Virus record (IMG/VR): IMGVR_UViG_3300030329_000083
Coordinates: 1-64,000 of that record
DNA length: 64,000 nucleotides
Strand: one strand, 5' to 3'
Origin: a virus
Part shown: one piece after another, positions 1 through 64,000 of the stretch
Layout: every line of letters begins with the position of its first letter
Position numbering within the stretch: the stretch's first letter is position 1
Made by a program: the position numbers and the translations under genes
The notes under the pieces: generated by a model
What the model was told of the DNA's origin: nothing
Databases searched by the model: none
Seen by the model: the letters and a program-made list of their open reading frames with translations, nothing else

Positions 1-1584
1 ATAGAAGGAACAGGTAAAACACAAAACACAGTGACCTTTCATCCTGCACTAGTTGCTGCAAAAAAGATGGAAAAGAAGATACACGATCAACTAGAAGAGT
101 CTGGTGCTAATAAACAACTTAGAAGTACAGCTTTTGAAATGTCTTTGTTTGGTACAGGTATTATGAAAGGTCCGTTTGCTATTGACAAAGAGTATCCAAA
201 CTGGAATGACGATGGTGAGTATGATCCTTTAATTAAAACTGTGCCATCTACTAATCATGTTTCTATATGGGACTTCTACCCTGATCCTGACTCACAAAAC
301 ATGGACGAGGTTGAGTTTGTTGTAGAGAGACACAAAATGTCTCGTATGCAAATGAGAGCATTAAAGATGCGTCCTTTCTTCAGATCTGAGTCGGTAGATA
401 GAGCTATAGAACTCGGTCCTGCCTACGAGAAAAAGTACTGGGAAGATGACATGATAGACTACACTACTCAGCAATACATTGATAGATATGAAGTGCTTGA
501 GTTTTGGGGATACGTAGGTAGTTCTACCCTTGAGGAAAATGGTTTAGACATACCTGCTGATTTAAAAGATATGGAGCAACTTAATGTCAATATATGGGTA
601 TGTAATGGAGAAGTATTACGTTTGGTACTCAATCCGTTTAAACCAGTTCGTATACCTTACTATGCCGTACCATATGAGCTTAATCCCTACAGTTTCTTTG
701 GTGTGGGAATTGCTGAGAATATGGACGATACACAGACTTTAATGAATGGTTTTATGCGTATGGCTATTGATAACGCAGCCCTTAGTGGTAACTTAATTAT
801 TGAGGTTGATGAAACTAATCTAGTTCCAGGACAGGATCTATCAGTATATCCAGGAAAGATATTCCGTAGACAAGGTGGCGCACCAGGACAAGCTATATTT
901 GGCACAAAGTTTCCAAACGTAGCAGGAGAGAATATGCAACTGTTTGACAAAGCTAGAGTGCTTGCAGACGAAAGTACAGGCTTTCCAAGTTTTGCTCACG
1001 GACAGACAGGTATACAGGGTGTAGGTAGAACTGCATCAGGTATATCAATGTTAATGTCAGCAGCTAATGGTTCTATCAGAAACGTAGTTAAGAATGTTGA
1101 TGATTATCTGTTAGCACCACTAGGTAAGGCTTTCTTTAGCTTTAATATGCAGTTTGACTATGATAATAGTATTAAAGGTGATTTAGAGGTTAAAGCACAG
1201 GGTACAGAAAGTCTAATGGCTAACGAAGTGCGTAGCCAAAGACTAATGCAGTTCTTACAAGTTGCGTCTAATCCTGCACTAGCACCTTTTGCTAAGATGG
1301 ATTACATCATTAGAGAGATAGCTAAGAGTATGGACTTAGACCCTGACAAAGTAACTAACAGCTTACAGGACGCAGCTATACAAGCTGAGATACTAAAACA
1401 GTTTCAACAACCTGCTCCTCCTCCAGTTCCTCCTGAAGGTATGCCTACTGAGGGTCAACCACAGCCTGAAGCTCCTCCACCTGCAGGAGCTAATGTGCAA
1501 GATACATCAGGTGGTGGCGGTAGTCAAATAGGTGTAGGCACAGCACCGTTACCACAAGAAGAAGGTTTCTCAGGTAATGCCTAA
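1..1584 (+). CDS. Portal protein, copy A (5'-truncated by window edge)
   Basis: Frame open from base 1 (IEGTGKTQNTVTFHPAL) and collinear with the C-terminal part of the full-length 704-aa ORF at 53339, which follows the terminase; position before scaffold/capsid. Confidence 0.85.
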   Translation: MEGTGKTQNTVTFHPALVAAKKMEKKIHDQLEESGANKQLRSTAFEMSLFGTGIMKGPFAIDKEYPNWNDDGEYDPLIKTVPSTNHVSIWDFYPDPDSQNMDEVEFVVERHKMSRMQMRALKMRPFFRSESVDRAIELGPAYEKKYWEDDMIDYTTQQYIDRYEVLEFWGYVGSSTLEENGLDIPADLKDMEQLNVNIWVCNGEVLRLVLNPFKPVRIPYYAVPYELNPYSFFGVGIAENMDDTQTLMNGFMRMAIDNAALSGNLIIEVDETNLVPGQDLSVYPGKIFRRQGGAPGQAIFGTKFPNVAGENMQLFDKARVLADESTGFPSFAHGQTGIQGVGRTASGISMLMSAANGSIRNVVKNVDDYLLAPLGKAFFSFNMQFDYDNSIKGDLEVKAQGTESLMANEVRSQRLMQFLQVASNPALAPFAKMDYIIREIAKSMDLDPDKVTNSLQDAAIQAEILKQFQQPAPPPVPPEGMPTEGQPQPEAPPPAGANVQDTSGGGGSQIGVGTAPLPQEEGFSGNA

Positions 1585-1774
1585 TTTAAAACCCTTAGTT
1601 AATAATAACGAACTCTATGATAATTTTTTAGAAGAGTTGGATCTTCAAATAAGAGTTTACACTAGAGGTTTAGAACAAGCAAATACTTTAGTAGATGTGC
1701 ATAGGCTTCAAGGCAGTATATATGCTTTGCGAAAACTAGAAAAATTAAAGGAACAAGTTAATGGCTCAAAATAA
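1577..1774 (+). CDS. Small conserved head-module protein, copy A
   Basis: 65 aa overlapping the portal stop; 'VDVHRLQGSI.ALR' conserved in copy B (55443-55661). Confidence 0.75.
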   Translation: MPNLKPLVNNNELYDNFLEELDLQIRVYTRGLEQANTLVDVHRLQGSIYALRKLEKLKEQVNGSK

Positions 1775-4637
1775 TACAGCAGAACAAATGGAGATGGCTT
1801 TCATGCAAGAAGGCGGCTTGAAAGATGATGGAGCTGTTACCGATCCTGTAAGTGGCAATGAAGTCCCTAGTGGTAGTATGGATCAAGAAGTAAGAGATGA
1901 TGTCCCTGCTATGTTGAGCGAAGGTGAATACGTTGTACCTGCTGATGTCGTTAGGTTTCACGGAGTTAAACTGTTTGAAGACTTACGCATACAAGCTAAA
2001 ATGGGTATGGCTAAGATGGAAGCTGAAGGACGCATAGGTGGTGAGCCTATAGATGGTGAAGACATGGAGGATGACGATGAGTTACCTTTTGATGTAACAG
2101 AGTTGCGTGTAATAGAAACACCTGTTAGAGAGATGGCTGAAGGTGGAGATGTAGGTGAGGTTGGACCTACGTTTACATATAATCCTAACACACGATACAT
2201 GGAAAGACAAAGAACCACCTCTGGTTTTGAGATGAGAGTTTATGTTGATCCTGCCACAGGTAGACAGATAACTATACCTTTCTTTAATGGGCAACCTATG
2301 TCAACAATACCTCAAGGTTTTGTACTAGCTTCAGATCAAGCTGCAGCACAGAAAACTTTATCTGAACAAGAGATGCAACAGATGCAACAAGATCCTGCAT
2401 CAAAAAGATTCTTCTTACCACCTGACCCTAAAGAAGTTAAGCGAGGCTTTGATGCTTTTACTGCAGAGGATTGGAATAACTACGTAAAACAAGCTGATGG
2501 TCAACTTGCAGCATTTACAGCTAACATACCTATCTTAGGGACGCTACAAAGACTTAGTGAGTCTTCAGCAAAAGCATATGCTGAAAGAGCATTAAAGACA
2601 GGTGTGCATCCTGCTACAAATAAAGCTTTAACTCCACAAGAGGTAACTGCACTAAAAAGTGTTTTAAATAGTTCTATCACAGAAAGAAAGAGTATACTAG
2701 AATCTATAGGTGATTTGTTCAAAGGTGAGCCAGATCAGAACATGTCTCCTAGACCTGACTTTAAACCTATAACGGCTGCACAAATGCCACAAGCAAATAT
2801 AATGACTGAAGAAAGTCCTACTATGAGTGCTATAATGGCAGGATTCAATAAAGACAAAAGTGGTGATACTGTTGGACAACAGTTTGCTAGTAGAGCAGAT
2901 GTGGTAAGCGATGTTACTCCTTTGGCTGCAGGACCAGTTAATATTACTGATCCTACTTTAAGTATTCTTTTAGACGAAGCTAGTGTTTCTAGTTTAGACG
3001 ATATAAAAAATAGTGGTAGCATAGCACGTAGGGAGGCTTTTGATGGAGATTCTGCTCTTAGAACAAATGCAGAAGGTGAAACTATTTTTAAAGCTTATAA
3101 AGACTCAGAGGGTTATTGGACTGTTGGTCCTGGAATATTATTGGGGACAGTAGACAAAAAGGGTAATCAGACAGTATCTGAAGAGGCTATACAAAAAGAT
3201 TACACTGAAGAATTTGTTAAAGATGAATTTGTAAAAAGTTTAAATGAGGCTACAAATTACATTGACAATAAATATAATGCTGATCTTATGCCACCTTTAG
3301 CAAGAGCTACATTGATAAATATGCGTTTTCAATTGGGTAATAGATTTGAAACTTTTACTCAATTAGATAGAGCAATCAAAGAAGGAAACTTTACGGAAGC
3401 TGCAAAACAAGTCTTAGGTAATTATAAAGTAGGAGATAAATTTGCTTTTTCTACTGATTCAGGTGCAGAATCAATAGGTCCAACTTTATATGCAACACAG
3501 ACTACAAATAGAGCTAGAAGACATGCAACTAGATTTGATCTTGTAGCTTCACAGTACGGTAAATTAACACCTGCTACACCACCAAGACCTGATAGATTTG
3601 GAGCAGACGTACCTGCACCACCAAGCTTTATACAAGGAATGGATGCAGTTCCAGAAGGAGGTGCAGCTATACCTTACACAACTGACGCAGCAGGTTTTGC
3701 AGGAGACATACCTCCACCTGTAGCATCACCTGTAGCACCTGTAAGTGGAGGTAGTATACCCACAATGGAATACATAGAGTCCATGTTAAGCGGAGCTAAT
3801 ATAGATACAAGCATTGCTCCTAATGTTAGAGACTTAATCCGTAGACAACGTGGAGTTCCACCTATAGCTACTGAAGGCGGTTTTCCACCAGAGGTTAATA
3901 TACAAGCTCCATCTATTCAAACTGCACCTCAGTTAGGTCAAACATCAAAACCTATTCAAACTGCACCTCAGTTAGGTCAAGCACAAACAGATATAACAAC
4001 TAGTACAAAAGCACCTAAGTTACCAAAAGAACCAAAAATATCTGACTCTCAGTTTAAGTTAGGTCAGGTTTCGCCACCATCTATGTCTTTGGAAGTTCCA
4101 CAACTAGAATTACCAAAATTTGAGTCTCTTCCTAGTGTTGATAAAACAGCTCCAAAATCTATAGAAGATTTTGAGCCATTGGGAGAATCAAAATTACCTC
4201 GTGGTTTTGGACCTACCACTAGAAGAGTATTAGGATCACAAGGCGGTGCTAAACCTGTTGAAAAAGATAAGACTGTATCTGAAACAAAAAAAGATCAAAG
4301 CATAAATAAAAATCCTGAGAATACATCTTTTACATCTGCAGCGTCTAATGATGACATAATACAAAAGACAGCTAGAAAGAGTGATATAGGAGATACTAAT
4401 GTACAAATTAGGTTGGCTAAAATACTCTACGCTAAAAATCAAGCTAAAAACGCAGGAGTAGATATAACATTTAAAGATAGTGACTTTGATAAACAAGGTT
4501 TCTTTAAACCTAAGAGTAAAGAGTTACAAAAGTATAAAGCTAAAGGATTATCAAGTACAGGGTTTGACCCTTTAGCAAATAAAAAAGCTACTGGAGGCTT
4601 AATAGACAGGAGAGCAAAAAAGAAGAAGAAAACCTAA
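1761..4637 (+). CDS. Large internal virion protein with T4-type (GH24) lysozyme domain, copy A
   Basis: N-terminal DPVSGNEVP..DDVPAMLSEGEYVVPADVV domain; YKDSEGYWTVGPG, ATLINMRFQLG and LYATQTTNRARR resemble T4 lysozyme YKDTEGYYTIGIG, ALINMVFQMG, WYNQTPNRAKR. Confidence 0.75.
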   Translation: MAQNNTAEQMEMAFMQEGGLKDDGAVTDPVSGNEVPSGSMDQEVRDDVPAMLSEGEYVVPADVVRFHGVKLFEDLRIQAKMGMAKMEAEGRIGGEPIDGEDMEDDDELPFDVTELRVIETPVREMAEGGDVGEVGPTFTYNPNTRYMERQRTTSGFEMRVYVDPATGRQITIPFFNGQPMSTIPQGFVLASDQAAAQKTLSEQEMQQMQQDPASKRFFLPPDPKEVKRGFDAFTAEDWNNYVKQADGQLAAFTANIPILGTLQRLSESSAKAYAERALKTGVHPATNKALTPQEVTALKSVLNSSITERKSILESIGDLFKGEPDQNMSPRPDFKPITAAQMPQANIMTEESPTMSAIMAGFNKDKSGDTVGQQFASRADVVSDVTPLAAGPVNITDPTLSILLDEASVSSLDDIKNSGSIARREAFDGDSALRTNAEGETIFKAYKDSEGYWTVGPGILLGTVDKKGNQTVSEEAIQKDYTEEFVKDEFVKSLNEATNYIDNKYNADLMPPLARATLINMRFQLGNRFETFTQLDRAIKEGNFTEAAKQVLGNYKVGDKFAFSTDSGAESIGPTLYATQTTNRARRHATRFDLVASQYGKLTPATPPRPDRFGADVPAPPSFIQGMDAVPEGGAAIPYTTDAAGFAGDIPPPVASPVAPVSGGSIPTMEYIESMLSGANIDTSIAPNVRDLIRRQRGVPPIATEGGFPPEVNIQAPSIQTAPQLGQTSKPIQTAPQLGQAQTDITTSTKAPKLPKEPKISDSQFKLGQVSPPSMSLEVPQLELPKFESLPSVDKTAPKSIEDFEPLGESKLPRGFGPTTRRVLGSQGGAKPVEKDKTVSETKKDQSINKNPENTSFTSAASNDDIIQKTARKSDIGDTNVQIRLAKILYAKNQAKNAGVDITFKDSDFDKQGFFKPKSKELQKYKAKGLSSTGFDPLANKKATGGLIDRRAKKKKKT

Positions 4638-4638
4638 A

Positions 4639-4688
4639 GTAGTAGTGAGTACTACCTTATGGCTACTTGACCACTGCGGTCAACCCCA
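4639..4688 (+). promoter_or_regulatory. Two-hairpin leader upstream of the scaffold RBS
   Basis: gtagta/tactac and tgg-ctac-ttgacc/ggtcaa-cc-cca stems; 67 bp (4635-4701) identical to 61057-61123. Confidence 0.6.
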
Positions 4689-4706
4689 ACAAAAGGAGTA
4701 AATAAT

Positions 4707-5615
4707 ATGCCAGAATTAGCAGAAGTAGAACCAGTAAAGAAAGCAGGATTTGTTAGTCCACGCAAAACTAATCAAGAACAGCGTATCGAAAAGGACGAAA
4801 AAGAACTTCAAGAACTTATTGCTAAAGCAAAAGGAGAGAAATCTCAAGAAGGAACTGAAGAACAGCAAAATACAGAATCTGCTCAAACGAGTAAAAAAGA
4901 TGAAGTACAAGAAGAGGCTCTTGGTAAAGAAGAGCAATCTTTTAAAAAGAGATATGGTGACTTACGTAGACATCTATCATCTAAAGAGAAAGAGTGGCAA
5001 TCTCGAATAGAAGCGTTGGAAGGTCAACTAAATAAAGCAGCTAAAAATGAATTAGTGTTGCCAAAGTCTGACGAGGAGATTGATGCTTGGGCTAAACAGT
5101 ATCCTGATGTTGCAGGAATTGTTGAAACCATAGCTGATAAAAAAGCTAAAGAAAGATCTATAGAGTTAGATGAAAGAGTAAAACAAATTGAAGAGATGCG
5201 TTTTACTGCTACTAAAGAAAAGGCTGAAGCAGAGTTAATGAGGCTTCATCCTGACTTTGCTGAAATAAGAGAGTCAGATGACTTTCACGACTGGGCTGAG
5301 TCTCAACCTAAAGTTATACAAGATGCTCTATACGAAAATGCAGATGATGCCAAATCAACGGCTGCTGTCATTGACTTGTATAAACATCACAAAGGAATAA
5401 GTAAACCTAAGAAGACTTCAAGTGATAAAAATGCAGCTACTGCTGTTAATGTTCGCTCTAAGACTTCTCCTGTTTCTGACGATACTAAGAACCAGTGGTC
5501 TGAATCACAAGTTGAGAAGATGACTGATAAAGAGTACGCAAAAAATTCTGAGGCTATAATGGAATCAATTAGAGCAGGAAAGTTTATTTACGATATTAGT
5601 GGTGCTGCACGATAA
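4707..5615 (+). CDS. Capsid scaffolding protein, copy A
   Basis: Acidic, coiled-coil-like 302 aa immediately upstream of the major capsid gene; FKKRYGDLRRH motif; AGGAG RBS. Confidence 0.7.
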   Translation: MPELAEVEPVKKAGFVSPRKTNQEQRIEKDEKELQELIAKAKGEKSQEGTEEQQNTESAQTSKKDEVQEEALGKEEQSFKKRYGDLRRHLSSKEKEWQSRIEALEGQLNKAAKNELVLPKSDEEIDAWAKQYPDVAGIVETIADKKAKERSIELDERVKQIEEMRFTATKEKAEAELMRLHPDFAEIRESDDFHDWAESQPKVIQDALYENADDAKSTAAVIDLYKHHKGISKPKKTSSDKNAATAVNVRSKTSPVSDDTKNQWSESQVEKMTDKEYAKNSEAIMESIRAGKFIYDISGAAR

Positions 5616-5622
5616 AAAAGTG

Positions 5623-5650
5623 TTGACATTGTGTAGTTTATCACTATAAC
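5623..5650 (+). promoter_or_regulatory. sigma70-type promoter for the capsid operon
   Basis: TTGACA-16-TATAAC; conserved in copy B (62009-62036). Confidence 0.7.
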
Positions 5651-5654
5651 TAAT

Positions 5655-5820
5655 AGCATACACCTAATGATGGGTGTGTGCTTTTCAAGCAAACAATACC
5701 CTAAAGCTTACCAAAGTTGTATAAGCCTAGAGGACAGAGCGTAGCGCAACGCTTCAAACTTTACACCTTATTAATACTTTGCCCTTACTGAGTATGTTTA
5801 GCTTATAATCATAAGCCTAA
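5655..5820 (+). ncRNA. Structured cis-regulatory RNA in the major capsid 5' leader (putative)
   Basis: Three stems with compensatory changes relative to copy B (62041-62206). Confidence 0.65.
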
Positions 5821-5842
5821 CTTATTTATAAGGAGGACTATC

Positions 5843-6916
5843 ATGGCTTTTAAAACTGCAGCAGGTTACGGCAATTTACCTAATGGTAATTTCTCGCCAG
5901 TAATCTATTCTAAGCAGGTTCAATTAGCCTTCCGTAAAAATACTGTAGTCGGTTCGATTACCAATAGTGATTACTTTGGTGAGATTTCCGCTATGGGTGA
6001 TACAGTAAGGATCATAAAAGAACCTGAAATCACCGTTAAAGAGTATGCTCGTGGAGCGCAAATCACTCCGCAAGATCTCGATGACGAGGACTTCACACTA
6101 GTTGTGGACAAAGCAAACTACTTTGCTTTTAAAATGGACGATATTGAAGAAGCACATTCTCATGTGAACTTTTCACAGTTAGCTTCTGATCGTGCCGCAT
6201 ATCGGTTAGCCGATCAATATGACCAAGAAGTTCTTGGATACCTCTCAGGCTTTAAGCAATCAAGCATAAGCTCTCTAGCAGGTACAGCAAACGACACTGT
6301 TTCAGGGTCAAAGGCTGTGTCTACTGCAGGGTCTGACGAATTGCTAACAAGCATGAAGTTGAGAAAAGACTCTTTTGGTAACATCACCACATCAAGTGCA
6401 GGTGATCATTCTATCCCACTTGCTCCACGTATGGGCGGTGCAACATCGCAAGCTACTGCGACTGCTACACCATTGCAAGTTATTGCTAGAATGGGCAGAC
6501 TACTTGATACACAGTTTGTGGATACACAAGGTAGATGGTTGGTACTACACCCAACATTCGTTGAAATTCTGAAGGACGAAGACTCTCGTCTTCTAAATGC
6601 AGACTTTGGCGAATCAGGTGGACTACGAACAGGTCTAACTATTGGCAGAATACACGGATTTGATGTGTACATGTCTAATAATCTACCATCTGTAGGTACT
6701 GGTCCAGGAACTTCAGGTTCAGCAAACCAGAACTCAAACTTTGGTGTTATCGTAGCAGGTCATAGTTCAGCAGTTGCGACTGCAGAGCAGATCAACAAAA
6801 CTGAGTCATATCGTGACCCTGACAGCTTTGCTGACATTGTTCGTGGTATGCATTTGTACGGCAGAAAGATTCTCAGACCAGAGGCTCTTGTAACTGCTAA
6901 ATATAACGTAGCGTAG
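5843..6916 (+). CDS. Major capsid protein, copy A
   Basis: 357 aa; NFSPVIYSKQV, GDTVRI, IHGFDVYMSNNLP, RDPDSFADIVRGMHLYGRKILRPEAL typical of HK97-fold (P22/N4 gp56-like) coats; strong AGGAGG RBS. Confidence 0.9.
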   Translation: MAFKTAAGYGNLPNGNFSPVIYSKQVQLAFRKNTVVGSITNSDYFGEISAMGDTVRIIKEPEITVKEYARGAQITPQDLDDEDFTLVVDKANYFAFKMDDIEEAHSHVNFSQLASDRAAYRLADQYDQEVLGYLSGFKQSSISSLAGTANDTVSGSKAVSTAGSDELLTSMKLRKDSFGNITTSSAGDHSIPLAPRMGGATSQATATATPLQVIARMGRLLDTQFVDTQGRWLVLHPTFVEILKDEDSRLLNADFGESGGLRTGLTIGRIHGFDVYMSNNLPSVGTGPGTSGSANQNSNFGVIVAGHSSAVATAEQINKTESYRDPDSFADIVRGMHLYGRKILRPEALVTAKYNVA

Positions 6917-6929
6917 GGAGGGATAAACA

Positions 6930-7460
6930 ATGGCAACTTATGATATGACATCTTCCAGTACTGTTGGTGTTTCTTCTAACTCTATAGCGGCTTTACCTAG
7001 TGAAACAGGTATGGGCGCAATGCGAATGGTTCAAGCTTATTTGGACATTGACGCTTTGGTAGCCGCAGGTTACTCTGGTGCAGACGGTGACGTTTTTCAA
7101 CTACTTGAAATCCCTGCAGGATGCTTAGTGCTATTTGCAGGTGCTGAAGTAGAGAAAGCATTTACTTCTAGCTGTACCTTAGACATGGACTTTGGCGGTG
7201 GTGATGACATCATTGATGGTGCTGACATTACCTCAACTGGGTTCTGTGCTGAAGGTACAAACGGACAGTCAAATGACGTTACTACTGGTGCAGCCTCAAC
7301 ATTTACACAATTTGTATCTACTACTGATACTATTGATTGTACGATTGCAGGTGCTGCTCCTGCTACAGGAAGATTACGAGTGTACGCTTGTTTAATCGAC
7401 TGTAACGATGTAGGTTCAGCAGACAGGGCTACTGACGTAGACCGTGACCAATTAGCTTAA
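6930..7460 (+). CDS. Putative capsid decoration/cement protein, copy A
   Basis: 176 aa directly after the MCP and before a terminator; highly conserved in copy B. Confidence 0.55.
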   Translation: MATYDMTSSSTVGVSSNSIAALPSETGMGAMRMVQAYLDIDALVAAGYSGADGDVFQLLEIPAGCLVLFAGAEVEKAFTSSCTLDMDFGGGDDIIDGADITSTGFCAEGTNGQSNDVTTGAASTFTQFVSTTDTIDCTIAGAAPATGRLRVYACLIDCNDVGSADRATDVDRDQLA

Positions 7461-7470
7461 TTTAACAACT

Positions 7471-7497
7471 GGGAGGGCATTAAGTTGCCCTCCTTTT
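7471..7497 (+). terminator. Rho-independent terminator after capsid genes
   Basis: ggagggca-ttaagt-tgccctcc followed by TTTT; conserved at 63846-63873. Confidence 0.8.
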
Positions 7498-7512
7498 ACT
7501 ATAAGAGATAAT

Positions 7513-8448
7513 ATGTCAGGTACTTTTTTAAGTTTAACAAATACTGTATTAGCAAGATTAAATGAGGTGCAACTAACTGCATCTAATTTTACTTCTGCTA
7601 GAGGAATACAAATACAAGCTCAAAACGCAGTTAATGAAACAATTAGATATATTAATCAAAGAGAATTTAATTATCCATTCAATCATGCAACAGAAACTAA
7701 AACTCTTACAGCAGGAGTTGTAAGATACAGCGTACCGACTAGCACAAAATCTATAGACTATAATACATTTAGATTAGTAAAAGATAATGATTTAGGTACA
7801 AGTGGTGGTAGACTTGGCATCTTAAATTATAATGATTATGTAAATAGTTATATAACACAAGAAGATGAGATTAATTCTACCACTGCTGCAGAGGCAATAG
7901 ACTCATCAGAAACAGAAATAGACTTAACTAGTGCTACAGGATTTGATAGTGCAGGAACAATACACGTAGGTAATGAACAGATTACTTACACAGGTATTAG
8001 CACTAATACACTTACAGGTTGCACAAGAGGTGCGTTTTCTACCACTGCAGCATCACACGATAATGGATCTACAGTAACACAATTCACAGGTGGTGGTATA
8101 CCTAGATTTATAGTTAGAACTGCTGATAATAACTATTTACTATTTCCTTTTCCTAATAAACAATACTCTGTAAAGTTTGATTACTACACATTCCCTACAG
8201 ACTTATCTGCACAAGATGATACAACTTCTATCCCTGCTAGATTTGATCCTGTTATAGTAGATGGTGCAACTGCATTTGTTTATCAGTATAGAGGAGAAAC
8301 ACAACAATATCAACTTAACTTTGCTAGATTTGAACAAGGTATTAAGAATATGCAAACATTACTTGTAAATAAGTTTGACTATGTTAGGTCTACTTACATA
8401 GCTAGAACTCAAAATAACTTTTTAGAAATAACACCAAGGGTAAATTAA
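7513..8448 (+). CDS. Head-tail adaptor / tail tubular A-like protein
   Basis: N-terminal FLSLTNTVLARLNE and position after the capsid genes; contains an inserted 'EQITYTG..TLTGCTRG' structural domain. Confidence 0.6.
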   Translation: MSGTFLSLTNTVLARLNEVQLTASNFTSARGIQIQAQNAVNETIRYINQREFNYPFNHATETKTLTAGVVRYSVPTSTKSIDYNTFRLVKDNDLGTSGGRLGILNYNDYVNSYITQEDEINSTTAAEAIDSSETEIDLTSATGFDSAGTIHVGNEQITYTGISTNTLTGCTRGAFSTTAASHDNGSTVTQFTGGGIPRFIVRTADNNYLLFPFPNKQYSVKFDYYTFPTDLSAQDDTTSIPARFDPVIVDGATAFVYQYRGETQQYQLNFARFEQGIKNMQTLLVNKFDYVRSTYIARTQNNFLEITPRVN

Positions 8449-8449
8449 T

Positions 8450-9961
8450 ATGCCTGACGCTTCTCAAGTACAACCAGTAGCATTTAATTGTAGAGGAGGT
8501 TTAGTATTAAATCGTTCCACTTTTCTTATGGAGGCAGGAGAAGCACTAGAACTAGTAAACTTTGAGCCTGATATTGAAGGTGGTTACAGAAGAATAAATG
8601 GGTTTGTTAAGTATAACACAAATGTAGTCCCACAAACAAGTGCGTCAACAGAAGAAGTATTACTATCCTGCATATTTAATGGCACTATAATTGCAGCTAG
8701 AGGAGAGAAAATATTTTCTGCAGCAGCAGGAAGCGGCTCTTGGACGGAACGAGACACAGGTAGAACAAGTGCAGGTGTATATACCTTTGAGAGATTTAAC
8801 TTTGATGGTAACAACAAACTAATAGTAGCAGACGGAGCAAATGCACCTACAGTGTTTAATACATCATTCGCTGCTACAGACGTAAGCGAAAGCTCTGTAT
8901 CTGGCTCTAAATTTTTAGCTGCATTTAAAAATCATATGTTTTATGCAGGTAAATCTTCTACACCACAGACTGTAGTATTTAGTCAGCCTAACGATGAAGA
9001 TGCTTTTAATACTGGTAGTGGTGCAGGTAGCATAAAAGTTGACGATACTATAACAGGTCTTAAAGTATTCCGTGATAATTTATTTATATTTTGTCAAGAT
9101 AGGATATTTAAATTATCAGGTTCTACTTCAAGCGACTTTGCTATAACACCAGTTACTAGAAACATTGGTTGTGTTAATGGACAAACAATACAAGAATTTG
9201 CAGGTGACTTAATATTCTTAGCACCTGATGGATTAAGAACTGTTGCAGGTACTGCTAGAATTGGTGACGTTGAATTAGGTACAATAAGTACACCAGTACA
9301 ATCTTTATTTAATGATAATATAGCTAACGCAAGTGGTTTTAGGTCAATAGTTATACCTAATAAAACACAATACAGAGTGTTTTTTACAAAATCAGGCGTA
9401 GCACAAACTGTAACAGAAGGAGTTATAACTTCTCTTAGGGGAGATAGTTTTGAGTTTGCTAACTTAAAAGGTATAAGACCTACATCTACAGACACAGTTA
9501 CAAGTGCAACAGAAACTATTATCATACATGGTGGAGAAGGTGGTTATGTATATAGACAAGAGTCAGGTAACGACTTTGATGGCACTGCAATAAATGGTAA
9601 ATATAGAAGTCCAGATTTAACATTTAATGATGCAGGTATACGTAAACACATGCAAAGGGTTTTAGTTAGTTTTAAACCTGAATCATCTATAGACGCAGAT
9701 TTGTTTTTAAGGTATGACTTTGAAGATCCAGATGCACCAAGACCTGCAGCTTACTCTCTTGATGCTGCTGACATTGTGGCGATATATGGAACAGGCACGT
9801 ATGGTACAGCTACTTATGGAGGACAAGCAGAGCCATTGTTAAGACAATCAGTAGAAGGTTCTGGATTTACAGTAGCATTACGAGTAGAAGATGGTGGAGT
9901 AACAGCACCATACTCACTAAAAGGATTTCAGTTAGAATATCAACTAGGAGCTAGAAGATAA
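8450..9961 (+). CDS. Tail nozzle / tubular B-like beta-propeller protein
   Basis: 503 aa, beta-rich, ITGLKVFRDNLFIF and NIGC motifs typical of podovirus DNA-stabilisation/nozzle proteins. Confidence 0.6.
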   Translation: MPDASQVQPVAFNCRGGLVLNRSTFLMEAGEALELVNFEPDIEGGYRRINGFVKYNTNVVPQTSASTEEVLLSCIFNGTIIAARGEKIFSAAAGSGSWTERDTGRTSAGVYTFERFNFDGNNKLIVADGANAPTVFNTSFAATDVSESSVSGSKFLAAFKNHMFYAGKSSTPQTVVFSQPNDEDAFNTGSGAGSIKVDDTITGLKVFRDNLFIFCQDRIFKLSGSTSSDFAITPVTRNIGCVNGQTIQEFAGDLIFLAPDGLRTVAGTARIGDVELGTISTPVQSLFNDNIANASGFRSIVIPNKTQYRVFFTKSGVAQTVTEGVITSLRGDSFEFANLKGIRPTSTDTVTSATETIIIHGGEGGYVYRQESGNDFDGTAINGKYRSPDLTFNDAGIRKHMQRVLVSFKPESSIDADLFLRYDFEDPDAPRPAAYSLDAADIVAIYGTGTYGTATYGGQAEPLLRQSVEGSGFTVALRVEDGGVTAPYSLKGFQLEYQLGARR

Positions 9962-12454
9962 ATGGGAGCAACTTACACAAGACAATCATCATATAGTGAC
10001 GGTGATGTTATCACAGCCGCACACACTAATGACGAGTTTAATCAGTTATTAGCAGCGTTTCAGGCAACTACAGGTCACACACATGATGGCACAGCAAATG
10101 AAGGTGGACCAATTACTAAGCTACTTGGTAACACACTTACGTTTGGTGCAGGTACAGCAGGTACAGATATTACTATCACCTTTGATGGTGAAACTACTGA
10201 TGGTGTTCTCAAGTGGATGGAAGATGAAGACTACTTTGAGTTTTCAGATGATATACTTGTAGCCTCAGATGAAAAGATACAGTTTCGTGATACTGCTATT
10301 ACTATTAACTCTAGCACTGATGGTCAACTAGACTTAGTAGCTGATGGTGCTGTGTCTATTGATGCAGGTACAGACATTATACTAGACGCTGATGGTGCAG
10401 ATGTTTTATTAAAAGATGCAGGTACACAGTATGCATCCTTTACAAATAGTTCAGGTAATCTTGTAATTAAATCTGGTAGCACTACTGCTATGACTTTTGA
10501 CGGTGCTAATGTTACATTCTCAGGAACTGTGACAATAGGTAGTGCAGGTATATCAGAGGCAGAGCTAGAAATACTAGATGGTGCTACTGTAACTACTGAT
10601 GAGTTAAATATACTAGACGGTGTTACAGCTACTACTGCTGAACTTAATATTATGGACGGTGACACTTCAGCTACCTCTACTACAGTAGCTGATGCGGATA
10701 GAGTTGTGTTTAATGACGCAGGAACTATGAAGCAAGTAGCAGTTACTGACTTAGCTGCATACTTTGACGATGAGATAACTGCAATGCCAAACCTAGTCAC
10801 CACTGCTGCAACTACAGTTGGTGCATTAGATAGTGGTTCTATAACAAGTGGCTTTGGTACAATAGACACAGGTTCTTCTACTATAACAACAACAGGTGCT
10901 ATTACAGGTGGTTCTTTAGTAGCAGATAATATAACTATTGATGGCACAGAGATTGATTTATCATCTGGAGACTTGACAATAGATGTTGCAGGTGATATAA
11001 TACTAAACACAGATGATGGTATAGTTTCATTACAAGATGCATCTGCTACATTTGGTTCACTAGAAAACTCATCAGGTAACTTAGTTGTTAAGTCAGGCAC
11101 AACAACAGCCTTGACATTTAGTGGTGCAAATGTTACAATAGCAGGTGACTTAACAATTAGTGGTGATGACCTAACTATGGGTACTAATACTAGTGGTCAC
11201 ATCATGGTAGCAGATGGTACTAACTTTAATCCTGTAGCTGTATCAGGTGATGTAACAATGGCATCAAACGGTGCAGTAACAATAGCAAACGGTGCTGTTG
11301 AAACTGCAATGATAAATGCAAATGTAATTACAGGGCAAACTGCTGAAACATCTCTTGATACATCTAATGATGTCATACTTATACATGATGCTTCTGCTAG
11401 TGCATTAAGAAAGACAACACTTGCATCTATATCTTCTGCTCTTGGTGGTATTACAGATGTAGTTGCAGATACATCACCACAGTTAGGTGGTAACTTAGAT
11501 ACTAACTCGCACAATATACTTATTGATGATGCACACTTTATAGCAGACGAAAATGGTAATGAGCAGATTATCTTTCAAACAACATCATCTGCTGTCAATC
11601 AATTTGATATAACTAATGCTGCAACAGGTAATGCTCCTGAGTTATCTGCAACAGGTGGTGACACAAACATTAGTTTAAAGATAACACCAAAAGGTTCAGG
11701 ACAAGTTTTACTAGATGGTAATGTTGGAGTTGAGTCTGGACTAATTGATTTAAAGAACTCAGGTTCTAGGTCACAAATAAAATTCTACTGTGAGTCTGGT
11801 AATGCTCACGCACAAACATTACAGGCTGCGCCACATTCAGAGGCTGCATCAAACACTTTAACATTACCAAGTACAGGCGGTGACGTTGACTTAGTTTCAA
11901 CAGCTTCTACTGCTACACTAACTAATAAGACACTAACAAGTCCAAAGATAAACGAAGATGTAGCAGTAACAGCCACAGCAACAGAGATAAATCTATTAGA
12001 TGGAGTAACATCTACAACTTCAGAACTTAACATATTAGATGGTGTTACATCAACTGCTTCAGAGTTAAACTTAGTTGACGGTTCATCTGCAGGTACGATA
12101 GTAAATAGTAAAGCAGTTATATACGGTTCTAGTGGTGAAGTAAATGCAACAACATTACAGATAGCAGGAACATCTATTACATCAACTGCTGCTGAATTGA
12201 ATATCTTAGATGGTGTTACCTCAACTGCAGCAGAACTTAATATCTTAGATGGAGTTACATCCACAGCAACAGAACTAAATGTTATGGATGGTGATACGTC
12301 TGCTACATCCACAACGCTTGCAGACGCAGACAGGTTAGTAACAAACGATGCAGGAACAATGAAGCAGGTTGCATTAACAGATGTGAAAACATATTTAACC
12401 AGTGCAGGGTTTACTACAGATGACCCAACGGCACTTGCGATTGCCCTTGGATAG
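9962..12454 (+). CDS. Tail fibre protein
   Basis: GHTHDG N-terminal motif, Thr/Gly/Ser-rich, 14-aa ELNILDGVTST(A) repeats, DTSPQLGGNLD motif, C-terminal ALAIALG. Confidence 0.75.
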   Translation: MGATYTRQSSYSDGDVITAAHTNDEFNQLLAAFQATTGHTHDGTANEGGPITKLLGNTLTFGAGTAGTDITITFDGETTDGVLKWMEDEDYFEFSDDILVASDEKIQFRDTAITINSSTDGQLDLVADGAVSIDAGTDIILDADGADVLLKDAGTQYASFTNSSGNLVIKSGSTTAMTFDGANVTFSGTVTIGSAGISEAELEILDGATVTTDELNILDGVTATTAELNIMDGDTSATSTTVADADRVVFNDAGTMKQVAVTDLAAYFDDEITAMPNLVTTAATTVGALDSGSITSGFGTIDTGSSTITTTGAITGGSLVADNITIDGTEIDLSSGDLTIDVAGDIILNTDDGIVSLQDASATFGSLENSSGNLVVKSGTTTALTFSGANVTIAGDLTISGDDLTMGTNTSGHIMVADGTNFNPVAVSGDVTMASNGAVTIANGAVETAMINANVITGQTAETSLDTSNDVILIHDASASALRKTTLASISSALGGITDVVADTSPQLGGNLDTNSHNILIDDAHFIADENGNEQIIFQTTSSAVNQFDITNAATGNAPELSATGGDTNISLKITPKGSGQVLLDGNVGVESGLIDLKNSGSRSQIKFYCESGNAHAQTLQAAPHSEAASNTLTLPSTGGDVDLVSTASTATLTNKTLTSPKINEDVAVTATATEINLLDGVTSTTSELNILDGVTSTASELNLVDGSSAGTIVNSKAVIYGSSGEVNATTLQIAGTSITSTAAELNILDGVTSTAAELNILDGVTSTATELNVMDGDTSATSTTLADADRLVTNDAGTMKQVALTDVKTYLTSAGFTTDDPTALAIALG

Positions 12455-12467
12455 TTAGGAGAAACAG

Positions 12468-12827
12468 ATGGCAAATACATTTAAAGTGGTGACATTCGCA
12501 GCAGAGCCAAACGCTGCAGGTACACCCTACACAGTTTATACAACACCTTCAAGTACAACAACAGTTGTTATAGGTCTTGTATTGACAAACATACATACTT
12601 CTCAAGTCACAGCAGAAGTAGAGCTTGTAAGTGACACATCAGGAGGAGGCAGAGGAGCTACAAATGGTACAGCCTTTCTAGCCAAAGATGTGCCAATACC
12701 TGTAGGGTCTTCACTAGAATTGCTGTCAGGCGGTAAAGTTATATTAGAAACTACAGACGTACTAAGGATAGACTGTTCAGTAGCAGATAAACTGTCTGGA
12801 GCATTAAGCATCATGGAGATAACATAA
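12468..12827 (+). CDS. Tail-associated protein (MANTFK type)
   Basis: 119 aa following the ALAIALG-ending fibre; RBS AGGAG. Confidence 0.55.
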   Translation: MANTFKVVTFAAEPNAAGTPYTVYTTPSSTTTVVIGLVLTNIHTSQVTAEVELVSDTSGGGRGATNGTAFLAKDVPIPVGSSLELLSGGKVILETTDVLRIDCSVADKLSGALSIMEIT

Positions 12828-12828
12828 T

Positions 12829-13281
12829 ATGCCATATATCGGAGTAGAACCTGCCTCTAACTTTCAAACTGCTCCTGCGGTTGTTAGGTTTAGTGGTGAT
12901 GGTTCAGACACTACATTTGATTTAGGTAGAACGATTGGCTCTGTACAAGACATACTTGTATCTGTAGATGGTGTTGTACAGGACACTGCAGCCTACACTG
13001 TACCTGATGGGCAGACATTAACATTTAGTGCTGCACCTTCTTCTAACTCAGGTAATAATATCTTTGTATACTTTCTAGAGGTAGGTGGAGCTACGATAAC
13101 TCCTGCCGCAGAAAACAAAGGTAACTTTAAGGCAGGTGGTTTGTTTAGAACTAACGCACAATCTTTAACTTCTAATCTTACAATACTAGCTACAGAAAAT
13201 GCAAATGTAACAGGCACACTGTCTATTGCTTCAGGTAGTACACTTACGATTGAATCAGGTGGGAGGCTAGTGGTGCTATGA
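12829..13281 (+). CDS. Tail-fibre-related protein (MPYIG type), heads cassette 1
   Basis: MPYIG start, FSGDGSDTTF..VSVDGVVQ..LTFSAAP beta module. Confidence 0.6.
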   Translation: MPYIGVEPASNFQTAPAVVRFSGDGSDTTFDLGRTIGSVQDILVSVDGVVQDTAAYTVPDGQTLTFSAAPSSNSGNNIFVYFLEVGGATITPAAENKGNFKAGGLFRTNAQSLTSNLTILATENANVTGTLSIASGSTLTIESGGRLVVL

Positions 13282-13721
13282 GTACAGTAAAAGTAGATAC
13301 AATACAGACTACTGGTGGTGTTTCTGAAATAGCCATAGATAAACTCAAGGGTGTATCTTCTGCTAGTTCTATAAGTGTTGTAGGTGAAGGTGGTAGTACT
13401 ACAACTAATCTTCAACAAGGTGTAGCTAAATGTTGGGGTAATGCAGATGGAGATGCAGGAACTGTTGCATTTTTTGATTCATTTAATTTATCAAGTGTTA
13501 CAGACAACAGCACTGGTTACTATACCTTTAGTATAAACAATGACATGGTAAATGATGACTACTCTCTTCAGTTAAGTTCTAATATAGGTGGTGGTTCAGG
13601 AGGTTTTAATGGAGATGGTGGATTATTCACTGGAAGTTACGCATTTTATGCTTTCACTCAAGCAGGTAATTCAAGAGATGTGGCTCGTGCTATGACTACA
13701 GTACACGGAGATTTAGCATGA
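13278..13721 (+). CDS. GDLA-family small tail protein 1
   Basis: GEGGSTTTNLQQGVAKCW ... HGDLA; ATGA overlaps at both ends. Confidence 0.65.
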   Translation: MSTVKVDTIQTTGGVSEIAIDKLKGVSSASSISVVGEGGSTTTNLQQGVAKCWGNADGDAGTVAFFDSFNLSSVTDNSTGYYTFSINNDMVNDDYSLQLSSNIGGGSGGFNGDGGLFTGSYAFYAFTQAGNSRDVARAMTTVHGDLA

Positions 13722-14119
13722 GTACAGTATTACTAAATACACTAACAGGCAAAACCTCCGCAGGGTCTATCGTGGTGACAGGCGAAGGTGGTTCTACGAC
13801 TACAAATATGCAACAAGGTTTGGCAAAAGCACATTGTTACTGGGAAGCAACTTCAACAATAGTTAGAGGATTTAATATAAGCTCTATAGATGATGATGGC
13901 ACAGGAGATTGGGATTTAAATTACACAAATAATTTTAGTGGTACGAAGAACATCGTAACAACTGGAATACAAAATCAATTTACATCATCCAATATGGTTT
14001 TAGCTTTTGTTAGTTCAACAAATAATGCTACTACTGATGTAACAATATTTAATGTTATAACAAGTGGAACTAATCAGGATTCCTCTAATTACGTTACAGT
14101 AGATGGAGATTTAGCATGA
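13718..14119 (+). CDS. GDLA-family small tail protein 2
   Basis: GEGGSTTTNMQQGLAKA ... DGDLA. Confidence 0.65.
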   Translation: MSTVLLNTLTGKTSAGSIVVTGEGGSTTTNMQQGLAKAHCYWEATSTIVRGFNISSIDDDGTGDWDLNYTNNFSGTKNIVTTGIQNQFTSSNMVLAFVSSTNNATTDVTIFNVITSGTNQDSSNYVTVDGDLA

Positions 14120-14517
14120 GCATATCACATGGGACAATAGCATTTGACACGCTCACAACGTCTGACCAAGTAGAAACAGGTACTGAGAAGTCACTAGATA
14201 CAAGTTATGTATATCATGGTACTCCTAAAGCGTGGGCATACTCAGCCTATTCTTCAGGAACTCCACTTGATTCTGCTTCTTTAAATGTGTCTAGTAATAC
14301 GGATACAAACACTGGTGATACAAATCATAATTATACTAACAATATGTCTTCAACTAACTCAGGTGCAACAGCAGCAAATTCATCAACAAGTTCATGTCAG
14401 GGTACTTTTGCATCAGCAGATACAGCCACTACATATGTAAGAACGATAACTCGTAATACAAGTGATGCGTTGGCTGACCACAATAAATCAGCAGCCGTAT
14501 ATGGAGAATTAGCATGA
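14116..14517 (+). CDS. GDLA-family small tail protein 3
   Basis: GTPKAW..SLNVSS..DTNTGD ... YGELA. Confidence 0.65.
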   Translation: MSISHGTIAFDTLTTSDQVETGTEKSLDTSYVYHGTPKAWAYSAYSSGTPLDSASLNVSSNTDTNTGDTNHNYTNNMSSTNSGATAANSSTSSCQGTFASADTATTYVRTITRNTSDALADHNKSAAVYGELA

Positions 14518-15002
14518 TAGAAACACCAGAGTTTCAAGGAACACATTTGTGGGAGCGTCTATGTTGGGCAAAGGAAAAGCTAGAGCCTTACAGGAGCGAG
14601 TACTGCATAGTATGGGAAGACCCTAACGATATGGAAAACCCTGCTAAAGTTACACACCCAGACCCAAACTGGATGGCTTGTGCATTACAGGGTGGGATAC
14701 TACCACCAGTACAATCCTACTGGGAACTAAAGAAAGATGAAGCAAAGCCTGACTTTGTAAAACATACCAGAGGTCCAGAGCTTCTACATAATATGAAACC
14801 TATTGACGCTATGACAGAAGAAGAAGCAATAGAGTATCTTATAATGAAAGACATACCTGAACATGTCTGGAGAGATTGGGATAAATCCAATAAGCCACGA
14901 TTGGTTATCTGCAAAAAAAGTCAACTTCCTGCAACTAGGGAGTGGAGAAATGCGTGGCAAATAAGCGATGAACTCACTGTTGAGACATCAGTAGCCGCAT
15001 AA
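14514..15002 (+). CDS. Tail-fibre-associated protein
   Basis: 162 aa; LPATREWRNAW resembles PSDRHFRGAW of the next gene. Confidence 0.5.
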   Translation: MIETPEFQGTHLWERLCWAKEKLEPYRSEYCIVWEDPNDMENPAKVTHPDPNWMACALQGGILPPVQSYWELKKDEAKPDFVKHTRGPELLHNMKPIDAMTEEEAIEYLIMKDIPEHVWRDWDKSNKPRLVICKKSQLPATREWRNAWQISDELTVETSVAA

Positions 15003-15016
15003 AGGAGTATTAAACT

Positions 15017-15391
15017 ATGGCAACTAAATCTTATATTACGGACATGGATGGCAAGACTGTTGATGCGTCTACTGTAAGCAAACCATCCGACAGGCACTTC
15101 AGAGGAGCATGGAAGCTCTCTGGTAGTACTATTTCTGAAGACATGACTAAAGCTAAAGAAATTTTTAAAGACAAAATTAGGAGTGTACGTCAGCCTCTAC
15201 TGGACGCTGAAGACGTAGTGTACATGAAGGCACTAGAAGCTAGTGACTCATCAGCACAAGCTGCAAGTGTCGCTAAGAAGAAAAAACTTAGAGATGCACC
15301 TGCTGCCTCTGCGATTGGTAGTGCTGACACTATAGCTAAACTAAAAGCAGCTTGGGATACAAGCACATTGGGTACTAGCCCTTACGCATAA
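15017..15391 (+). CDS. Phage tail assembly chaperone-like protein
   Basis: IRSVRQPLL..EDVVYMKALE..KKKLRDAPA pattern of tail-fibre chaperones. Confidence 0.55.
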   Translation: MATKSYITDMDGKTVDASTVSKPSDRHFRGAWKLSGSTISEDMTKAKEIFKDKIRSVRQPLLDAEDVVYMKALEASDSSAQAASVAKKKKLRDAPAASAIGSADTIAKLKAAWDTSTLGTSPYA

Positions 15392-15401
15392 GGATAAGTA
15401 A

Positions 15402-15914
15402 ATGGCACTTAGTAAAATCATAGGTGATGGTCTTGGTGAAGTTAATGAGGCTTCTAATTACGAAATAGATATGTTTAGGCTTACGACTGATGTAACGTCT
15501 GACACATCTGCCATCACTAATTGGGAACGTGTAGATGATGCGTCATTTGCTAAGATAGGTACTGGTATGTCAGAAAGCTCTGGTACTTGGACTTTTCCAA
15601 GAACAGGTTTGTACCGTGTAGATGTTATGGCAGATATTTTTACAACAAATGCTGACCAAGTAACTAAATTAAAACTTAATGTTACAATTAATAACTCTGA
15701 CTATGACCAAGTAGCTCAATGTGGTGAAGGAACTAATTCTTCCGCAGACCTAAATCAACATGCAAGTATGTTTGCGTTAATTAACGTCACTAATACTAGT
15801 AACGTAAAATTTCAATTAGAATCTGCTAGTATGGCTACAAGTGGAATAATAGAGGGTAATACCGCATTTACCCAAACAGGAATTTTAATTGAACGTAAAG
15901 GTCCAAGTCAATGA
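15402..15914 (+). CDS. Tail fibre tip / C1q-like beta protein
   Basis: MALSKI start; SGTWTFPRTGLYRV motif. Confidence 0.5.
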   Translation: MALSKIIGDGLGEVNEASNYEIDMFRLTTDVTSDTSAITNWERVDDASFAKIGTGMSESSGTWTFPRTGLYRVDVMADIFTTNADQVTKLKLNVTINNSDYDQVAQCGEGTNSSADLNQHASMFALINVTNTSNVKFQLESASMATSGIIEGNTAFTQTGILIERKGPSQ

Positions 15915-15924
15915 GGATAAATAA

Positions 15925-16389
15925 ATGCCATATATAGGTAAAGCACCAAAAAACTCAGTCCGTAGTCGCTTCACATATCAAGCGACAGCAGGACAAACAT
16001 CATTTAGTGGCAGTGATAGCAACTCGCTAACACTCAGCTATCCAGATAGTTTGTACATGGACGTTTATCAAAATGGAGTGATGCTCAAGGCAGGTACAGA
16101 CTATACCGCTACGACAGGAACAACAGTAGTGCTAGTTAGTTCTGCATCAGCTAATGACGTAGTTGAGATGGTAGTCTATGATGTGTTTGACGTAGCCGAT
16201 AGCTACACTAAGACACAGGCAGATACACGTTATCCATTCTTAGGTAACAATTCAATCATTAGAACTAATGGTGCTACAGTAGAAACAGATATAAGTATAG
16301 ATAGCAGTACAAATGGATTATCAGCAGGACCAATCACTATTGATTCTTCTAGCACTGTTACTGTTGCAGGACACTGGAGTATAGTATGA
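15925..16389 (+). CDS. Tail-fibre-related protein (MPYIG type), heads cassette 2
   Basis: MPYIG start, ATAGQTSF..DVYQNGV..DYTAT module, C-terminal SAGPITI. Confidence 0.6.
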   Translation: MPYIGKAPKNSVRSRFTYQATAGQTSFSGSDSNSLTLSYPDSLYMDVYQNGVMLKAGTDYTATTGTTVVLVSSASANDVVEMVVYDVFDVADSYTKTQADTRYPFLGNNSIIRTNGATVETDISIDSSTNGLSAGPITIDSSSTVTVAGHWSIV

Positions 16390-16787
16390 CAAGTAAGCTA
16401 GTCTTAGACAATATAGCAGGAAGAACTACAGCAGGTAGTATAACTATTGTTGGAGAAGGCAATAGTACAACAACTAATTTACAACAAGGCTTGGCTAAAG
16501 CGTGGGCAGGTGGTGCTGATGATGGCACTACAATTAATGACAGTTTTAACGTAACAAGTAGGACAGACGAAGGCACAGGAAACTATGACTACACTGTAAC
16601 AAACGCTTTTTCTGCTCAAATAGATGACGGTGGAGTAGGAGGAATGTGTTTTGGTGGTGCAAGAGTTTGTAGAGGAGCTAGTGGAGCTACTACTACTAGC
16701 GTTATTGATATAGTAACAAACACTTCTTCTAGTGGTTCTGCTGTAGATTCAGTACATGGGTTTACGATACACGGAGATTTAGCATAA
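16386..16787 (+). CDS. GDLA-family small tail protein 4
   Basis: GEGNSTTTNLQQGLAKAW ... HGDLA. Confidence 0.65.
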   Translation: MTSKLVLDNIAGRTTAGSITIVGEGNSTTTNLQQGLAKAWAGGADDGTTINDSFNVTSRTDEGTGNYDYTVTNAFSAQIDDGGVGGMCFGGARVCRGASGATTTSVIDIVTNTSSSGSAVDSVHGFTIHGDLA

Positions 16788-17269
16788 TGGTTAGTGAACT
16801 AAGAGTAGACAAAATACATAACGAAGGTGGAGACAACGATAGCGGAATTGACCTCTCAACCAATGACCAGATAGTTCTCAAGACTGCTAACACTACTCGC
16901 CTGACTATGAACGCTACAGGTCAGACTGAGATTGTTGGTGAAGGTGGTAGCGTTATGACTAATCTACAAAACGGTTTATGTAAGGCTTGGGTAAATGCAG
17001 ATAATGACGCTAGTAGAAATGATAGTTTTAATTTTGATGGTGAGACAGACCACGGAACAGGAGACTATTCATATGATTTAATCGCTCATATGTCAGCTAC
17101 TAACTCATACTCTCAATCAGGAATAGCTAGAACTAGTGTAGATGGTCGAATTATAACTAGAAATACTACTAGAGATACAGCAGGTGTAGTGGCAGTTGAG
17201 TGTTCTGATGATGGTGGAACTTTAACTGATATACATCACGATATATTCATTGTGGGAGATTTGGCATAA
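16787..17269 (+). CDS. GDLA-family small tail protein 5
   Basis: GEGGSVMTNLQNGLCKAW ... VGDLA. Confidence 0.65.
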   Translation: MVSELRVDKIHNEGGDNDSGIDLSTNDQIVLKTANTTRLTMNATGQTEIVGEGGSVMTNLQNGLCKAWVNADNDASRNDSFNFDGETDHGTGDYSYDLIAHMSATNSYSQSGIARTSVDGRIITRNTTRDTAGVVAVECSDDGGTLTDIHHDIFIVGDLA

Positions 17270-17700
17270 TGGCAAGTGAACTCAAAGTAAATACACTCAC
17301 AGGAGTTAGCACAGCAGGTAGCATTGCAGTCACAGGTGAAGGTAATAGCACCACGACTAATCTACAACAAGGTTTAATTAAACAGTGGGTAAATTTAACT
17401 GCGGCAACTCCTGCTTATAAAGATAGTTTTAATGCGTCTACGATTACAGATGAAGGTTTAGGTATATATGAGTATCCTTTTACAAACCCTATGGGTAATG
17501 CAAACTATAGTGCTGTAGGGTGTGCTTCAACTAAAGGTTCTAATAATTCTTATTCAGCCATTGTGACAACAGGAGACTCAGCTAATAGTTATGGTTTGCA
17601 TAGCACCGCTTCTATTCGTTTTAACACATATGCTTATAATTCAAGTGCTTTAACAGACCAAGACACGGTGAATAGTATGGTATCAGGAGATTTAGCATGA
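17269..17700 (+). CDS. GDLA-family small tail protein 6
   Basis: GEGNSTTTNLQQGLIKQW ... SGDLA. Confidence 0.65.
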   Translation: MASELKVNTLTGVSTAGSIAVTGEGNSTTTNLQQGLIKQWVNLTAATPAYKDSFNASTITDEGLGIYEYPFTNPMGNANYSAVGCASTKGSNNSYSAIVTTGDSANSYGLHSTASIRFNTYAYNSSALTDQDTVNSMVSGDLA

Positions 17701-18740
17701 GTAAAGCGGCAGAACTAGCGGCACTAATTGCCAATGTGAACAACGGTAGCTCGTTAGCTAATAAGAACCTTATCATCAATGGCGGTATGACTGTCTCTCA
17801 GAGAAGCACTTCAGAAGCTAGTCAAACTACTGTAGACGGATATGTTTGTCTTGATAGGTGGTCTATACAAACAGGTTCAGTTGGAACATTTACCCATTCT
17901 CAAAGTTCAAATGTTCCTGCAGGATATGGGTTTTCTAATAGTGCTAAGTTTGACTGTACAACAGCAGATGCTTCTCCTGATTATGGATTAATAAGACAAA
18001 GGTTTGAAGGTCAAAATCTACAGGTTCTTAATAAGGGAACTAGCGGTGCTGTACCTGTTACATTATCATTTTGGGTAAAGTCAAACTTAACTGGTAACTT
18101 TCAAGTTAATCTACAGGATATTGATACATCAGGTTCAAGACATATTGGTGCTACTTATTCAATTTCTTCTGCTGATACTTGGGAGAAAAAAGAAATAACT
18201 TTTGCAGGAGATACTACAGGTGCGTTGGATAATGATAATGCTTGTAGCTTTAATATAGAGTGGTGGTTAGCGGCAGGTTCTACTTATAATAGTGGAAGTG
18301 TTCCTACTTCATGGGCGGCTGAAGCTAATGCTAACAGAGCCGCAGGTCTTAATGTAAGCATTGGTTCTAGTACCGATAATGAATTTTATTTAACTGGAGT
18401 GCAACTTGAGATTGGTGAGAAGGCTACGGAATTTGAGCATGAATCATATGATGCTACACTAGCTAAGTGCCAAAGGTATTATGAACTAGTTAGACGTGGT
18501 CCTGACGGAGGTAGTGCTAATAACAATAGATTTTACAGTTCTACATATGGTAATACTGTTTCAAGTATGGCACATCTAACATATAAGCATAAACGTACAG
18601 AAGACCCAACAGTTTCTTATACCGCAGTAGCAGGAGCAGTTAGTAATGTATATGGATTAAGTAGTAATGGTGTAAGTTTGTATGACTCTGATGATGCAGG
18701 TTTTTATTTACACAGTATAACTGTAGCAGATGAATTGTAG
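17697..18740 (+). CDS. Tail/receptor-binding protein with carbohydrate-binding-like jelly roll
   Basis: KNLIINGGM.VSQR..DRW..TLSFWVKS..TGVQLEIG.KATEFEH..CQRYY pattern common in marine phage tail proteins. Confidence 0.65.
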   Translation: MSKAAELAALIANVNNGSSLANKNLIINGGMTVSQRSTSEASQTTVDGYVCLDRWSIQTGSVGTFTHSQSSNVPAGYGFSNSAKFDCTTADASPDYGLIRQRFEGQNLQVLNKGTSGAVPVTLSFWVKSNLTGNFQVNLQDIDTSGSRHIGATYSISSADTWEKKEITFAGDTTGALDNDNACSFNIEWWLAAGSTYNSGSVPTSWAAEANANRAAGLNVSIGSSTDNEFYLTGVQLEIGEKATEFEHESYDATLAKCQRYYELVRRGPDGGSANNNRFYSSTYGNTVSSMAHLTYKHKRTEDPTVSYTAVAGAVSNVYGLSSNGVSLYDSDDAGFYLHSITVADEL

Positions 18741-18747
18741 GTAAAAA

Positions 18748-18939
18748 ATGAAAATTATAAAAACACAGTATTTAAAAGAACACCCTACTCTTGGGGATGG
18801 TAAAACAATTACATCTATTAAAGTATCATTAGAAAACGGTAGTGAAATGATTGTGCCATTATCAGAAACTAATGCAGACTATAATAAAATAATGAAACAA
18901 GTCAAAGCAGGTACACTTACCATTAAAGACGCTGACTAA
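18748..18939 (+). CDS. Small tail-fibre chaperone-like protein
   Basis: VPLSETNADY..GTLTIKDAD, typical partner of the preceding family. Confidence 0.5.
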   Translation: MKIIKTQYLKEHPTLGDGKTITSIKVSLENGSEMIVPLSETNADYNKIMKQVKAGTLTIKDAD

Positions 18940-18950
18940 GGAGGTGTATC

Positions 18951-19430
18951 ATAGACCCATTAACAGTCAGTGCGGCAATATCCACAGCTACGGCTGCATT
19001 TAATGGGATTAAGAAAGCCTTCCAAGCAGGGCGAGACTTGGAACAAATGTCAGGTGACTTGTCTCGTTGGATGGGAGCAGTCAGTGATGTAGACCACATA
19101 CACAAGTCTGCCAAGTCACCATCCATGTTAAAGAAGATGTTCGCTGCACAGTCGGTAGAACAAGAAGCGATAGAGGCATTTGCTGCAAAGAAGAAACTAC
19201 AGCAACAGCGTGATGACCTTAAAACATATATCATGTTCACGCAAGGAACTAAAGCTTGGGATGAGCTACTAGAAACTGAAGCTAACATCCGTAAGTCTAG
19301 AAAGAAGATGGTATATGAAGCTCAACAGAGAAGAGAGAAAATACTTAACGCTGTGTTTATTAGTATCGGTCTTGCTGCTATTACCATCCTTACTAGTGGA
19401 TTGCTCTACGTTATTATCACTAATATCTAA
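18951..19430 (+). CDS. Hypothetical membrane-anchored protein (probable non-canonical ATA start)
   Basis: SD TAAGGAGGT at 18937-18945, then in-frame ATA GAC CCA (IDPLTV...) 29 codons upstream of the called TTG; C-terminal TM helix. Confidence 0.6.
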   Translation: MDPLTVSAAISTATAAFNGIKKAFQAGRDLEQMSGDLSRWMGAVSDVDHIHKSAKSPSMLKKMFAAQSVEQEAIEAFAAKKKLQQQRDDLKTYIMFTQGTKAWDELLETEANIRKSRKKMVYEAQQRREKILNAVFISIGLAAITILTSGLLYVIITNI

Positions 19431-19707
19431 GGCAGAGGCACACGAACATAAGTATAAACCTACATTAGAGAACGGACACTTAACTATATGTAGGCTGAAG
19501 AAAGTAGAGAAGGCACACCAGAACGCTAACGGCAAAGATGGAATAGCATGGTGGTGTTTATACGAAGGTGCAAACGGTAGTGGGTTTTTAGAGTTAGTTG
19601 ACTCATTTAAACTGTGTCCAAAAGAAGTGGTTTGTATGTATGACCCAAAGGAAAAACCACCTAGCATAGACGATATGTTAAAAGCAATGAAGGACGCATT
19701 TAAATAA
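19315..19707 (+). CDS. Hypothetical exported protein (start uncertain)
   Basis: Hydrophobic N-terminus with AEA signal-like site, Cys-containing domain; TAATG coupling to the next gene. Confidence 0.45.
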   Translation: MKLNREERKYLTLCLLVSVLLLLPSLLVDCSTLLSLISKAEAHEHKYKPTLENGHLTICRLKKVEKAHQNANGKDGIAWWCLYEGANGSGFLELVDSFKLCPKEVVCMYDPKEKPPSIDDMLKAMKDAFK

Positions 19708-19937
19708 TGGAAATTAACCCTATACTATTCTGGAACTTAATACTGACACTTGTAATAGCTCCTGCTTTCTGGACATTCAGAGGGCTGATTGCAGAGGTAA
19801 AACGCATAGACATACTCCTTAATAAAACTAGAGAAGAATACGCTTCAAGAGATGACGTTAAGGAAGAAATGAAGACAGTCCATGAAGCTATGCACCGTAT
19901 TGAAGATAAGCTAGACAAGTTATTGATTAAAGGTTAA
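19707..19937 (+). CDS. Small TM + coiled-coil protein
   Basis: N-terminal TM helix, then RIEDKLDKL coiled coil. Confidence 0.55.
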   Translation: MEINPILFWNLILTLVIAPAFWTFRGLIAEVKRIDILLNKTREEYASRDDVKEEMKTVHEAMHRIEDKLDKLLIKG

Positions 19938-19942
19938 AGTAA

Positions 19943-22129
19943 ATGGCTCAAGCAACAACTCCACCTCCTGTATCTCAAACTATAAGAAATAGAAGATTTG
20001 CAGGATTTACACCCTCCCAAATAAATATATTATTACAGCGTAAAGGACTAGACCCTAATAGCTCTGGTGCTGCACGATACCTTGCGAGTATGACTCGTAA
20101 AGCCGAAGATAAACTTCTTATGGCTTCTAGAGGTGCTTTAGTTAGAGGTTATCAAGAAGGAGGTATGCCAGAAAATCAAGCTCTTAAACCTGCGCCTACA
20201 GGAGGCACTAAATCAGGAGGTTTTACAGGAGCAGATACAAAAGGTCAGAAAAAACTAGATGCTGCACAAGCAAATTTAGCTAAATTAAAAAATCAACTAT
20301 CAAAGCTGCAACAAGAACTAGCTACAATTCCTACTGGAAAGAAACATGATGAAGCTAGGGCAGACAAAGAAAAATTAATAAGAAAAAAACAAGCAGCTAT
20401 AACTGCTGCCGAAGCTGCAGTAGTTTCTGCTCAGAGTGGTGCTGCAACAACAGACATACCTACAGGTGCTGAACTTGTTTCAGGTATAATGGATGATCCT
20501 ACTGCTCAAGTTAAAAAAGCTGATGTAACTAAGATAGGAGAAGAAGACGCTGCAAAGGGAGATATAGCTGCAGGAACTGGTGCATTAGATGATACGGCTA
20601 AGTTTGACGATACGACAATAACTAAAGGCACAGCAGAAACTATAGATAAAGATTATCGTGAAGGTATTGATGAGACTGATTATCAAGTTACTGCAGACAA
20701 GCTAGGAGATAAAGCTAAAGACGCTTTAGATAAAAGAGAAGACGTAAAAGGCACTATTTCAGATAAAGCTAAGATGGAAGCTGAACAGATGGATAAAGAA
20801 GATCTAGCCATCAAAGATGTTGAAGCAGATCAAATAGCTGATGAGGATATAACACAGGTAGATACAGAAGGGCTAGAACGAACAGCAGAAGAAGGAGAGC
20901 TTCTTACTGATATTGGTGCTGATGCGGAAGACGCTAAGAAAAGACTTGATGAAGCAGGGTATGAAGCTGCAACTGGCGCACCGTCTTCTGAAGCAACAGT
21001 AAAAGGACAATTAACAGGTCTTATGGCTGACTTTGAGGGAGGTGATCCTCCTGCATGGGCTGCAGGTGCTATGAGAGCAGCTACAGCAGCTATGGCAGCT
21101 AGAGGTATGGGTGCATCCTCAATGGCAGGTCAAGCTATATTTAATGCGGCTATGGAATCTGCTTTACCTATAGCTATGAAAGATGCTGCAACACACTCAA
21201 GGTTTGAGGAAGCAAATCTTTCTAACAGACAAGCAATGGCAGTACTCGCATCAGAACAGTATGCAACATTTATAGGTAAAGAGTATGACCAAGAGTGGGA
21301 AAAAAGAACATTAAACGCAGCTACAATATCTGATATAGCTGATAAAAACTTTGATGCAGATGTAAGGGTAGCTTTAGAAAATGCTAACCTAGTACAAACA
21401 GCTAATCTAGCTAATCTTAATGCTAGGAACGCATTGACAATAGAAAAAGCTGCAGCTATGCAACAGCTTGATATGAAGAACCTAGACAATAGGCAACAAG
21501 CTGCAAAGAGAAACGCAGATGCTATACTAGAAATGGATATGGCTAATCTAGAAATAGAGCAACAAAATGATACTCTTACTAGACAAGCTATGGTTGACTC
21601 GATGTTTAACGATCAAGCGGCTGAAAATGCAGCTAAACAATTTAATGCTTCTAGTAAACAACAGGCTGATGAGTTTTTTACTAATGTAGCGGTAACGGTT
21701 GATACACATAACAATAACCAAAAGAACGCTATGGAGCAGTTTAATGTAGGGGAAGAGAACGCACTGATTAAGTTTCAGGATGAGCTAGAAAACAACAGAG
21801 ATCAATTTAACGCAACAAATGAACTTATTGTATCTCAAGCTAACGCTCAGTGGAGACAAGATGTTGTAACTACAAACAACGCTACAGAAAATGAAGCTAA
21901 TAGATTAGAAGCAACAGAAGCTAATAATCTTTCTCAAAAAGCTATGGATGAGATATGGCAGAAAGAAAGAGACTTAATGGCTTACGCTTTTGCATCTGCT
22001 GAATCTGCTGCTGAAAGAAAGCAACGGTTAGTTGAAGCAAAACTTAATGCAGACAAAGCTTCTGATGCTGCTTTTTCAAAAGCGTTAGGTTTAGTAGGTA
22101 GTGCTGTAGTTACTGGTATATTTAGCTAA
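19943..22129 (+). CDS. Internal virion (ejection) protein
   Basis: 728 aa, Ala/Gln/Asn-rich helical, RGMGASSMAG motif; position after tail genes. Confidence 0.55.
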   Translation: MAQATTPPPVSQTIRNRRFAGFTPSQINILLQRKGLDPNSSGAARYLASMTRKAEDKLLMASRGALVRGYQEGGMPENQALKPAPTGGTKSGGFTGADTKGQKKLDAAQANLAKLKNQLSKLQQELATIPTGKKHDEARADKEKLIRKKQAAITAAEAAVVSAQSGAATTDIPTGAELVSGIMDDPTAQVKKADVTKIGEEDAAKGDIAAGTGALDDTAKFDDTTITKGTAETIDKDYREGIDETDYQVTADKLGDKAKDALDKREDVKGTISDKAKMEAEQMDKEDLAIKDVEADQIADEDITQVDTEGLERTAEEGELLTDIGADAEDAKKRLDEAGYEAATGAPSSEATVKGQLTGLMADFEGGDPPAWAAGAMRAATAAMAARGMGASSMAGQAIFNAAMESALPIAMKDAATHSRFEEANLSNRQAMAVLASEQYATFIGKEYDQEWEKRTLNAATISDIADKNFDADVRVALENANLVQTANLANLNARNALTIEKAAAMQQLDMKNLDNRQQAAKRNADAILEMDMANLEIEQQNDTLTRQAMVDSMFNDQAAENAAKQFNASSKQQADEFFTNVAVTVDTHNNNQKNAMEQFNVGEENALIKFQDELENNRDQFNATNELIVSQANAQWRQDVVTTNNATENEANRLEATEANNLSQKAMDEIWQKERDLMAYAFASAESAAERKQRLVEAKLNADKASDAAFSKALGLVGSAVVTGIFS

Positions 22130-22141
22130 AAGGAGTAAAGA

Positions 22142-22762
22142 GTGTCACTAACGGCTAACCTTATGAGAAAAAATTTAACCAAAGAAAGAAACAGATTGGC
22201 TTTTGGTAATAACGCAGTGTATGCAGCACTAGGCGGTAAAAACCCTTTAGTTACAGACCCTACTAAAACAGGGAAGCGGAAGGACATTACTGCAGAAGGT
22301 GATAAGAAACAAGCTACCGCAGGGTTGATGGCTCAAGCTCCTAGCGTAAAAGAAGATGTACCCTCTGAAATAAAAGAGTTAGTGGGTGGACCTGTACAGC
22401 AACACCTAGAGAGAATTGCTAGGTTTGAAGCTGAGATGATAAATAAAGACGCTCCTACTAAAACATACACATGTGAAGCAGGAGATACCATTACAGACAT
22501 ATGTGAAAAGACAGGTAATACACTAACAGAAATTATGTATCATAATCCTGATTTAAAAGATAAAGATGGACTATACGGTGGAGATCAAATTAAAGTAAAA
22601 CAAGTAGCTGATCTAGGGTTAGCTGCAGACTATATATCTCAACTATGGGAAATAGTACAAAGTGGAGCAGGTTCAGGTTTGGCTAGTGAGATGTCTCGTA
22701 TGTATCAGCTATCTCCTGCCATTAAAGCACAAATAAAAAATATTAAGGAAGGATCAGGATAA
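22142..22762 (+). CDS. LysM-domain virion protein
   Basis: YTCEAGDTITDICEKTGNTLTEIMYHNPDL....LYGGDQIKV fits the LysM consensus. Confidence 0.65.
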   Translation: MSLTANLMRKNLTKERNRLAFGNNAVYAALGGKNPLVTDPTKTGKRKDITAEGDKKQATAGLMAQAPSVKEDVPSEIKELVGGPVQQHLERIARFEAEMINKDAPTKTYTCEAGDTITDICEKTGNTLTEIMYHNPDLKDKDGLYGGDQIKVKQVADLGLAADYISQLWEIVQSGAGSGLASEMSRMYQLSPAIKAQIKNIKEGSG

Positions 22763-23376
22763 TGGCTAAAACTCCTTCTTTCTCTGCTCCTATTCCAGGA
22801 CAATCATTAACCACACCTCCAAAAGCTAGAGCTTATGAGCGTCCTCCTGAGTTGAGTAACGTAACTGAAGTTATAGAATTTTACATTGACAGATTAGGCG
22901 ATCAAAGTGTCGTTGACGATTTGTTTGTAGCATTAGAAAATGGCTTTCCTCTTTCAACACTAGTAGATAGTATTACTGCAAATGGAGTTATGGAAGGTAA
23001 ACACTCTATTGATATTAGTATGTTAGTATCTCCTGTAATACATGAGTACATTCGTGTAGCAGCTAAAGCAGGAGGAGTTTCAGTAAAAGAGTTTCCTACT
23101 ACTAAGCAAGATGCTGATAATGAGCGTAACAAAGAAGCCTTAAAAGCTATGCTTATGAAGTCTTTAGATGAAATAGAAAACGAAGATGAAGGTACTGAGA
23201 TACTAGAGGAAGCCTTAGAGTACGTTGAAAAAGAACCTACTCCTGAAGACAGAGCAACAGAAGTAAGTGGTATAGCTATAATTACAGATGACATGAAAGA
23301 AGAGAAGGAAGCCTCCGACATAGAGATGTCACCACAAGAAGAAGAGCCTAAGGGCTTAATGGCTAGGAGAAATTAA
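22762..23376 (+). CDS. Internal virion protein
   Basis: APIPGQSLT..YERPPE N-terminus, C-terminal KGLMARR. Confidence 0.5.
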   Translation: MAKTPSFSAPIPGQSLTTPPKARAYERPPELSNVTEVIEFYIDRLGDQSVVDDLFVALENGFPLSTLVDSITANGVMEGKHSIDISMLVSPVIHEYIRVAAKAGGVSVKEFPTTKQDADNERNKEALKAMLMKSLDEIENEDEGTEILEEALEYVEKEPTPEDRATEVSGIAIITDDMKEEKEASDIEMSPQEEEPKGLMARRN

Positions 23377-23377
23377 T

Positions 23378-25084
23378 ATGGGATTTGATGCACAAGCATT
23401 TGCTACATCTTTCTTAACAGACCAAGCTCAGACTTGGAAAGAGAGATGGCGAAAAGCTGAAGAAGAAAGCATGAGAAAGTTAGAAATAGCTCAAACTGCA
23501 GGAGCAAAACAATATCAAAAGCGAAAAGCTTTACACGCTAGATATAAAGATATAATGCAGCAGCTTAAAGCTAAAGGTATGTCATCTGAAAATCTTGCAG
23601 CTATAGCTACCAATCCTGCAGAGATGGCTACTGTTTACAACTCCTTAACTGAGTTTGAATCTGCACACGGCAGAAGTATGTCTCCTGATAATATTAACAA
23701 ACTTATTACACTAAGCAAAGACTACGCTCCTGACGTTGATGAAAATGGTAGAAAGCTTACATGGCAAGATAACATTAAACGATCAGCAGGTCTATACAAA
23801 GATAATTACAAGCCTGATGATCCTGATGACGAAGGAAACATGTGGCAGTCTATTATGGGTATTAATGCTCAAGAAAGAGAAAACCAGAAGTTACGAGAAA
23901 GAAAAGAAATAGATGGTTACTCTGCTTATGAGTTATACCAAATGGGTACAACAGGAGATTATTTACCTGACAACCAAGCGTCATTTACTATAAACAGAGG
24001 TATGCTACCTGATCCTATGACTGCATCTGAGAACTTAGTACAAGCTGAGATGTTTTACAAGAACATGGCTACTTCTGCACAATCTTCTTACAATAGTATG
24101 ACTAAAAGGATGCAAGATGCGGTAAAAACAAAACCTAATTACTATATGATTGGTGATAGAGTTTGGGATTATGACAAATTAAGAACCGATGGAGTAATAA
24201 ATAAACACGAAGCTAAAGTTCATAACATATTAGATACTTGGACAAATACTGGTGGTATTGCTGCAACCATAGAAAACAGAAATGTACCTACAGAAGTAAT
24301 GGACGCTTACGGAGTTGACGCTATGATGAACATAGCCTCTCAATACGCTGCTGCAGGGCAACCTGACTTATGGCAATATAATCCACAGCTTAGAGGTACA
24401 GGTATTGTAGATCAAGTTAAACAGTATATGGACGGAAGTAAAAATGCTAAACTAACAATTACCTCTACTAACGAAGCTGAAGTTGATAAGATTGTTCTTG
24501 AGGCTATGCAAAAAGGTGAACTAGTAGATGGTGATAGTGTGTTTATGGATGTTCCTAACGGAAAAGAATTTATTCCAATCACGCAAGATATGATAGATCA
24601 AGCTAATGCTTCAGCAGATGAAGAAGATGCTATACAAGGACTAGGTGATCTAGCTAAGATAGAGGATATTACATTTGATATAGGTGTAGGAGAAGGACAG
24701 CCTGAACCTAAGACCGAAGAAGAGTTAGCAGAAATAAGAGAAGAAGAAAAAGAAGTTGAACTACTAGAAACACCAAAGTCTAACTTAACTTCAATATTTA
24801 ACAGAGCAGAACCTGTTAGTTCTGCGAAATCTGCTAGAATTAAAATGCCTGATTTATCTGACGTTGAAAAGGCTAGTATTTCTGAACATGTTGAAGTTCT
24901 TAAGAAAGAGTATGAGTATTATAGAGAAAATTCTCCTTCATCCTCTGGAACAAGAAAAGGTATTAAGTACAAAGGAACAAGCTATTTTGGCTTTGATAGG
25001 TTCTTAAGAGCTAAGTTAATAGAAGAGTATCCTAACATTGACGTAAGGATCTTAGGACAATTTGCAAAAAATTATGGTAAATAA
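23378..25084 (+). CDS. Internal virion (ejection) protein
   Basis: 568 aa; synteny with podovirus core-protein block. Confidence 0.5.
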   Translation: MGFDAQAFATSFLTDQAQTWKERWRKAEEESMRKLEIAQTAGAKQYQKRKALHARYKDIMQQLKAKGMSSENLAAIATNPAEMATVYNSLTEFESAHGRSMSPDNINKLITLSKDYAPDVDENGRKLTWQDNIKRSAGLYKDNYKPDDPDDEGNMWQSIMGINAQERENQKLRERKEIDGYSAYELYQMGTTGDYLPDNQASFTINRGMLPDPMTASENLVQAEMFYKNMATSAQSSYNSMTKRMQDAVKTKPNYYMIGDRVWDYDKLRTDGVINKHEAKVHNILDTWTNTGGIAATIENRNVPTEVMDAYGVDAMMNIASQYAAAGQPDLWQYNPQLRGTGIVDQVKQYMDGSKNAKLTITSTNEAEVDKIVLEAMQKGELVDGDSVFMDVPNGKEFIPITQDMIDQANASADEEDAIQGLGDLAKIEDITFDIGVGEGQPEPKTEEELAEIREEEKEVELLETPKSNLTSIFNRAEPVSSAKSARIKMPDLSDVEKASISEHVEVLKKEYEYYRENSPSSSGTRKGIKYKGTSYFGFDRFLRAKLIEEYPNIDVRILGQFAKNYGK

Positions 25085-28000
25085 ATGGCTTTTAGCTTTA
25101 CTGATCATGTAAGACAGATGAAAGGTGAACCAGAGGATCGTGTTGATCCTGTTAATTGGTCAGCACCTAAAATCTCTAAGTCTAATCCTCATATAACTAA
25201 ACTTTCCCCTACAGACCTACTGCAAAATGAAGAGTATCTAAGTGACATAAAAGCTCACATGGAGGATAGGTACGGTGTGGGTTATTCTGAAAGATATTCA
25301 GATAAAGAAATAATGGATATGTTTATAAATAAGCAAAGACGCTTTAACGCAGGACAATCCGTAGTAACGCTAGGTGAAACAGCTTGGTTAGCTAAAGCAG
25401 ATGAGGAAAGAAGAGAACGAGCAGCTAAAGCTTATTCTCATTTTGACAAACTAGGTAACATCTTTGGAGAGCAAAACACGTTCAGTGAAAAGATGGACGG
25501 TGTGTTTGACTACGCTAGAGCAGCTATTATAGACCCTGTAAACTTAATTAGCTTTGGTATAGGACGTTTAGCAGCAGGTGCAGGTATTAAGACTGCAGCT
25601 AGGATGGCTAGAGCTACTGCTCTCTCTAAGTATGACGAAGCTATAGCCGCAGGTAAAGGCATAAAAGAAGCTGAAAAGATACAAAAAACGCATCTAAATA
25701 CGTTGATGCAGGGAGTAACAAGTAATGCTTCCTTTAACTCTAGGGCTAAAAAAGAAATAGCTGCAGCTACAGCCGCAGATACAGCTTTAGCTATAGGAGT
25801 AGACATTGCATACCAGAACGGTATGATAATGTCCATGCAACAAAAAGATTATAGTGGTATACAAACATCACTCATGGCTTTAACAGGCTTAGTTGGTGGC
25901 GGTCTTTCTACTGCTAGTATTCTTAGACGGAAAAGAACCCAAGCTCAAGAAGGAGCATTATCAGGAATAGAAGAAACGTATTTATCTCAAAAAGCAAAAG
26001 CTCTTAGAAAAACAGCTAGAGGTTTAAAAAGAGATATGGAAAAACTCTATGATATTCGTAAACCTAAAAAGAAGATTAGCCAAAAAGATGAAAAGGTACA
26101 AAGGGGTGCTGCACAGTCTACTATTACTATGGATGAAGACGAGTTTTTCTCTAACTTTTTATGGGGTATACCAAGTAAAGGCATAAAAGGTTTTGTTAGA
26201 AATTTGTACGACAATGGAGTAATATGGGAAGGTAAACGATATGATGGTGATGGTGTTACGAACTGGTTAGCTGATGTAATATCTGGATCAGGAGACATAA
26301 GAGCATTTGGACAGGTCTACGCAGCTATGGAAGATATTATAGGCAAGAATGGTAAAAACTTAAAACAAGGTGATGCTACTTTAAATATACCTAATTATAA
26401 TGACGAGCTAATGGAATTAGCAAAAACAAAAGGTATCAAAGCCGAAGAGTTAAGCGAACAAGAAAAGCTACAGTTCTTTGCAGATCGTTTGATGCTGTCA
26501 GTTCATAAAAAAGGTACATTTTTTCAAAAATTAGGACAAACAGCTAAAGTTCTTCAAGCTAAAGGTAAACTAGACAATATGACAGCAGAGCAGTTTGAAG
26601 AAGATTTTTTTGGTGAACTGCCTGATCAGACTATTAAAGATAAAGTATTAAATGTTACTAACTGGGTACAAAACCTAACGATACGTAACATTGTTACTCA
26701 TCCTGGAACTACAGCTTTGAACTTAACTGGTTGGAGTGCTTACTCTACGTTACAAAGTACTACTGATGTAACAAAAGCTATTTTGTTTTCTCCGTTTGTA
26801 GCTTTGCAAAAACTTAGTGGTAGAGAAGGAGCAGATGAAAAAGCTAAATATTTAAGAAACTTAGTAGCTTTGCAAGGAAGAAAAGCTAGAAATATACTAG
26901 ACAGCGATACTACCTTTGAAGAGTTTAAATCTTATACTGTTATGCGTGAAGGTGTAGGTAATAAGTTATTCAGAAGTTTGGCAGGTGGTGTTGAAACTGT
27001 TCCTGACCATTTAGTAGGAACTAAGGCAGGGGAAGCTTTAGATCAATGGAACAAAAACAAACAGAAAAAGATGTTTATTGATCAATTTGGTTTTGATCCT
27101 AGCGAGAGAATGATTCCTCGCAATATGGAAAGATACACTAAGTTCTTTCAAACTGTTTATGGTGTTAAGGCTCAAGACCTACTAACTAAATCTGTTGAGT
27201 TTATGTATAACATTGAAAAAGGCATAATGAAAAAGTATGGTAAAACTTACTTAGAATTTATGGATACAAAGAAAACACCTGATTTGTTTAAAATTATGTC
27301 AGGTGAAGAATATTTAAAACTTGAAGCTAAAGCAGTAGATGATACATTAAAGTCTACCTTTAATAAACGGTATGGAGAAGGGCGATATGATTTTACAAGT
27401 GCGCCTATAAGGTCTTTTGCTAAAGCCGTTGAAGATTTTAGAAAGATACCAGTTCTAGGTTTAACTATGCCTTTCGGACAGTTCTTCAATAACACTATAG
27501 CTTTTATGACAGATTTTAGTCCTTTAGGTGCAGGTAAAGGTATATATAAGCTTTTTCAAAAAGGTGTAGATAAAGAAGACGCAGCAGATGCTATGATTAA
27601 AGGAGCTATTGGAACAACAGCAATAGGAGCATTTGCTTATAAAGAAATACCTAACATGGAAGAAGGTCTAGCGTGGTATGAAGAAAGAGAAACATTAACA
27701 GGAGGTTTAGGTACTGGTGTAGTTAGAAGCAGACAGTATGATTATCCTTACTCTGCGTTTAAAATGGCAGGAAGAATGGTAGCTCATAGAGCTAAAGGTG
27801 AAAGCATACCTAAAGAATTAATAACTACAGCATATGAAACATTTGGTTTAGGTCAGGCAACTAGACAACTAGGAGCGTATGAAACTGGAGTTAAGAAGTT
27901 CATACAAGCTCTAGCTTCAGGAGAGCTAGAATTAGCTGCAGAGAGTGCTATAAAGATTATGGGAAGTTCAGCTTCTCAAATGTTGTCAGGTCTATCTAGA

Positions 28001-28678
28001 CCTATGGATGTTCCTAATATGATTGTTGCTCAAGCTAGAGCCGATAAATACAAAAACTTTGACAGAAGACAAGGTGTTAAAGTATTTAATGATTCCGTAA
28101 GATACGTAGATCAGATATTTTCTGCATTAGGGTTTGAGATTGCTCCTGAAAAGAATAGACCTTTAACTAAAGAAAAAGCTGTTACACCTATAGGAAGGTT
28201 AGTAGGTTTTAGAGAAGTACCTAAACACAGTAACATTGAAAAGATGTTTAATATGGTGGGAAGACCGCAATGGAGAGCAGGGTTTTACTCAAACGTAGAA
28301 GAGGCTGATAATAGATTAAATGAAGTTGTGTTTAAACATTTAGAAAAAGAAGCGGATAGACTTGTACATCTGAAAGGTTTTGCTAAATTAAGACAAGATA
28401 GAAAGTTAGCTCTAGTTGCAGAGACAATAAACAGTGCAAAGAAGAAAGCTAAACAAGAGCTACAAGGCTCTATTGTCTATAAAGATAGACGCTTAGTAAC
28501 TATGCAAAGTATTGATAGAAACAATACTAGGCTTCAGATAGCTAAAGCTTTAGACTTAATGGGGATTTCTTCTATGGATGATATGGATACGAGACAATTA
28601 TTAATGTTAGAAGAATTGTTAGCACAAGAAAAGAGAGCCGCTAGAAAAATGATAAAGGGTGGAGATCCTATATATTAA
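25085..28678 (+). CDS. Large internal virion (ejection) protein
   Basis: 1197 aa, last gene of the structural arm, DPVNLISFGIG motif. Confidence 0.55.
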   Translation: MAFSFTDHVRQMKGEPEDRVDPVNWSAPKISKSNPHITKLSPTDLLQNEEYLSDIKAHMEDRYGVGYSERYSDKEIMDMFINKQRRFNAGQSVVTLGETAWLAKADEERRERAAKAYSHFDKLGNIFGEQNTFSEKMDGVFDYARAAIIDPVNLISFGIGRLAAGAGIKTAARMARATALSKYDEAIAAGKGIKEAEKIQKTHLNTLMQGVTSNASFNSRAKKEIAAATAADTALAIGVDIAYQNGMIMSMQQKDYSGIQTSLMALTGLVGGGLSTASILRRKRTQAQEGALSGIEETYLSQKAKALRKTARGLKRDMEKLYDIRKPKKKISQKDEKVQRGAAQSTITMDEDEFFSNFLWGIPSKGIKGFVRNLYDNGVIWEGKRYDGDGVTNWLADVISGSGDIRAFGQVYAAMEDIIGKNGKNLKQGDATLNIPNYNDELMELAKTKGIKAEELSEQEKLQFFADRLMLSVHKKGTFFQKLGQTAKVLQAKGKLDNMTAEQFEEDFFGELPDQTIKDKVLNVTNWVQNLTIRNIVTHPGTTALNLTGWSAYSTLQSTTDVTKAILFSPFVALQKLSGREGADEKAKYLRNLVALQGRKARNILDSDTTFEEFKSYTVMREGVGNKLFRSLAGGVETVPDHLVGTKAGEALDQWNKNKQKKMFIDQFGFDPSERMIPRNMERYTKFFQTVYGVKAQDLLTKSVEFMYNIEKGIMKKYGKTYLEFMDTKKTPDLFKIMSGEEYLKLEAKAVDDTLKSTFNKRYGEGRYDFTSAPIRSFAKAVEDFRKIPVLGLTMPFGQFFNNTIAFMTDFSPLGAGKGIYKLFQKGVDKEDAADAMIKGAIGTTAIGAFAYKEIPNMEEGLAWYEERETLTGGLGTGVVRSRQYDYPYSAFKMAGRMVAHRAKGESIPKELITTAYETFGLGQATRQLGAYETGVKKFIQALASGELELAAESAIKIMGSSASQMLSGLSRPMDVPNMIVAQARADKYKNFDRRQGVKVFNDSVRYVDQIFSALGFEIAPEKNRPLTKEKAVTPIGRLVGFREVPKHSNIEKMFNMVGRPQWRAGFYSNVEEADNRLNEVVFKHLEKEADRLVHLKGFAKLRQDRKLALVAETINSAKKKAKQELQGSIVYKDRRLVTMQSIDRNNTRLQIAKALDLMGISSMDDMDTRQLLMLEELLAQEKRAARKMIKGGDPIY

Positions 28679-29205
28679 CGTCCATAGAACTCAGTCACAG
28701 CTTTATTAGTAGAATCAAATAAATACCAACAACAGTTATCTTTGCCTGTCATCTTACTATCAGGTATCCACTTCACTCTCCCAACACTAACGATCTTAAC
28801 GAGCCAATCCATGTAGGGTTGGCTTTGCTTTGTGTGACACCAATCAGCATCAAACAATAGCCAAGTAGGACATTGCATAGCGAAGTGGTCTATGGCTAGA
28901 TGCAATATGCTCCTAGTCCAAGGTGGGTTTGTGATTACAAATGTTATTGCTTTAGTTGGGGGAATTGATACTTTAAACATATCTTTAGTTTGTATCCATT
29001 CTTGTTGAGGCTCAATGTCACTGTATACTACACCTTTACCTTTAGTGTGCTTATTTATCCATTTAACTAATGCTCCATCTCCTGCACAAGGCTCTAAGTA
29101 ATAGAACTTAGTCTTAGGTAAGTGTTCTACTAAAGGTAAAAATGCTTCTTCAGGGGTAGGGTAAAAGTCTCGTTCAATCCTGTCGAAGTTGCTTCTCTTG
29201 CCCAT
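28675..29205 (-). CDS. DNA amino-methyltransferase (N6-adenine type)
   Basis: DFYPTP, SAM-binding LEPCAGDGA, catalytic ITNPPW. Confidence 0.75.
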   Translation of the reverse strand: MGKRSNFDRIERDFYPTPEEAFLPLVEHLPKTKFYYLEPCAGDGALVKWINKHTKGKGVVYSDIEPQQEWIQTKDMFKVSIPPTKAITFVITNPPWTRSILHLAIDHFAMQCPTWLLFDADWCHTKQSQPYMDWLVKIVSVGRVKWIPDSKMTGKDNCCWYLFDSTNKAVTEFYGR

Positions 29206-29300
29206 CCCTTGTCTTCCTATTTATAAAATCATCAGCCTCTTGTTGTAAGCTACTGTTTTCTTTAGTCTTTTTATTTTTATAGAATTGTTCAACTTCTTTT

Positions 29301-29501
29301 TTAAGCTTCTCTTCTTCTTTGTTCATTGTCTTTAACCCTTTGTAGTCTTTTAAAATAGGCAGCATTAAAGCCACGCTCCCATTCACGGTGTCCACTAGTA
29401 TGCTTTTTATATGGATTTCCCTTTAAGTTTAAATAATTGGGAAACTTATCCATATAACCTTTCCAAAAAACATTAAAGCCTTTATCATACGGTGTTAACA
29501 T
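29301..29501 (-). CDS. Small Rmf/CrpP-like protein
   Basis: Y.KGF ... NPY ... W.RGF pattern. Confidence 0.4.
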   Translation of the reverse strand: MLTPYDKGFNVFWKGYMDKFPNYLNLKGNPYKKHTSGHREWERGFNAAYFKRLQRVKDNEQRRREA

Positions 29502-29503
29502 AA

Positions 29504-31411
29504 TTACGCTCCTATATCTACAATTTCACAAATATCACCAGTACAAGCGAATGTCTGATTACCTGCAGTTGTGTCTACTTTTTCATATTCAGATAGTTTT
29601 GACCAGTTAATGTTGTCAGGCATCATCTCTTTCATTATGCCGTACTCACCTTCCGTACACTCCTGATACGGTGCTTGTTGATACGAATGGTCTGAGTGTG
29701 GCAAGAATGATACACCTGACATCTCATCAAAGTGTTTAAACACAAATGCACCAACTTCCATCCACTCGTCATCTCGTACAGAAACCGTCACTGAGGGCTT
29801 ATGTTCACACCAATGCCTCTGGTACGTAAGCCACATTTCTAGCTGCTGTACGGCTGTTAAATCGGCTCTGACAACGCTTCCTTCAGGAGACTTAACAGGA
29901 AAGCTAAATACAGTCGTGTCATTAGGTTTTGTAACGTCAGGTTCAGATGGTATACCTTGCTCTATCATAAACTGTGTGAGTGGGTCTTTGTTATCACCAC
30001 GTACAGTCCTGATGTAGTACTGACTGTGCCTAGCGTGTATGCCTGATGCACTGTCCACAAGCTGTGACACTGTGCCACTAGGTTTAACACAAGTTATAGC
30101 AGCAGACATAGGTACTCCTAGCTTCTGTGACCACTCAGCATTAGTCTTAATAGCTACGTTACGCAAGTGTTCTAACGCTTGTTCTAATCCGTTTTTAGTG
30201 CCGTTAGTTAAAGGGTTGTCCATAATACCTGTAAGAGATACACCTAACAGTCTTTCTTCTTCTGTGTTGTGCTTCCATATCTTACGTAGATAAGGAAAGT
30301 TAGTCAGCTTAGATTGTGCTGTACCTAATATGGTAGCAAGTTCAACTTTCTTAGACAATGTATCTATATTATCTTCTGCTCTAACTACAACTTCCGTTAA
30401 GTTACAGAACTGGTAAGGTCTAAGTATAATCTCTGAGCAAGGGTTAGTACCGAACTCGTGGTTAGGATCTCTGCGTCCATGCTTCTCGACTTGTTTTTTA
30501 GCTGACACCCTGTTGAATATGCCTCGCTCACCTGACTTAGATTCTACTAGACTTGACCACTCCCTAAGAAATGTCTCACCGTCAGGCTTATCAGTATAAG
30601 CTACTGAGTTATTACTAAGAGCCATGTGTGGTGCGTTTTCCCACCACTTGCCTGACTTAGCGTGTCTCATTCGTATGTCACTCAAGTTAGATAAACTAAT
30701 CATAGCTGATCGTCTAACACCACCTACAACTACAATCTCACCTATTTTACACATCAAAGAGTGACAATCATAACTAGAGAGTTTACGTCCTACGTTGGCT
30801 TTAAACATATTAACTGTGAAGTTAAACAAATCAACTAGAGGTGCAGGTCCACTTGCCCTACCACCAAATACCTTTAGCCTAGCTCCTGCAGGTCTGACCT
30901 TTGACACATCCCATGTAGGTATCTCACCCATGTATAAATGTCCTATCAACTTGCGTAAAGCTTTTGCCCAACCCTCTTTGCTATCAGCTACTACTATAAT
31001 TGTATCGCACTCTTCTAACTCGTTAGGTATGTCAGGTAGCTTATTTACGTACTGCCTTTCTACAGAAAAGCCTACTCCTGTACCACATAATAGTATATAC
31101 ATAGCCTCATCAAACGATTTAGGATCGTCTACAGGCAAATAACTACAGTTATATCCTGCTGTGTTATCTCTGTCTAAAGCTGCTCCTGCTGTCATTAAGG
31201 CTCTCATACTAGGCATAACATCTAGCTTATGTATAGCATCCCACAACTCTTCAGGAGTGTCATAGTCCATTCCTGTTTGTTTTGCTATATAGTCAACGTA
31301 ACGACTTACAGTCTCACTCCATGTCTCTCTTCTTTGTTCATCATCTAGCCAACGAGCATAACGAGATGTTGCGATAAAGTTTTGATAATCTGTTGGTAGT
31401 GTGTTATTCAT
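29504..31411 (-). CDS. nrdJ: Class II (adenosylcobalamin-dependent) ribonucleotide reductase
   Basis: PSMRAL, YNCSY, VVGGVRRSA, GTNPCSEI, TCVKPSGTVS, C-terminal ACTGDIC; no beta-subunit gene nearby. Confidence 0.9.
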   Translation of the reverse strand: MNNTLPTDYQNFIATSRYARWLDDEQRRETWSETVSRYVDYIAKQTGMDYDTPEELWDAIHKLDVMPSMRALMTAGAALDRDNTAGYNCSYLPVDDPKSFDEAMYILLCGTGVGFSVERQYVNKLPDIPNELEECDTIIVVADSKEGWAKALRKLIGHLYMGEIPTWDVSKVRPAGARLKVFGGRASGPAPLVDLFNFTVNMFKANVGRKLSSYDCHSLMCKIGEIVVVGGVRRSAMISLSNLSDIRMRHAKSGKWWENAPHMALSNNSVAYTDKPDGETFLREWSSLVESKSGERGIFNRVSAKKQVEKHGRRDPNHEFGTNPCSEIILRPYQFCNLTEVVVRAEDNIDTLSKKVELATILGTAQSKLTNFPYLRKIWKHNTEEERLLGVSLTGIMDNPLTNGTKNGLEQALEHLRNVAIKTNAEWSQKLGVPMSAAITCVKPSGTVSQLVDSASGIHARHSQYYIRTVRGDNKDPLTQFMIEQGIPSEPDVTKPNDTTVFSFPVKSPEGSVVRADLTAVQQLEMWLTYQRHWCEHKPSVTVSVRDDEWMEVGAFVFKHFDEMSGVSFLPHSDHSYQQAPYQECTEGEYGIMKEMMPDNINWSKLSEYEKVDTTAGNQTFACTGDICEIVDIGA

Positions 31412-31568
31412 TGCTTGTCACCTTTATATTTTTAATTTCTACACCGTCTGCATCAAACATTAATGTCTCTATTAGTTCTTGTACACTCTCTGCTTGACCT
31501 TCTTCATCAATAGATAGCACGTTCTCTTCAGGGTCTACCTCTAAAGTCATAAATACCTTGAACTTCAT
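31404..31568 (-). CDS. Hypothetical acidic protein (54 aa, not in ORF track)
   Basis: MKFKVFMTLEVDPEE...; fills the gap with overlaps at both ends. Confidence 0.55.
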   Translation of the reverse strand: MKFKVFMTLEVDPEENVLSIDEEGQAESVQELIETLMFDADGVEIKNIKVTSNE

Positions 31569-31981
31569 GCTACTAAATCCTTTAAGTCAGGAGGTTCATA
31601 ATTTGGACCTTTTAGAACTTTACCGTCTTCCCTATATAAAGGTTTACCGTCTTCTCCTAACTTAGACATATTACTAGAGTGTACTCTGTTAAAAGCTATC
31701 TGTAAAGGAAGACCAAAAGCTACAGCCATACCAGATATAACGTACTGTAAGTCACATAATTCTTTTAATAAGTTTTCTCTTACTTCTATTGTAGGCTTTC
31801 TACCTCTAGCCAAAGCTATAGACACTTGGCTTATCTCTGACATTAACTCTGTAAATTCTTCTACAATTAAACTTCTCCGTAACTCCATACCATCTACGGT
31901 CATCACTTCATCTACAGGATGCCCAAATGCTTTGTGAAACTCCTCTAAGCTGTCTTCTCTTGATTTATAGTGCATATTCAT
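31565..31981 (-). CDS. MazG-like NTP pyrophosphohydrolase
   Basis: EFHKAF, LIVEEFTE, KELCDLQYV, VHSSNMSK, DGKVLKGPNY. Confidence 0.85.
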   Translation of the reverse strand: MNMHYKSREDSLEEFHKAFGHPVDEVMTVDGMELRRSLIVEEFTELMSEISQVSIALARGRKPTIEVRENLLKELCDLQYVISGMAVAFGLPLQIAFNRVHSSNMSKLGEDGKPLYREDGKVLKGPNYEPPDLKDLVA

Positions 31982-32205
31982 TTATTCTCCTTTTCTTTTA
32001 TTAATTTATCTAAATACCATTGAGCCTTTTTTAAGTCCTCAACACCTCCTTTATATCGGTATCTCCAAACATATTTCAAGATGTTACCCTGTAAATAGTA
32101 CTCATATCCTTCATCCGTTGCAGCGTGAATAGCGTCAATACATTCAATATTAGCTTTATTGTAATGAGGAGGACTATTAACCATGTCTGTTTCATCATTG
32201 CTCAT
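31978..32205 (-). CDS. DUF3310 / SaV-like (T7 gp1.7 C-terminal-like) protein
   Basis: DMVNSPPHY..IECID..GNILKY.WR..K..EDLKKAQWYL. Confidence 0.85.
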   Translation of the reverse strand: MSNDETDMVNSPPHYNKANIECIDAIHAATDEGYEYYLQGNILKYVWRYRYKGGVEDLKKAQWYLDKLIKEKENK

Positions 32206-32551
32206 TCTTTTTACTCCAATCTACATGAATTACGTTATTTTTAACTCTTTTTATTAATGGTGTATCTTTTATTTCATTTCCATTATTATCTAATATAGGT
32301 GCTAATGATCCTTCTTCAAGTAGTATAGTTCTCATTTCTTGAACTGTCTTTAAAAAAGCATCATCCGTTTCTAAAAGAGGAACTGTAGCAGCAACTAATG
32401 TAATCATCTCTAGTAGTAGGTATCTTGTGTGGTCATCCCAATTATTATTAGGGTCAAAAACTATTTTTACACCTACATCACCATTGAACTCGCCTTCTTC
32501 TGTTATATAAGGAGCAAATAGTATTGCGTATTCATTAGTATCTATTTTCAT
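32195..32551 (-). CDS. Hypothetical protein
   Basis: 118 aa, overlaps neighbours in the operon. Confidence 0.6.
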   Translation of the reverse strand: MKIDTNEYAILFAPYITEEGEFNGDVGVKIVFDPNNNWDDHTRYLLLEMITLVAATVPLLETDDAFLKTVQEMRTILLEEGSLAPILDNNGNEIKDTPLIKRVKNNVIHVDWSKKNEQ

Positions 32552-32982
32552 TTTATTACTCTTTTCTTTTTAAAATGTAGAACACCTAGTTGTATCTGTT
32601 TTTTTCTTTCAGTCAACCATTTTTGAGGAATAATTCTATGTGCATACAAAAAACCATTCTTTTCGCACCAATCGGAGTATCTACTCTTTGAACCTTTGTA
32701 CAGTCTAGCATTTGCATTACTAAAGATAAGCCGTATATCTAATCTAGGGTATTGTTTTTTGATACATAAATGTTTTCTTCTATCGTCAGAATCAAATATA
32801 CCTTTTGTTTCAATAATTATACCGTTGTCTAAAATAAAATCAGGAGTGTAATGCCTATATCTAAGATCTTCCCACTCTATCTTTAGAAGCTCATACCTTA
32901 CTTCTTTCTGGCACGACTTCAAATAAGTGGCAATCTCTTTTTCTAGACCACTCCTGTATCTAAACTTATTATGTTTACGCAT
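32548..32982 (-). CDS. T7 gp3-like endonuclease I (Holliday junction resolvase)
   Basis: YRSGLE, YTPDF, IIETKG, DRRKHL, DIRLIF, WCEKNGF. Confidence 0.9.
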   Translation of the reverse strand: MRKHNKFRYRSGLEKEIATYLKSCQKEVRYELLKIEWEDLRYRHYTPDFILDNGIIIETKGIFDSDDRRKHLCIKKQYPRLDIRLIFSNANARLYKGSKSRYSDWCEKNGFLYAHRIIPQKWLTERKKQIQLGVLHFKKKRVIK

Positions 32983-33829
32983 TTTTTAGATGCGTGTAAT
33001 ATACTGTTGGGGGAAACTTGGACTTAGATACCTTAGAAGGTAAAGCCTGTAAGTTTTCCCAACACTTATTTTTGTATTGGCAAAAACTACACTCTACTCC
33101 TAGCTTTCTGTTACCGCTAGGTTTTCCGTAGTAGCTCTCAGCTTCATCTTCAAAGCATCTTTTAAAAGGTTCATCGTTCTCCAAGTATGCAACGGTGTCC
33201 TCTATCTTAGTTAATTCTTTTTCTGTGTCTAGGTTTTCAGCTTCAACATATTTAAAGTTACCTGTATTCTTATTAATAACCCACCAACCACCTACATCTT
33301 TGTCTGCAGCTTTAGCGTAGCCTGTAAGTTGAGCAACATAACCAAAACTATCTCCGTTTTTAAGGGAGGTAAAGTCTTTAAATTTATTATCGTAAGACCA
33401 AGATGATGCGGATTTAATATCGTCAATCTTATTATCTAGCACCATGTCGTATTCGCCTTTAATGTTAGCGTGTTTAGTTTTTAATACAACCTGCCCACTA
33501 TCTTCAAACTTTACTTTAGCGGCTCTCATTAGTCCTTTAAAAACAGCTTCAACTATATCGCCTAGTAACATATTAATTAAAAAATAAGGTGAAAAAGGCT
33601 CTTTATCTTCTGGACTATTTTTATCAAACCAAAGCTGACACTTCTTTCTACCTACGTTTGACATACGCAGTTTAAACTCGTTACGAGATGTACTTCCTGC
33701 GAACTGGCGAGACACAGCTTCCTTAACATCTACAGCTATTTTGTCAAGTATAGTTTGATCTACTTTAGCTTTTCCTTTAGATGCTTGTTCTAAGAAAGAT
33801 AATATCGCCAGTTCTGCAGGATGATCCAT
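32975..33829 (-). CDS. PD-(D/E)xK (Cas4-like) exonuclease
   Basis: LRMSNVGR.KCQLW, GEYD..DDIKS, YVAQL..Y, CSFCQYK.KCW. Confidence 0.75.
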   Translation of the reverse strand: MDHPAELAILSFLEQASKGKAKVDQTILDKIAVDVKEAVSRQFAGSTSRNEFKLRMSNVGRKKCQLWFDKNSPEDKEPFSPYFLINMLLGDIVEAVFKGLMRAAKVKFEDSGQVVLKTKHANIKGEYDMVLDNKIDDIKSASSWSYDNKFKDFTSLKNGDSFGYVAQLTGYAKAADKDVGGWWVINKNTGNFKYVEAENLDTEKELTKIEDTVAYLENDEPFKRCFEDEAESYYGKPSGNRKLGVECSFCQYKNKCWENLQALPSKVSKSKFPPTVYYTHLKNA

Positions 33830-33834
33830 GCTAC

Positions 33835-34716
33835 TTACTCCTCTTCAACATCAACTATTGAACCAACAATATCAGAATCTTCAGGGGATAAAGTTTCTTT
33901 ATTGTTTTCTTCCCAATACCTGAGTATCGCAGTGTTAGTAGAATGTACCCACTCAACAAAGTTGTTTAAGACCTCGTTATCATCAACAGTAACTTCAACA
34001 GCTTTGCCTAACTTACCTGTAATAACACCATAGGTTGCTCCTGTAGGTATACTCTTAACCTCACCTGTTAGTAAGATTTCGTAGTGTATTGGCAATCTAT
34101 TCTTCTTTTGAATAGAGGAGTAAAGGGAGTCAAGATTCTTATAACTCTCTCTATTCTTAACATTCATAAAGAATGGAAATTGCTTTACCTCAACAGGATT
34201 ACCACTTTCATCCATAGCTTTGTCGAGTGTACACAAGCCAAGTATAACTTTGACTCGCTTAGTTTGACGCATGAGTTCCTGTGTCTTGGGAGGGAGAGAC
34301 TTAAAGTCCTCAACGTAACCTGAAGGTCTACCACAGTTAATACCACCATAGTTATCCTTTAAGTCTTGATTGAGGGATTTTGCTAACACAGTTTTCAACA
34401 TGCGTCCTTCTTTACCATCTTCACTTTTGTAAGCTCCATCCCATCTGTGGAATTGAAACCTCTGAATAAAAGGTCTGATGGTAATTGTAGGACTGTAGTA
34501 TACACTACCGTCAGGAAAGGTCACAGAATATGAAGATGCTTTAATCACCGCAACTTCCATGTCCTCACCATCTACATTCTTAGTACCCATTATAGGTTGA
34601 TGTAATTGTTTCACTTCAGCCAAAGCAGAACGTGTTGTGCTACTTGCTTGTGACACTCCCATGATGTCAGCTAAAGCTGAAGGGTTACTTTCGATTACAC
34701 TTAATTGATTTTCCAT
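33835..34716 (-). CDS. Putative ssDNA-binding/recombination protein
   Basis: Between polymerase and exonuclease, acidic C-terminal tail, own strong promoter. Confidence 0.5.
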   Translation of the reverse strand: MENQLSVIESNPSALADIMGVSQASSTTRSALAEVKQLHQPIMGTKNVDGEDMEVAVIKASSYSVTFPDGSVYYSPTITIRPFIQRFQFHRWDGAYKSEDGKEGRMLKTVLAKSLNQDLKDNYGGINCGRPSGYVEDFKSLPPKTQELMRQTKRVKVILGLCTLDKAMDESGNPVEVKQFPFFMNVKNRESYKNLDSLYSSIQKKNRLPIHYEILLTGEVKSIPTGATYGVITGKLGKAVEVTVDDNEVLNNFVEWVHSTNTAILRYWEENNKETLSPEDSDIVGSIVDVEEE

Positions 34717-34756
34717 ATAGTTTTTACTCCTTTTTTTATATCTAAATGATTCGCCT

Positions 34757-34784
34757 ATTATACACTATATATCTTTTGTGTCAA
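34757..34784 (-). promoter_or_regulatory. sigma70-type promoter
   Basis: TTGACA-16-TATAAT on the minus strand; TGATTCG at 34747-34753. Confidence 0.7.
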
Positions 34785-36819
34785 GCCAATTATTACCTAT
34801 TTTTGCTTCAAGCAACATTGGCACATTAACATCAATGTCATAATATGATTGTATGATTACTGATAGCTTGTCGTTAATGTCTTTAATTATACCTAAAACT
34901 GCATCCTCTTCAGCAGGGTGAACATCTAGCACCACAGAATCGTGAACAGTATTTACTAGCAAACTATGCAAACTGTCTATCTCTAAGTGCTTCTCTATCT
35001 CTAAAAGAATAATAGGCACTATGTCTCCTGTTGCAAACCCTTGAACAGGGTAGTTCTTTATCATAGTAAAATGTGAGGGTGTTCCGTTTATCCTTCTCTC
35101 TACATTAGGAAAAGCATACTGTCTACCTGATGGTGTAGTTATCTTACCTAAGTTAACAGCCTCGTTACCTAGCTTCTTGTGCCACTTAGCTATCCCTTTG
35201 TATTTAGTAGTAAAGTGAGTGTAGTACTCAGCCTCTGCCTTGCTCCTGCCGTACCCTGTAGCTCCGTATAACGGTGCAAAGGTATGAGCTTTAGCTTCTT
35301 GTCGTGATGTCGGTTGACCTGCATCAGATATAACTTTAGCTGTATAGCTATGAACATCAAACCCTGTTTCAACTTCTTGCATAGCCGTTTTATCTTGTGA
35401 TAACAAAGCAGCAACCCTAAACTCTAGCTGTGCAAAGTCTGCCTCAAGTATCTTTCCTCCTTCCCATCTAGATACAAACACTCGCTTAACAGGAAACGTA
35501 CCTCCTCTAGGCATATTCTGCATGTTAGGATTTCTACCTGAAAACCTACCTGTAGCTGTAACATGTTGTGTAAGACCTACATGTAAAAACCCATCAGGTT
35601 TAGTAAAATTGTGTATCCCTTCAACAAAACTAGACAGATAACTAGATACAGCACTCTGTCGTTTAAAGTCATTTAAAAACCCATGAGCTACGTCCATTCC
35701 CTTTGTCTTAGCAACAGATATAAGTACATCTAAATAATTCTTGCTTGTTGTAAAACCGTTAGCACTAACCCATGCCTTATTGGGAGGAGCAAAACCTAGT
35801 CCTGCTATAACATTAGTTGCTACAAAGTTGTAGCCTGTAGCATCACAGGCAGTACATTTGGAAGGTCTAGCAAAAGGAGTTCCATCTTTTTTAGTCTTGT
35901 AGACTTTGCCTGTACCTCTGCACTCTTTACATGTATAAGCTTTAGTTCTCATTATCAAGTCACTGTTAGCTTTGTACGCATCTACAAATTCTTTTTTATC
36001 GTTAGTAAATTCAAATAAGTCTACCCACTCTTTCTTGTTGTGTATTTTTCTAGAGTAAATAACCTGACTAACTTGTTCTGGAGAGTTTAAATTAATAGGT
36101 GTGTCTCCCATTAAAGTTCTAACGGTAGAGTTTAGCCTGTCCTCTATCTCAGCTAGTTCTTGTTCAAACTGTTGGCGAACTCCCTCTAGTGCATCTTTAT
36201 CTATCTTAAAACCATTCATATACATCTTAGTTAAAGTCTTACACACTTCATTGCTTATCTTCCTAACTCCAAGTAAAGACTGTGCCTCTGGTGCTTCATA
36301 CTCTTGCTCTAACTTATGATACAGACATTTAGTTATGTTTAAGTCTTGCTCTAAGTAACCTGACAACTCAGCTAATGGTATCTCATTAGTGTTGTATCCG
36401 TCAGCAAAGTATTTCTTTAGAGTGTCTTGCTTCTGGTAGCCTAGTTTATACCTATCTGCACAAGCCTCAAGAGACACAGAGTTCTTTTGTCCTCTTTGTA
36501 ATATATACTCAGCTAACATAGTGTCATAAACAACACCGTCATACTTAAACCCACATGCCCACAACCACTGCAAGTCGTGCTGTAAGTTGTGTCCTATCAG
36601 GAGTGTCGTTTTATCTAGTACAGCCTGTAGCTGTTTCTTCTGAGAACCATCTATGTCTTGCTTCTCATTGTGGTCATAAGTAAACACATGAGGTTTGCTA
36701 CCCTGTGCGTTAAGGACACCCACTTGAGTAAGAGTATTAGACGGTTCAAAAGGGTCAAGGTGATTCTTGCCATCTCGCTTTGTCGTTGTGTTCTCTACGT
36801 CAAGTATTAGCTTCATCAT
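34765..36819 (-). CDS. polA: Family A DNA polymerase with DnaJ-type Zn-finger insertion
   Basis: Exo LDVE/GHN..HD; TATGRFS..NPNMQN; motif A DFAQLEFR; motif B RQEAKAHTFAPLYG; motif C VHDS; CKECRGTG..CTACDATG insert. Confidence 0.95.
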   Translation of the reverse strand: MMKLILDVENTTTKRDGKNHLDPFEPSNTLTQVGVLNAQGSKPHVFTYDHNEKQDIDGSQKKQLQAVLDKTTLLIGHNLQHDLQWLWACGFKYDGVVYDTMLAEYILQRGQKNSVSLEACADRYKLGYQKQDTLKKYFADGYNTNEIPLAELSGYLEQDLNITKCLYHKLEQEYEAPEAQSLLGVRKISNEVCKTLTKMYMNGFKIDKDALEGVRQQFEQELAEIEDRLNSTVRTLMGDTPINLNSPEQVSQVIYSRKIHNKKEWVDLFEFTNDKKEFVDAYKANSDLIMRTKAYTCKECRGTGKVYKTKKDGTPFARPSKCTACDATGYNFVATNVIAGLGFAPPNKAWVSANGFTTSKNYLDVLISVAKTKGMDVAHGFLNDFKRQSAVSSYLSSFVEGIHNFTKPDGFLHVGLTQHVTATGRFSGRNPNMQNMPRGGTFPVKRVFVSRWEGGKILEADFAQLEFRVAALLSQDKTAMQEVETGFDVHSYTAKVISDAGQPTSRQEAKAHTFAPLYGATGYGRSKAEAEYYTHFTTKYKGIAKWHKKLGNEAVNLGKITTPSGRQYAFPNVERRINGTPSHFTMIKNYPVQGFATGDIVPIILLEIEKHLEIDSLHSLLVNTVHDSVVLDVHPAEEDAVLGIIKDINDKLSVIIQSYYDIDVNVPMLLEAKIGNNWLDTKDI

Positions 36820-37334
36820 CCTTGCTCCATTCTTTCATTATAGTGATGCTCTGCATGGCAATTAGCACAGTATACAACGCATTTTCTTAATTCTTCTTTC
36901 AAGGCTTTAAGTGATCCTCCTTTCAGTGTATCTATATTACGTTTTTTATCTTCTTTTATGATATGATGAAAATGTAAGGCATCTGTACATTTTTTATAAC
37001 CACATTTTGAACAGCCAAGTTTACTTTTAACTCTTAATATAAACTTTTTATTTTTTTCAGCCATGCGTTTTTTATTTTTTGCTTTAACTATTCTTTCATT
37101 GGCAAAGGTCTTTGGACTACACCATAATTCATAGGGTTTTGACTTTTCTCCTTTAGGATTTATTCTATAATAATACTGCTTAAATACGTAACCATCCTCT
37201 CTTGTGGTATTTCCGTAAATTCGTTTAGGTAAGCCCAGTAATTCAACCTCTGCATTAGTTATGCGAACATACTTCCGCTTTGCCGTTCTTTTTCTTTCAT
37301 ACTCTTTTCGCTTTTCTTTATCTTTAAAGGGCAT
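36816..37334 (-). CDS. HNH endonuclease
   Basis: CSKCGY..ALHFHH..KCVVYCANCHAEHH. Confidence 0.75.
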   Translation of the reverse strand: MPFKDKEKRKEYERKRTAKRKYVRITNAEVELLGLPKRIYGNTTREDGYVFKQYYYRINPKGEKSKPYELWCSPKTFANERIVKAKNKKRMAEKNKKFILRVKSKLGCSKCGYKKCTDALHFHHIIKEDKKRNIDTLKGGSLKALKEELRKCVVYCANCHAEHHYNERMEQG

Positions 37335-38557
37335 TATGCTGTAAACCTCGCCCTCTCACCGTCAAGCTGAACAGTGACAACACCATGCCATCCTCCTTTA
37401 AGTTTATTCTTAGCTATGACTACATGACGCTCCGTGTCCTCATCCTCCTGTCCTTCTACTGTAGGGTTCTTGCTGATAAGTAACATAAGGTCAGCCTCTG
37501 ATGCCTTACCTGTCTTACTACCTTCCAACATAGATTGATCTACCATAATCTTACCTTCAGCTTCTGCCGAAAGCTGAGACATCCACAGGATAGCACAGTT
37601 ATATTGTTTAGCTATGTTCCTTGCATGTATAGCGGCTTCCTTCAAGTATATATCAGATCGTTCTCCTGTTCTTGGTGCAAACTTATCTCCCATATCTAAC
37701 ACTACAATGTCAGGGTTCATAGCTTTAACTGCAGACTCAACCCATGCCATATCTTTCCCTGTCGTATCTTTAACATATATGTTTTCTCTGACAGGCTTAT
37801 ATCTAGCTGAAGCTAGTGTGACATTCTGACGCACCTCATCCATGCTCATATTAGTTGCTGCTGATAGATACCTAGCTCCAACCCTATCATATGCTTCTTC
37901 ATTACATAAGATAATACACTTAGCTCCTTGCTCTGCAAACCCACCCTTAGATGCTATTAAAGATGCGTGAAAGCTAGTTTTACCTGTGTTGGGTCTTGCT
38001 CCTATAATAACAAGATGTCCACCACTTACACCCTCAACTCTCCTTTGCAAGGTAGGTATGTTAAACTTCCATTGACACTGTATAGCATTAGCTTTCAACA
38101 AAGCATCTATACTCATGTCCTCCCACTCTATATTTAAGTTAGGTAAAAAGTCATCTTGGTATGTACTAAGTAAGTTCCGTAATGGTTCTAATGTACCCTT
38201 GTCACCATTGACATAATCAAAACCTAAGTTAGCTATCTCTTCTCCTACCATCTGTTGAAACAACTTAGAGAAAACTTGCTTAGATATGTCTTGGCACATA
38301 GGTTTCTCATTCTTCAACTTATCAAATAACTGATTGTATGATTCTTTTGTTGCTGTAGTCATTGTGCTATTGTTAGTCATAAATAAACCGTGCAACTCTG
38401 ATACAGATAAATCTTTATCAAACGTACTCATTGCGTAATCTACTGTCTGTTTAATCTTTCGTACATCCTTAGTGAACAACTTGTCAGGACATCTAATACC
38501 TTTATGGTCTTCATAAAAGTCCTTGTTCATCAAGCTACGAATTAATGCTAATTCCAT
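37334..38557 (-). CDS. DnaB-like (SF4) replicative helicase
   Basis: Walker A GARPNTGKT, VVLD, SQLS, EADL, AKNK. Confidence 0.9.
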   Translation of the reverse strand: MELALIRSLMNKDFYEDHKGIRCPDKLFTKDVRKIKQTVDYAMSTFDKDLSVSELHGLFMTNNSTMTTATKESYNQLFDKLKNEKPMCQDISKQVFSKLFQQMVGEEIANLGFDYVNGDKGTLEPLRNLLSTYQDDFLPNLNIEWEDMSIDALLKANAIQCQWKFNIPTLQRRVEGVSGGHLVIIGARPNTGKTSFHASLIASKGGFAEQGAKCIILCNEEAYDRVGARYLSAATNMSMDEVRQNVTLASARYKPVRENIYVKDTTGKDMAWVESAVKAMNPDIVVLDMGDKFAPRTGERSDIYLKEAAIHARNIAKQYNCAILWMSQLSAEAEGKIMVDQSMLEGSKTGKASEADLMLLISKNPTVEGQEDEDTERHVVIAKNKLKGGWHGVVTVQLDGERARFTA

Positions 38558-38991
38558 TATAATCTCTCCTTGTGCTTGTTTAAATACTCTATTGCTTTCT
38601 CTAATGTGCTTACGTTATCATCAAAACCACCCAATGCTCTATTACAACTATGGCACAACCAACCTCTAAATGTGCTAGTGTCGTGACAATGATCTAGCAC
38701 CCACGCTCCATTCCTCTGTCCTCCCTTACCTGCAACCTCTGATTCTCCTCTACAGCACACAGGACATATGTAATCTTTGTCAGGCATACCGTGTTTATCC
38801 CTTAGTGCGTTTCTAACTTTTGTAAGCTCGTTGTTACATTTCTTACACTCAGGTCTTAAAAAGTTTGCACCAGATGATACACTAAATTTATTTAAAGGTA
38901 AAGACTTATTACACTTACTGCATGTTTTTGTTTTACCATCTGAGTTTACTAAATCATAATTCTCAAGTTCAAATAAATCAATCTGTTCCAT
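38557..38991 (-). CDS. Endonuclease VII-family (homing-type) nuclease
   Basis: CPVC..LDHCH..FRGWLCHSCNRALG..AIEYL, N-terminal CSKC/CKKC. Confidence 0.8.
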   Translation of the reverse strand: MEQIDLFELENYDLVNSDGKTKTCSKCNKSLPLNKFSVSSGANFLRPECKKCNNELTKVRNALRDKHGMPDKDYICPVCCRGESEVAGKGGQRNGAWVLDHCHDTSTFRGWLCHSCNRALGGFDDNVSTLEKAIEYLNKHKERL

Positions 38992-39763
38992 GTACTATCC
39001 CTTGTAACTTTTTAATGTCATTTTCTCTCTTGTACTTTAAATCATCTTCAATTCTACAAGCTACCACATTTGAATTAGAACAATATGACTTTAACTCTTT
39101 AGTGTAAGCTACTGTTTTACTTGCCGCATCAGGATCTAAAGCTACGACTATAGTTTTAAATCCTTTAAGATAGTCCTTATGTTTATCATTTAGGGATGTG
39201 CCTAATATTGCTATCCCTGTAACTTTTGGTATCTCTGTAGCTAAAACTGTAGCTGAGATAACATCTTCTACTACAACACCGACTGATATATCCTCACCAA
39301 TCCTGTAGTGATAGTAATTAGCTGACTTATCGTAACGCAACCACTTAGGAAAGTTATCGTGCAAAGACCTACCTATAGCTCCAACCATTCTGCTCTTCTC
39401 GTAGATAGGAAACACTGCTCGTCTGTCTTTAACATCATAATAAAGTGCGACATTTTGTAGCTCCCACCTGTTAATAAACCTTTTCATAGATGCGTTAGAT
39501 ATATCTTTAGTTATATACTCAGGTAAAACAAAATCTTCTACCATACGATCTACTATATCATTAGCCATACGCTGTAATATATGAGGAGTCTTGATAGCAC
39601 CCTTAACTTTACAACTATTTCTGTAGCAGTTGTAAACAAGAGTGCCATCTAGGTTAGATACACTAAACTTTTTATATCCACCACACTCAGGACAGTTTAA
39701 TGTTAAACTTTCTCCATACTCTAAAGTCAAAGACTCCACATATTCTTTGGCAAGACTAGGCAT
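38978..39763 (-). CDS. DNA primase (Zn finger + TOPRIM)
   Basis: CPECG..YNCY..SC; VVVEDVISA, ALDPDA; start placed at MPSLAK overlapping the integrase end. Confidence 0.8.
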   Translation of the reverse strand: MPSLAKEYVESLTLEYGESLTLNCPECGGYKKFSVSNLDGTLVYNCYRNSCKVKGAIKTPHILQRMANDIVDRMVEDFVLPEYITKDISNASMKRFINRWELQNVALYYDVKDRRAVFPIYEKSRMVGAIGRSLHDNFPKWLRYDKSANYYHYRIGEDISVGVVVEDVISATVLATEIPKVTGIAILGTSLNDKHKDYLKGFKTIVVALDPDAASKTVAYTKELKSYCSNSNVVACRIEDDLKYKRENDIKKLQGIVHGTD

Positions 39764-40691
39764 GTTTGTATTCTCCTCGTCTGGACAAAGCATTGTTAGC
39801 TGATGTAAAGGTATGTCGCAAATATGGTTTCATAGAATTAGGATTTGTGTGTCCACTTACAGCCATAATCTGAGTACTATCAACACCTGCCTCCACCATC
39901 TCTGTAATTGCTGTCCTACGCATATCCATAGCTTGTAACTCAACAGGAAGCCCACAGGCAGACTTTACGTCATTTACAATGGGTGACACTTCAATATTAG
40001 TATAAGCTCTGTACGCACCTCCTATCGGTCTTACATGAGGTGCAACGTATTTCTGGAAACCAAAGTCCTCTTGTTGTTGTTGCAGCATTTTGTATAAATT
40101 ATCCTCTATAGGTAGATGAACCTCTGCTCTTTTCTTAGATTGGGTTAGGTCTAATCGCCTAGCTTCAAAGTTAATATTATCCCACTCAAGCAATCGCATA
40201 TCACCTACTCTTTGAGCAAACTCATATGCCATGTGTACGATAAGACCTATGCTTCTCCACTTAAAGTCAGAGTATGCCGTATCTAAGAATGTTCTAACTT
40301 GGTCAGGTGTCCACATAACTTTACGAGGTTTCTCATTCATTCGTTTAACTGCTTTCATAGGGTTAACTATTAGAAAGTCCATCTCCTCTGCCATGTTCAG
40401 CACTATCGACAGTGTTGTAGCCGTAATGTTCGCAGTTCTGACACCTCTAGCTAACCACTCCTGATAAGCTAACTTACAGTCAGCTTTACCTAGTTTGTTT
40501 AGCTTTATGTGACCTAATGTTTTAGTATTACTTATCTTAGTAGTTATTGCCTTGTTTAAACAATACTCGTAATCCATCTGTGTACGACTTCGTAAAGCTC
40601 TAAACTGTGGGCTTTGATAATAATACTCTACCATATCATCTACAGTCACTACTTTATTTTTGTTCGCCATTTTATCCAAGACTCCATGCAA
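39756..40691 (-). CDS. Tyrosine recombinase / integrase
   Basis: AQRVGD (R), K, DMRRT, SGH, PY catalytic pattern; start may be MANKNK. Confidence 0.85.
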   Translation of the reverse strand: MHGVLDKMANKNKVVTVDDMVEYYYQSPQFRALRSRTQMDYEYCLNKAITTKISNTKTLGHIKLNKLGKADCKLAYQEWLARGVRTANITATTLSIVLNMAEEMDFLIVNPMKAVKRMNEKPRKVMWTPDQVRTFLDTAYSDFKWRSIGLIVHMAYEFAQRVGDMRLLEWDNINFEARRLDLTQSKKRAEVHLPIEDNLYKMLQQQQEDFGFQKYVAPHVRPIGGAYRAYTNIEVSPIVNDVKSACGLPVELQAMDMRRTAITEMVEAGVDSTQIMAVSGHTNPNSMKPYLRHTFTSANNALSRRGEYKHA

Positions 40692-42554
40692 TGTCCGTCA
40701 CCTAATATAAGATCAATGATCCAGACTATGTTAAATTTATCTTCTTTCTTTCGTTGCCAATTTCTAGTCGAGAAGGTTTGATTAACCTTCCCTCCTAATA
40801 TAACACTAAACCAAATACTACTAGCAATCAATACCCTAAACCAATACTTCCTAAAGAAAAGAAAAGAAAAAGAAAAACATGATAGCAAATGATGCCATGC
40901 CAAAGATAACTTCTTTAGTTTTATTTGTTTCATTTTTCATACTCCTATTCTCCAATCTGAAACAGAACATATCTTCCATGCTCTGAATTAAATGGTATTG
41001 CTATTCTCTCTTCTTCTACAAACTCAGGCTTATACTTCCACCAATGCCCTTGCTTATACCTCTCAGCTACCATCTCATTAAAATCTGCATGGTGTATACT
41101 GAAAGCTATTATTACTGTCGCTAAAAACCCTTCTGCTAATCCTATCATATTAATTCTCCTCTTCTTGTTTAATTATATTGTTAAATTTATCTACTAAGTC
41201 ATTAACTAAATCTGTTTCTTCTGCCCAATCATCAAACTCTTCATCAAGTAAGACTGATTCGTTTAGGGTATCATAGATCTCTTTCATTGTCAAACTCCCT
41301 TATGTTTATCTTTTTAGGTTTTTGTTTCTTTTTGTTAGGGATAACCATAGGACTCTTTCGCTTTTGCAACATAGCTCTAGCTATAGGGTTAATTGGTCGA
41401 ACTCCCATTGTTTTCTTCATCACTATCCTCTTCCTTTCTTTTACTTATATGTATAAATTTTTTATTACAATAGCCACAAGTAGCCTTTCCTTCATTTAAT
41501 CTATAATACACTCTAGGGTGGTCATCCTCGCATACTACTGTGTCCTTATCTACATACTCAATGTTCATTTTTAATTTCTTTTAATACTTTTTCAATTACT
41601 TCTTCTTTTGTGTGACCAAAATATATAGTGCCATTATAGGTTAACGTAAAACTAGGCAGTTGAGCATCATAGTGTTTATTCAACTTCTGGTCTAATACTT
41701 TTGAGCCTAGCTCTCGTTTCAGCTTCGATCTTAGCTTTGAGTTTTTTCTTTCGCTCATCATTCTCCTCCCTAGTTATGAACTCAAAGTTCTTTACATTAC
41801 GCATCTGCCTAGCTTGTCTTATATAAGCACTTTTCTCAGCTTGGTCAACGCATATTACAGTTAAAGGCATGACCTTAAACATCTCCTTCATCTTCTGTAT
41901 CTCTTTTCTGTAGTCCTTCTTCGCCATCTCTAAACAATCCTCTCTTATTGTACATTGGTGATTCTTCTGGTTTTTCTAGCAACATTATATCCCTAATCAA
42001 GTCAGCCTTCCACACATCTATGTATCGTAGGTCAGATAATATACGAGCCTTTGCTAGGTCTATGTGTGCTTCTTCTTCTTTTTTCTTCGCCATATTATTA
42101 CTCCCATTATTATATATGTTACAACAGTGCATACAATGTAGATGAGTATAGCATTACTCTTCCATACTAAAACATATTGTAGCAGGTCTAGGTGTTTTAG
42201 TAAACCCACTACGAATATCATTACAAAGTAGCCTGTATAGACAGACAATATTATCAGCCATACTGCGCCCATATTATCACACCTATAAAACACATAACTA
42301 AAACTATCATATACCAATCGTTTGGGTCTTTGTCATTCCAATAGCTCATGTTTCACTACCTCTCCTGTGTTCCACTTGTCTGCTTCCACTTGTGCTTCCT
42401 CCTTTGTGTCAAACAATTTAATAGGTGTGTCGTTAGTCCACATAGCACCACACCCATCCCTTACATAGTCAGAGCCATCTTCTTCAAAAGGTTCAATCAT
42501 TACTGCGTACTTCATCAGCGTCCTCCTCTTCTTCATCTCTAGGGAAGTATACAT
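40649..42554 (-). other. Cluster of small early hypothetical ORFs (incl. 40649-40933, 40945-41148, 41558-41761, 41676-41927, 41875-42093, 42333-42554)
   Basis: Tightly packed minus-strand ORFs with GGAG-type RBSs; no recognisable domains. Confidence 0.55.
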
Positions 42555-42672
42555 CTACATGACTCTGACAATTAGGGCAGTGTAGGTTGCTAACTATAAG
42601 CCACTCTACACTATCCTCACAGTCGTGATCTCCTCCCCATATTAGTTCAGTTTGACAGTGCCAACAGTTCAT
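42493..42672 (-). CDS. Small Zn-ribbon protein (59 aa, not in ORF track)
   Basis: MNCWHCQTELIWGGDHD...LHCPNC; ATGA overlap with the upstream gene. Confidence 0.6.
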   Translation of the reverse strand: MNCWHCQTELIWGGDHDCEDSVEWLIVSNLHCPNCQSHVDVYFPRDEEEEDADEVRSND

Positions 42673-42869
42673 TCTTCATCTACCCTATAAAAGTCATATA
42701 CGTTACCATTCTCATCCATCTCATCTTTAGGATGCACCTCACTAAAATCAAATGCGGCTACTTCATTATCCTCTACATAGGATGCTACTACTTCTAGTAA
42801 TTTCTTGTGTGCTAGTTCCTCTGTGTCAGCCTTAATTACATCTTCAAATGTTACTAAATATTTTGGCAT
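42669..42869 (-). CDS. Hypothetical acidic early protein
   Basis: 66 aa, TAATG coupling. Confidence 0.6.
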   Translation of the reverse strand: MPKYLVTFEDVIKADTEELAHKKLLEVVASYVEDNEVAAFDFSEVHPKDEMDENGNVYDFYRVDEE

Positions 42870-43147
42870 TAGTTATCCTTTCTTTTGTTTTCTCTTGGTA
42901 CATCTTCACTAAATATGTAGTCACTATAGTGATTAGTGTGACCATGTTCACATCTAGGTTGTGCAAAGTTAAACACCTTACTGAGTATCCAAGAACTGTG
43001 CCTAATCTTTTCTATAGTGTTGTACTCCAATGGTACACCTTCAGATACTTGATTGTCTAAGTCTTTTATAGCATTTATAAGTTCTAAGAAATCGTATCTC
43101 TGGCTTACTGTGAAAGACACTACTGTTTCTGCTTGTTTGTTTGTCAT
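42869..43147 (-). CDS. Hypothetical early protein
   Basis: 92 aa, AGGAG RBS. Confidence 0.6.
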   Translation of the reverse strand: MTNKQAETVVSFTVSQRYDFLELINAIKDLDNQVSEGVPLEYNTIEKIRHSSWILSKVFNFAQPRCEHGHTNHYSDYIFSEDVPRENKRKDN

Positions 43148-43149
43148 GT

Positions 43150-43548
43150 CTATTCTCCTTTTTCTACTACTTCTGGTTCATCTACGTTTATAATGATGGT
43201 CTTAACTCCACCTTGTCCACCCATGCTACCTACATACGCTTCCTCTACAGTTAGGTAGTCACCTTCGTCAGCATACTTACGCAAGTCCTTAATCCAGAAC
43301 CTATTGTCACCTCTGCCCTTAGTTCTGTAAAACTTTATCTTAGTAGGAACACCAAAGGCAAACTCTGCGTCATGCTCATCCTGTTCCATTCGTAGCATAT
43401 CTCCAAAGTTGCCCTCTAAAGCATAAAAGTACCAATCTTTTACGACTTTGGATGCGTCTATGGTAGACTTGTTTAGCATAGTCTTAGTCAGCTTGATAGT
43501 GAATGTGTTCTCTATCTGTGTTTCTTTCATCTCTATTGTTTGTGCCAT
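43150..43548 (-). CDS. Putative B3/EcoRII-N-like DNA-binding domain protein
   Basis: LTKTMLNKSTIDAS ... FYRTKGRGDNRFWIKDLRKYADEGD resembles N-terminal domains of MvaI/BcnI-family restriction proteins (from memory). Confidence 0.4.
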   Translation of the reverse strand: MAQTIEMKETQIENTFTIKLTKTMLNKSTIDASKVVKDWYFYALEGNFGDMLRMEQDEHDAEFAFGVPTKIKFYRTKGRGDNRFWIKDLRKYADEGDYLTVEEAYVGSMGGQGGVKTIIINVDEPEVVEKGE

Positions 43549-43772
43549 TACTGTATCTCCTTATTTGCTATTACATAGTTATACTGATTCGATAAAAACA
43601 TTCTAGGTCTTTCTGGTGGAATGTCAATAAGAGTTTTAATTATTTCTTGTTGCTCAAAGCATCCACCAGAGTCTAAGTCATAAAGTTTGGTTGCCCATGT
43701 TTCACATTGCTCTAGTGTGGCAAAGTTCATAACCATGAGCAGACCAAAAGTTGTTATAGTTTCAGTTATCAT
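43548..43772 (-). CDS. Hypothetical early protein
   Basis: 74 aa, coupled at both ends. Confidence 0.5.
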   Translation of the reverse strand: MITETITTFGLLMVMNFATLEQCETWATKLYDLDSGGCFEQQEIIKTLIDIPPERPRMFLSNQYNYVIANKEIQ

Positions 43773-43939
43773 GCTACCTCTTCCTCGATTGATTGTACTG
43801 TAAGTTCTACCCTTCCATCTGCTTCCAAGATTGTTTCAACATATCTTTGTTCTAAATCGTAGTTATCTAAGTTATAAAATACCAATGGCATATTAGGTTC
43901 AAACTTCTGTAGTCTGTCTATTAAATCTTTAACTTTCAT
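43769..43939 (-). CDS. Hypothetical early protein (MKVKDLIDRL type)
   Basis: Start placed at the ATGA overlap with the DUF932 stop; AGGAG RBS. Confidence 0.55.
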   Translation of the reverse strand: MKVKDLIDRLQKFEPNMPLVFYNLDNYDLEQRYVETILEADGRVELTVQSIEEEVA

Positions 43940-44784
43940 GCTACTAACTCCTTGAAAATTGGAGATGAGATCCATTGTGCTACCTCATTTTCTCGCTTCC
44001 ACATTGACTCAGATGCAGTATCGTAGCCAGTGTTCCTAAGAGCAAAACCATTTCTCTCATCTGCGTATGATGAATAATTAGTCAAAGCACTATACAAGGC
44101 AAATACATTAGCACCTCTGGTGATTCGCTCCTGATTGTATAGCTTGAGCATCTTCTCAGCTTTACGATCTGACTTAATCATCTTCTCTAGTACCTCTTTG
44201 ACATTAACGTAGGTCAACGTAGTATCTGCCCATTTCTGCAAAATGCCCATCTGCTGAGTAAAATCCTCTTTAGACCTATACAGTTCATCTATGAAAGATT
44301 CTAAGCTAAACCCTGATGTATTCTTTCGCTTAATGGTATTGTATTCACCAGTAACCATGCCATTAGTACAATAAAAATCTATTGCACCAAATAAGGTAAT
44401 GTTACTACAAGATCCATCAACACCATGCAAAGCTATAATTCTTTGAGCTACGTCAGTTTGATGTTTGCTAGTCGTTATCTTATGTGTCACATTTGGCAAA
44501 CGCATATCCATCATAGTCCAAGCATTATTCCTAGCAGTTCGCCAAGTCAACGTAGCACCATCTAAGTCATGGTCACTAAGTTCAGCTACAACTGTATCTC
44601 TGACTTGTCTGTAGAAATCAATGTGACTAGCACATTTAAAGTCTTTACCTACAATTCCTATCACCTCATCAGTATTATTGTTAATGACATACTTACTCAT
44701 GTCAAATCTGGTAGGCTCAAAAGAAACGTCAAATGCTATTTCTTCTGGCATCTTAGTTATTGGTCTTTCACTATATATTGTCAT
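43936..44784 (-). CDS. DUF932 family protein
   Basis: IGIVGKDFK, LHGVDGS, FYCTNGMV, ALYSALTNYSS; start MTIYSE after AGGAG. Confidence 0.75.
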   Translation of the reverse strand: MTIYSERPITKMPEEIAFDVSFEPTRFDMSKYVINNNTDEVIGIVGKDFKCASHIDFYRQVRDTVVAELSDHDLDGATLTWRTARNNAWTMMDMRLPNVTHKITTSKHQTDVAQRIIALHGVDGSCSNITLFGAIDFYCTNGMVTGEYNTIKRKNTSGFSLESFIDELYRSKEDFTQQMGILQKWADTTLTYVNVKEVLEKMIKSDRKAEKMLKLYNQERITRGANVFALYSALTNYSSYADERNGFALRNTGYDTASESMWKRENEVAQWISSPIFKELVA

Positions 44785-44815
44785 AAATTGATTCTCCTTT
44801 TTGTTTGTGTCACCC

Positions 44816-44843
44816 ATTTTATAGATGATTCGTTTTTTGTCAA
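44816..44843 (-). promoter_or_regulatory. sigma70-type promoter with GANTC in the spacer
   Basis: TTGACA-16-TAAAAT on the minus strand; TGATTCG at 44826-44832. Confidence 0.65.
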
Positions 44844-44878
44844 GTTAATAATAAAATCGTTTAAAATCAAATACTTAG

Positions 44879-44995
44879 CATCCCATCCCATTACTTTTCC
44901 CATCCCATCTAAAACCTCCCATCCCATCCCATGATGACCGTAACTCATCCGATCCCATCTAAAACCTCCCATCCCATCCCATCTTGATGACCGTA
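44879..44995. repeat. (ATCCC)n array including a 50-bp-period direct repeat
   Basis: atcccatctaaaacctcccatcccatcccat(ctt)gatgaccgta at 44902-44942 and 44952-44995, plus flanking atccc units. Confidence 0.9.
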
Positions 44996-45064
44996 GATTC
45001 TGATTTAACTTTTTGAAAAGCTAAACCAGAATCTCAAGTGTCAAAATTTTGACCCTAGATAAAT

Positions 45065-45763
45065 CTATTTTGTTTTTTCTACAATGATATTATTCTCTAG
45101 CTTGTCTGAATGTTTGTAACATCTCAAACAATCTTTACATTTTTGTCCTGTACAGTTTTGAATCTCTTTAAAGTTATCACCATTAACATTATTAAAAACT
45201 TTGTCGAAATGTTTAGGTATTTTAGTAATAACTTTGTCTACTTTAGTATTAGAAAAAACAATAATAAGGTTTTTAGGTTTTTCTCTTTTGTCGAAATATC
45301 TTTTTATTATATCTGTTCTTTTAGTCCATAAAGCAAAAGTACAGTGTGGATTGTATTCAGCTATTCTACAATAATTCTCAATCATATTATATTTAGGAAA
45401 AGTTTTTATTGTGACTCCGTTATCATCTACTAATTCAGTCAATAGTTCCCCATGATGATTAAAACGAAAAAAGGATTGCAAGAAAAAGAATTGTTTAACC
45501 TCTAAGTCACTCAATAGTTTTTCTGATAGTATTTCATTTTTATCTAATGATAACGGTAAGTTTTTCATATAGCTATCCATTGATTTATGGGAATAACAGA
45601 CTCCACAAATATCTACAATTTTTCCAGCTAGTTCATTTTTCTTTTTTGCTTCAATATACCTATCATAGCAAAACTTATTCTTTTTAGTATTGTTTCCTAT
45701 AGCATTAAAAGACTCTAGTTTTCCTCTAAGTTTAGAAACGTGTCCTATGTTATCTAATGGCAT
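45065..45763 (-). CDS. GP88-like Cys-rich (putative Fe-S) early protein
   Basis: C..CGVCY, FFRFNHHGE, ALWTKR, CTGQKCKDCLRCY. Confidence 0.6.
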   Translation of the reverse strand: MPLDNIGHVSKLRGKLESFNAIGNNTKKNKFCYDRYIEAKKKNELAGKIVDICGVCYSHKSMDSYMKNLPLSLDKNEILSEKLLSDLEVKQFFFLQSFFRFNHHGELLTELVDDNGVTIKTFPKYNMIENYCRIAEYNPHCTFALWTKRTDIIKRYFDKREKPKNLIIVFSNTKVDKVITKIPKHFDKVFNNVNGDNFKEIQNCTGQKCKDCLRCYKHSDKLENNIIVEKTK

Positions 45764-45829
45764 AGTGCGACTCCTATTAAAATTATTATTGTAAATATTA
45801 CTACTATTAGATCTGGATGAAAAAACATA

Positions 45830-46027
45830 TTAAAGACTCCTTGTGTTTTTTCTTTTAGCTCTAAAACTAACGTGATCTTTTTTAATAGTCTTAATATATT
45901 CTATTAATTGCTTTTGCTTTTCTGGAGTCTGATTCCTAATGAATCGCTTGACGTTTATTTTTGCCTTGCGAATCTTAGTATCTGAGATTCCCCAATCTTT
46001 TTTGTATAAAAAACTTGTAGCACTCAT
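45830..46027 (-). CDS. Small basic early protein
   Basis: 65 aa, K/R-rich. Confidence 0.55.
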   Translation of the reverse strand: MSATSFLYKKDWGISDTKIRKAKINVKRFIRNQTPEKQKQLIEYIKTIKKDHVSFRAKRKNTRSL

Positions 46028-46028
46028 T

Positions 46029-46229
46029 TTAGAGTCCCTTCTTAATTTCAGTTAATGCTTTAATTAAACTATCTAAGCTATTAAACTTTATTATTATATC
46101 ACCATTACCTTGTGAAATATTTAATCCTATTTCTTGCACTATTATTTTTTCATCTTCGTTTTTGTGTTGAACTATAGAAATAGAATTACCTTTTTCATTA
46201 AGTAAAATCTGATTAAAATTAATATTCAT
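46029..46229 (-). CDS. Small early protein
   Basis: 66 aa, AAGGAGTC RBS. Confidence 0.6.
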   Translation of the reverse strand: MNINFNQILLNEKGNSISIVQHKNEDEKIIVQEIGLNISQGNGDIIIKFNSLDSLIKALTEIKKGL

Positions 46230-46301
46230 TTGTGACTCCTTGTTTAGTTTATTAATTTAAAAATGGAGTCTAGCCAATTAAAGCTAAACTCCTAATTTAA
46301 A

Positions 46302-46634
46302 TTAACTAGCTAGACGTTGAGTCAATTTGACTCCGTTAGCTTTTCTTTTATGCCTTACGATTCCGTTTTGGTTAATCCTAGAATAACCATTGCGATCATA
46401 TGCTTGAAAGCATGAATAAGAATTGCCAAAATTTAATCTTAAAAGAGGATCTCCAGATTTTCCACCATTACCTAACCTAACGAAAAAACCTTTCTCTTGT
46501 GGATTCTTCCTATGGATAACTGGCTTGTAGCCTTTACGCCATAAATCAAAAGCCGTTATTAAAACTCTAACTGGTGTTAAACCACCCTTAATAGTTTGAC
46601 CTCTAGCTATATTATTTAAATTAAATGTAATCAT
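46302..46634 (-). CDS. Basic early protein
   Basis: 110 aa, AGGAGTC RBS. Confidence 0.6.
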   Translation of the reverse strand: MITFNLNNIARGQTIKGGLTPVRVLITAFDLWRKGYKPVIHRKNPQEKGFFVRLGNGGKSGDPLLRLNFGNSYSCFQAYDRNGYSRINQNGIVRHKRKANGVKLTQRLAS

Positions 46635-46725
46635 TTTTGACTCCTATTGTCATTTTGGTTTGTTGATATTCTTTAGTGAATATCCACAAGCGGACTCTTA
46701 TATTTGAATCTGCTTATAGGATTCA

Positions 46726-46875
46726 CTATGCTTTTGCCTTTTCATCAATTTTATTGATTCCGTAAGTTAACAATTTAATAGGATCAATTTTAATAAATCC
46801 TCTAGACAATAACATTAATGTAATATCTTTTGCATTTGATCGACTAGTAAATGTATTTCTTTTAGTTCTTTTCAT
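46726..46875 (-). CDS. First early ORF (49 aa, not in ORF track)
   Basis: MKRTKRNTFTSRS...KAKA*, AGGA upstream. Confidence 0.45.
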   Translation of the reverse strand: MKRTKRNTFTSRSNAKDITLMLLSRGFIKIDPIKLLTYGINKIDEKAKA

Positions 46876-46933
46876 TTCGTTTTTTTTCCTAATTTGATTC
46901 GGTAATTAAAAGAATCGATTTTTGTATTCTTAG

Positions 46934-46963
46934 ATTTTACATTAAAAATTTAAAAAAGTACAA
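46934..46963 (-). promoter_or_regulatory. Candidate leftward early promoter
   Basis: TTGTAC-18-TAAAAT on the minus strand with AT-rich upstream element. Confidence 0.4.
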
Positions 46964-46983
46964 TAAATAAAAAATTAATTTTA

Positions 46984-47084
46984 GTTACAAATGTAACAAT
47001 AAAAACCGTACATAAAACCTTTACCGTTGGTATCAGTTACAAATGTAACCATTATTGACGGTTATATATTTTACTAACTGATAC
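46984..47084. promoter_or_regulatory. Paired palindromic operator-like sites
   Basis: GTTACAAATGTAAC at 46984-46997 and 47036-47049; inverted 10-mer gtatcagtta (47030-47039) / taactgatac (47075-47084). Confidence 0.6.
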
Positions 47085-47392
47085 TTTATCAGATTGCTAA
47101 ACTTTATAAATCAATAATTTAGCTATTATTATTTATTATCTATTTAGATTCCTGTTTTAGAATTATTCTAAATGCTTTTATTATTTGAGTTTAAAAATTT
47201 CTTAAAAAAATCCATCCCATAAACGTGACCGTGCAAGAGCCACGTGGGGGTATAGGGATATATATGTATGAATATACACACGGAAGAGGTTTTTTGCTTG
47301 TTAACCACTTTTTTCCTTGTAAACACAGCGGTCCTCTAGTTGTGACCTTAATAGGAATACTAATAATAACTTATAGTGTGACAATATGTCGC

Positions 47393-47421
47393 TTGACAAC
47401 TTTATGATTCTATGGTATAAC
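47393..47421 (+). promoter_or_regulatory. Rightward sigma70 promoter (lysis/packaging arm)
   Basis: TTGACA-17-TATAAC with extended -10 TG; imperfect palindrome gtgacaatatgtcgc abuts the -35. Confidence 0.7.
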
Positions 47422-47444
47422 ATAGTTAAAGCTATTAAGTTAAG

Positions 47445-47513
47445 ACTATAAAGTTAAAACTATCTTATAGTACTACTTTTTTAATAGTCTTTACTATAAA
47501 GTTAAAACTATCT
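47445..47513. repeat. 21-bp direct repeat
   Basis: actataaagttaaaactatct at 47445-47465 and 47493-47513. Confidence 0.85.
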
Positions 47514-47563
47514 CTTGTGTTTTTTGCATTAATATGTTATTATAAAGCAAATAATGTTTGACA

Positions 47564-47851
47564 ATGAGTAAAAAGAAGGTAAAACTATATGCAAGTGACT
47601 CGGTTATTGAAGATTTTTACAGGACTCTCTCTAAAAATGACCCTAACATCCTCAATAAAGTCCACATACCGAAGTCTGATGTCTTTTATGTACGTAAAGC
47701 TATAGAAATGCGTACAGGAGAGACATATAGTTTAGACCATGTAGAAAGGGCTATGTTTCTGGAAGGACATTTACGTAGAAATGAAGTCTTAGATCCAGAT
47801 AGACCAAGAGGATATTGCTCATATGACACCGAAAAACCTAGAACAAGATAG
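47564..47851 (+). CDS. Hypothetical protein
   Basis: First ORF of the rightward arm; ATG at 47564. Confidence 0.55.
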   Translation: MSKKKVKLYASDSVIEDFYRTLSKNDPNILNKVHIPKSDVFYVRKAIEMRTGETYSLDHVERAMFLEGHLRRNEVLDPDRPRGYCSYDTEKPRTR

Positions 47852-48143
47852 CAACTACAACAAATATGACTTAGACGGTGACGGTATAGTGACAGATGAT
47901 GAGCTAGAACACGCTAAAGAGATAAATAAAACGGAAGCTGACCTACGTAAGCAAAAAGCTCAACGAAGAATGGCTACAGGTACTCTAATAGCAATGGGTG
48001 GTTTTACTGCAGCTATGTTCTTTATGCCGATAGAGCATATAAAAGCACTTTCAGACATATCTAATCTGTTTTACATTAGTGGAGCAGGTATAGTTGGAGC
48101 TTACATGGGAACTTCAGCGTGGATGTCTAACAGAGATAAGTAA
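47823..48143 (+). CDS. Membrane protein with EF-hand-like DxDxDG loop (holin-like)
   Basis: DLDGDGIVTDDE loop plus two TM helices. Confidence 0.55.
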   Translation: MTPKNLEQDSNYNKYDLDGDGIVTDDELEHAKEINKTEADLRKQKAQRRMATGTLIAMGGFTAAMFFMPIEHIKALSDISNLFYISGAGIVGAYMGTSAWMSNRDK

Positions 48144-48162
48144 CTAAGAAGGAGAAAAACAA

Positions 48163-48399
48163 ATGAGTAATACTAAAGAAATACAAATAACAGAAGAAAT
48201 GAAGCTAGAGAAAGAAATAGCTGAAAAGCAAGAAAAGCTACATGAAATTCGCTACGGTGAAATGGAAACAGCATACAAAGCGTTTGAACTAGCTAGAGAA
48301 GATGCGTTAAATAAGTATCAAGCTTGGAGAAAAGCTGCAATGAAGCACGGAAGAGTTCCTAACAATATATTAACTTACTTTAATGTGAATTTGCACTAG
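48163..48399 (+). CDS. Hypothetical protein
   Basis: 78 aa, AAGGAG RBS. Confidence 0.6.
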   Translation: MSNTKEIQITEEMKLEKEIAEKQEKLHEIRYGEMETAYKAFELAREDALNKYQAWRKAAMKHGRVPNNILTYFNVNLH

Positions 48400-48400
48400 T

Positions 48401-48616
48401 ATGTCACAAGATAACGTAATTAACATAAATAAAAAAGACTACAAGGTAGATGACCTAGATAATAAGTCTAAATACATTGTAGCACAAATAAGAGACTTAG
48501 AAGGTAAAGTAGCGTCTGCTAAGTTTCAGTTAGATCAACACGAGATAGCTAAGCAGCAATTTGTAAACATGCTTATTAATGCCGTTGAAGGAAAGCCTAA
48601 CGGTAAGGATAGCTAG
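48401..48616 (+). CDS. Small coiled-coil protein (DUF6447-like)
   Basis: ININKKDYKVDDL..K....QI..L pattern. Confidence 0.5.
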   Translation: MSQDNVININKKDYKVDDLDNKSKYIVAQIRDLEGKVASAKFQLDQHEIAKQQFVNMLINAVEGKPNGKDS

Positions 48617-48617
48617 T

Positions 48618-48986
48618 ATGTTTAATATTGCAGGTACGCTATTATCTTCAGTTGGCAGTTTAGCCTCTACTTATCTAGATGGTAAGGTTGCAGCCAATAA
48701 AGCTGAAGCACAAATTCGCCTTAAAGAAGCAACAGGCGATATAGATTGGGATCTAGCTGCTATTAGGGCATCACAAGGTTCGTGGAAAGACGAATGGATT
48801 ACTATATTATTTTCTATTCCTCTAGTACTGTCCTTCTGTGGTGATTGGGGTAGGGAGATAGTAGCAAACGGCTTTACTGCTCTTGCAGGGATGCCTGATT
48901 GGTATCAATATAGCCTTGGTGCTGTCGTAGCTGCGTCACTAGGAACAAAGGGAGTAGCTAAGTTCTTTGGTCCTAAGAAGAAGTAG
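48618..48986 (+). CDS. Holin-like membrane protein
   Basis: SWKDEW, MPDWYQY, hydrophobic helices; upstream of endolysin. Confidence 0.6.
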   Translation: MFNIAGTLLSSVGSLASTYLDGKVAANKAEAQIRLKEATGDIDWDLAAIRASQGSWKDEWITILFSIPLVLSFCGDWGREIVANGFTALAGMPDWYQYSLGAVVAASLGTKGVAKFFGPKKK

Positions 48987-48988
48987 CA

Positions 48989-49228
48989 GTGAAAGTATTT
49001 CTATATGTAGTGTTCTTAGTAAACGAACATTGGTGGATTGATCCTAACTTTCCTCCTGTAATTATGAATGATGCACAACAATGTAGAGCAATGGAAAACT
49101 ACTTTGATATTAATCTAGGTCTAATACAAGACAACGAACACAAAATAGGATGTATTAAAACAGATGACATATGGGGATTTCTTGTTGAAACATACGGATC
49201 AAGACCCTATAAAGATAGTAAAGTTTAA
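48989..49228 (+). CDS. Hypothetical protein
   Basis: 79 aa, GTG start. Confidence 0.45.
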   Translation: MKVFLYVVFLVNEHWWIDPNFPPVIMNDAQQCRAMENYFDINLGLIQDNEHKIGCIKTDDIWGFLVETYGSRPYKDSKV

Positions 49229-49293
49229 TCCTCAGTACTTAGGCGAAAGACGGATGCCTATAGAAAGACTTAAAAACAAAAGGAAATACATAA

Positions 49294-49746
49294 ATGGCTT
49301 ATACACTGTCGAGCAGATCTCTAGACAAACTAGAAGGAGTAAATGAAGATTTAGTTAAAGTTGTCAAGAGGGCGATTGAACTAACTAAGATTGACTTTGG
49401 TGTTATCTACGGAATGAGAACTAAAGAAGAACAACAGAAGTTATTTGATTCTGGTAAATCTCAAACTATGAAGTCTAAGCATTTAACAGGTGATGCAGTA
49501 GACCTGATGGCTTATGTAGACGGCAAAGCATCATGGGAACTCAACCTGTATGATGACCTAGCTGACGCTATGAAGTGGGCAGCTACTGAGTCTGGAACTA
49601 AGATTAGGTGGGGAGCAGCTTGGCACATACCAGACATATCAACTTGGGATGGCACAATGGAGGAAGCCATGATGGCTTACATTGATCTACGCAGATCAGA
49701 AGGCAGAAGACCCTTTATAGATGGTCCACATTTTGAACTTAATTAA
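49294..49746 (+). CDS. Endolysin, M15 (L-Ala-D-Glu) peptidase
   Basis: LSSRSLDKLEGV, GMRT.EEQ, SKHLTGDAVD, IRWG, DGPHFEL. Confidence 0.9.
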   Translation: MAYTLSSRSLDKLEGVNEDLVKVVKRAIELTKIDFGVIYGMRTKEEQQKLFDSGKSQTMKSKHLTGDAVDLMAYVDGKASWELNLYDDLADAMKWAATESGTKIRWGAAWHIPDISTWDGTMEEAMMAYIDLRRSEGRRPFIDGPHFELN

Positions 49747-50060
49747 TGGACATCAAAGTATCCATAGGTCTTGCCGTAACTCTGGCAATGCAAATCTCTG
49801 CTGCAGTTTGGTATGTAGCTCAAACAGATGCTACCATTAAAGACTTGTCAGCTACCGTTGCTGAACTAAGTTCTGCTAACTTAAAGAGAGATGTTGATGT
49901 TAACGCTAGTAACATTTCAAATATTGACGGAGATGTTAAATCTTTAGGTAATCACTTAGCTAGAGGTATAGGTGATAGTAATGATATACTCAGACGTATT
50001 TCTATTTTAGAAACGGATGTGTTGTATATGCAAAGAGAAATATATAGGAATGATAGATAA
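49746..50060 (+). CDS. TM + coiled-coil protein
   Basis: N-terminal TM helix; follows endolysin. Confidence 0.5.
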   Translation: MDIKVSIGLAVTLAMQISAAVWYVAQTDATIKDLSATVAELSSANLKRDVDVNASNISNIDGDVKSLGNHLARGIGDSNDILRRISILETDVLYMQREIYRNDR

Positions 50061-50281
50061 TGGCTAAAGGTAAAAAAAGTGCATTAGCTCTGGCTAAAGA
50101 AAAGAAAGAGTTTGAAGATATTAAGAAGTTAGTAGCTTCTTACGCTAACACAGGCAACAAAACTATAACACCTACATATGATGAATTACCTAAAAACAGT
50201 TCATGGTTAAATAAACTAGGTAACACATTTAAAGGTACTAACAAAAACAAAATACAAATTAACTACGAGGTAGATTTTTAA
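50060..50281 (+). CDS. Hypothetical protein
   Basis: 73 aa, TAATG coupling. Confidence 0.5.
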   Translation: MAKGKKSALALAKEKKEFEDIKKLVASYANTGNKTITPTYDELPKNSSWLNKLGNTFKGTNKNKIQINYEVDF

Positions 50282-50503
50282 ATGCCTAGAAACTACAAAA
50301 AAGAGTATCTAAGGTACGATGGAACACCTAAAGTTAAAAAGAAAAGAGCAGAACGCAATAAAGCAAGAAGAAAAATGGTAAGAGCAGGTCTGGCTCGTAA
50401 AGGTGATGGAAAAGACGTAGACCATAAAGATAAAAACACCTCTAATAACAGCAGAAGTAATCTTAGGGTAATATCTGCAAGTAAAAATAGATCAAGGAGA
50501 TAA
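50282..50503 (+). CDS. Small HNH-like basic protein
   Basis: RNYKKEY..KGDGKDVDHKD...NN..SNLR....NR. Confidence 0.7.
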   Translation: MPRNYKKEYLRYDGTPKVKKKRAERNKARRKMVRAGLARKGDGKDVDHKDKNTSNNSRSNLRVISASKNRSRR

Positions 50504-50506
50504 ACT

Positions 50507-50743
50507 ATGCCAATGGGAAAAGGTACGTATGGAAGTAAAGTAGGAAGACCGCCTAAAAAAGGTAAAGCTAAAAAAGGTAAAGAAGAAGAGCTACTAGACA
50601 AAAAAGGCATGAAGGGTAAGAAAAAGCCTTCTGCTGCTGTTATAATAGCTATGAATAAAGGTGGACAGATGGGTAAACAAGCTGTTCGTCAAAAAATGGG
50701 CTTTATGAACAAAGGCGGCAAAGTAGGAAAAAGTAAAAAATAA
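50507..50743 (+). CDS. Small basic protein
   Basis: MPMGKGTYGSKVGRPPKK; two MNKGG motifs. Confidence 0.6.
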   Translation: MPMGKGTYGSKVGRPPKKGKAKKGKEEELLDKKGMKGKKKPSAAVIIAMNKGGQMGKQAVRQKMGFMNKGGKVGKSKK

Positions 50744-51025
50744 TGTTTTTAAAAAAGGGGATTACTAAAATGAAAAGATACTTAAAACGTATATACTGCG
50801 CAATACTTAATCGTAAGTGTTGTGAAAAATGCAACTGTAATGAGTAGAAGGACAGCACCACTTAGTTTAACACTGTGGAACGCAATGTCTGTGAAGTGTG
50901 TAGACACACTATGTCTGTCGTTGATGGTAGACTAGAGTGTTCTTACTGTTTAGTATTCTATAATTTTGAAAATTCAAAAGCGTGGTTAGAACACCTTTAC
51001 GATAAAAAACACGAAAAGGATAAAC

Positions 51026-51391
51026 GTGAAACAACTAACAGAAAAACAACAAACCTTTTTAAAAGTCTTATTTGATGAGGCAGGTGGTGATGTATTGTTA
51101 GCTAAAAGACTAGCAGGTTATTCAGATGCAACAGCTACAAACGAAATAGTTAAATCTCTCAGAGAAGAAATTGAAGACGCTACAAAACAATATATGGCTA
51201 GGATTGCTCCTCGTGCTGCTTTTGCTATGGGTAACGCTTTAGTTGATCCTACTGAGTTAGGTATAAGAGATAAAATGACTGCAGCTAAAGACTTACTCGA
51301 CAGGGCAGGTTTTATTAAAACTGAAAAAGTTAATGTAGAATCTACAGGAGGTATTTTTGTGTTACCTGCTAAAGAAGGAAAAAATGAGTAA
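51026..51391 (+). CDS. Putative terminase small subunit
   Basis: LTEKQQ.FL..A.RLAGYS HTH-like start, AAKDLLDRAG; shortly upstream of TerL. Confidence 0.5.
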   Translation: MKQLTEKQQTFLKVLFDEAGGDVLLAKRLAGYSDATATNEIVKSLREEIEDATKQYMARIAPRAAFAMGNALVDPTELGIRDKMTAAKDLLDRAGFIKTEKVNVESTGGIFVLPAKEGKNE

Positions 51392-51478
51392 GTGGAGTTG
51401 GAATAGAGAAAAAACTAAAACAGCACTAATAGCTTTGTTTGTTATTTGGTCAGCCTACTTTATAGTAGAGTATTTATA

Positions 51479-51889
51479 ATGAGAACAGAAGAAAGTTTAG
51501 GCTATTGGACTCTACCAAAGCCTGATATGAATGTCAAACTGTGGAGTAGAATACCTAGAGTAGCTAGAACTACACCGTTTGGTTATAAAGTTGATCCAGA
51601 AGATGATGGGTTTTTACTTCCTGTAGAAGAAGAACTAGAACTGTTAGAAAAAGCTAAGCAGCACTTAATACAGTATAGTTACAGGGAAGTAGCAAACTGG
51701 CTTAGTAAAGAGTCAGGAAGATACATATCTCACGTTGGATTAAAAAAGAGAATAGACATTGAGCGTAAACGTAAGAAAACAACTACAATTAAACGCAAAC
51801 TTGCCTCAAGGCTCAAAAAGACAATACAAGAGATCGAAAAGCTTGAACAAGAAGCAACAGGAAGTTACCTCTCCGAAACAAGAGCCTGA
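51479..51889 (+). CDS. Hypothetical HTH-like protein
   Basis: PFGY..SYREVANWL..GRYISHVGL; start at TAATG. Confidence 0.55.
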   Translation: MRTEESLGYWTLPKPDMNVKLWSRIPRVARTTPFGYKVDPEDDGFLLPVEEELELLEKAKQHLIQYSYREVANWLSKESGRYISHVGLKKRIDIERKRKKTTTIKRKLASRLKKTIQEIEKLEQEATGSYLSETRA

Positions 51890-53336
51890 AGTTTCTACTG
51901 TTCCTGCTACAGTAATTGCTGAACCGTTTGAAGTACAACAAGCTCAAGACGTTGTATTTAAACCTAATGATGGACCTCAAACTAACTTCCTAGCCTCATC
52001 TGAAAGGGAAGTGCTATATGGAGGTGCAGCAGGGGGTGGCAAAAGTTTTGCAATGTTAGCTGACCCCCTGCGAGGCTTAAATGACCCAAACTTTAGTGGG
52101 TTGCTTGTACGACACACAACAGAAGAACTAAGAGAACTAATACAGAAGTCTCAGGAGTTGTACCCTAAAGCAATACCTAACATAAAGTGGTCAGAACGTA
52201 AATCGCAGTGGACTTCACCTAGAGGTGGCAGACTTTGGATGTCCTACCTAGACCGTGACTTAGACGTAATGCGGTATCAAGGACAAGCGTTTAACTGGAT
52301 AGGGTTTGATGAATTAACGCAGTGGGCAACACCGTTTGCTTGGGATTATATGCGATCTCGTCTTAGAAGTGTAGACCCTGCTCTAGGCTTGTATATGAGA
52401 GGTACTACAAATCCTGGAGGAGCAGGACATCAGTGGGTAAAGAAAACATTCATAGACCCTGCACCACCGAATAAGTCTTTTTGGGCAACAAATATAGAAA
52501 CAGGAGAAGTAATAACTTTTCCTAAAGGTCACAGCAAAGAAGGACAACCATTATTTAAACGAAGGTTTATTCCTGCAAGTTTATTTGATAATCCTTACTT
52601 AGCTGAAACAGGTGACTACGAAGCGATGCTTTTATCTTTGCCTGAACAGCAAAGAAAGCAACTACTTGAAGGTGATTGGGATGTAGCAGAAGGTGCTGCA
52701 TTTCCAGAGTTTAACAGAAAGATACATACTGTTGAACCTTATAAGATACCTAGTAGTTGGACTAAGTTCAGAGCTTGTGACTACGGATATGGAAGCTATT
52801 CAGCAGTTGTTTGGTTTGCCGTTACTCCATCAGAGCAACTTGTAGTATACAGGGAGCTTCACGTTTCTAAAGTATTAGCAGTAGATTTGGCTGATATGAT
52901 CTTGGAGGCAGAAAAAGATGATGGAGGTATTCGGTATGGTGTGTTGGACAGTAGCCTTTGGCACAAACGTGGGGATACTGGTCCATCTCTGGCAGAACAG
53001 ATGGTACAACGAGGTTGCAGATTTAGACCGTCAGATAGAAGCAAAGGCTCTAGAGTCGCAGGAAAGAACGAAGTCCATAGACGATTACAAGTAGATGAGT
53101 TTACAGAAGAACCAAGATTGGTATTTTTTAATAACTGTACTGAGTGCATTAGTCAAATACCTACTCTACCTCTTGACAAGAAGAACCCTGAAGACGTTGA
53201 CACTAATGCTTTAGATCACATGTATGACGCTTTAAGATATGGAATAATGACACGACCTAGAAGTTCTATATGGGATTACAACCCTGCAACACAAAAGTCA
53301 GGCTTTCAAGTCGCTGACCCTAAATTTGGATATTAA
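51759..53336 (+). CDS. terL: Terminase large subunit (start uncertain)
   Basis: Walker A YGGAAGGGKS, Walker B IGFDE, TTNPGG, nuclease ACDYG and DHMYDALRY. Confidence 0.95.
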   Translation: MSVNVRKQLQLNANLPQGSKRQYKRSKSLNKKQQEVTSPKQEPEVSTVPATVIAEPFEVQQAQDVVFKPNDGPQTNFLASSEREVLYGGAAGGGKSFAMLADPLRGLNDPNFSGLLVRHTTEELRELIQKSQELYPKAIPNIKWSERKSQWTSPRGGRLWMSYLDRDLDVMRYQGQAFNWIGFDELTQWATPFAWDYMRSRLRSVDPALGLYMRGTTNPGGAGHQWVKKTFIDPAPPNKSFWATNIETGEVITFPKGHSKEGQPLFKRRFIPASLFDNPYLAETGDYEAMLLSLPEQQRKQLLEGDWDVAEGAAFPEFNRKIHTVEPYKIPSSWTKFRACDYGYGSYSAVVWFAVTPSEQLVVYRELHVSKVLAVDLADMILEAEKDDGGIRYGVLDSSLWHKRGDTGPSLAEQMVQRGCRFRPSDRSKGSRVAGKNEVHRRLQVDEFTEEPRLVFFNNCTECISQIPTLPLDKKNPEDVDTNALDHMYDALRYGIMTRPRSSIWDYNPATQKSGFQVADPKFGY

Positions 53337-53338
53337 AT

Positions 53339-55453
53339 ATGGCAACAGAAGAAGAACTAAACTTTGATACAGATGAAGTGTCTGTTATAGAGGATGGAGA
53401 TAAAGCATTACGTGATCCTTCCTCTATAGAAGCTTTTATAATGGAAAGGTTTACCAGAGCAGAAGATGCTAGAAAAACAGATGAAGATCGTTGGACTAAA
53501 GCTTATAGAAACTATAGAGGTTTATATGGATCAGATGTTCAGTTTACGGAAGCAGAAAAGTCTAGGGTATTTATAAAAGTAACTAAAACTAAAACTCTTG
53601 CAGCATATGGTCAGATAATTGATGTGCTTTTTGGTAATAATACGTTTCCACTATCTGTAAATCCTACAAGACTACCAGACGGTGTAGCAGAAGCAGTACA
53701 CATTAACACTGATCCTAATGCAGATCAAGCAACAGAACAGTTAAAAGCTGTTTCTGAAGATAAGCCTTCTCAACCCTATCTTTTTGGTCCTGACACAGAG
53801 TTAAAAAAGGGTGAAACTATAATAGATCTGCAAGAAAGGCTTGGTTCGTTAAAAAATAAACTAGAGCCTGTCTCAGATAAAATTATAGAAGGGGAAGGCA
53901 CAACAGGTACGACTGTTACTTTTCACCCTGCGTTAATTGCAGCTAAAAAAATGCAAAAGAAGATACACGATCAGTTGGAAGAGTCTGGTGCTAATAAGCA
54001 TTTAAGAAACACAGCTTTTGAAATGTCTCTATTTGGTACAGGGGTTATGAAAGGTCCATTTGCTATGGACAAAGAATATCCTAATTGGAGTGAAGAAGGT
54101 GAATATGATCCCTTAATTAAAACTGTACCGTGTACCAATCATGTATCTATATGGGATTTTTATCCTGACCCTGATGCTAAAAACATGGATGAGGCTGAGT
54201 ATGTAGTGGAAAGACACAAGATGTCTAAAATGCAACTCAGGGCATTAAAGATGCGTCCATACTTTAGAACAGAATCTATAGACAATGCTATTGAACTGGG
54301 AGCATCTTACACTAGAAAGCACTGGGAAGATGATATGACTGACTACGTTACATCACAAGCAGTAGAAAGATATGAAGTACTAGAATTTTGGGGATACGTT
54401 GATGCTGAAAAACTACAACTAAGCGGTCTTGATATTCCTAAAGAATTAAAAGATATGGAGCAACTAAATGTCAATATATGGATATGTAACGGAGAGATAT
54501 TACGCTTGGTTCTTAATCCATTTAAACCAGTACGGATACCCTACTATGCCGTACCTTATGAACTTAATCCCTATAGTTTCTTTGGTATAGGCATAGCTGA
54601 AAACATGGATGATACGCAAACCTTAATGAATGGGTTTATGCGTATGGCTATTGACAATGCAGCTTTGAGTGGTAACCTTATTATTGAAGTAGATGAAACT
54701 AACCTAGTTCCAGGACAAGATCTATCAGTATATCCAGGAAAAGTGTTTAGAAGACAAGGTGGCGCTCCAGGACAGGCTATATTTGGAACAAAGTTTCCGA
54801 ATGTTGCAGGAGAAAACATACAACTGTTTGACAAAGCAAGAACATTAGCAGACGAGAGTACAGGCTTTCCTAGTTTTGCACACGGACAAACAGGTGTACA
54901 AGGTGTAGGTAGAACTGCATCAGGTATATCTATGCTTATGTCAGCAGCAAATGGGTCTATCAGAAATGTTGTAAAGAATGTAGATGACTATTTGCTTGGT
55001 CCTCTAGGTAAAGCTTTCTTTAGTTTTAATATGCAGTTTGACTTTGACACTGAAATAAAAGGTGATCTAGAAGTTAAAGCTCAAGGCACAGAAAGCTTAA
55101 TGGCTAATGAAGTACGTAGTCAAAGGCTCATGCAATTCTTACAAACAGCATCTAACCCTGCTCTTGCTCCTTTTGCTAAGATGGATTACATTATAAGAGA
55201 GATAGCTAAGAGTATGGACTTAGACCCTGATAAAGTAACCAATAGCTTACAAGATGCAACAATACAAGCTGAAATACTTAAAGGTTTTCAAGCTCCTGCT
55301 CCTGCTGCACCTCCTGCTGCTGCTCCAACTGAAGCTCCACCTGCTCCTGCAGGAGGCGGTGTACAAGACACTACTGGTGCAGGGGGAGGAACGATAGGTA
55401 CAGGTGTTGCACCGTTACCGCAAGAAGAAGGCTTTACAGGTAATGTCCAATAA
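53339..55453 (+). CDS. Portal protein, copy B (full length)
   Basis: 704 aa directly after TerL; collinear with 1-1584. Confidence 0.85.
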   Translation: MATEEELNFDTDEVSVIEDGDKALRDPSSIEAFIMERFTRAEDARKTDEDRWTKAYRNYRGLYGSDVQFTEAEKSRVFIKVTKTKTLAAYGQIIDVLFGNNTFPLSVNPTRLPDGVAEAVHINTDPNADQATEQLKAVSEDKPSQPYLFGPDTELKKGETIIDLQERLGSLKNKLEPVSDKIIEGEGTTGTTVTFHPALIAAKKMQKKIHDQLEESGANKHLRNTAFEMSLFGTGVMKGPFAMDKEYPNWSEEGEYDPLIKTVPCTNHVSIWDFYPDPDAKNMDEAEYVVERHKMSKMQLRALKMRPYFRTESIDNAIELGASYTRKHWEDDMTDYVTSQAVERYEVLEFWGYVDAEKLQLSGLDIPKELKDMEQLNVNIWICNGEILRLVLNPFKPVRIPYYAVPYELNPYSFFGIGIAENMDDTQTLMNGFMRMAIDNAALSGNLIIEVDETNLVPGQDLSVYPGKVFRRQGGAPGQAIFGTKFPNVAGENIQLFDKARTLADESTGFPSFAHGQTGVQGVGRTASGISMLMSAANGSIRNVVKNVDDYLLGPLGKAFFSFNMQFDFDTEIKGDLEVKAQGTESLMANEVRSQRLMQFLQTASNPALAPFAKMDYIIREIAKSMDLDPDKVTNSLQDATIQAEILKGFQAPAPAAPPAAAPTEAPPAPAGGGVQDTTGAGGGTIGTGVAPLPQEEGFTGNVQ

Positions 55454-55661
55454 CCTAAAGCCTTTAGTTAATAATAAAGAACTTTATGATTCTTTTAAAA
55501 ATGAAATAAACACACAAATACTAATGTATAGTAGGTCATTAGAACAGGCTAGTACATTAGTAGATGTACACAGGCTACAAGGTAGCATCAATGCGTTACG
55601 AAGATTACTACAACTGAAAGAACAAGTTAATGGCAGTGAACCCTCAAACACAACCAAATGA
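55443..55661 (+). CDS. Small conserved head-module protein, copy B
   Basis: MSNNLKPLVNN.. homolog of 1577-1774. Confidence 0.7.
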   Translation: MSNNLKPLVNNKELYDSFKNEINTQILMYSRSLEQASTLVDVHRLQGSINALRRLLQLKEQVNGSEPSNTTK

Positions 55662-58600
55662 CCTAAATACCCAAACTGAAGAGGCTATGGGATTAAGGGG
55701 TATGGCTGAAAAAACTATAGGTAAAAAAGCTACTGGTGTAGCTGACTTTGTACCTATTGTAGGGGATGTATTAGCAGCAGGTGATGTTGTTGAAAGTGCT
55801 AAAAAAGGTGACGTACTAGGAACAGCAGTTAATACTGCAGCAATGGCATTAGGTGTAGTTCCTGTAGTAGGAGACTTAGCAGGTAAAGGGCTAAAAGCAG
55901 GATTAAAAGCGGCTCGTACAGGTAAATCTCCTGTAAGAAAGCTTTTTGATAAGCTCCCAAAAAAAGAAAAAGATGAGCTTCCTGCACAACCAGACGAAGA
56001 CAGTTTATGGGGGTATCACGGTACAGCTAGAGAAAGAGGACCAGATGAACCTTTTTTTGATATTGGCTTTGCTAGGAAGCAGGATCAGTTTTTAGGTGAA
56101 GGTTACTATTTTACTATAGACCCTAAAGTAGCAGAAGAATATGCTAACATGAGAGCATTAGATCTTGGAGGATCAGCAAAAACAGCTAGAAATATAGAAG
56201 GTCAAGAAGCTATAAAGCTAATGAATGACCCTAAAGCTACTCATGTGGGATCAGCGTTTACTACAAATCCTAGTAAGGCAATGATAACCGTAGATAAAGC
56301 AGGTAACTATGTAACTCCAAGTAGTGTTATGGGAGGTACAGACATATATGGAAACCCTATATCTAAAGGTCAGAACATAGCTAGGTTTAATTTATCTAAT
56401 TTAGAAAAGCCTTTTTTGGTTAAGACAGCAGCAGATAGAAAAAGACTAAAAGAAAATTTTCAGGAAATAAAAGACGAAGGCTATGACTCTGTTTTGTTTG
56501 CTGACTTTAAAGACCGATCAAAACAAATTATGGTGTTTCCTGAACATATCGGAAAAGTTACAGGAGATATTGCTAAAGACGTTGGTGAAGTGGGTACACC
56601 CAAAGTACCAAGAGTAACTACACCTAAAATATCAAATATTGACTATCAAAAAAAGATGGCAGAGTTTGATAAGGTAGATAATGTTGACGATTGGCAAACA
56701 AATGTAGAAAAATACGTTGAGGAATCTAGGGATGTAAATCCTACTATACGTACCCCTGAATTAGAAAATTCTGCAAAAGATTTACTTGATGGTAAAATTA
56801 CTAGAGAACAACACTTAGATAATATTGATAAATATAAACCTGTTGATCCTTGGGATGCTCTACCAAGAGAGCCATCAAGTAAAGCTACAGTATTTTCTTT
56901 AAAATCAAACCAAATAGAAAAAGGTAAATTTATATTACCTAAGGAAGCTACTAAAAATCTAGGTGTTTCTAAGTCCTCTTTAAAAATAGGAGATAAATTT
57001 AACGGTAGACTAGACATACCTGCGTATAATAAATATGACACTTGGATTGTAGCAGGTACATCTACGGCTGAAAAGGGTGTAACGCACTATGCAAAAGCTA
57101 TACACTATAAAGGTGTAGGAGATAAGCCTGTAAGATTTGCTGCCTCTCAAGAAATGTCAAAAAGAATTGGAACAGGTGTAGAGGGTAAAACTGGGTATGC
57201 TACAGTATCTGGTGAAATAAAAAATCTCAATGTAGAAGAAATAAGAGAATTAGCAACTAAAGTTTTAAATGATCCTGAGTGGACACAAGTGGGATTTGAC
57301 CCTAGAAGACAGGGTGGTTTCTATGTGCGTAACCAAAAAAATAAACATGTACCTGTTCGTGAAGCGGATGAGGTTATACAAATAGGTCCACTAGTATTAG
57401 CTAAAAATGCTACACTGGATTTAACGCACAAAGGTTTTAACAAAGGTGGGATAGTACCAATGGAATTACAACAACAAACACAAATGGCTTTCATGCAAGA
57501 AGGAGGAGATGTTAATAGAACAGGTGCTATGTTTGTACCTGAGTCTCCTGAAGAAGAAAAAGAGAAGCCTAAACAATTAGGTACAGTTGAAGAACAAGCA
57601 GGTTTAGTTCAAACAGAAGAAGAAGATCCACAAATGGATGTAGCTTTTATGCAAGAGGGTGGTTTAACTGATGATGGAGCTACTATTGATCCTGTAAGTG
57701 GTAACGAAGTTCCTACAGGAAGCATGGATCAAGAAGTAAGAGATGACGTTCCTGCTATGTTAAGTGAAGGTGAATACGTTGTACCTGCTGACGTTGTAAG
57801 ATTTCACGGTGTAAAACTATTTGAAGACCTTAGAAAGGAAGCTAAAAGAGGCATGGCTAAAATGGAAAAGGATGGCAGGGTAGGTGGCGAACCTATGTCT
57901 GAAGAAGACTTTGAAGGAGAAGAACTACCTTTTGACGTATCAGAGTTACAAACTGTAGGCGCAGATCGTGTAAGAGGTATGGCTGAAGGTGGTGAAGTAG
58001 AAGGTGCTATAGGTCCAGAAATAGTTTCTACTGGTTCTCAAGTGTACGGTGAAGGAGCTAGGCTTAGACAAAATACAGGTTTTGAAATGAAGAAATACTA
58101 CGAGCCTTCTACAGGTAGAGTTATAGTTTTTCCTTTCTTTAATGGTAAACCTATGAGTGTTATTCCTGATGGTTTTGAGCCTTACTCTGGTCAAGATAAA
58201 AAACCTGCTCAACCACAACAAACAGGTGGAGGTAGGAGCGATCCTCCATATAAACCTTTTAAGCCTAATGAGCCTAGAAAGTTTGGCTTTGGTTCGTGGT
58301 CTGCTCAAGATTATGTAGATGCAACAGACAGTACTAAGAGTGGTCTAGGAAAAGTTGCTAGTGCGCTTATTCCTTTTATCGGTATGAGCCACGCTTCAGG
58401 TAGAAAATATATTGAAGATGTAATGGATATGGAAAAAAACCCTGCCCAACTTAACCCTGCAACAGGGCAAAAGATAACTGACTTAGACAGAATAGCTATG
58501 GTAAGGTATTATACTAATCCACCACCTCCAAGTGTAATGCAAAGACTAGTTAGGTTTGTAAGTGGAAAGCAAGACCTTACTGAAGATGATTCTTATGGTT

Positions 58601-61059
58601 TATCTGATTTGTTTGACTTTAGTGGAGAGTTAAACTACGAGGCTGTAGATGGCACTATAAGGAAAGGAACTTTTGAAGAGTTACTTGGGAAGGTAGGAGA
58701 AGACGGTATGTTACCTCCTCAAACTCCTGAAGAACAAGGATTAGACATTCTATATGGCGATAGAGGCTTTACTCCTGAAGACATAGAAAGGGATAGACAA
58801 GCACTATATGGAGATACTACTACTGCTCGTAGAAATACTGGCACTATGGATGCTATAATGGCAGGAGTTAATAGAGATAAAAGTAGTGACACTGTTGGAC
58901 AACAATATGCTAAGTCGTTTTTTGGAGCAACTGATGCAATGAGAGGTTTAGTTGGTGATCCTACAGTATTTAATAATCCAGGAAATATTGAAGTAGGACA
59001 AAATTTTGCAGGTGAAATTGGGTCATATAATAACGGTAGGTTTGCAGAATTTGCTACACCTCAACTTGGTATTAGAGCATTAGCGTTAGACCTTAAAACT
59101 AAAGCTAACAGATACAATGGAGATGTAGAGCAAATGCTCTTAGACTATCTTGGTGGTGGTAGAGAAGGCGAAATAGAGCAAAGATATGAACAAGCTTCTG
59201 TAGAAAATAGAGATCCAAGAGGCTATGTAAATAGAGCTATAGAAGCGGTAGGAAACAGAAACGTAGATGTAAATGATATAGATCAAATGGTTTCTCTTGT
59301 TTCTAGCGTTATAGACTCTGAAAACACTAAAGTTACTGCTAGACATTATTTAGAGACACTAGGTCCAGAAGTTATTAAAGAAGGCATAGAGTTGGCTGAC
59401 CGACAGTACGACACAAGCCGAAGACTTGATTTTCCAACAGTTGAAACTCCTCCTTCTAGACCTTCTTTATCTGGAGCAGCTTTTGCAGGAGAAGGACCAG
59501 AACTATCCCCAACACCTAGTTTTGTAGCAGGGATGGATGCAGTTCCACAAGCAGGAGAAGCGATTGCTAATCTAAATGATCCATACACACCTCCATCTGG
59601 AGGAACTGGTGTTCAGGATGTAGCACCTCCTTATAGGGCTACTGGTTCTGGTGTTCAGGATGTAGCACCTCCTTATAGGGCTACTGGTTCTGGTGTTCAG
59701 GATGTAACTCCACAAGGAGAAGGGCGGTTAGGATTTGCACCTGCGGATTTTGGTGGACCTTCATCTAGAAGAGGTGGAGTAGGTAGATTTGGACCTGTAG
59801 AGTCCGAGTTTGATGATCCTGACAACATACTCTACGGAGATGACACAGATGGTGTTCCACTGGATGTAGGTGAGACTATAGGCAGACCTGAGATTGTAAA
59901 CAGAGTAGCTACGTTTGGTGGTCAACCTCCACGAAATTTATCAAACAGAGCAATGGCTCGTAAAGATGTAACGAGAGCGCAAGGAGTTCCACGCATAGGC
60001 ACTGAAGGTGGTTTTAGACCAGACGCTGCAACTACAACAGCACCAACAGTAGGTGAACCTCCAAGATTAAGCTATGGTGATTTTATGGAAGGAAGTCCAA
60101 AAGAATTTGGTGGTGAAATAACAGGTCAAGAGTCTGACAGATTTATAAGTCGCAGGGGTAGCGTACCGTTTGACGTAGGTGAAACTATAGATGCAAATAT
60201 GCGGAGTGATACACCAGATATATCTAGGTTTGAGCCACTAGGACAAACACAATTACCTTCATCTAGAAGAGGTGGAGCAGGACGTTTTCCTAATGTAGAC
60301 ACTCAAACTGAACAAGCGTTTAGTAGGTCTATTAGCCCTACTGTAGAGAAGGCAAGAAGAGATAAGCTAGTGTCTGCTCCTACTGAAGACGATAAAAAAG
60401 TTAAAGTAACAAGCAAAAAAGAAGAGCCTAGCTTTTGGGATAAGTATAGCAGAAAAGGCAGTGCAGGTGGTTTTGGTGATGAGTGGTCTGCTAGAGATTT
60501 CTCTGAAGTAGGACACATGAATCTTCAAGGTCTAGGCAAAGACAAAGATAAATCGGCTAAAGCCTTTAACGCAGGAAAGCTTGGAGGAGGAGAAGTTCAC
60601 TACTTTAGGTACAACACAGGTGGTGGAAATAATACTTATGTAAGCGAAGCTCAACTAAGAGACTATCTTAACAAACCTGCTAACTATGTATTAACAGCTA
60701 AAGATATAGCATCTTTTGATCCTACTACAGCAAAGAAAACGGTTCTTCCAAAGAAAGGTCTTTTAGGAGAAGAGAGGTATACGTATAAACAACCTGAAGT
60801 TACCACTACTCCTACTAAAGAAAAGACTTCTCAACAGCCAGTTTCAAACAATAATAAAAATAAGAAGAAAGACACTTATGATGCAGGAAAAGAAATGGCT
60901 AAGTTTAGAGCAGAACAAAAAGCTAGAGAAGATGCGCAGAAAAAGCAAAAAGATAAAAATGTTTATACAGGCGGTGGTGCAGGATCAGGCAGTGGTATTG
61001 CATTAAAGTCTGGAGGATTGGTGAAGAGGAGAGCTACTAAAAAGAAGAAGAAATCGTAA
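55630..61059 (+). CDS. Polyvalent virion protein, copy B: pre-toxin-like + ART-like + unknown + conserved core + NNPGNI muramidase-like domain
   Basis: DFVPIVGD..LGVVPVVGD; YHGT..LGEGYYFT..AEEYA..GYDSV; shared DPVSGNEVP core; NNPGNI..RFAEF..GIRAL. Confidence 0.65.
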   Translation: MAVNPQTQPNDLNTQTEEAMGLRGMAEKTIGKKATGVADFVPIVGDVLAAGDVVESAKKGDVLGTAVNTAAMALGVVPVVGDLAGKGLKAGLKAARTGKSPVRKLFDKLPKKEKDELPAQPDEDSLWGYHGTARERGPDEPFFDIGFARKQDQFLGEGYYFTIDPKVAEEYANMRALDLGGSAKTARNIEGQEAIKLMNDPKATHVGSAFTTNPSKAMITVDKAGNYVTPSSVMGGTDIYGNPISKGQNIARFNLSNLEKPFLVKTAADRKRLKENFQEIKDEGYDSVLFADFKDRSKQIMVFPEHIGKVTGDIAKDVGEVGTPKVPRVTTPKISNIDYQKKMAEFDKVDNVDDWQTNVEKYVEESRDVNPTIRTPELENSAKDLLDGKITREQHLDNIDKYKPVDPWDALPREPSSKATVFSLKSNQIEKGKFILPKEATKNLGVSKSSLKIGDKFNGRLDIPAYNKYDTWIVAGTSTAEKGVTHYAKAIHYKGVGDKPVRFAASQEMSKRIGTGVEGKTGYATVSGEIKNLNVEEIRELATKVLNDPEWTQVGFDPRRQGGFYVRNQKNKHVPVREADEVIQIGPLVLAKNATLDLTHKGFNKGGIVPMELQQQTQMAFMQEGGDVNRTGAMFVPESPEEEKEKPKQLGTVEEQAGLVQTEEEDPQMDVAFMQEGGLTDDGATIDPVSGNEVPTGSMDQEVRDDVPAMLSEGEYVVPADVVRFHGVKLFEDLRKEAKRGMAKMEKDGRVGGEPMSEEDFEGEELPFDVSELQTVGADRVRGMAEGGEVEGAIGPEIVSTGSQVYGEGARLRQNTGFEMKKYYEPSTGRVIVFPFFNGKPMSVIPDGFEPYSGQDKKPAQPQQTGGGRSDPPYKPFKPNEPRKFGFGSWSAQDYVDATDSTKSGLGKVASALIPFIGMSHASGRKYIEDVMDMEKNPAQLNPATGQKITDLDRIAMVRYYTNPPPPSVMQRLVRFVSGKQDLTEDDSYGLSDLFDFSGELNYEAVDGTIRKGTFEELLGKVGEDGMLPPQTPEEQGLDILYGDRGFTPEDIERDRQALYGDTTTARRNTGTMDAIMAGVNRDKSSDTVGQQYAKSFFGATDAMRGLVGDPTVFNNPGNIEVGQNFAGEIGSYNNGRFAEFATPQLGIRALALDLKTKANRYNGDVEQMLLDYLGGGREGEIEQRYEQASVENRDPRGYVNRAIEAVGNRNVDVNDIDQMVSLVSSVIDSENTKVTARHYLETLGPEVIKEGIELADRQYDTSRRLDFPTVETPPSRPSLSGAAFAGEGPELSPTPSFVAGMDAVPQAGEAIANLNDPYTPPSGGTGVQDVAPPYRATGSGVQDVAPPYRATGSGVQDVTPQGEGRLGFAPADFGGPSSRRGGVGRFGPVESEFDDPDNILYGDDTDGVPLDVGETIGRPEIVNRVATFGGQPPRNLSNRAMARKDVTRAQGVPRIGTEGGFRPDAATTTAPTVGEPPRLSYGDFMEGSPKEFGGEITGQESDRFISRRGSVPFDVGETIDANMRSDTPDISRFEPLGQTQLPSSRRGGAGRFPNVDTQTEQAFSRSISPTVEKARRDKLVSAPTEDDKKVKVTSKKEEPSFWDKYSRKGSAGGFGDEWSARDFSEVGHMNLQGLGKDKDKSAKAFNAGKLGGGEVHYFRYNTGGGNNTYVSEAQLRDYLNKPANYVLTAKDIASFDPTTAKKTVLPKKGLLGEERYTYKQPEVTTTPTKEKTSQQPVSNNNKNKKKDTYDAGKEMAKFRAEQKAREDAQKKQKDKNVYTGGGAGSGSGIALKSGGLVKRRATKKKKKS
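59606..59707 (+). repeat. 39-bp coding tandem repeat (GVQDVAPPYRATGS)
   Basis: Two full and one partial unit. Confidence 0.85.
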
Positions 61060-61128
61060 AGTAGTAGTGAGTACTACCTTATGGCTACTTGACCACTGCG
61101 GTCAACCCCAACAAAAGGAGTAATTAAA

Positions 61129-62001
61129 ATGGCAGAATTAGCAGAAGTACAACCAGTAAAAACGGCAGGGTTTGTAAGTCAACGTAAGACTAAAAACCAA
61201 GAACGCATTGAGAAGGATGAAAAAGAACTTCAAGACCTTGTTGAGCAAAACAATGAAGAAGTAACAAAAAATTCTAAAGCTGCGGATAAGGACGAAACAC
61301 AAGAGGAAAGTCTTAGCAAAGAAGAAGGCTCATTTAAAAAGCGATATGGCGATTTACGCAGACATATGGCAACTAAAGAGAAAGAGTTTCAAACTAGGAT
61401 AGAAACACTAGAAGGTCAGCTAGATAAAGCTACTAAGAATGAACTAGTTCTTCCTAAAACAAATGAAGAAATTGAAGCTTGGGCTAAACAATACCCTGAT
61501 GTTGCATCAATAGTTGAAACAATAGCGGATAAAAAAGCTCAAGAACGATCTAAAGATTTAGACGAGAGAGTGAAGCAGATAGAAGAAATGCGTTCTAGTG
61601 CTACACGAGAAAAAGCAGAAGCGGAGCTTGTAGCTTTACACCCTGATTTTGCTGACATAAGAGAATCAGACGAGTTTCACGATTGGGCAGAAGCACAACC
61701 TAAGTGGGTACAAGACGCTCTTTATGAAAACTCTGATGATGCTAAGTCTACAGCTAGAGTTATAGACCTTTACAAGTCAGATAAAGGTATGTCAAAGTCT
61801 AAGCAGTCAAATAAGAGTGCTGCGACTGCAATAAACACTCGTTCTAGTTCTTCTCCACCAACAGGAGATAAAAAAGGTAAATGGACTGAATCTCAAGTAG
61901 AAAAAATGTCTGATAGAGAATATGCAAAACATTCTGAAGAAATAATGGAATCTATTAGATCAGGAAATTTTGTATACGATATTAGTGGTGCTGCACGTTA
62001 A
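61129..62001 (+). CDS. Capsid scaffolding protein, copy B
   Basis: Homolog of 4707-5615. Confidence 0.7.
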   Translation: MAELAEVQPVKTAGFVSQRKTKNQERIEKDEKELQDLVEQNNEEVTKNSKAADKDETQEESLSKEEGSFKKRYGDLRRHMATKEKEFQTRIETLEGQLDKATKNELVLPKTNEEIEAWAKQYPDVASIVETIADKKAQERSKDLDERVKQIEEMRSSATREKAEAELVALHPDFADIRESDEFHDWAEAQPKWVQDALYENSDDAKSTARVIDLYKSDKGMSKSKQSNKSAATAINTRSSSSPPTGDKKGKWTESQVEKMSDREYAKHSEEIMESIRSGNFVYDISGAAR

Positions 62002-62008
62002 AAAACTA

Positions 62009-62036
62009 TTGACAATGTGCAATTTATCACTATAAC
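62009..62036 (+). promoter_or_regulatory. sigma70-type capsid promoter, copy B
   Basis: TTGACA-16-TATAAC. Confidence 0.7.
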
Positions 62037-62040
62037 TACT

Positions 62041-62206
62041 AGCATACGTCTGATTATGGATGTATGCTTTTCAAGCAAACGATACCCTAAAGCTTACCAA
62101 AGCCGTATGAGCCTAAAGCTTGAAGTGTAGCGCAACACTTAAATCTTTACACCTTATTAACGCTTTGCCCTTACTGAGTATGTTTAGCTTATAATCATAA
62201 GCCTAA
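62041..62206 (+). ncRNA. Structured capsid leader RNA, copy B (putative)
   Basis: Same stems as 5655-5820 with compensatory substitutions. Confidence 0.65.
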
Positions 62207-62229
62207 CCTATTTATAAGGAGGATTTATT

Positions 62230-63291
62230 ATGGCTTTTAAAACCGCTGCAGGTTACGGTAATTTACCTAACGGTAATTTCTCGCCAGTAATCTATTCTAA
62301 GCAGGTTCAATTAGCCTTTCGGAAAAAATCCGTAGTAGAGGAGATCACCAATAGTGACTATTTTGGTGAGATTTCTGCAATGGGTGATACCGTCAGGATA
62401 ATCAAAGAACCTGAAATCACTGTCAAAGAGTATGCTCGTGGCGCACAAATTACTCCACAAGACCTCGATGACGAAGACTTTTCATTAGTTGTTGACAAAG
62501 CAAACTATTTTGCATTTAAAGTTGATGACATTGAAGAGGCTCACTCACATGTCAATTTCGGTGAAATGGCATCTAATCGTGCTGCTTACAGACTATCTGA
62601 CCAGTTTGACCAAGAAGTTCTTGGTTATCTATCAGGTTGGAAGCAGTCAAGTTTAAGTTCAGTAGCTAGTGCCGCAAACACTACCGTATCTGGAACAAAA
62701 GCTGTCTCTAGTGCAGGATCAGACGAATTACTTGATTCTATGTTAGTTGACGCTGCCGATTTCAACGGTGGTACTGCAGGTGAATCTATTGTTGTTAAAC
62801 CTCGTGCAGGTGGTGATTCATTGAACACGACAACTGCTAACGCTACTCCTTTAGCTGTTATTGCAAGAATGTCAAGAAAACTTGACCAACAGTATGTTCC
62901 TTCAACAGACCGTTGGTTAGTTGTTGACCCAGTTTTTGCAGAGCTAATGAAGGACGAGGACTCAAGACTATTCCAATCAGATTGGGGTGGATCAGGGCTA
63001 CAAAACGGCTTGATTCTCAACAATGTGCATGGGTTTAAAGTCTATATGTCTAACAACCTTCCTGCTAAAGGCAACGGAGCAACTGGATCTACTTCTACAG
63101 GATCTACACACTTTGGTGTAATCTGTGCAGGTCATAGTTCATCTGTTGCAACTGCGGAGCAAATAAACAAGACCGAGTCTTATCGTGACCCTGACAGCTT
63201 TGCTGACATTGTTCGTGGTATGCACTTATATGGACGAAAGATTCTCAAGCCTGAGGCTCTATCTCGTGCATATTATGTATCTGGCTTCTAA
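62230..63291 (+). CDS. Major capsid protein, copy B
   Basis: Homolog of 5843-6916; near-identical ends, divergent middle. Confidence 0.9.
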   Translation: MAFKTAAGYGNLPNGNFSPVIYSKQVQLAFRKKSVVEEITNSDYFGEISAMGDTVRIIKEPEITVKEYARGAQITPQDLDDEDFSLVVDKANYFAFKVDDIEEAHSHVNFGEMASNRAAYRLSDQFDQEVLGYLSGWKQSSLSSVASAANTTVSGTKAVSSAGSDELLDSMLVDAADFNGGTAGESIVVKPRAGGDSLNTTTANATPLAVIARMSRKLDQQYVPSTDRWLVVDPVFAELMKDEDSRLFQSDWGGSGLQNGLILNNVHGFKVYMSNNLPAKGNGATGSTSTGSTHFGVICAGHSSSVATAEQINKTESYRDPDSFADIVRGMHLYGRKILKPEALSRAYYVSGF

Positions 63292-63303
63292 GGGAGATAA
63301 CTA

Positions 63304-63834
63304 ATGGCAACTTATGATATGACATCTTCAGATACCACTGGTGTATCTTCTAACTCTATAGCCGCTTTACCATCTCAAACTGGTATGGGTGCAATGCGAA
63401 TGATCCAAGCTTACTTGGACATTGACGCACTCGTAGCAGAGGGATATTCTGGTGCAAACGGTGACATCTTTCAACTACTTGAAATTCCTGCAGGAACATT
63501 AGTTCTTTTTGCAGGTGCTGAAGTAGAGAAAGCATTTACTTCTAGCTGTACCTTAGACATGGACTTTGCTGCAGGTGATGACATCATTGACGGTGCTGAC
63601 ATTACTTCTACAGGGTTCTGTGCCGAAGGTTCAAACGGACAGTCAAATGACGTTACTACTGGTGCTGCCTCAACATTCACTCAGTTTGTATCTACTACAG
63701 ATACGATTGACTGTTTGATTGCAGGTGCTGCTCCTGCTACAGGAAGATTACGAGTTTACGCTTGTGTAATCGACTGTAATGATGTAGGTGCATCAGGTAA
63801 AGCTGACACAGTTGACAGAGATCAACTAGCTTAA
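63304..63834 (+). CDS. Putative capsid decoration protein, copy B
   Basis: Homolog of 6930-7460. Confidence 0.55.
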   Translation: MATYDMTSSDTTGVSSNSIAALPSQTGMGAMRMIQAYLDIDALVAEGYSGANGDIFQLLEIPAGTLVLFAGAEVEKAFTSSCTLDMDFAAGDDIIDGADITSTGFCAEGSNGQSNDVTTGAASTFTQFVSTTDTIDCLIAGAAPATGRLRVYACVIDCNDVGASGKADTVDRDQLA

Positions 63835-63845
63835 ATTTACTAATG

Positions 63846-63873
63846 GGGAGGGCATTAAGTTGCCCTCTCTTTT
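63846..63873 (+). terminator. Rho-independent terminator, copy B
   Basis: gagggca-ttaagt-tgccctc followed by a T-tract. Confidence 0.75.
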
Positions 63874-63894
63874 ATAACATAATAAGGATTAATA

Positions 63895-64000
63895 ATGGCA
63901 GATACAGTTACAAGTCAAACAATAGTAAATACTCCCCACAAACTTGTGATGAAATTTACTAATACTAGTGATGGAACAGGAGAAAGCACTGTTAATAAAG
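63895..64000 (+). CDS. Hypothetical virion protein, 3'-truncated
   Basis: MADTVTSQTI..LVMKFTNTSDGTGES; AAGGA RBS; no counterpart after the copy A terminator. Confidence 0.6.
   Translation, partial: MADTVTSQTIVNTPHKLVMKFTNTSDGTGESTVNK

Follow-up and report, generated by a model that had tools for sequence, protein, structure and literature searches.

How do tailed phages balance the amounts of scaffold and coat protein that they make? This long-standing question arises here in a 64,000-nt window of viral DNA, the whole stretch that was analysed (positions 1 to 64,000 of IMG/VR record IMGVR_UViG_3300030329_000083). The record comprises 1.3 genome lengths of two divergent phage variants, and in both the same leader precedes a gene that we call a putative scaffold gene (4707-5615, + strand; 302 aa, predicted all-helical, phrog_13678). 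What is conserved in this leader, and could it control the gene that it serves?

We chose this name because a P22-like coat gene follows and because the product is predicted to be all-helical. The protein contains an invariant basic patch, FKKRYGDLRRH. The protein had no Pfam match and no PDB sequence match, its PHROGs entry contains no named relative, and its AlphaFold model returned no Foldseek match at E ≤ 3. Comparison with P22 gp8 gave an hhalign probability of 0.2%, with no sequence or fold likeness.

Identity of the scaffold leader between genome copies

The initial annotation had reported 67 identical base pairs upstream of this gene, between flanking genes that differ substantially. 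Direct reading and a BLAST run-length count agreed on this point: positions 4635-4701 (+ strand) equal 61057-61123 over 67 bases. The run opens with the TAA that stops the upstream gene, takes in the Shine-Dalgarno sequence, and ends 5 bases short of the ATG. The neighboring genes are divergent, with third-codon identities of 51-61% (scaffold, 54%; capsid, 51%; portal, 61%) compared to 67 of 69 positions in the scaffold leader. Given this neutral divergence, the identity of the leader is far beyond chance. The copies align over 5,072 columns with 77% identity, and no identical run in this alignment is longer than the 67-bp one. As the next-longest runs reach 61 (at 7134, coding), 47, 45 (at 5777, in the capsid leader), and 44, it forms the top of a tail and is not a lone outlier.

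Between the two copies, identity extends to loop and linker positions at which other close relatives differ, including the upstream hairpin, the hairpin loop ACUGC, and the spacer, all described below. Perfect identity at such structure-neutral positions suggests a recent exchange of the segment, besides the RNA module that it contains. In its strongest form, this explanation would make the identity only a recombination footprint of the two variants, an assembler join, or a DNA-level site, with no RNA meaning. The two variants within one record fit such an account, as does the gene upstream of the leader, which is unlike between copies (958 versus 1,809 aa), as at a mosaic joint. However, exchange accounts for the extra identity and not for the motif, since the module persists, built on other helices, in relatives whose proteins are 46-77% identical. 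We therefore consider the absence of any RNA meaning improbable.

Structure and covariation of the leader module

The single form of the module occupies 4660-4688 (+ strand), in the 3′ half of the identical run, and 61082-61110 (+ strand) in the second copy, where the ATG is at 61129. It consists of a clamp (UGG, 4660-4662; CCA, 4686-4688), an asymmetric internal loop (CUAC, 4663-4666; CC, 4684-4685), and a hairpin (UUGACC-ACUGC-GGUCAA, 4667-4683), all on the + strand. The Shine-Dalgarno sequence AAGGAG (4693-4698, + strand) lies 4-5 nt past the module, matching the proposed location just upstream of the ribosome binding site, and the ATG is at 4707. Directly after the stop codon is an upstream hairpin, GUAGUA-GUGAG-UACUAC (4639-4655, + strand), which was recognized by eye. 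Relatives, also read by eye, often have a hairpin at this site, but its sequence is not conserved. UAUGG/CCUAA near the module may resemble a tetraloop receptor, and GGCUACC may resemble a stretch of 16S rRNA; neither likeness enters our argument. Folding energy alone was uninformative: when 4630-4715 was folded as a single sequence, z was −1.68, and in the minimum-energy structure AAGUAGU paired with GCUACUU instead.

Across phages, the module measures 29-45 nt and takes two forms. Many relatives, HMO-2011 and CRP-1 among them, carry a double form, in which a single 5-bp helix is common to two modules related by pseudo-two-fold symmetry. The loop letters are fixed (5′ C-N-A-C, 3′ C-C) and the helix letters are free: every helix letter changes, but the C, A, and C of the 5′ loop and the CC of the 3′ loop vary little or not at all. 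Loop variants are AUAC/AC in CRP-738 and CHOED and CUAC/CA in HTVC033P-type phages. In the module alignments, the G, C, A, C, and CCC columns are invariant and the helices covary. The clamp is 2-3 bp with two reliable G-C pairs, and its outermost pair is open in 13 of 19 single-form sequences.

Pairing was counted over distinct sequences, many contigs being near-identical. The 19 single-form sequences, cultured phages included, were 87.5% paired compared to 62.9% in shuffles, and 25 distinct double-form sequences had 90.9% of cells paired compared to 82.3% in shuffles, controls that overstate independence because the carrier lineages are related. Double changes occurred at seven of eight pairs in the single form, and sliding the partner by one column lowered pairing to 37-49%. 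For the 25 double-form sequences, both-sided changes were found at seven of 11 pairs, all five central-helix pairs covary, and the clamp pair is G-C in 19 sequences, A-U in five, and G-U in one. Among 66 distinct double-form sequences, the central helix came in 15 versions, of which 10 pair completely and five form four of the five pairs. The second most common, UCAUC/GGUGG (16 sequences), has two G-U pairs and thus would function on the sense strand only.

Judging from these alignments, the 4660-4688 core is a conserved RNA structure, with covarying helices, strand-specific G-U pairs, and a fixed loop. The fold originally proposed for the leader is thus supported by covariation in its UGG-CUAC-UUGACC/GGUCAA-CC-CCA part, whereas its gtagta/tactac hairpin is present but not conserved in sequence among close relatives. 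Covariation in relatives also refutes recombination as the full explanation, leaving it as a partial account of the exact 67-bp identity. A DNA-level promoter, the other alternative raised at the outset, is excluded for the motif, since pairing outlives changes in the helix letters, G-U pairs, which would read C-A on the opposite strand, are frequent, and a scan for sigma-70-like promoters (−35/−10 hexamers 16-18 nt apart) flagged none on the + strand between 4300 and 6000. The same strand specificity and empty scan argue against a DNA site as the sole cause of the identity. A perfect TTGACT-17-TATAAT directly adjoins the first GGCUAC in four relatives; transcription starting there would give RNAs without the outer clamp.

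Distribution and a related module in the capsid leader

Of the 78 HMO-2011-type loci for which upstream DNA is present, 77 carry the module, as do 74 of 80 loci from another clade (HTVC033P-type) and, read by eye, 16 of 18 cultured relatives (P22 apart), the last with conservation down to 30-36% protein identity. Thus, the loop is kept, with covarying helices, well beyond the phage in which it was noticed. Loci with the module have a single one per genome, always in the scaffold leader. We searched both strands of 80 loci (418 kb) with a covariance model, R1, and obtained 72 matches at E ≤ 1. No locus had more than one, and each match was on the + strand, immediately 5′ of the scaffold ATG; a second model, R2, added loci L023, L078, L079, L082, and L085. 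The two scaffold leaders are the only places in the window that score (R1, E = 1e-3, next 0.22; R2, E = 3.5e-9, next 0.068). The top R2 match was the scaffold leader in each of five complete genomes, and the two secondary matches inspected were antisense within coding regions.

Among viral contigs, 110 of 121 exact pattern matches had a scaffold homologue 12-22 nt downstream; three of the remaining 11 lay at contig ends and eight were non-complementary coding repeats. A search of viral contigs for Vibrio phage CHOED returned CHOED alone. As a control, bacterial genomes yielded 147 pattern matches, only two with a fully complementary helix, one of them a marine contig with the full motif, a Shine-Dalgarno sequence, and an ATG. 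A search of 596 Gb of bacterial genomes returned no host counterpart of the double form. The phage group comprises at least several hundred contigs in IMG/VR, with cultured members that infect Roseobacter, SAR116, Pelagibacter, and Sinorhizobium meliloti; Vibrio is also among the wide-ranging hosts of carriers. Roseobacter CRP phages and Sinorhizobium phage phiM6 are examples of cultured carriers.

The module falls outside the RNA families catalogued in Rfam 15, which had 0 matches at the gathering threshold in the whole window; at E ≤ 10, five chance-level rows appeared in 4500-6000, none on the module. We found no description of it in the literature searched. A small-molecule riboswitch is highly improbable. 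Although a small hairpin and A-rich tail beside a Shine-Dalgarno sequence are reminiscent of the smallest riboswitches, Rfam is empty here even at this lenient threshold, the genes served are structural and not metabolic, and each module offers only about six unpaired conserved letters.

The initial annotation had also placed the loop twice in the capsid leader. One YAC/CC loop was borne out in both copies and in relatives, while the second (5771-5819) occurs in copy 1 only and was counted as chance. The conserved loop belongs to a long-range module whose 5′ strand, AG-CUUAC-CAAAGU (5705-5717, + strand), pairs with ACUUUG-CC-CU (5776-5785, + strand) and encloses about 58 nt. In copy 2, the strands are AG-CUUAC-CAAAGC (62091-62103, + strand) and GCUUUG-CC-CU (62162-62171, + strand), an A-to-G change that compensates the U-to-C change at 62103. 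With this compensatory change, a constant span of about 70 nt, and a covarying helix, a module with the loop type of the scaffold leader closes a domain of about 70 nt in the capsid leader.

By a purpose-made descriptor, 37 of the 63 distinct capsid leaders contain this module, compared to 6.9 (maximum 15) in shuffles; an earlier loose descriptor gave 117 + strand matches in the window and was of no use. R1 and R2 found no convincing copy in capsid leaders (window 5797-5821, 10.5 bits, E = 0.93; three relatives, E = 0.03-0.09), as such models penalize long-range pairing with about 70 nt enclosed. RNAalifold predicted 0 pairs from a MAFFT alignment of 24 capsid leaders, which was too poor. A sigma-70-like capsid-gene promoter, TTGACA-16 nt-TATAAC (5623-5650, + strand), is kept in 24 of 24 aligned relatives. 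Metatranscriptome contigs (four runs from four studies) covered only the capsid coding part, 5839-6300, and neither leader.

Possible readers of the module

The module lies within the ribosome footprint on the message (ATG 12-22 nt past the last C of the pattern, 111 instances) and places conserved unpaired letters inside a conserved fold, a trait of translational operators. It belongs to the 5′ leader of the scaffold-gene message and ends 11-21 nt ahead of the start codon, so any occupant would overlap the ribosome landing site. About half of our confidence goes to the reading that the module is an operator, through which a reader acting in trans, most probably a phage protein that forms a dimer, tunes translation of the head proteins. 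The candidate reader would bind the fixed loop and adjust two proteins needed in hundreds of copies, and the pseudo-two-fold double form has the layout that would be expected for a protein dimer. It is a reasonable inference that one RNA-binding factor serves both leaders and sets scaffold:capsid stoichiometry, as initially proposed. In this we go beyond structure, conservation, position, and absence from Rfam, from which we infer protein binding, translational repression by that binding, and the identity of the reader.

Known phage translational operators include the MS2 and PP7 coat-replicase hairpins and those of T4 gene 32, regA, and gene 43. The module shares with them a short structured RNA at or near the ribosome binding site, with fixed unpaired letters and free helix letters. 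It differs in that its fixed letters are in an asymmetric internal loop flanking a hairpin, not at a hairpin tip or bulge, and in that many carriers hold two modules related by a pseudo-dyad. The thrS and S8/spc operators, in which internal loops are read by dimeric or ribosomal proteins, resemble the module in using asymmetric internal loops as protein sites and a two-fold layout for a dimer. Unlike these, the module had no host copy in the bacterial genomes searched, and no sequence likeness between them is known to us.

The first candidate for the reader would be the scaffold protein itself, by analogy with P22, where self-control of the scaffold gene is known genetically. In the wording of one preprint, the N terminus of P22 scaffolding protein "is implicated in translational autoregulation" (bioRxiv 10.1101/2022.12.13.520362). 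The putative scaffold gene resembles P22 gene 8 in lying just before a P22-like coat gene, and would share its mode of control if scaffold were the reader. However, the two proteins lack sequence likeness, and as the P22 portal-scaffold gap is 13 nt with no match to R1 or R2, the analogy is functional and not homologous. For P22, no RNA operator is known to have been defined. Two 1985 studies, by Casjens and Adams and by Wyckoff and Casjens, have titles on post-transcriptional or translational control of gene 8 by free protein. In a speculative extension of this analogy, dimers of free scaffold protein would repress translation of their own message through a pseudo-two-fold CNAC/CC operator and also act on the capsid message; we rate this as unlikely. 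We dropped the 65-aa gene after the portal gene (1577-1774) as a candidate binder, as its product is not basic and has no family.

The fixed internal loop could instead be a self-contained RNA fold. With no dedicated reader, the module might act as a plug that frees the Shine-Dalgarno sequence, or as a protective or processing structure for the stability of scaffold and capsid messages. It is free of pairing with the Shine-Dalgarno sequence and is placed between the upstream hairpin and an A-rich spacer, and the capsid leader starts with a strong 5′ hairpin, which suggests that these phages use stability elements. A plug or stabilizer requires only pairing, yet the unpaired C, A, C and CC are near-invariant while all helix letters vary, and the pseudo-two-fold double form would have no obvious use; we view this explanation as possible but not probable. 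Two specific elements were rejected. A scan listed no intrinsic terminator at 4635-4706, and the module lacks a G+C-rich hairpin followed by a U run, the next letters being CCCCAACAAAAGGAG. An RNase III processing site needs about two turns (at least 20 bp), whereas the supported structures have only eight (single) or 11 (double) pairs. The RNase III R sites of T7 are also hairpins that contain internal loops and occupy the gaps between late genes, but the module has 7-11 pairs in total and conserved loop letters that RNase III does not need.

A translation enhancer read by the ribosome itself, through a ribosomal protein or rRNA contact, would boost the two most heavily made late proteins. 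The module occurs in the leaders of exactly the two highest-copy proteins and adjoins the Shine-Dalgarno sequence, and hosts as diverse as SAR116, Roseobacter, Pelagibacter, Sinorhizobium, and Vibrio would suit a universal reader. We nevertheless find an enhancer rather doubtful: the double form lacks a host counterpart across the 596 Gb of bacterial genomes, and the capsid-leader loop sits about 60 nt or more from its Shine-Dalgarno sequence.

Whatever its role, the module is a tiny, sharply defined, covariation-backed RNA site at the right place for control of scaffold. Since cultured carriers exist on Roseobacter, SAR116, Pelagibacter, and S. meliloti, binding and reporter tests of the operator reading would be straightforward. 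If the narrower reading, with scaffold dimers as the reader, is true, the module would supply the RNA side, so far missing, of a self-control that genetics has documented for P22 scaffold since 1985. It would do so in phages that rank among the most abundant of the ocean and in a phage of the tractable S. meliloti 1021. Its fixed asymmetric loop and two-fold double form would also constitute a new small RNA-recognition module.

The identical scaffold leader and its setting

The initial annotation had noted 67 bp upstream of the scaffold gene that are identical between divergent copies, and this is borne out: positions 4635-4701 match 61057-61123 base for base. The IMG/VR virus record comprises 73,624 bases, of which the window covers the initial 64 kb. 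Window positions 1-7498 are collinear with 53885-63874 (77-79% identity), and record positions 64001-73624, which lie beyond the window, are collinear with window positions 7512-16144 (74-94% identity), indicating that the record spans about 1.3 genome lengths derived from two divergent variants of one phage type. The "two copies" are thus homologous places in these variants, which are 74-94% alike. The variants are joined head to tail, not by a true terminal repeat but as a chimeric assembly or a mixed concatemer.

Across 5,072 aligned columns there are 793 identical runs, of which the 67-bp run is the longest, followed by runs of 61, 47, 45, and 44. As third-codon identity between the copies is 51-61% and the scaffold leader matches at 67 of 69 positions, the identity is not due to chance; the capsid leader is 86% identical and the spacer downstream of the portal gene 71%. 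One explanation for the exact identity, though for nothing beyond it, is recent exchange between the variants. In its favor, these copies are identical at the hairpin loop, spacer, and upstream hairpin, all of which differ among other close relatives.

In copy 1, the genes encode the portal (1-1584), a 958-aa protein with a lysozyme domain (1761-4637), a 302-aa protein (4707-5615; phrog_13678), and the major head protein (5843-6916). Using tblastn, we matched the 302-aa protein to "hypothetical proteins" of Roseobacter CRP phages, Puniceispirillum phage HMO-2011, pelagiphages, Sinorhizobium/Rhizobium phages, and Vibrio phage CHOED, where its gene always lies directly before a P22-like coat gene. 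Based on this position and a predicted all-helical shape (mean pLDDT 74), we call it a putative scaffold; no likeness to any family, PDB entry, or P22 gp8 was found.

Other features of the window were also recorded. The lysozyme-domain protein has 1,809 aa in copy 2 (55630-61059), with only patches alike. After the tail genes, about 10 consecutive small genes (119-170 aa; 12829-17700) form a tandem paralogue family, at least five of which share a 71-nt stretch (62-76% identity). A 39-nt period (13-residue repeat) occurs seven times at 10586-12312, inside an 830-aa gene (9962-12454), and two 50-nt tandem units rich in CCCATC lie among small minus-strand genes (44888-44987).

A covarying module in two forms

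We inspected the sequence upstream of the start codon at 80 viral-contig loci that have a scaffold homologue. Nearly all contain GGCUAC and CCCCA, located 2-10 nt before the Shine-Dalgarno sequence and flanking a helix with lineage-specific letters. The module has two forms. The single form, which is the window's own (4660-4688 and 61082-61110), reads (U/A)GG-CUAC-helix-loop-helix-CC-CCA. The double form reads UGGCUAC-N5-CCCCA-linker-UGGCUAC-N5′-CCCCA; because N5 and N5′ are complementary, they form a single 5-bp helix flanked on opposite sides by two copies of the same internal loop, and a second small clamp (CC/GG) closes the linker. The double form is thus predicted to be a pseudo-two-fold RNA.

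In the double form, 90.9% of cells pair across 25 distinct sequences, compared to 82.3% in shuffles (0 of 500 as high). Changes on both sides occur in 7 of 11 pairs, covariation is seen in all five central pairs, and 19 sequences have G-C as the clamp pair, five A-U, and one G-U. In 66 distinct double-form sequences, the central helix takes 15 different forms, of which 10 pair fully and five have 4 of 5 pairs; G-U pairs are common, which makes the structure sense-strand-specific. For 19 single-form sequences, nine from cultured phages, 87.5% pair (shuffles, 62.9%), with double changes in 7 of 8 pairs, and sliding the 3′ partner by one column reduces pairing to 49% or 37%. Since 13 of the 19 lack pairing at the outermost clamp position, the single-form clamp is really two pairs. 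The loop is therefore conserved in other relatives, with covarying helices in both forms, as the earlier reading had proposed to check.

In CRP-738 (L341) and Vibrio phage CHOED (L345), AUAC/AC replaces CUAC/CC, such that the first letters of both loop strands change together. These two cases hint at a non-canonical contact across the loop.

The flanking DNA also varies. In four relatives (L025, L043, L044, and L083), an inserted perfect TTGACT-17 nt-TATAAT lies directly upstream of the first GGCUAC, abutting the first module, so its transcripts would start inside or just after this GGCUAC and keep the inner module alone. In related loci (e.g., L024, L056, and L064), the gene preceding the scaffold gene ends in a covarying hairpin (GUGGAUUA...UAAUCCAC versus GUGGGUUA...UAACCCAC) that extends across the stop codon, with CACAAUAUAA and then the module downstream. 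GUAGUA/UACUAC in the window seems to be the equivalent hairpin.

Occurrence before scaffold genes

A covariance model of the double form (R1) gave 72 matches at E ≤ 1 in the 80 loci (418 kb, both strands), all on the plus strand right before the scaffold start and one per locus. The single-form model (R2) added five loci; of the remaining three, two lack upstream DNA and in L072 the motif is missing its 3′ half. In an unfiltered search of the window, nothing but the two scaffold leaders stood out.

Searching viral contigs for the exact double-form pattern yielded at least 120 stretches. Among the 121 matches listed, N5 is fully complementary in 103 and a scaffold homologue lies 12-22 nt downstream in 110; of the others listed, three are cut by contig ends and eight are non-complementary coding repeats. 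Bacterial genomes gave 147 matches, mostly G+C-rich coding repeats. Two were fully complementary, one of them on a marine contig with the whole motif, Shine-Dalgarno sequence, and ATG that is probably phage DNA.

In five complete cultured-phage genomes, the best match was always the scaffold leader, and two secondary matches that we inspected were antisense within genes. By eye, HMO-2011 and CRP-1, -3, -212, and -345 carry the double form; CRP-2, -9, -13, -207, -235, and -603 the single form; HTVC103P and HTVC115P two modules in tandem; phiM6 a double-like form; CRP-738 and CHOED the AUAC/AC variant; and Slicky01 only a reduced look-alike. No module was seen in P22 on reading by eye. In a second clade, the HTVC033P-like pelagiphages (at least 595 relatives, 80 loci taken), the variant GAG-CUAC-CCUUA-loop-UAAGG-CA-CUC is present in 74 of 80 loci, and five of the six misses lack upstream DNA. 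The clamp is AAG...CUU in one lineage, a compensatory change.

No Rfam family matches the module, and the parts of the literature available to us on HMO-2011 or pelagiphage RNA motifs, and on the scaffolding protein's own synthesis in P22 or scaffolding translational operators, contain no account of it. The module is a new RNA motif of a general kind already known.

The capsid leader and a candidate reader

The covariance models found nothing convincing in the capsid leader (5616-5842 and 62002-62229). We used a descriptor consisting of two outer pairs, a 5′ loop of 4-5 nt whose last three letters are YAC, a helix, CC, and two outer pairs (span 40-110), which tolerates a long enclosed stretch; 60 dinucleotide shuffles were the control, and a stricter UAC version was also run. 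With helices of at least 4 pairs, 37 of 63 distinct capsid leaders matched (shuffles: mean 6.9, maximum 15); with at least 3 pairs, 44 matched (mean 16.0, maximum 22). The matches fall at one homologous place, spanning about 70 nt with many different helices. In copy 1, this is AG-CUUAC-CAAAGU ... ACUUUG-CC-CU (5705-5717 with 5776-5785); in copy 2 the helix reads CAAAGC ... GCUUUG, with both sides of one pair changed in compensation. Of the two capsid-leader loops in the initial annotation, one YAC/CC site thus holds up in both copies; the second could not be confirmed, as the only other match (5771-5819) is absent from copy 2. As judged from these sequences, the scaffold and capsid leaders of this phage each carry one loop of this kind.

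At 215-333 nt in 61 distinct relatives, the capsid leader is long; it begins with an invariant promoter, TTGACA-16/17-TATAAC. A 5′ hairpin followed by UUUU (5656-5685) precedes the domain closed by the YAC/CC loop. The inner hairpin has a palindromic loop, AGCGCA in the window and GGCC-type in relatives, and the last hairpin pairs with the Shine-Dalgarno sequence in the minimum-energy fold.

The module could be a structural or stability element without a reader, or an enhancer read by the ribosome. Because its unpaired letters are fixed and its helices free, it lies within the ribosome footprint, many carriers have the two-fold layout, and the loop recurs in the leader of the partner protein, it is most likely a site for a trans-acting factor. 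In the simplest case, a dimeric protein would occupy the module in competition with the 30S subunit.

Follow-up and report, generated by a model that had tools for sequence, protein, structure and literature searches.

A long, structured stretch between a host-type promoter and a capsid gene raises the question of what the leader of the capsid message does, and whether it could influence the synthesis of the capsid protein. This question is posed by the 64,000-nucleotide stretch of viral DNA analysed here (the window), which covers the initial 64 kb of a virus record 73.6 kb long and contains a block of head genes twice (1-7498 and 53885-63874; mutual identity 77-79%). In each copy, the 3' end of a scaffold-like gene lies a few bases upstream of a near-consensus host-type promoter, and the leader then extends to the ribosome-binding site (RBS) and start codon of the capsid gene (Table 1). 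Seven consensus sites of such host-type promoters were observed in the window, compared with 0.49 expected. To our knowledge, phages of the HMO-2011 type, to which this virus is related, have no RNA polymerase of their own. PMC9038755 names them among the most abundant phage groups of the ocean.

The original prediction held that the leader is kept in both copies of the head-gene block, that the differences between their stems mostly preserve pairing, and that a long stem carries two invariant, pyrimidine-rich internal loops in inverted orientation. All of this was reproduced by the alignment of both copies. The two leaders share 93% mean column identity (265 columns, without large gaps), or 87% identity over 222 nt by BLAST, and are thus better kept than the flanking DNA (77-79%). 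The quoted stem differences are all present and all preserve pairing: P2 reads CAAAGU/ACUUUG in copy A and CAAAGC/GCUUUG in copy B (U-A to C-G), P5 reads GAGCGU/ACGCUU and AAGUGU/ACACUU, respectively, around the same AGCGCA loop, and H1 (5655-5664/5673-5682) shows one double change from C-G to U-A, along with two one-sided changes (A-U to G-U and U-G to U-A). Fold energies of -53.5 kcal/mol (z -4.09) for leader A and -49.1 kcal/mol (z -3.90) for leader B were equalled by none of 200 dinucleotide shuffles in either case. The evidence from two copies alone is weak, and it is the deep alignment of relatives that gives strong evidence of covariation.

Table 1. Features of the two capsid leaders and their neighbouring genes in the window.
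Feature	Copy A	Copy B	Strand	Remarks
Scaffold-like gene	4707-5615			phrog_13678 match (family of unknown function)
Leader	5616-5842	62002-62229	+	precedes the capsid gene
Promoter	5623-5650	62009-62036	+	A, sigma-70-like; B, promoter-like site
-35 element	5623-5628	62009-62014	+	A, TTGACA, then 16-nt spacer
-10 element	5645-5650	62031-62036	+	A, TATAAC
H1	5655-5682	62041-62068	+	fold; A, 12-bp plain hairpin, then UUU 5683-5685
Linker	5686-5703		+	A/C-rich, predicted single-stranded
H2	5704-5786	62090-62172	+	five helices P1-P5; A, fold, R1 match, covariation, descriptor
P1	5704-5706/5784-5786	62090-62092/62170-62172	+	
Lower internal loop	5707-5711/5782-5783	62093-62097/62168-62169	+	CUUAC opposite CC in both copies
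P2	5712-5717/5776-5781	62098-62103/62162-62167	+	
P3	5721-5725/5767-5771	62107-62111/62153-62157	+	
Upper internal loop	5726-5727/5764-5766	62112-62113/62150-62152	+	CC opposite CAC in both copies
P4	5728-5732/5759-5763		+	
P5	5737-5742/5749-5754		+	
Apical loop of H2	5743-5748	62129-62134	+	AGCGCA, self-complementary GCGC core
H3	5783-5833	62169-62219	+	A, fold
P6 (closes H3)	5783-5787/5829-5833		+	
Apical stem of H3	5801-5806/5811-5816		+	
RBS	5830-5836	62216-62222	+	A, AAGGAGG
Capsid start codon	5843-5845	62230-62232	+	
P22-type capsid gene	5843-6916	from 62230	+	phrog_267 match; starts ~190 bases past the promoter

The capsid protein has matches in at least 599 stretches of IMG/VR. Its closest named relatives are those of HMO-2011 (a Puniceispirillum phage) and the Roseobacter phages CRP-345, CRP-1, CRP-9 and CRP-13 (71-74% identity), in agreement with the earlier assignment of the virus to the HMO-2011 type, and other CRP phages and rhizobiophages follow at 54-59%. 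No match to the leader was found by blastn in 50,697 phage records, a set from which those closest to the window may be missing. The leader diverges too fast for a DNA search, yet the same folded architecture is present in the relatives, in which the spacer measures 196-291 nt in 72 of the 76 leaders with a locatable upstream gene end. With MAFFT and RNAalifold, the variable hairpins were misaligned and only 6 pairs were recovered; a covariance model was used instead. This model, R1, covers H2 and H3 (158 positions, 36 pairs), was seeded with 13 sequences under a hand-annotated structure, and was searched against the window together with 99 loci that differ in their leaders, at an E-value cut-off of 0.01. 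The 75 matches comprised 73 of the 99 loci and both window copies, all of them on the coding strand with their 3' end at the capsid ATG, and nothing else was found by R1 in the 64-kb window, even at E-values up to 10. Among the 26 loci missed by R1, 11 pass an independent strict descriptor and 15 show the core by eye with small departures. The same descriptor recognised 60 of 101 real leaders, compared with a mean of 0.85 of 101 dinucleotide shuffles. Moreover, an exact two-anchor pattern representing the commonest class occurs in at least 120 further IMG/VR stretches, and among the matches listed, 109 of the 115 evaluable ones lie 61-141 nt 5' of a capsid start.

Named carriers of the element include HMO-2011, CRP-1, CRP-2, CRP-3, CRP-9, CRP-207, CRP-345 and CRP-603, as well as two rhizobiophages (Rhizobium phage RHph_N3_13 and Sinorhizobium phage phiM6). 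The element is absent from the Pelagibacter phages HTVC115P and HTVC033P and from Pseudoalteromonas phage Slicky01, whose spacers measure 58, 31 and 19 nt, and it was not found at six distant actinobacterial prophage capsid loci. A scan of bacterial and archaeal genomes returned relatives as phage-sized contigs in unrelated MAGs, which carry no host information. A freshwater relative has an insertion, an HNH endonuclease gene, downstream of the promoter and a hairpin resembling H1, and in this genome H2 and H3 still adjoin the capsid ATG. This links the role of H2 and H3 with the start codon rather than the promoter.

The 75-row alignment provided the deeper check of the earlier proposal that the leader is a covarying structured RNA, and the proposal was borne out. 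The covariation score was 0.455 (0.159 after shuffling), and none of 500 shuffles reached 0.455, in an alignment that was fitted to the R1 structure and hence leans towards it, P1 excepted. Paired cells amounted to 86.8% (66.8% shuffled) and cells changed on both sides to 484 (160.9 shuffled), and in slid controls, with the partners moved by 1-3 columns, covariation did not exceed 0.082. Double changes occur in all 19 pairs of P2-P5; pair 35-153, for example, is GC in 49 rows, AU in 19, UA in 5 and CG in 2. P1, the basal helix beneath the lower loop of H2, lies outside R1, yet is paired in 83.8% of cells and also covaries (pair 24-162: AU 50, CG 10, GU 4, UG 3, UA 2, other 5, gap 1; pair 27-158: AU 53, GU 8, GC 6, other 8; pair 26-159: GC 57, AU 4, GU 1, other 11, gaps 2). 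The ranking by mutual information and the output of the descriptor agree with this result, and when mutual information was scanned for pseudoknots or long-range pairing, only the known helices and class-linked neighbours came out on top. Among 2411 cells, G-U pairs outnumber A-C mismatches (219 vs. 80). A coding leader was considered, with a frame of 24-25 codons open in both window copies, and was rejected: across the family, the longest ATG-started open reading frame has a median of 12 codons and reaches at least 20 codons in only 16 of 65 leaders. The surplus of G-U over A-C and the lack of a conserved reading frame therefore assign the signal to RNA of this strand. It is almost certain that a conserved structured RNA exists in the capsid leader.

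The two inverted pyrimidine loops of H2, invariant in both copies, are the most invariant feature of the element across the family, in which they read 5' YUAC / 3' CC and 5' CC / 3' CAC, with (A)CUAC opposite CC as the consensus of the lower one. The upper loop belongs to a module (helix, CC, hairpin, (N)YAC, helix) that recurs within leaders, and the lower loop is the same CC-hairpin-YAC module reversed. Of 99 leaders, 95 have one or more copies of the module (22.5 in shuffled sets) and 60 have two or more (4.0 in shuffled sets), at positions about 190 nt (H1) and about 110 nt (upper H2) before the ATG. A regulon of such sites was also considered, and no sign of it was found in the window or five complete phage genomes by a model of the module (R2), which is insensitive to long inner hairpins and gives only 11 bits to the window's own upper module. 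R2 returned no significant extra site in the window, where its best extra matches (E-values of 0.078 and 0.17) are antisense to small open reading frames at 50655-50766, and its significant matches in the five genomes lie nowhere outside capsid leaders. Those in CRP-9, CRP-3 and RHph_N3_13 all lie within the capsid leader, and the rhizobiophage sequence was absent from the seed.

The apex of H2 shows a second regularity. Self-complementary 4-mers are present in 90 of 120 unique apical loops, compared with 40.9 (maximum 56) after shuffling of the letters. If one loop is allowed to contain more than one palindrome, the counts are GGCC 43, GCGC 26, GATC 10, GTAC 4, CCGG 4, AGCT 3, CTAG 3, TTAA 1, ACGT 1 and CATG 1. 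At least seven different palindromes are used, and the G+C-rich core is often flanked by A. No such enrichment was found in the loops of H3 (19 of 68 vs. 26.7 shuffled) or in the inner loops of H1 (7 of 24 vs. 7.7 shuffled). The apex of H2 thus keeps a self-complementary loop through sequence change, as is expected of a kissing loop.

H3 brings the structure into contact with the RBS. In copy A, H3 is closed by P6, in which CCUUA pairs with the first half of the RBS (UAAGG), and 5784-5786 are used by both P1 and P6, which are therefore mutually exclusive. More generally, a CCUCUU-type stretch, formed by the 3' strand of P1 and the adjoining CC, has the RBS as its alternative partner. The inner helices of H3 covary in the 75-row alignment; P6 is pairable in about 90% of cells almost without covariation, because the RBS is nearly invariant. 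The constrained energy of P1 minus that of P6 has a median of +1.3 kcal/mol, with P1 being the better in 28 of 75 leaders, and the predicted unpaired probability of the RBS has a median of 0.24 in these leaders. About one third of the leaders, among them those of loci L013, L019, L021, L026, L155, L157, L158, L004, L006, L008 and L036, strongly favour P1 and have an RBS that is predicted to be mostly free; hence, a switch cannot be universal.

At the other end of the leader, a promoter of sigma-70-like form was found 5' of H1 in 65 of 75 leaders, and in nearly all leaders H1 lies at, or close to, the place where the transcript is predicted to begin. The H1 of the window is atypical: it is a plain hairpin without the CC/YAC module that is found in the H1 of most relatives. 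Plain hairpins, often followed by a U run, are also present in L058, CRP-2, CRP-207 and a few others, and the H1 of most relatives has no U run. Contigs over the capsid gene were found in four seawater metatranscriptome runs from three studies, and one contig spans 5592-5816 including the promoter region; these data consist of contigs, from which the start, end and level of a transcript cannot be read. The competition between P1 and hiding of the RBS, the third copy of the module in H1, the self-complementary apex and the atypical H1 of the window go beyond the original prediction.

We consider the chances about even that the leader regulates the capsid mRNA in cis, as a translational operator or switch that would act through a candidate ligand at H2. 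On this proposal, transcription would start from the host-type promoter at the foot of H1, which would cap the 5' end and stabilise the message, most likely by 5'-end protection. H2 would serve as a rigid platform that presents its two inverted GCC/YACC loops as recognition sites for a trans-acting ligand, with a putative third site in the H1 of most relatives. The ligand is most likely a protein, and the pseudo-twofold layout and the repetition of the loops suggest that it would be a dimer, from either the phage or the host. By stabilising H2 including P1, the ligand would keep the CCUCUU stretch occupied and the RBS open, and loss of P1 in its absence would let the CCUCUU-type stretch hide the RBS in many members. 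Because the RBS has its alternative partner in the 3' strand of P1 together with the lower-loop CC, formation or stabilisation of P1 and the lower loop would free the RBS, so that capsid translation would be governed by the occupancy of H2. The predicted direction of control, judged from this topology, is activation upon binding, similar to that of mom by Com of phage Mu. Such post-transcriptional control might make sense as a means of delaying or scaling the synthesis of the capsid. Several observations count against this mechanism, namely the module-free H1 of the window, the lack of extra sites in the window and the five genomes, P6 without covariation and the free RBS in about one third of leaders.

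Several known systems resemble the proposed operator in part. Autogenous translational operators are found in the leaders of T4 gene 32, E. coli thrS and ribosomal-protein genes. They share with the capsid leader a structured 5' leader just upstream of the RBS with conserved unpaired recognition bases, and the thrS operator, too, offers a pair of similar sites that would fit a dimeric protein. Unlike the capsid leader, whose predicted topology favours activation, they act by repression, and no sequence or model match connects them with it. Com of phage Mu, a zinc-finger protein, binds a small hairpin and activates the translation of mom. It has in common with the capsid leader a late function of a phage, an RBS that can be masked by a stem, and a proposed trans factor that stabilises the unmasking fold, whereas the capsid leader offers a 130-nt platform with repeated loop modules. 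In phage P22, which served the original prediction as the precedent for a possible coupling of capsid synthesis to a head-assembly protein, the message regulated in the autoregulation of the scaffolding protein is that of the scaffold, and we know of no defined RNA structure of the present kind in that control. The likeness consists in post-transcriptional control, here a proposed one, within a P22-like cluster of head-assembly genes whose capsid protein is of the P22 coat type. The present element lies before the capsid gene instead, and the resemblance is only an analogy.

The best-surviving alternative, which we regard as unlikely, is a structural leader without any ligand, in which H1 protects the 5' end, H2 and H3 give the mRNA a long life and the ribosome a defined landing place, and the loops make tertiary contacts. 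It would fit the placement of H1 directly at the predicted 5' terminus of nearly all leaders, the lack of a second site elsewhere in the genomes searched, the seawater RNA-library contigs that cover relatives of the capsid gene, and the leaders with a free RBS, about one third, in which a switch would be needless. Stabilising hairpins at the 5' end are known from the ompA leader and the T7 gene 10 leader, and the similarity concerns H1, which lies a few bases from the predicted start of a very highly expressed gene; they account for H1 only and leave H2, H3, the invariant loops and the repetition of the module unexplained. However, simple stabilisers seldom keep loops invariant while all helices vary and the capsids are only about 54% identical, and the threefold loop module, along with the small energy gap between P1 and P6 in many members, points to recognition or switching.

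The palindromic apex offers a different role for the same structure, which appears distinctly doubtful: two capsid mRNAs might kiss through the apices of H2 and form a twofold dimer, whose four to six GCC/YACC loops would be read by a head protein or a host factor, or which would sense the concentration of the mRNA. The dimer-initiation sites of retroviruses are self-complementary kissing loops with a six-base core. They resemble the H2 apex in being G+C-rich, self-complementary and often flanked by A, with palindromes that switch (GGCC, GCGC, GAUC and others), and differ from it in that the core here has four bases and the RNA is the messenger of a dsDNA phage. If the dimer exists, capsid translation would be coupled to how much late mRNA is present, and this would be the first case of an mRNA leader that dimerises in a dsDNA phage.

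It is improbable that H2 is a riboswitch, that is, an aptamer for a small molecule or an ion, perhaps with two ligands, in which P1 against the anti-SD strand forms the expression platform. The conserved unpaired loop bases, the covarying closing helix P1 and the doubling of its 3' strand as anti-SD are what such an RNA would show, and the helices covary, with P1 and P6 mutually exclusive and nearly equal in energy in many members. However, this balance and the sequestration of the RBS are missing in about one third of the leaders, the capsid gene as sole context gives no metabolic hint, and no riboswitch family of Rfam matches, even at lax thresholds. The leader shows what is expected of a translational operator, a structured site adjoining the RBS with conserved unpaired bases.

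Equally improbable is a role in processing or transcription, with H2 as an RNase III or RNase E site that parts the scaffold and capsid messages, or as an antiterminator RNA that modifies the polymerase, and with H1 and its U run acting as a terminator in the subclass of the window. The RNase III sites of phages such as T7 are long stems with internal loops, and H2 resembles them as a long coaxial stack broken by internal loops; moreover, H1 is a plain hairpin followed by four to six U in the window, CRP-2, CRP-207 and L008. Nevertheless, H1 was not called in an intrinsic-terminator scan of 5000-7500, which required a G+C-rich stem followed by at least five U within eight bases and met a run of only four T after the stem, and most relatives have no U run at this place. 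A consensus promoter already separates the scaffold gene from the leader, and at the HNH insertion H2 and H3 stay with the start codon. Finally, an element acting at the level of DNA (a dyad operator or a site for a protein that binds dsDNA, with the hairpins as mere inverted repeats) is scarcely credible: at its centre, H2 often forms a perfect palindrome of DNA around GGCC, GCGC or GATC, but this enrichment is restricted to the apex of H2, the helices change their sequence freely while keeping their pairing, and the excess of G-U over A-C would not be tolerated by the symmetry of a DNA duplex.

In line with the earlier statement that the leader belongs to no recognised family, a search with Rfam 15 gave no match at threshold for the whole window, for six loci or for the leader alone, and the leaders of the six loci had none at E-values up to 5. 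The nearest approach was the S15 leader (RF00114), which scored 15 bits (E-value 0.28) over H3 and the RBS of the window leader, compared with a threshold of 39.5; for the CRP-9 leader, the best score was at most 14.7 bits, and a 22-bit S15-leader match at L070 lies outside the leader of that locus. A catalogue of structured RNAs from IMG/VR (Fremin, Bhatt and Kyrpides 2023, PMC10690425) reports, in its main text, 8495 candidates, 879 of them within 25 bases 5' of genes with known domains. This main text discusses only the GP20 and GP32 leaders and contains the word 'capsid' once and the words 'coat' and 'HMO' never; the present element may be listed anonymously among the candidates in the supplements. 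No paper among those listed for HMO-2011 and RNA concerns a leader RNA, and the main group paper (PMC9038755) contains none of the terms promoter, intergenic, UTR, secondary structure and riboswitch. A search for transcriptome studies on phages of this type gave only a pelagiphage study, with nothing on capsid or promoter. We therefore rate the leader as a new, uncharacterised RNA family that resembles a translational operator and is unusual in its repeated loop module and palindromic apex.

The leader is conserved from SAR116 and Roseobacter phages to rhizobiophages, in marine and some soil environments, and stands on the most highly expressed late gene. It thus offers a testable handle on how the synthesis of the capsid might be timed or scaled from host-type promoters. 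The GCC/YACC module and the palindromic apex, which match no RNA family, may define a new module of RNA-protein or RNA-RNA recognition, and the leader is also a compact, portable candidate part for the control of translation in Alphaproteobacteria. Cultured phage-host pairs with the leader (HMO-2011, CRP-1, CRP-2, CRP-3, CRP-9 and phiM6) make experiments feasible.

Some minor observations concern individual parts of the leader. Loops of the bulged-G type (sarcin-ricin or loop E) show a characteristic purine-rich pair of strands between two helices, and the middle loop between P2 and P3 reads AAGUA opposite GAAAA in the commonest class. Judged from its sequence, this bulged-G-like loop is not family-wide, because the window copies have UGUA opposite UUAAU instead. 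The idea that GCGC replaces GGCC at the apex of H2 where genomes avoid GGCC was rejected, with only 1 of 32 loci with a GCGC loop being free of GGCC elsewhere; the window, with no GGCC at all, fits this idea for itself alone. In the linker, a core of the GCAAAC type recurs by eye in several classes of leaders.

Among the related loci that carry the capsid gene, L086 (MW202701, from Manatee Spring; region 700-1500) contains an HNH endonuclease gene within the capsid leader, where it lies between the promoter and 5' hairpin H1 on one side and the long stem H2 on the other. This gene has a ribosome-binding site of its own, and both H2 and hairpin H3 are intact. It is a natural insertion, and the separation of H1 from H2 is tolerated. 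The sequence upstream in another such locus, L182, is similar to the HNH-bearing leader, and the same may apply to L163, L173, and L175.

Within H2, the loop between helices P2 and P3 reads AAGUA opposite GAAAA in the commonest leader class (columns 40-45 and 142-146 of the leader alignment A5; e.g., L063:1882-1888 and 1937-1941), which may fit a bulged-G module of the sarcin-ricin or loop E type. The corresponding loop differs in both window copies. An ORF of 24-25 codons, lacking a ribosome-binding site, is open in the two copies (5669-5746 and 62056-62130); since it is not conserved among relatives, it is probably open by chance.

Outside the capsid leaders, the covariance model of the CC-hairpin-YAC module gave two weak adjacent matches on the minus strand of the window (50655-50766, E 0.078 and 0.17), antisense to small ORFs and probably due to chance. 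Roseobacter phage CRP-3 (MK613345) also gave a weak match resembling the module (36051-36078, minus strand; 14 bits, E 0.37), located in the spacer directly upstream of its scaffold-like gene.

Phage-sized genome contigs of 20-63 kb with the capsid gene and leader (L308-L316) had been binned into MAGs labeled Neomarinimicrobiota, Methanobacteriota, Saccharibacteria, Bacteroidetes, and others. These are most likely mis-binned phage DNA rather than evidence on hosts.

Seven near-consensus matches to the host-type promoter were detected in the window versus 0.49 expected, comprising the two capsid promoters and five others, among which a divergent cluster at approximately 44.8-47.6 kb probably marks the early region.

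Near-consensus host-type promoter matches other than those of the capsid leaders
Position	Strand	Basis
10973-11001	+	consensus match
34757-34784	-	consensus match
44816-44843	-	consensus match
47393-47421	+	consensus match
47558-47585	+	consensus match

The portal-to-capsid block is present twice in the record (1-7498 and 53885-63874) with an identity of only 77-79%, and a large gene in the portal/scaffold interval encodes 958 aa in one block versus 1809 aa in the other. The record appears to be either an assembly of two related phages that exceeds a single genome length or two genomes joined. Throughout the window, GGCC, CCGG, and CGCG are absent (39.9, 23.5, and 17.5 expected, respectively) and GCGC occurs at 17 sites, 0.4 of expectation, a pattern resembling restriction-site avoidance. 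The sites at 5744 and 62130, two of these 17, are the apical loops of H2 in the two leader copies.

Follow-up and report, generated by a model that had tools for sequence, protein, structure and literature searches.

What could account for a block of early DNA that is saturated with GANTC, the CcrM motif, in a phage genome that is otherwise poor in it? The DNA analyzed here, a 64,000-nucleotide stretch (hereafter the window), is a contig of an HMO-2011-type marine phage: its module order is that of CRP-2 and HMO-2011, with integrase, primase, DnaB-like helicase, family-A polymerase and RNR followed by convergent structural genes, and its nucleotide matches are to CRP phages only. The GANTC island (44996-47151; G+C 0.27) holds 28 sites, 23 of which fall within a 1318-bp core (45599-46916), and is the sole such cluster in the ~53.9-kb genome unit. 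It spans a divergent control region together with the five genes, one of them of the GP88 family, with which the leftward early operon opens. An exact recount agrees with both totals, which had been counted by hand in the initial annotation, finds a site at every position named there and gives 3 sites for the first kb of the window, where about 3 had been reported.

Markov models of order 0, 1 and 2 fitted to local composition predict 5.1, 5.2 and 5.3 sites in 44996-47151, in line with the ~6 per 2.2 kb estimated earlier, and 3.2, 3.4 and 3.7 sites in 45599-46916. An order-3 model raises these expectations to 10.5 and 8.4, respectively, values that are inflated because the sites themselves feed the model. 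Outside 44-48 kb, GANTC occurs at a mean of 1.63 sites per kb with a maximum of 5, and the whole window contains 134 sites versus 190.6 ± 12.7 in dinucleotide shuffles, 100 of 100 of which hold at least 134. The genome outside the island is ~2-fold depleted in GANTC, and the island therefore stands ~9-fold above its background (23 vs 2.6 per 1.5 kb). Shuffling the synonymous codons of the five genes (n = 5000) yields 4.33 ± 1.63 CDS-internal sites, with a maximum of 11, versus the 16 observed, and a region total of 11.3 ± 1.6 versus the 23 observed (0/5000 shuffles reach the observed count in either case). As a look-elsewhere control, 135 strand-symmetrised XYNZW patterns were compared, of which GANTC forms the most extreme local cluster (log10 p -15.2; one genome unit); the runners-up are A+T-rich words from the same A+T-rich stretch. 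The enrichment in the early block, which vanishes under neither the Markov nor the codon-aware nulls, is real, non-random and under selection.

Leftward transcription of the block would proceed from the divergent non-coding control region (46876-47557), which contains promoter-like sites facing either way, the dyad AGTTACAAATGTAAC twice (46983 and 47035) and a 21-nt direct repeat, likewise in two copies (47445 and 47493). All five genes lie on the minus strand. The first encodes 49 aa (46726-46875) and has one site inside and five more flanking it; it is followed by a 110-aa ORF (46302-46634) with four internal sites and the ribosome-binding site AGGAGTC (46639), a terminator-like hairpin (46265-46292, minus strand) that carries one GANTC in its stem and, in two relatives, a site in both arms, a 66-aa ORF (46029-46229) with AGGAGTC at 46234, and a basic 65-aa ORF (45830-46027) with six sites in 198 bp. 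These four ORFs gave nothing significant in Pfam, PHROGs, NCBIfam and PADLOC scans. The fifth gene (45065-45763), preceded by AGGAGTC at 45769, encodes the cysteine-rich, 232-aa GP88-family protein and contains four internal sites. The distal edge of the island is marked by CCCATCC-rich, 41-50-nt tandem repeats (44866-44990), whose copy number varies among public metagenome contigs; public metagenome variants touch a single site base (44999) and are too few for gauging constraint. Past these repeats, a strong sigma-70-like promoter match (44816-44843, minus strand; TTGACA-16-TAAAAT, 11/12) marks the end of the A+T-rich cassette and precedes a DUF932 gene (43936-44817, minus strand), which is a conserved neighbor. 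That the block is promoter-proximal early DNA, as had been proposed, is borne out by the position of the GP88-family gene, which is the first or third gene in the HMO-2011 and CRP-2 records; in several podovirus-sized pelagiphages, this gene lies 0.5-1.5 kb from the left record end.

An unbiased k-mer search of the island returned GACTC/GAGTC as the top 5-mer (13 vs 1.1 expected) and GGAGTC as the top 6-mer (9 vs 0.18 expected, with just 4 in the remaining 60 kb). A tally of flanks over 153 distinct sites from nine related blocks shows a ~2-fold symmetric G/C preference at -1 and +5, a G/C center and no longer word; the enriched motif is just the 5-mer itself. Intersite distances are irregular, and the 228 sites of seven islands show no helical periodicity. 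Sixteen sites of the window island fall within coding sequence, where codon phases 2, 3 and 1 account for 8, 7 and 1 of them, respectively. Codons, ribosome-binding sites and hairpin stems, the three contexts listed in the initial annotation, are all occupied: AGGAGTC serves three genes, the terminator-like stem carries its one site and a perfect dyad, GAGTCAATTTGACTC, is found at 46319-46333. Sites are placed wherever tolerable, namely in two codon phases, ribosome-binding sites, hairpin stems and non-coding DNA. At two other loci (L142 and L151), dense clusters of the same motif proved to be artefacts of a repeat rich in Glu-Ser, for which GAG-TCT is the coding sequence, and were discarded; such clusters can therefore arise trivially, and in the window the frame test excludes a trivial coding origin.

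To place the island in an evolutionary context, relatives of the locus were found via the DUF932 gene. Four blocks at 77-83% nucleotide identity contain 29, 23, 28 and 26 GANTC sites, with 12 sites common to all four and 5-7 private to each block (unalignable stretch included), and density is thus maintained while individual sites turn over. Across 25 loci, an island is present in all eight whose GP88-like protein is at least 80% identical (16-27 sites per ~2.2 kb vs 5-6 expected), and the remaining 17, with GP88-like proteins 34-66% identical, carry 0-8 sites. The regions upstream in 18 metagenomic loci with a DUF932 relative total 14 GANTC sites versus 118 expected, and the first 4 kb of CRP-2 contain none. 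The expectation that other HMO-2011-type genomes would share the enrichment therefore holds in part: the island is kept at 77-83% nucleotide identity and is missing from more distant relatives, including HMO-2011 and CRP-2. As a general feature of HMO-2011-type genomes it fails, since HMO-2011 (22 of 55 kb examined), CRP-2, G001, G007 and G008 have no island. Among the records examined, whole or partial (the window genome and 15 others), all except G014 are GANTC-poor overall.

These comparisons bear on whether the island has any function at all. It might be a by-product of a recently acquired A+T-rich cassette in which self-methylation relaxed avoidance of the motif and sites accrued by chance or hitch-hiking. 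The cassette is indeed mosaic, being absent from relatives with 52-84% DUF932 identity, its G+C is 0.27 versus 0.38, phage early regions are hypervariable, and dense clusters elsewhere can be coding artefacts, as at the two rejected loci. However, relaxed avoidance restores only ~2.4 sites per kb, not the 13-17 per kb found, and no composition yields more than about 4 per kb; the observed counts exceed the synonymous-codon null in 5000/5000 shuffles. Density is kept despite turnover while the remainder of the same genome stays depleted, and islands recur at G+C values of 0.27-0.54 in unrelated phages. We therefore give a functionless by-product only a very slight probability.

If the island is selected as a set of methylation targets, which enzyme would modify it? 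The initial annotation had suggested marks installed by the host. Within the window itself, a 176-aa ORF (28675-29205, minus strand) contains the motifs of gamma-class N6-adenine DNA methyltransferases in the order X, I, IV (DFYPTP, EPCAGDG and ITNPPW) and matches both phrog_799 and PADLOC MTase_II. Its residues 1-171 share 48.9% identity with AMO44073 of phage DSS3P8, which Decewicz et al. 2017 aligned with confirmed GANTC enzymes (Fig. 3; PMC5537653), and the protein is 52% identical to a 178-aa Paracoccus ORF; GANTC methylation has been demonstrated for the 179-aa prophage enzymes of Paracoccus aminophilus (PMC3925955, PMC5537653). Of the cultured-phage records with a homologue, 38 of 42 are named for alphaproteobacterial hosts. 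Compared directly with phiLM21 p027, the only confirmed enzyme so compared, the window protein shows no significant similarity, with the NPP motif alone in common, and a PDB sequence search with it gave no match. Judged by family membership, the window methyltransferase is probably GANTC-specific, or "CcrM-like". Host-installed marks are consequently not required, since the phage supplies a methyltransferase of its own, for whose family GANTC specificity has been published, and islands occur only in carriers of such an enzyme; the broader link to methylation is judged plausible. Phages that carry the methyltransferase are 2- to 4-fold depleted in GANTC elsewhere in their genomes, and the persistence of this depletion means that the enzyme does not simply lift avoidance.

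The window enzyme resembles the group formed by the P. aminophilus JCM 7686 prophage enzymes and phiLM21 p027 in size class, in its NPPW motif and in its location in a replication/nucleotide module (PMC3925955, PMC5537653). The difference lies in cis: those reports of CcrM-like enzymes, in the portions available, describe the proteins, leave their role open and mention no cis-acting cluster of sites (PMC3925955, PMC5537653), and phiLM21 itself is island-free over the 50 kb examined from the start of its 50.8-kb record, with 53 sites and never more than 6 in one kb.

To examine how the enzyme and the island are distributed, we scored 16 phage records for the methyltransferase, a GP88/DUF7227 gene and an island. 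All seven records with both genes (G000, G006, G011, G015, G016, G017 and CRP-6) have one island each, and in every case it overlaps the GP88/DUF7227 gene; in CRP-6, a cultured Roseobacter phage, 38 of 69 GANTC sites lie within the last 2.5 kb. Records with one gene or neither have no island (0/9), be it GP88 only (0/4; CRP-2, HMO-2011, G007 and G008), the methyltransferase only (0/4; G012, G013, Mel-JY03 and Caulobacter RW) or neither (0/1; G001). The four methyltransferase-bearing records that lack an island are a point against the explanation that we propose below. Outside the HMO-2011-type clade, islands were sought in the neighborhood of methyltransferase genes, which biases the co-occurrence count but not the position of the island over the GP88 gene, and since G000, G006 and G011 form one clade and G016 and G017 may form another, the independent origins number ~3-4 rather than 7. 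Within these bounds, the arrangement recurs in unrelated phages, and only where a methyltransferase and a GP88-type early gene are both present. The overlap with GP88 may reflect location only, as GP88 genes mark early regions in many phages.

The GP88-family protein itself scores 23.6 bits against Pfam GP88 (PF17338), just under the cut-off of 24.4, but has an Atlas feature score of 0.97 to GP88 clusters, with 27 of 30 matches falling in such clusters. A profile search returned 1679 relatives, and alignment with bona fide GP88 members shows that C53, C56, N76, R100, P163, N165, S171 and C209 are kept. An AF2 model built from 106 sequences has a pLDDT of 96.4 (a model from 15 sequences was unusable at pLDDT 49.8). 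The ten best VIA-align matches to the model are all radical-SAM enzymes, albeit weak at Z 4.5-5.3, and Foldseek gave no match at E ≤0.001. The conserved cysteines (C32, C53-x2-C56 and C204-x4-C209-x2-C212-x2-C215) differ from the canonical radical-SAM CX3CX2C motif. Tentatively, this radical-SAM-like protein might be a third functional component of the module; a literature search found no publications on PF17338 or DUF7227.

We propose that selection maintains the block, which covers the divergent control region and the leading ~2 kb of the leftward early operon, as an island of targets for the phage-encoded, GANTC-specific N6-adenine methyltransferase; we consider this explanation about evenly balanced between right and wrong. 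Virion DNA would arrive with the patch fully m6A-methylated, carrying two methyl groups about every 55-80 bp, and newly replicated copies would be hemi- or unmethylated until the phage enzyme acts, such that the patch could mark parental versus progeny DNA. Through altered protein binding and easier strand opening, the marks might then govern, from the adjacent control region, early transcription, replication initiation or both.

A rival reading places both the writer and the reader of the marks in the host. Marks placed by host CcrM might recruit the host GcrA-sigma70 RNA polymerase to the island and drive early transcription or transcription-coupled DNA entry, as GcrA is reported to bind methylated GANTC and to activate a subset of sigma70 promoters (PMC4647560; PMC3667746). 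The window island shares its motif and its host class with the CcrM/GcrA promoters of Caulobacter, where methylation-dependent transcription is established (PMC4647560); every known host of the phage group, and likewise of the methyltransferase family, is an alphaproteobacterium, and the island adjoins promoter-like consensus matches in the divergent region. The form of the sites, however, does not fit. YGAKTCK, the form preferred by Caulobacter GcrA (PMC4647560), is under-represented in the window, being present on either strand at 2 of 28 sites versus 7.1 expected, which speaks against the GcrA-driven early transcription or entry suggested in the initial annotation. Pooled over seven islands it reaches 73 of 228 versus about 57 expected, and in the G015 island alone 24 versus 13, most of these in its repeat array. 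The commonest form, GGAGTCW, includes GGAGTCT, which ranked 30th of 32 and abolished the methylation-dependent gain in GcrA binding (PMC4647560). Most sites, moreover, are intragenic and spread over 2 kb rather than concentrated at promoters, and relatives dependent solely on host CcrM are island-free and show GANTC avoidance in that region. Recruitment of GcrA by host marks is accordingly quite unlikely.

The A+T-rich, repeat-bearing surroundings of the island also invite comparison with replication origins. By analogy to E. coli oriC and P1 oriR, whose GATC clusters are methylated by Dam and read by SeqA, the island could be or flank an origin at which methylation state controls firing or sequestration and at which m6A and low G+C ease unwinding. 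It is the lowest-G+C stretch, cumulative GC skew reaches its minimum at 46-48 kb, a repeat-rich non-coding region adjoins it, and the G015 island contains an iteron-like array of nine GAATC-centred repeats at spacings of 11 and 18 bp; phage genes for GANTC methyltransferases have been noted at replication modules, and a replication role has been proposed for them (PMC5537653). The skew switch, however, coincides with the switch in gene orientation, and the islands of CRP-6 and G016/G017 differ little from the genome mean in G+C. Like oriC and oriR, the window has a local excess of methylase sites beside an A+T-rich control region with repeats; unlike them, the patch is tenfold longer and consists mostly of coding DNA, with sites over 1.3-4 kb across the islands versus a compact 250-bp origin, and it shows neither helical phasing nor enrichment of DnaA-box-like words (0-2 per island, roughly as island length alone predicts). 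CtrA boxes show no meaningful enrichment (TTAA-N7-TTAA, 2 of 2 in the island region versus ~0.6 estimated from A+T content and 0.1 by length), and no SeqA-like protein was found for the window phage. We regard an origin as unlikely.

Bacteriophage P1 encodes a Dam-type methylase, and its pac, located within the packaging gene, gathers 7 of the enzyme's sites into about 160 bp. This precedent raises the possibility that the island is a pac region at which terminase cutting is gated by methylation from the phage enzyme. In both arrangements, the target sites of an adenine methylase encoded by the phage would be clustered, and their methylation state could act as a switch; in addition, the CRP-6 and G015 islands lie directly upstream of an operon that runs into the terminase genes, and in Caulobacter phage RW the methyltransferase ORF sits between two ORFs annotated as large terminase. 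Unlike P1 pac, the window has 23-28 sites over 1.3-2.2 kb of early genes, and its small-terminase-like gene (51026-51391) is 4 kb off, across the divergent region and in the opposite operon. A pac of 25-50 sites over 2-4 kb is without precedent, and gating of packaging appears very improbable.

The contrast between early regions with and without the enzyme might reflect a role in defense or counter-defense. In the absence of a methyltransferase, these regions show near-total GANTC avoidance, and in its presence saturation, a flip suggestive of a cellular factor that recognizes GANTC on early DNA. Dense m6A might exclude a GANTC-directed nuclease, or a MucR-type protein that silences A+T-rich foreign DNA, from the early genes; alternatively, the sites might titrate host CcrM or GcrA during infection. 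MucR and GANTC methylation are reported to interact in Alphaproteobacteria (bioRxiv 10.1101/091785), and restriction has been discussed as a source of the GANTC depletion of pelagiphages (PMC9516812). Nuclease protection, however, explains why sites are tolerated, not why they accumulate, the CRP-6 and G016/G017 islands are not A+T-rich, and no anti-defense family matched any island protein, which leaves this alternative with a slim chance.

Set against published work, the window genome resembles the GANTC-depleted pelagiphage clades (PMC9516812) in being GANTC-poor overall and differs from them in that the available portion of that report describes depletion alone, whereas the window combines a depleted background with a single saturated island. 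In a literature search, which covered sources other than the J Virol phiLM21 paper, no listed work described GANTC enrichment in phages. The coexistence of depletion and local saturation in one genome implies that whole-genome motif counts hide the functional part, and the island thus refines the reported GANTC depletion of marine phages. As CRP-6, which infects strain FZCC0042, is cultured and island-bearing, its methylome, transcription timing and mutants are directly examinable.

Phage methylases of CcrM specificity are widespread and were shown experimentally a decade ago, with their targets and purpose left open. A selected island over an early control region provides a concrete cis target and a testable prediction for such enzymes. 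It is possible, though we advance this extension of the target-island explanation only tentatively, that alphaproteobacterial phages which gain their own GANTC methylase flip the GP88-type early region from total avoidance to saturation, thereby creating a phage-autonomous, kb-scale m6A flag that would distinguish injected parental DNA from unmethylated progeny or competitor DNA and time early expression or replication. If this is true, the island would supply the cis target that has long been sought and account for how common CcrM-mimicking methylases are among these phages.

The run of GANTC sites at 44996-47151 (hereafter the island; core, 45599-46916) is a real, strongly selected feature of this genome. 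The counts made by eye in the initial annotation, 28 sites in the island and 23 in its core, were reproduced, against 5.1-5.3 and 3.2-3.7 expected under local Markov models of order 0-2, and the enrichment persists under both Markov and synonymous-codon nulls. Within the coding sequences of the five island genes, 16 sites were observed versus 4.3 ± 1.6 in synonymous-codon shuffles, none of 5000 of which reached 16. GANTC density elsewhere in the window is 1.6 per kb, and the word is depleted both over the whole window (134 observed versus 190.6 ± 12.7 in dinucleotide shuffles) and outside 44-48 kb (98 observed versus 147-207 expected). Among 135 comparable four-base-plus-N patterns, none clusters locally in the genome unit as extremely as GANTC. 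In an unbiased k-mer search, enrichment was highest for GAGTC/GACTC and GGAGTC. An origin as a by-product of Asp/Glu-Ser dipeptides is ruled out by codon phase, since the coding sites are spread over phases 2 (n = 8) and 3 (n = 7), with one in phase 1. Such coding did produce apparent islands in two other contigs, L142 (6060-6310) and L151, where a 790-aa protein contains an acidic Gly/Glu/Ser repeat encoded by GAG-TCT, giving 11 GAGTC in 500 bp, a false island of purely coding origin.

The window covers the first 64 kb of an IMG/VR record 73.6 kb long (ending at 73624), and PHROG and Pfam scans divide it into a structural module on the plus strand (1-28.7 kb), a leftward module on the minus strand (28.7-46.9 kb), and a rightward module from 47.56 kb with small genes, an endolysin-like peptidase, terminase, and portal. 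From its promoter, the leftward module encodes small early genes, DUF932, integrase, primase, DnaB-like helicase, and family-A polymerase, followed by a Cas4-like exonuclease, MazG, RNR, and a small methyltransferase. HNH and endonuclease-VII-like genes (36816-37334, 38557-38991), possibly homing-type insertions, are interspersed among the genes for helicase, primase, and polymerase. Because the portal-to-capsid module is present twice (31-7000 and 53339-64000), with portals 84% identical, the contig, recorded as linear and 100% complete, appears to represent about 1.4 rounds of a ~53.9-kb genome unit in which two strains are joined; the giant protein downstream of the two copies is 958 aa in one and 1809 aa in the other. 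Among cultured phages, nucleotide matches were found only to the HMO-2011-type Roseobacter phages CRP-2, -13, -207, and -603 and to CRP-6.

The island covers the five ORFs that open the leftward module (49, 110, 66, 65, and 232 aa, minus strand) and the left half of a divergent non-coding region (46,876-47,557) with promoter-like sites in both directions, and the A+T content of its block (G+C 0.27) exceeds that of any other part of the genome. Also in the divergent region are a 15-bp dyad, AGTTACAAATGTAAC, present twice (46983-47000, 47035-47052), and a 21-nt direct repeat whose two copies are identical (47445-47465, 47493-47513); all are candidate operators. At the distal edge, between the gene for the 232-aa GP88-like protein (45065-45763, minus strand) and the DUF932 promoter, lie CCCATCC-rich tandem repeats of 41-50 nt (44866-44990), whose copy number varies, as a contig in three of four public runs exactly skips one 50-nt unit (44901 to 44952). 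The island stops just short of the strong sigma-70-like promoter match preceding the DUF932 gene. As first described, GANTC occurs in codons, ribosome-binding sites, and a hairpin stem: besides the coding sites, AGGAGTC forms three ribosome-binding sites, GACTC lies at most 12 nt from a fourth start, a site lies in the stem of one terminator-like hairpin, and two sites together form one perfect dyad.

It is the bare 5-mer GANTC that is under selection. When 153 distinct sites taken from nine related blocks are compared, the flanking bases are biased only about two-fold and symmetrically, toward a preceding G and a following C, and the center base is preferentially G or C. Over seven islands, spacing is irregular (median 37-127 bp) and no helical period was detected. 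A bare 5-mer at irregular spacing typifies a methylase- or restriction-type target and not an operator.

Relatives were compared using two anchor genes. Around DUF932 (22 loci, the last without upstream DNA), the island is present in three loci whose proteins are 95-97% identical (23-29 sites in 2.4 kb), versus 18 more distant loci that total 14 sites where 118 are expected. Around the 232-aa gene, it is present in 8 of 25 loci (at least 80% identical) and absent from the other 17 (34-66% identical, G+C about 0.3). Four aligned blocks of 77-83% identity contain 29, 23, 28, and 26 sites, of which 12 are common to all and 5-7 per block are private, some of them in the part that can no longer be aligned; density is conserved, positions only partly so. 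Extension of the cluster to other HMO-2011-type genomes, raised in the initial annotation, held in part: the whole records G006 and G011, both members of the window's clade, have one island each, with 19 and 24 sites per 1.5 kb where the background is 2.7, but none was found in the G001, G007, G008, and CRP-2 records or in HMO-2011 (1-12 kb and 45-55.3 kb examined). CRP-2 shows the reverse of the window: its homologous early region (L064, 1-4000), including the GP88 gene gp03, contains no GANTC against a genome mean of 1.9 per kb.

The motifs that mark gamma-class N6-adenine DNA methyltransferases are present in the small methyltransferase ORF (28675-29205). Forty-two cultured-phage records contain a homologue, and 38 of these are named for alphaproteobacterial hosts; more than 587 IMG/VR stretches contain one as well. 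The enzyme is 48.9% identical to DSS3P8 AMO44073, which Decewicz et al. include in an alignment of putative and confirmed enzymes of "CcrM-like specificity" (PMC5537653), and 52% identical to a 178-aa ORF of Paracoccus genomes. It also shares the NPPW motif with three 179-aa prophage enzymes of Paracoccus aminophilus, reported from protection assays to methylate GANTC (PMC3925955, PMC5537653). Similarity to the confirmed GANTC enzyme phiLM21 p027 was undetectable. Given the motifs, the AMO44073 and Paracoccus homologies, and the confirmed P. aminophilus enzymes, sequence comparison makes GANTC specificity probable. In Caulobacter phage RW (L181, MK929790), the homologous ORF (58593-59123) is flanked by two ORFs annotated as large terminase subunit, and the terminase gene looks to have been split by an inserted element carrying the methylase.

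Across all whole or near-whole records examined, the island was found in all seven that carry both the methyltransferase and a gene of the GP88 superfamily, which unites GP88 (PF17338) and DUF7227 (the window's record, G000, with G006, G011, G015, G016, G017, and CRP-6). It was found in none of four with GP88 only (CRP-2, HMO-2011, G007, G008), none of four with the methyltransferase only (G012, G013, Microcystis phage Mel-JY03, and Caulobacter phage RW, scanned over 50 of 62 kb), and not in G001, which has neither. Islands beyond the HMO-2011-type clade were located by searching around methyltransferase genes, and the seven positive records may reduce to three or four independent lineages. 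Each of these seven records has a single island, always overlapping the GP88-superfamily gene. In the cultured Roseobacter phage CRP-6, the last 2.5 kb, comprising gp66-gp69 with the GP88 gene gp68 (7e-42) and terminal non-coding DNA, holds 38 of 69 sites, the remaining 42 kb having ~0.7 per kb. Inside the G015 island, nine GAATC-centered GAACGAATCAnGAA units (29071-29192; L108, 150-275) form an iteron-like array with spacing alternating between 11 and 18 bp, within a 0.6-kb non-coding stretch 3 kb from the terminase genes. Since GP88 genes are commonly the first early genes in many phages, including pelagiphages, HMO-2011, and mycobacteriophages (238 of 268 GP88 tblastn matches), the overlap may signal only "early region". 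The GP88-like protein itself was modeled confidently (106 homologues, pLDDT 96.4); Foldseek gave no match at E ≤ 0.001, and the ten best VIA-align matches were all radical-SAM enzymes at Z scores of only 4.5-5.3, among them QueE, viperin, spore photoproduct lyase, PFL activase, and lipoyl synthase. Its conserved cysteines (C32, C53, C56, and C204/C209/C212/C215) do not form the canonical radical-SAM motif and suggest metal or iron-sulfur sites.

What the sites are for can be weighed against several proposals. GcrA-driven early transcription, suggested initially, was not borne out in the window, where the Caulobacter GcrA preference YGAKTCK matches 2 of 28 sites versus 7.1 expected; over seven islands it matches 73 of 228 versus about 57. 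GGAGTCT, prominent among the island sites, is a low-ranked GcrA site that served as a negative in a Caulobacter study (PMC4647560). As to a replication origin, the GC-skew minimum at 46-48 kb falls at the gene-orientation switch, DnaA boxes are not enriched in the island, and its sites lack phasing. As to gated packaging, the terS-like gene of the window lies 4 kb from the island in the other operon, although in CRP-6 and G015 the island sits next to the packaging operon. The accessible portions of the literature on GANTC in phages, including methylase and marine methylome papers, describe no such island.

The island is tied to a phage-borne methylase whose GANTC specificity is probable. That methylase-free relatives avoid GANTC in their early regions while methylase carriers are saturated indicates that the infected cell contains something that reads GANTC on early DNA; the output of such reading may be transcription, replication, packaging, or protection. 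The most economical reading is that the island is a methylation-target patch marking or controlling the early end of the genome.
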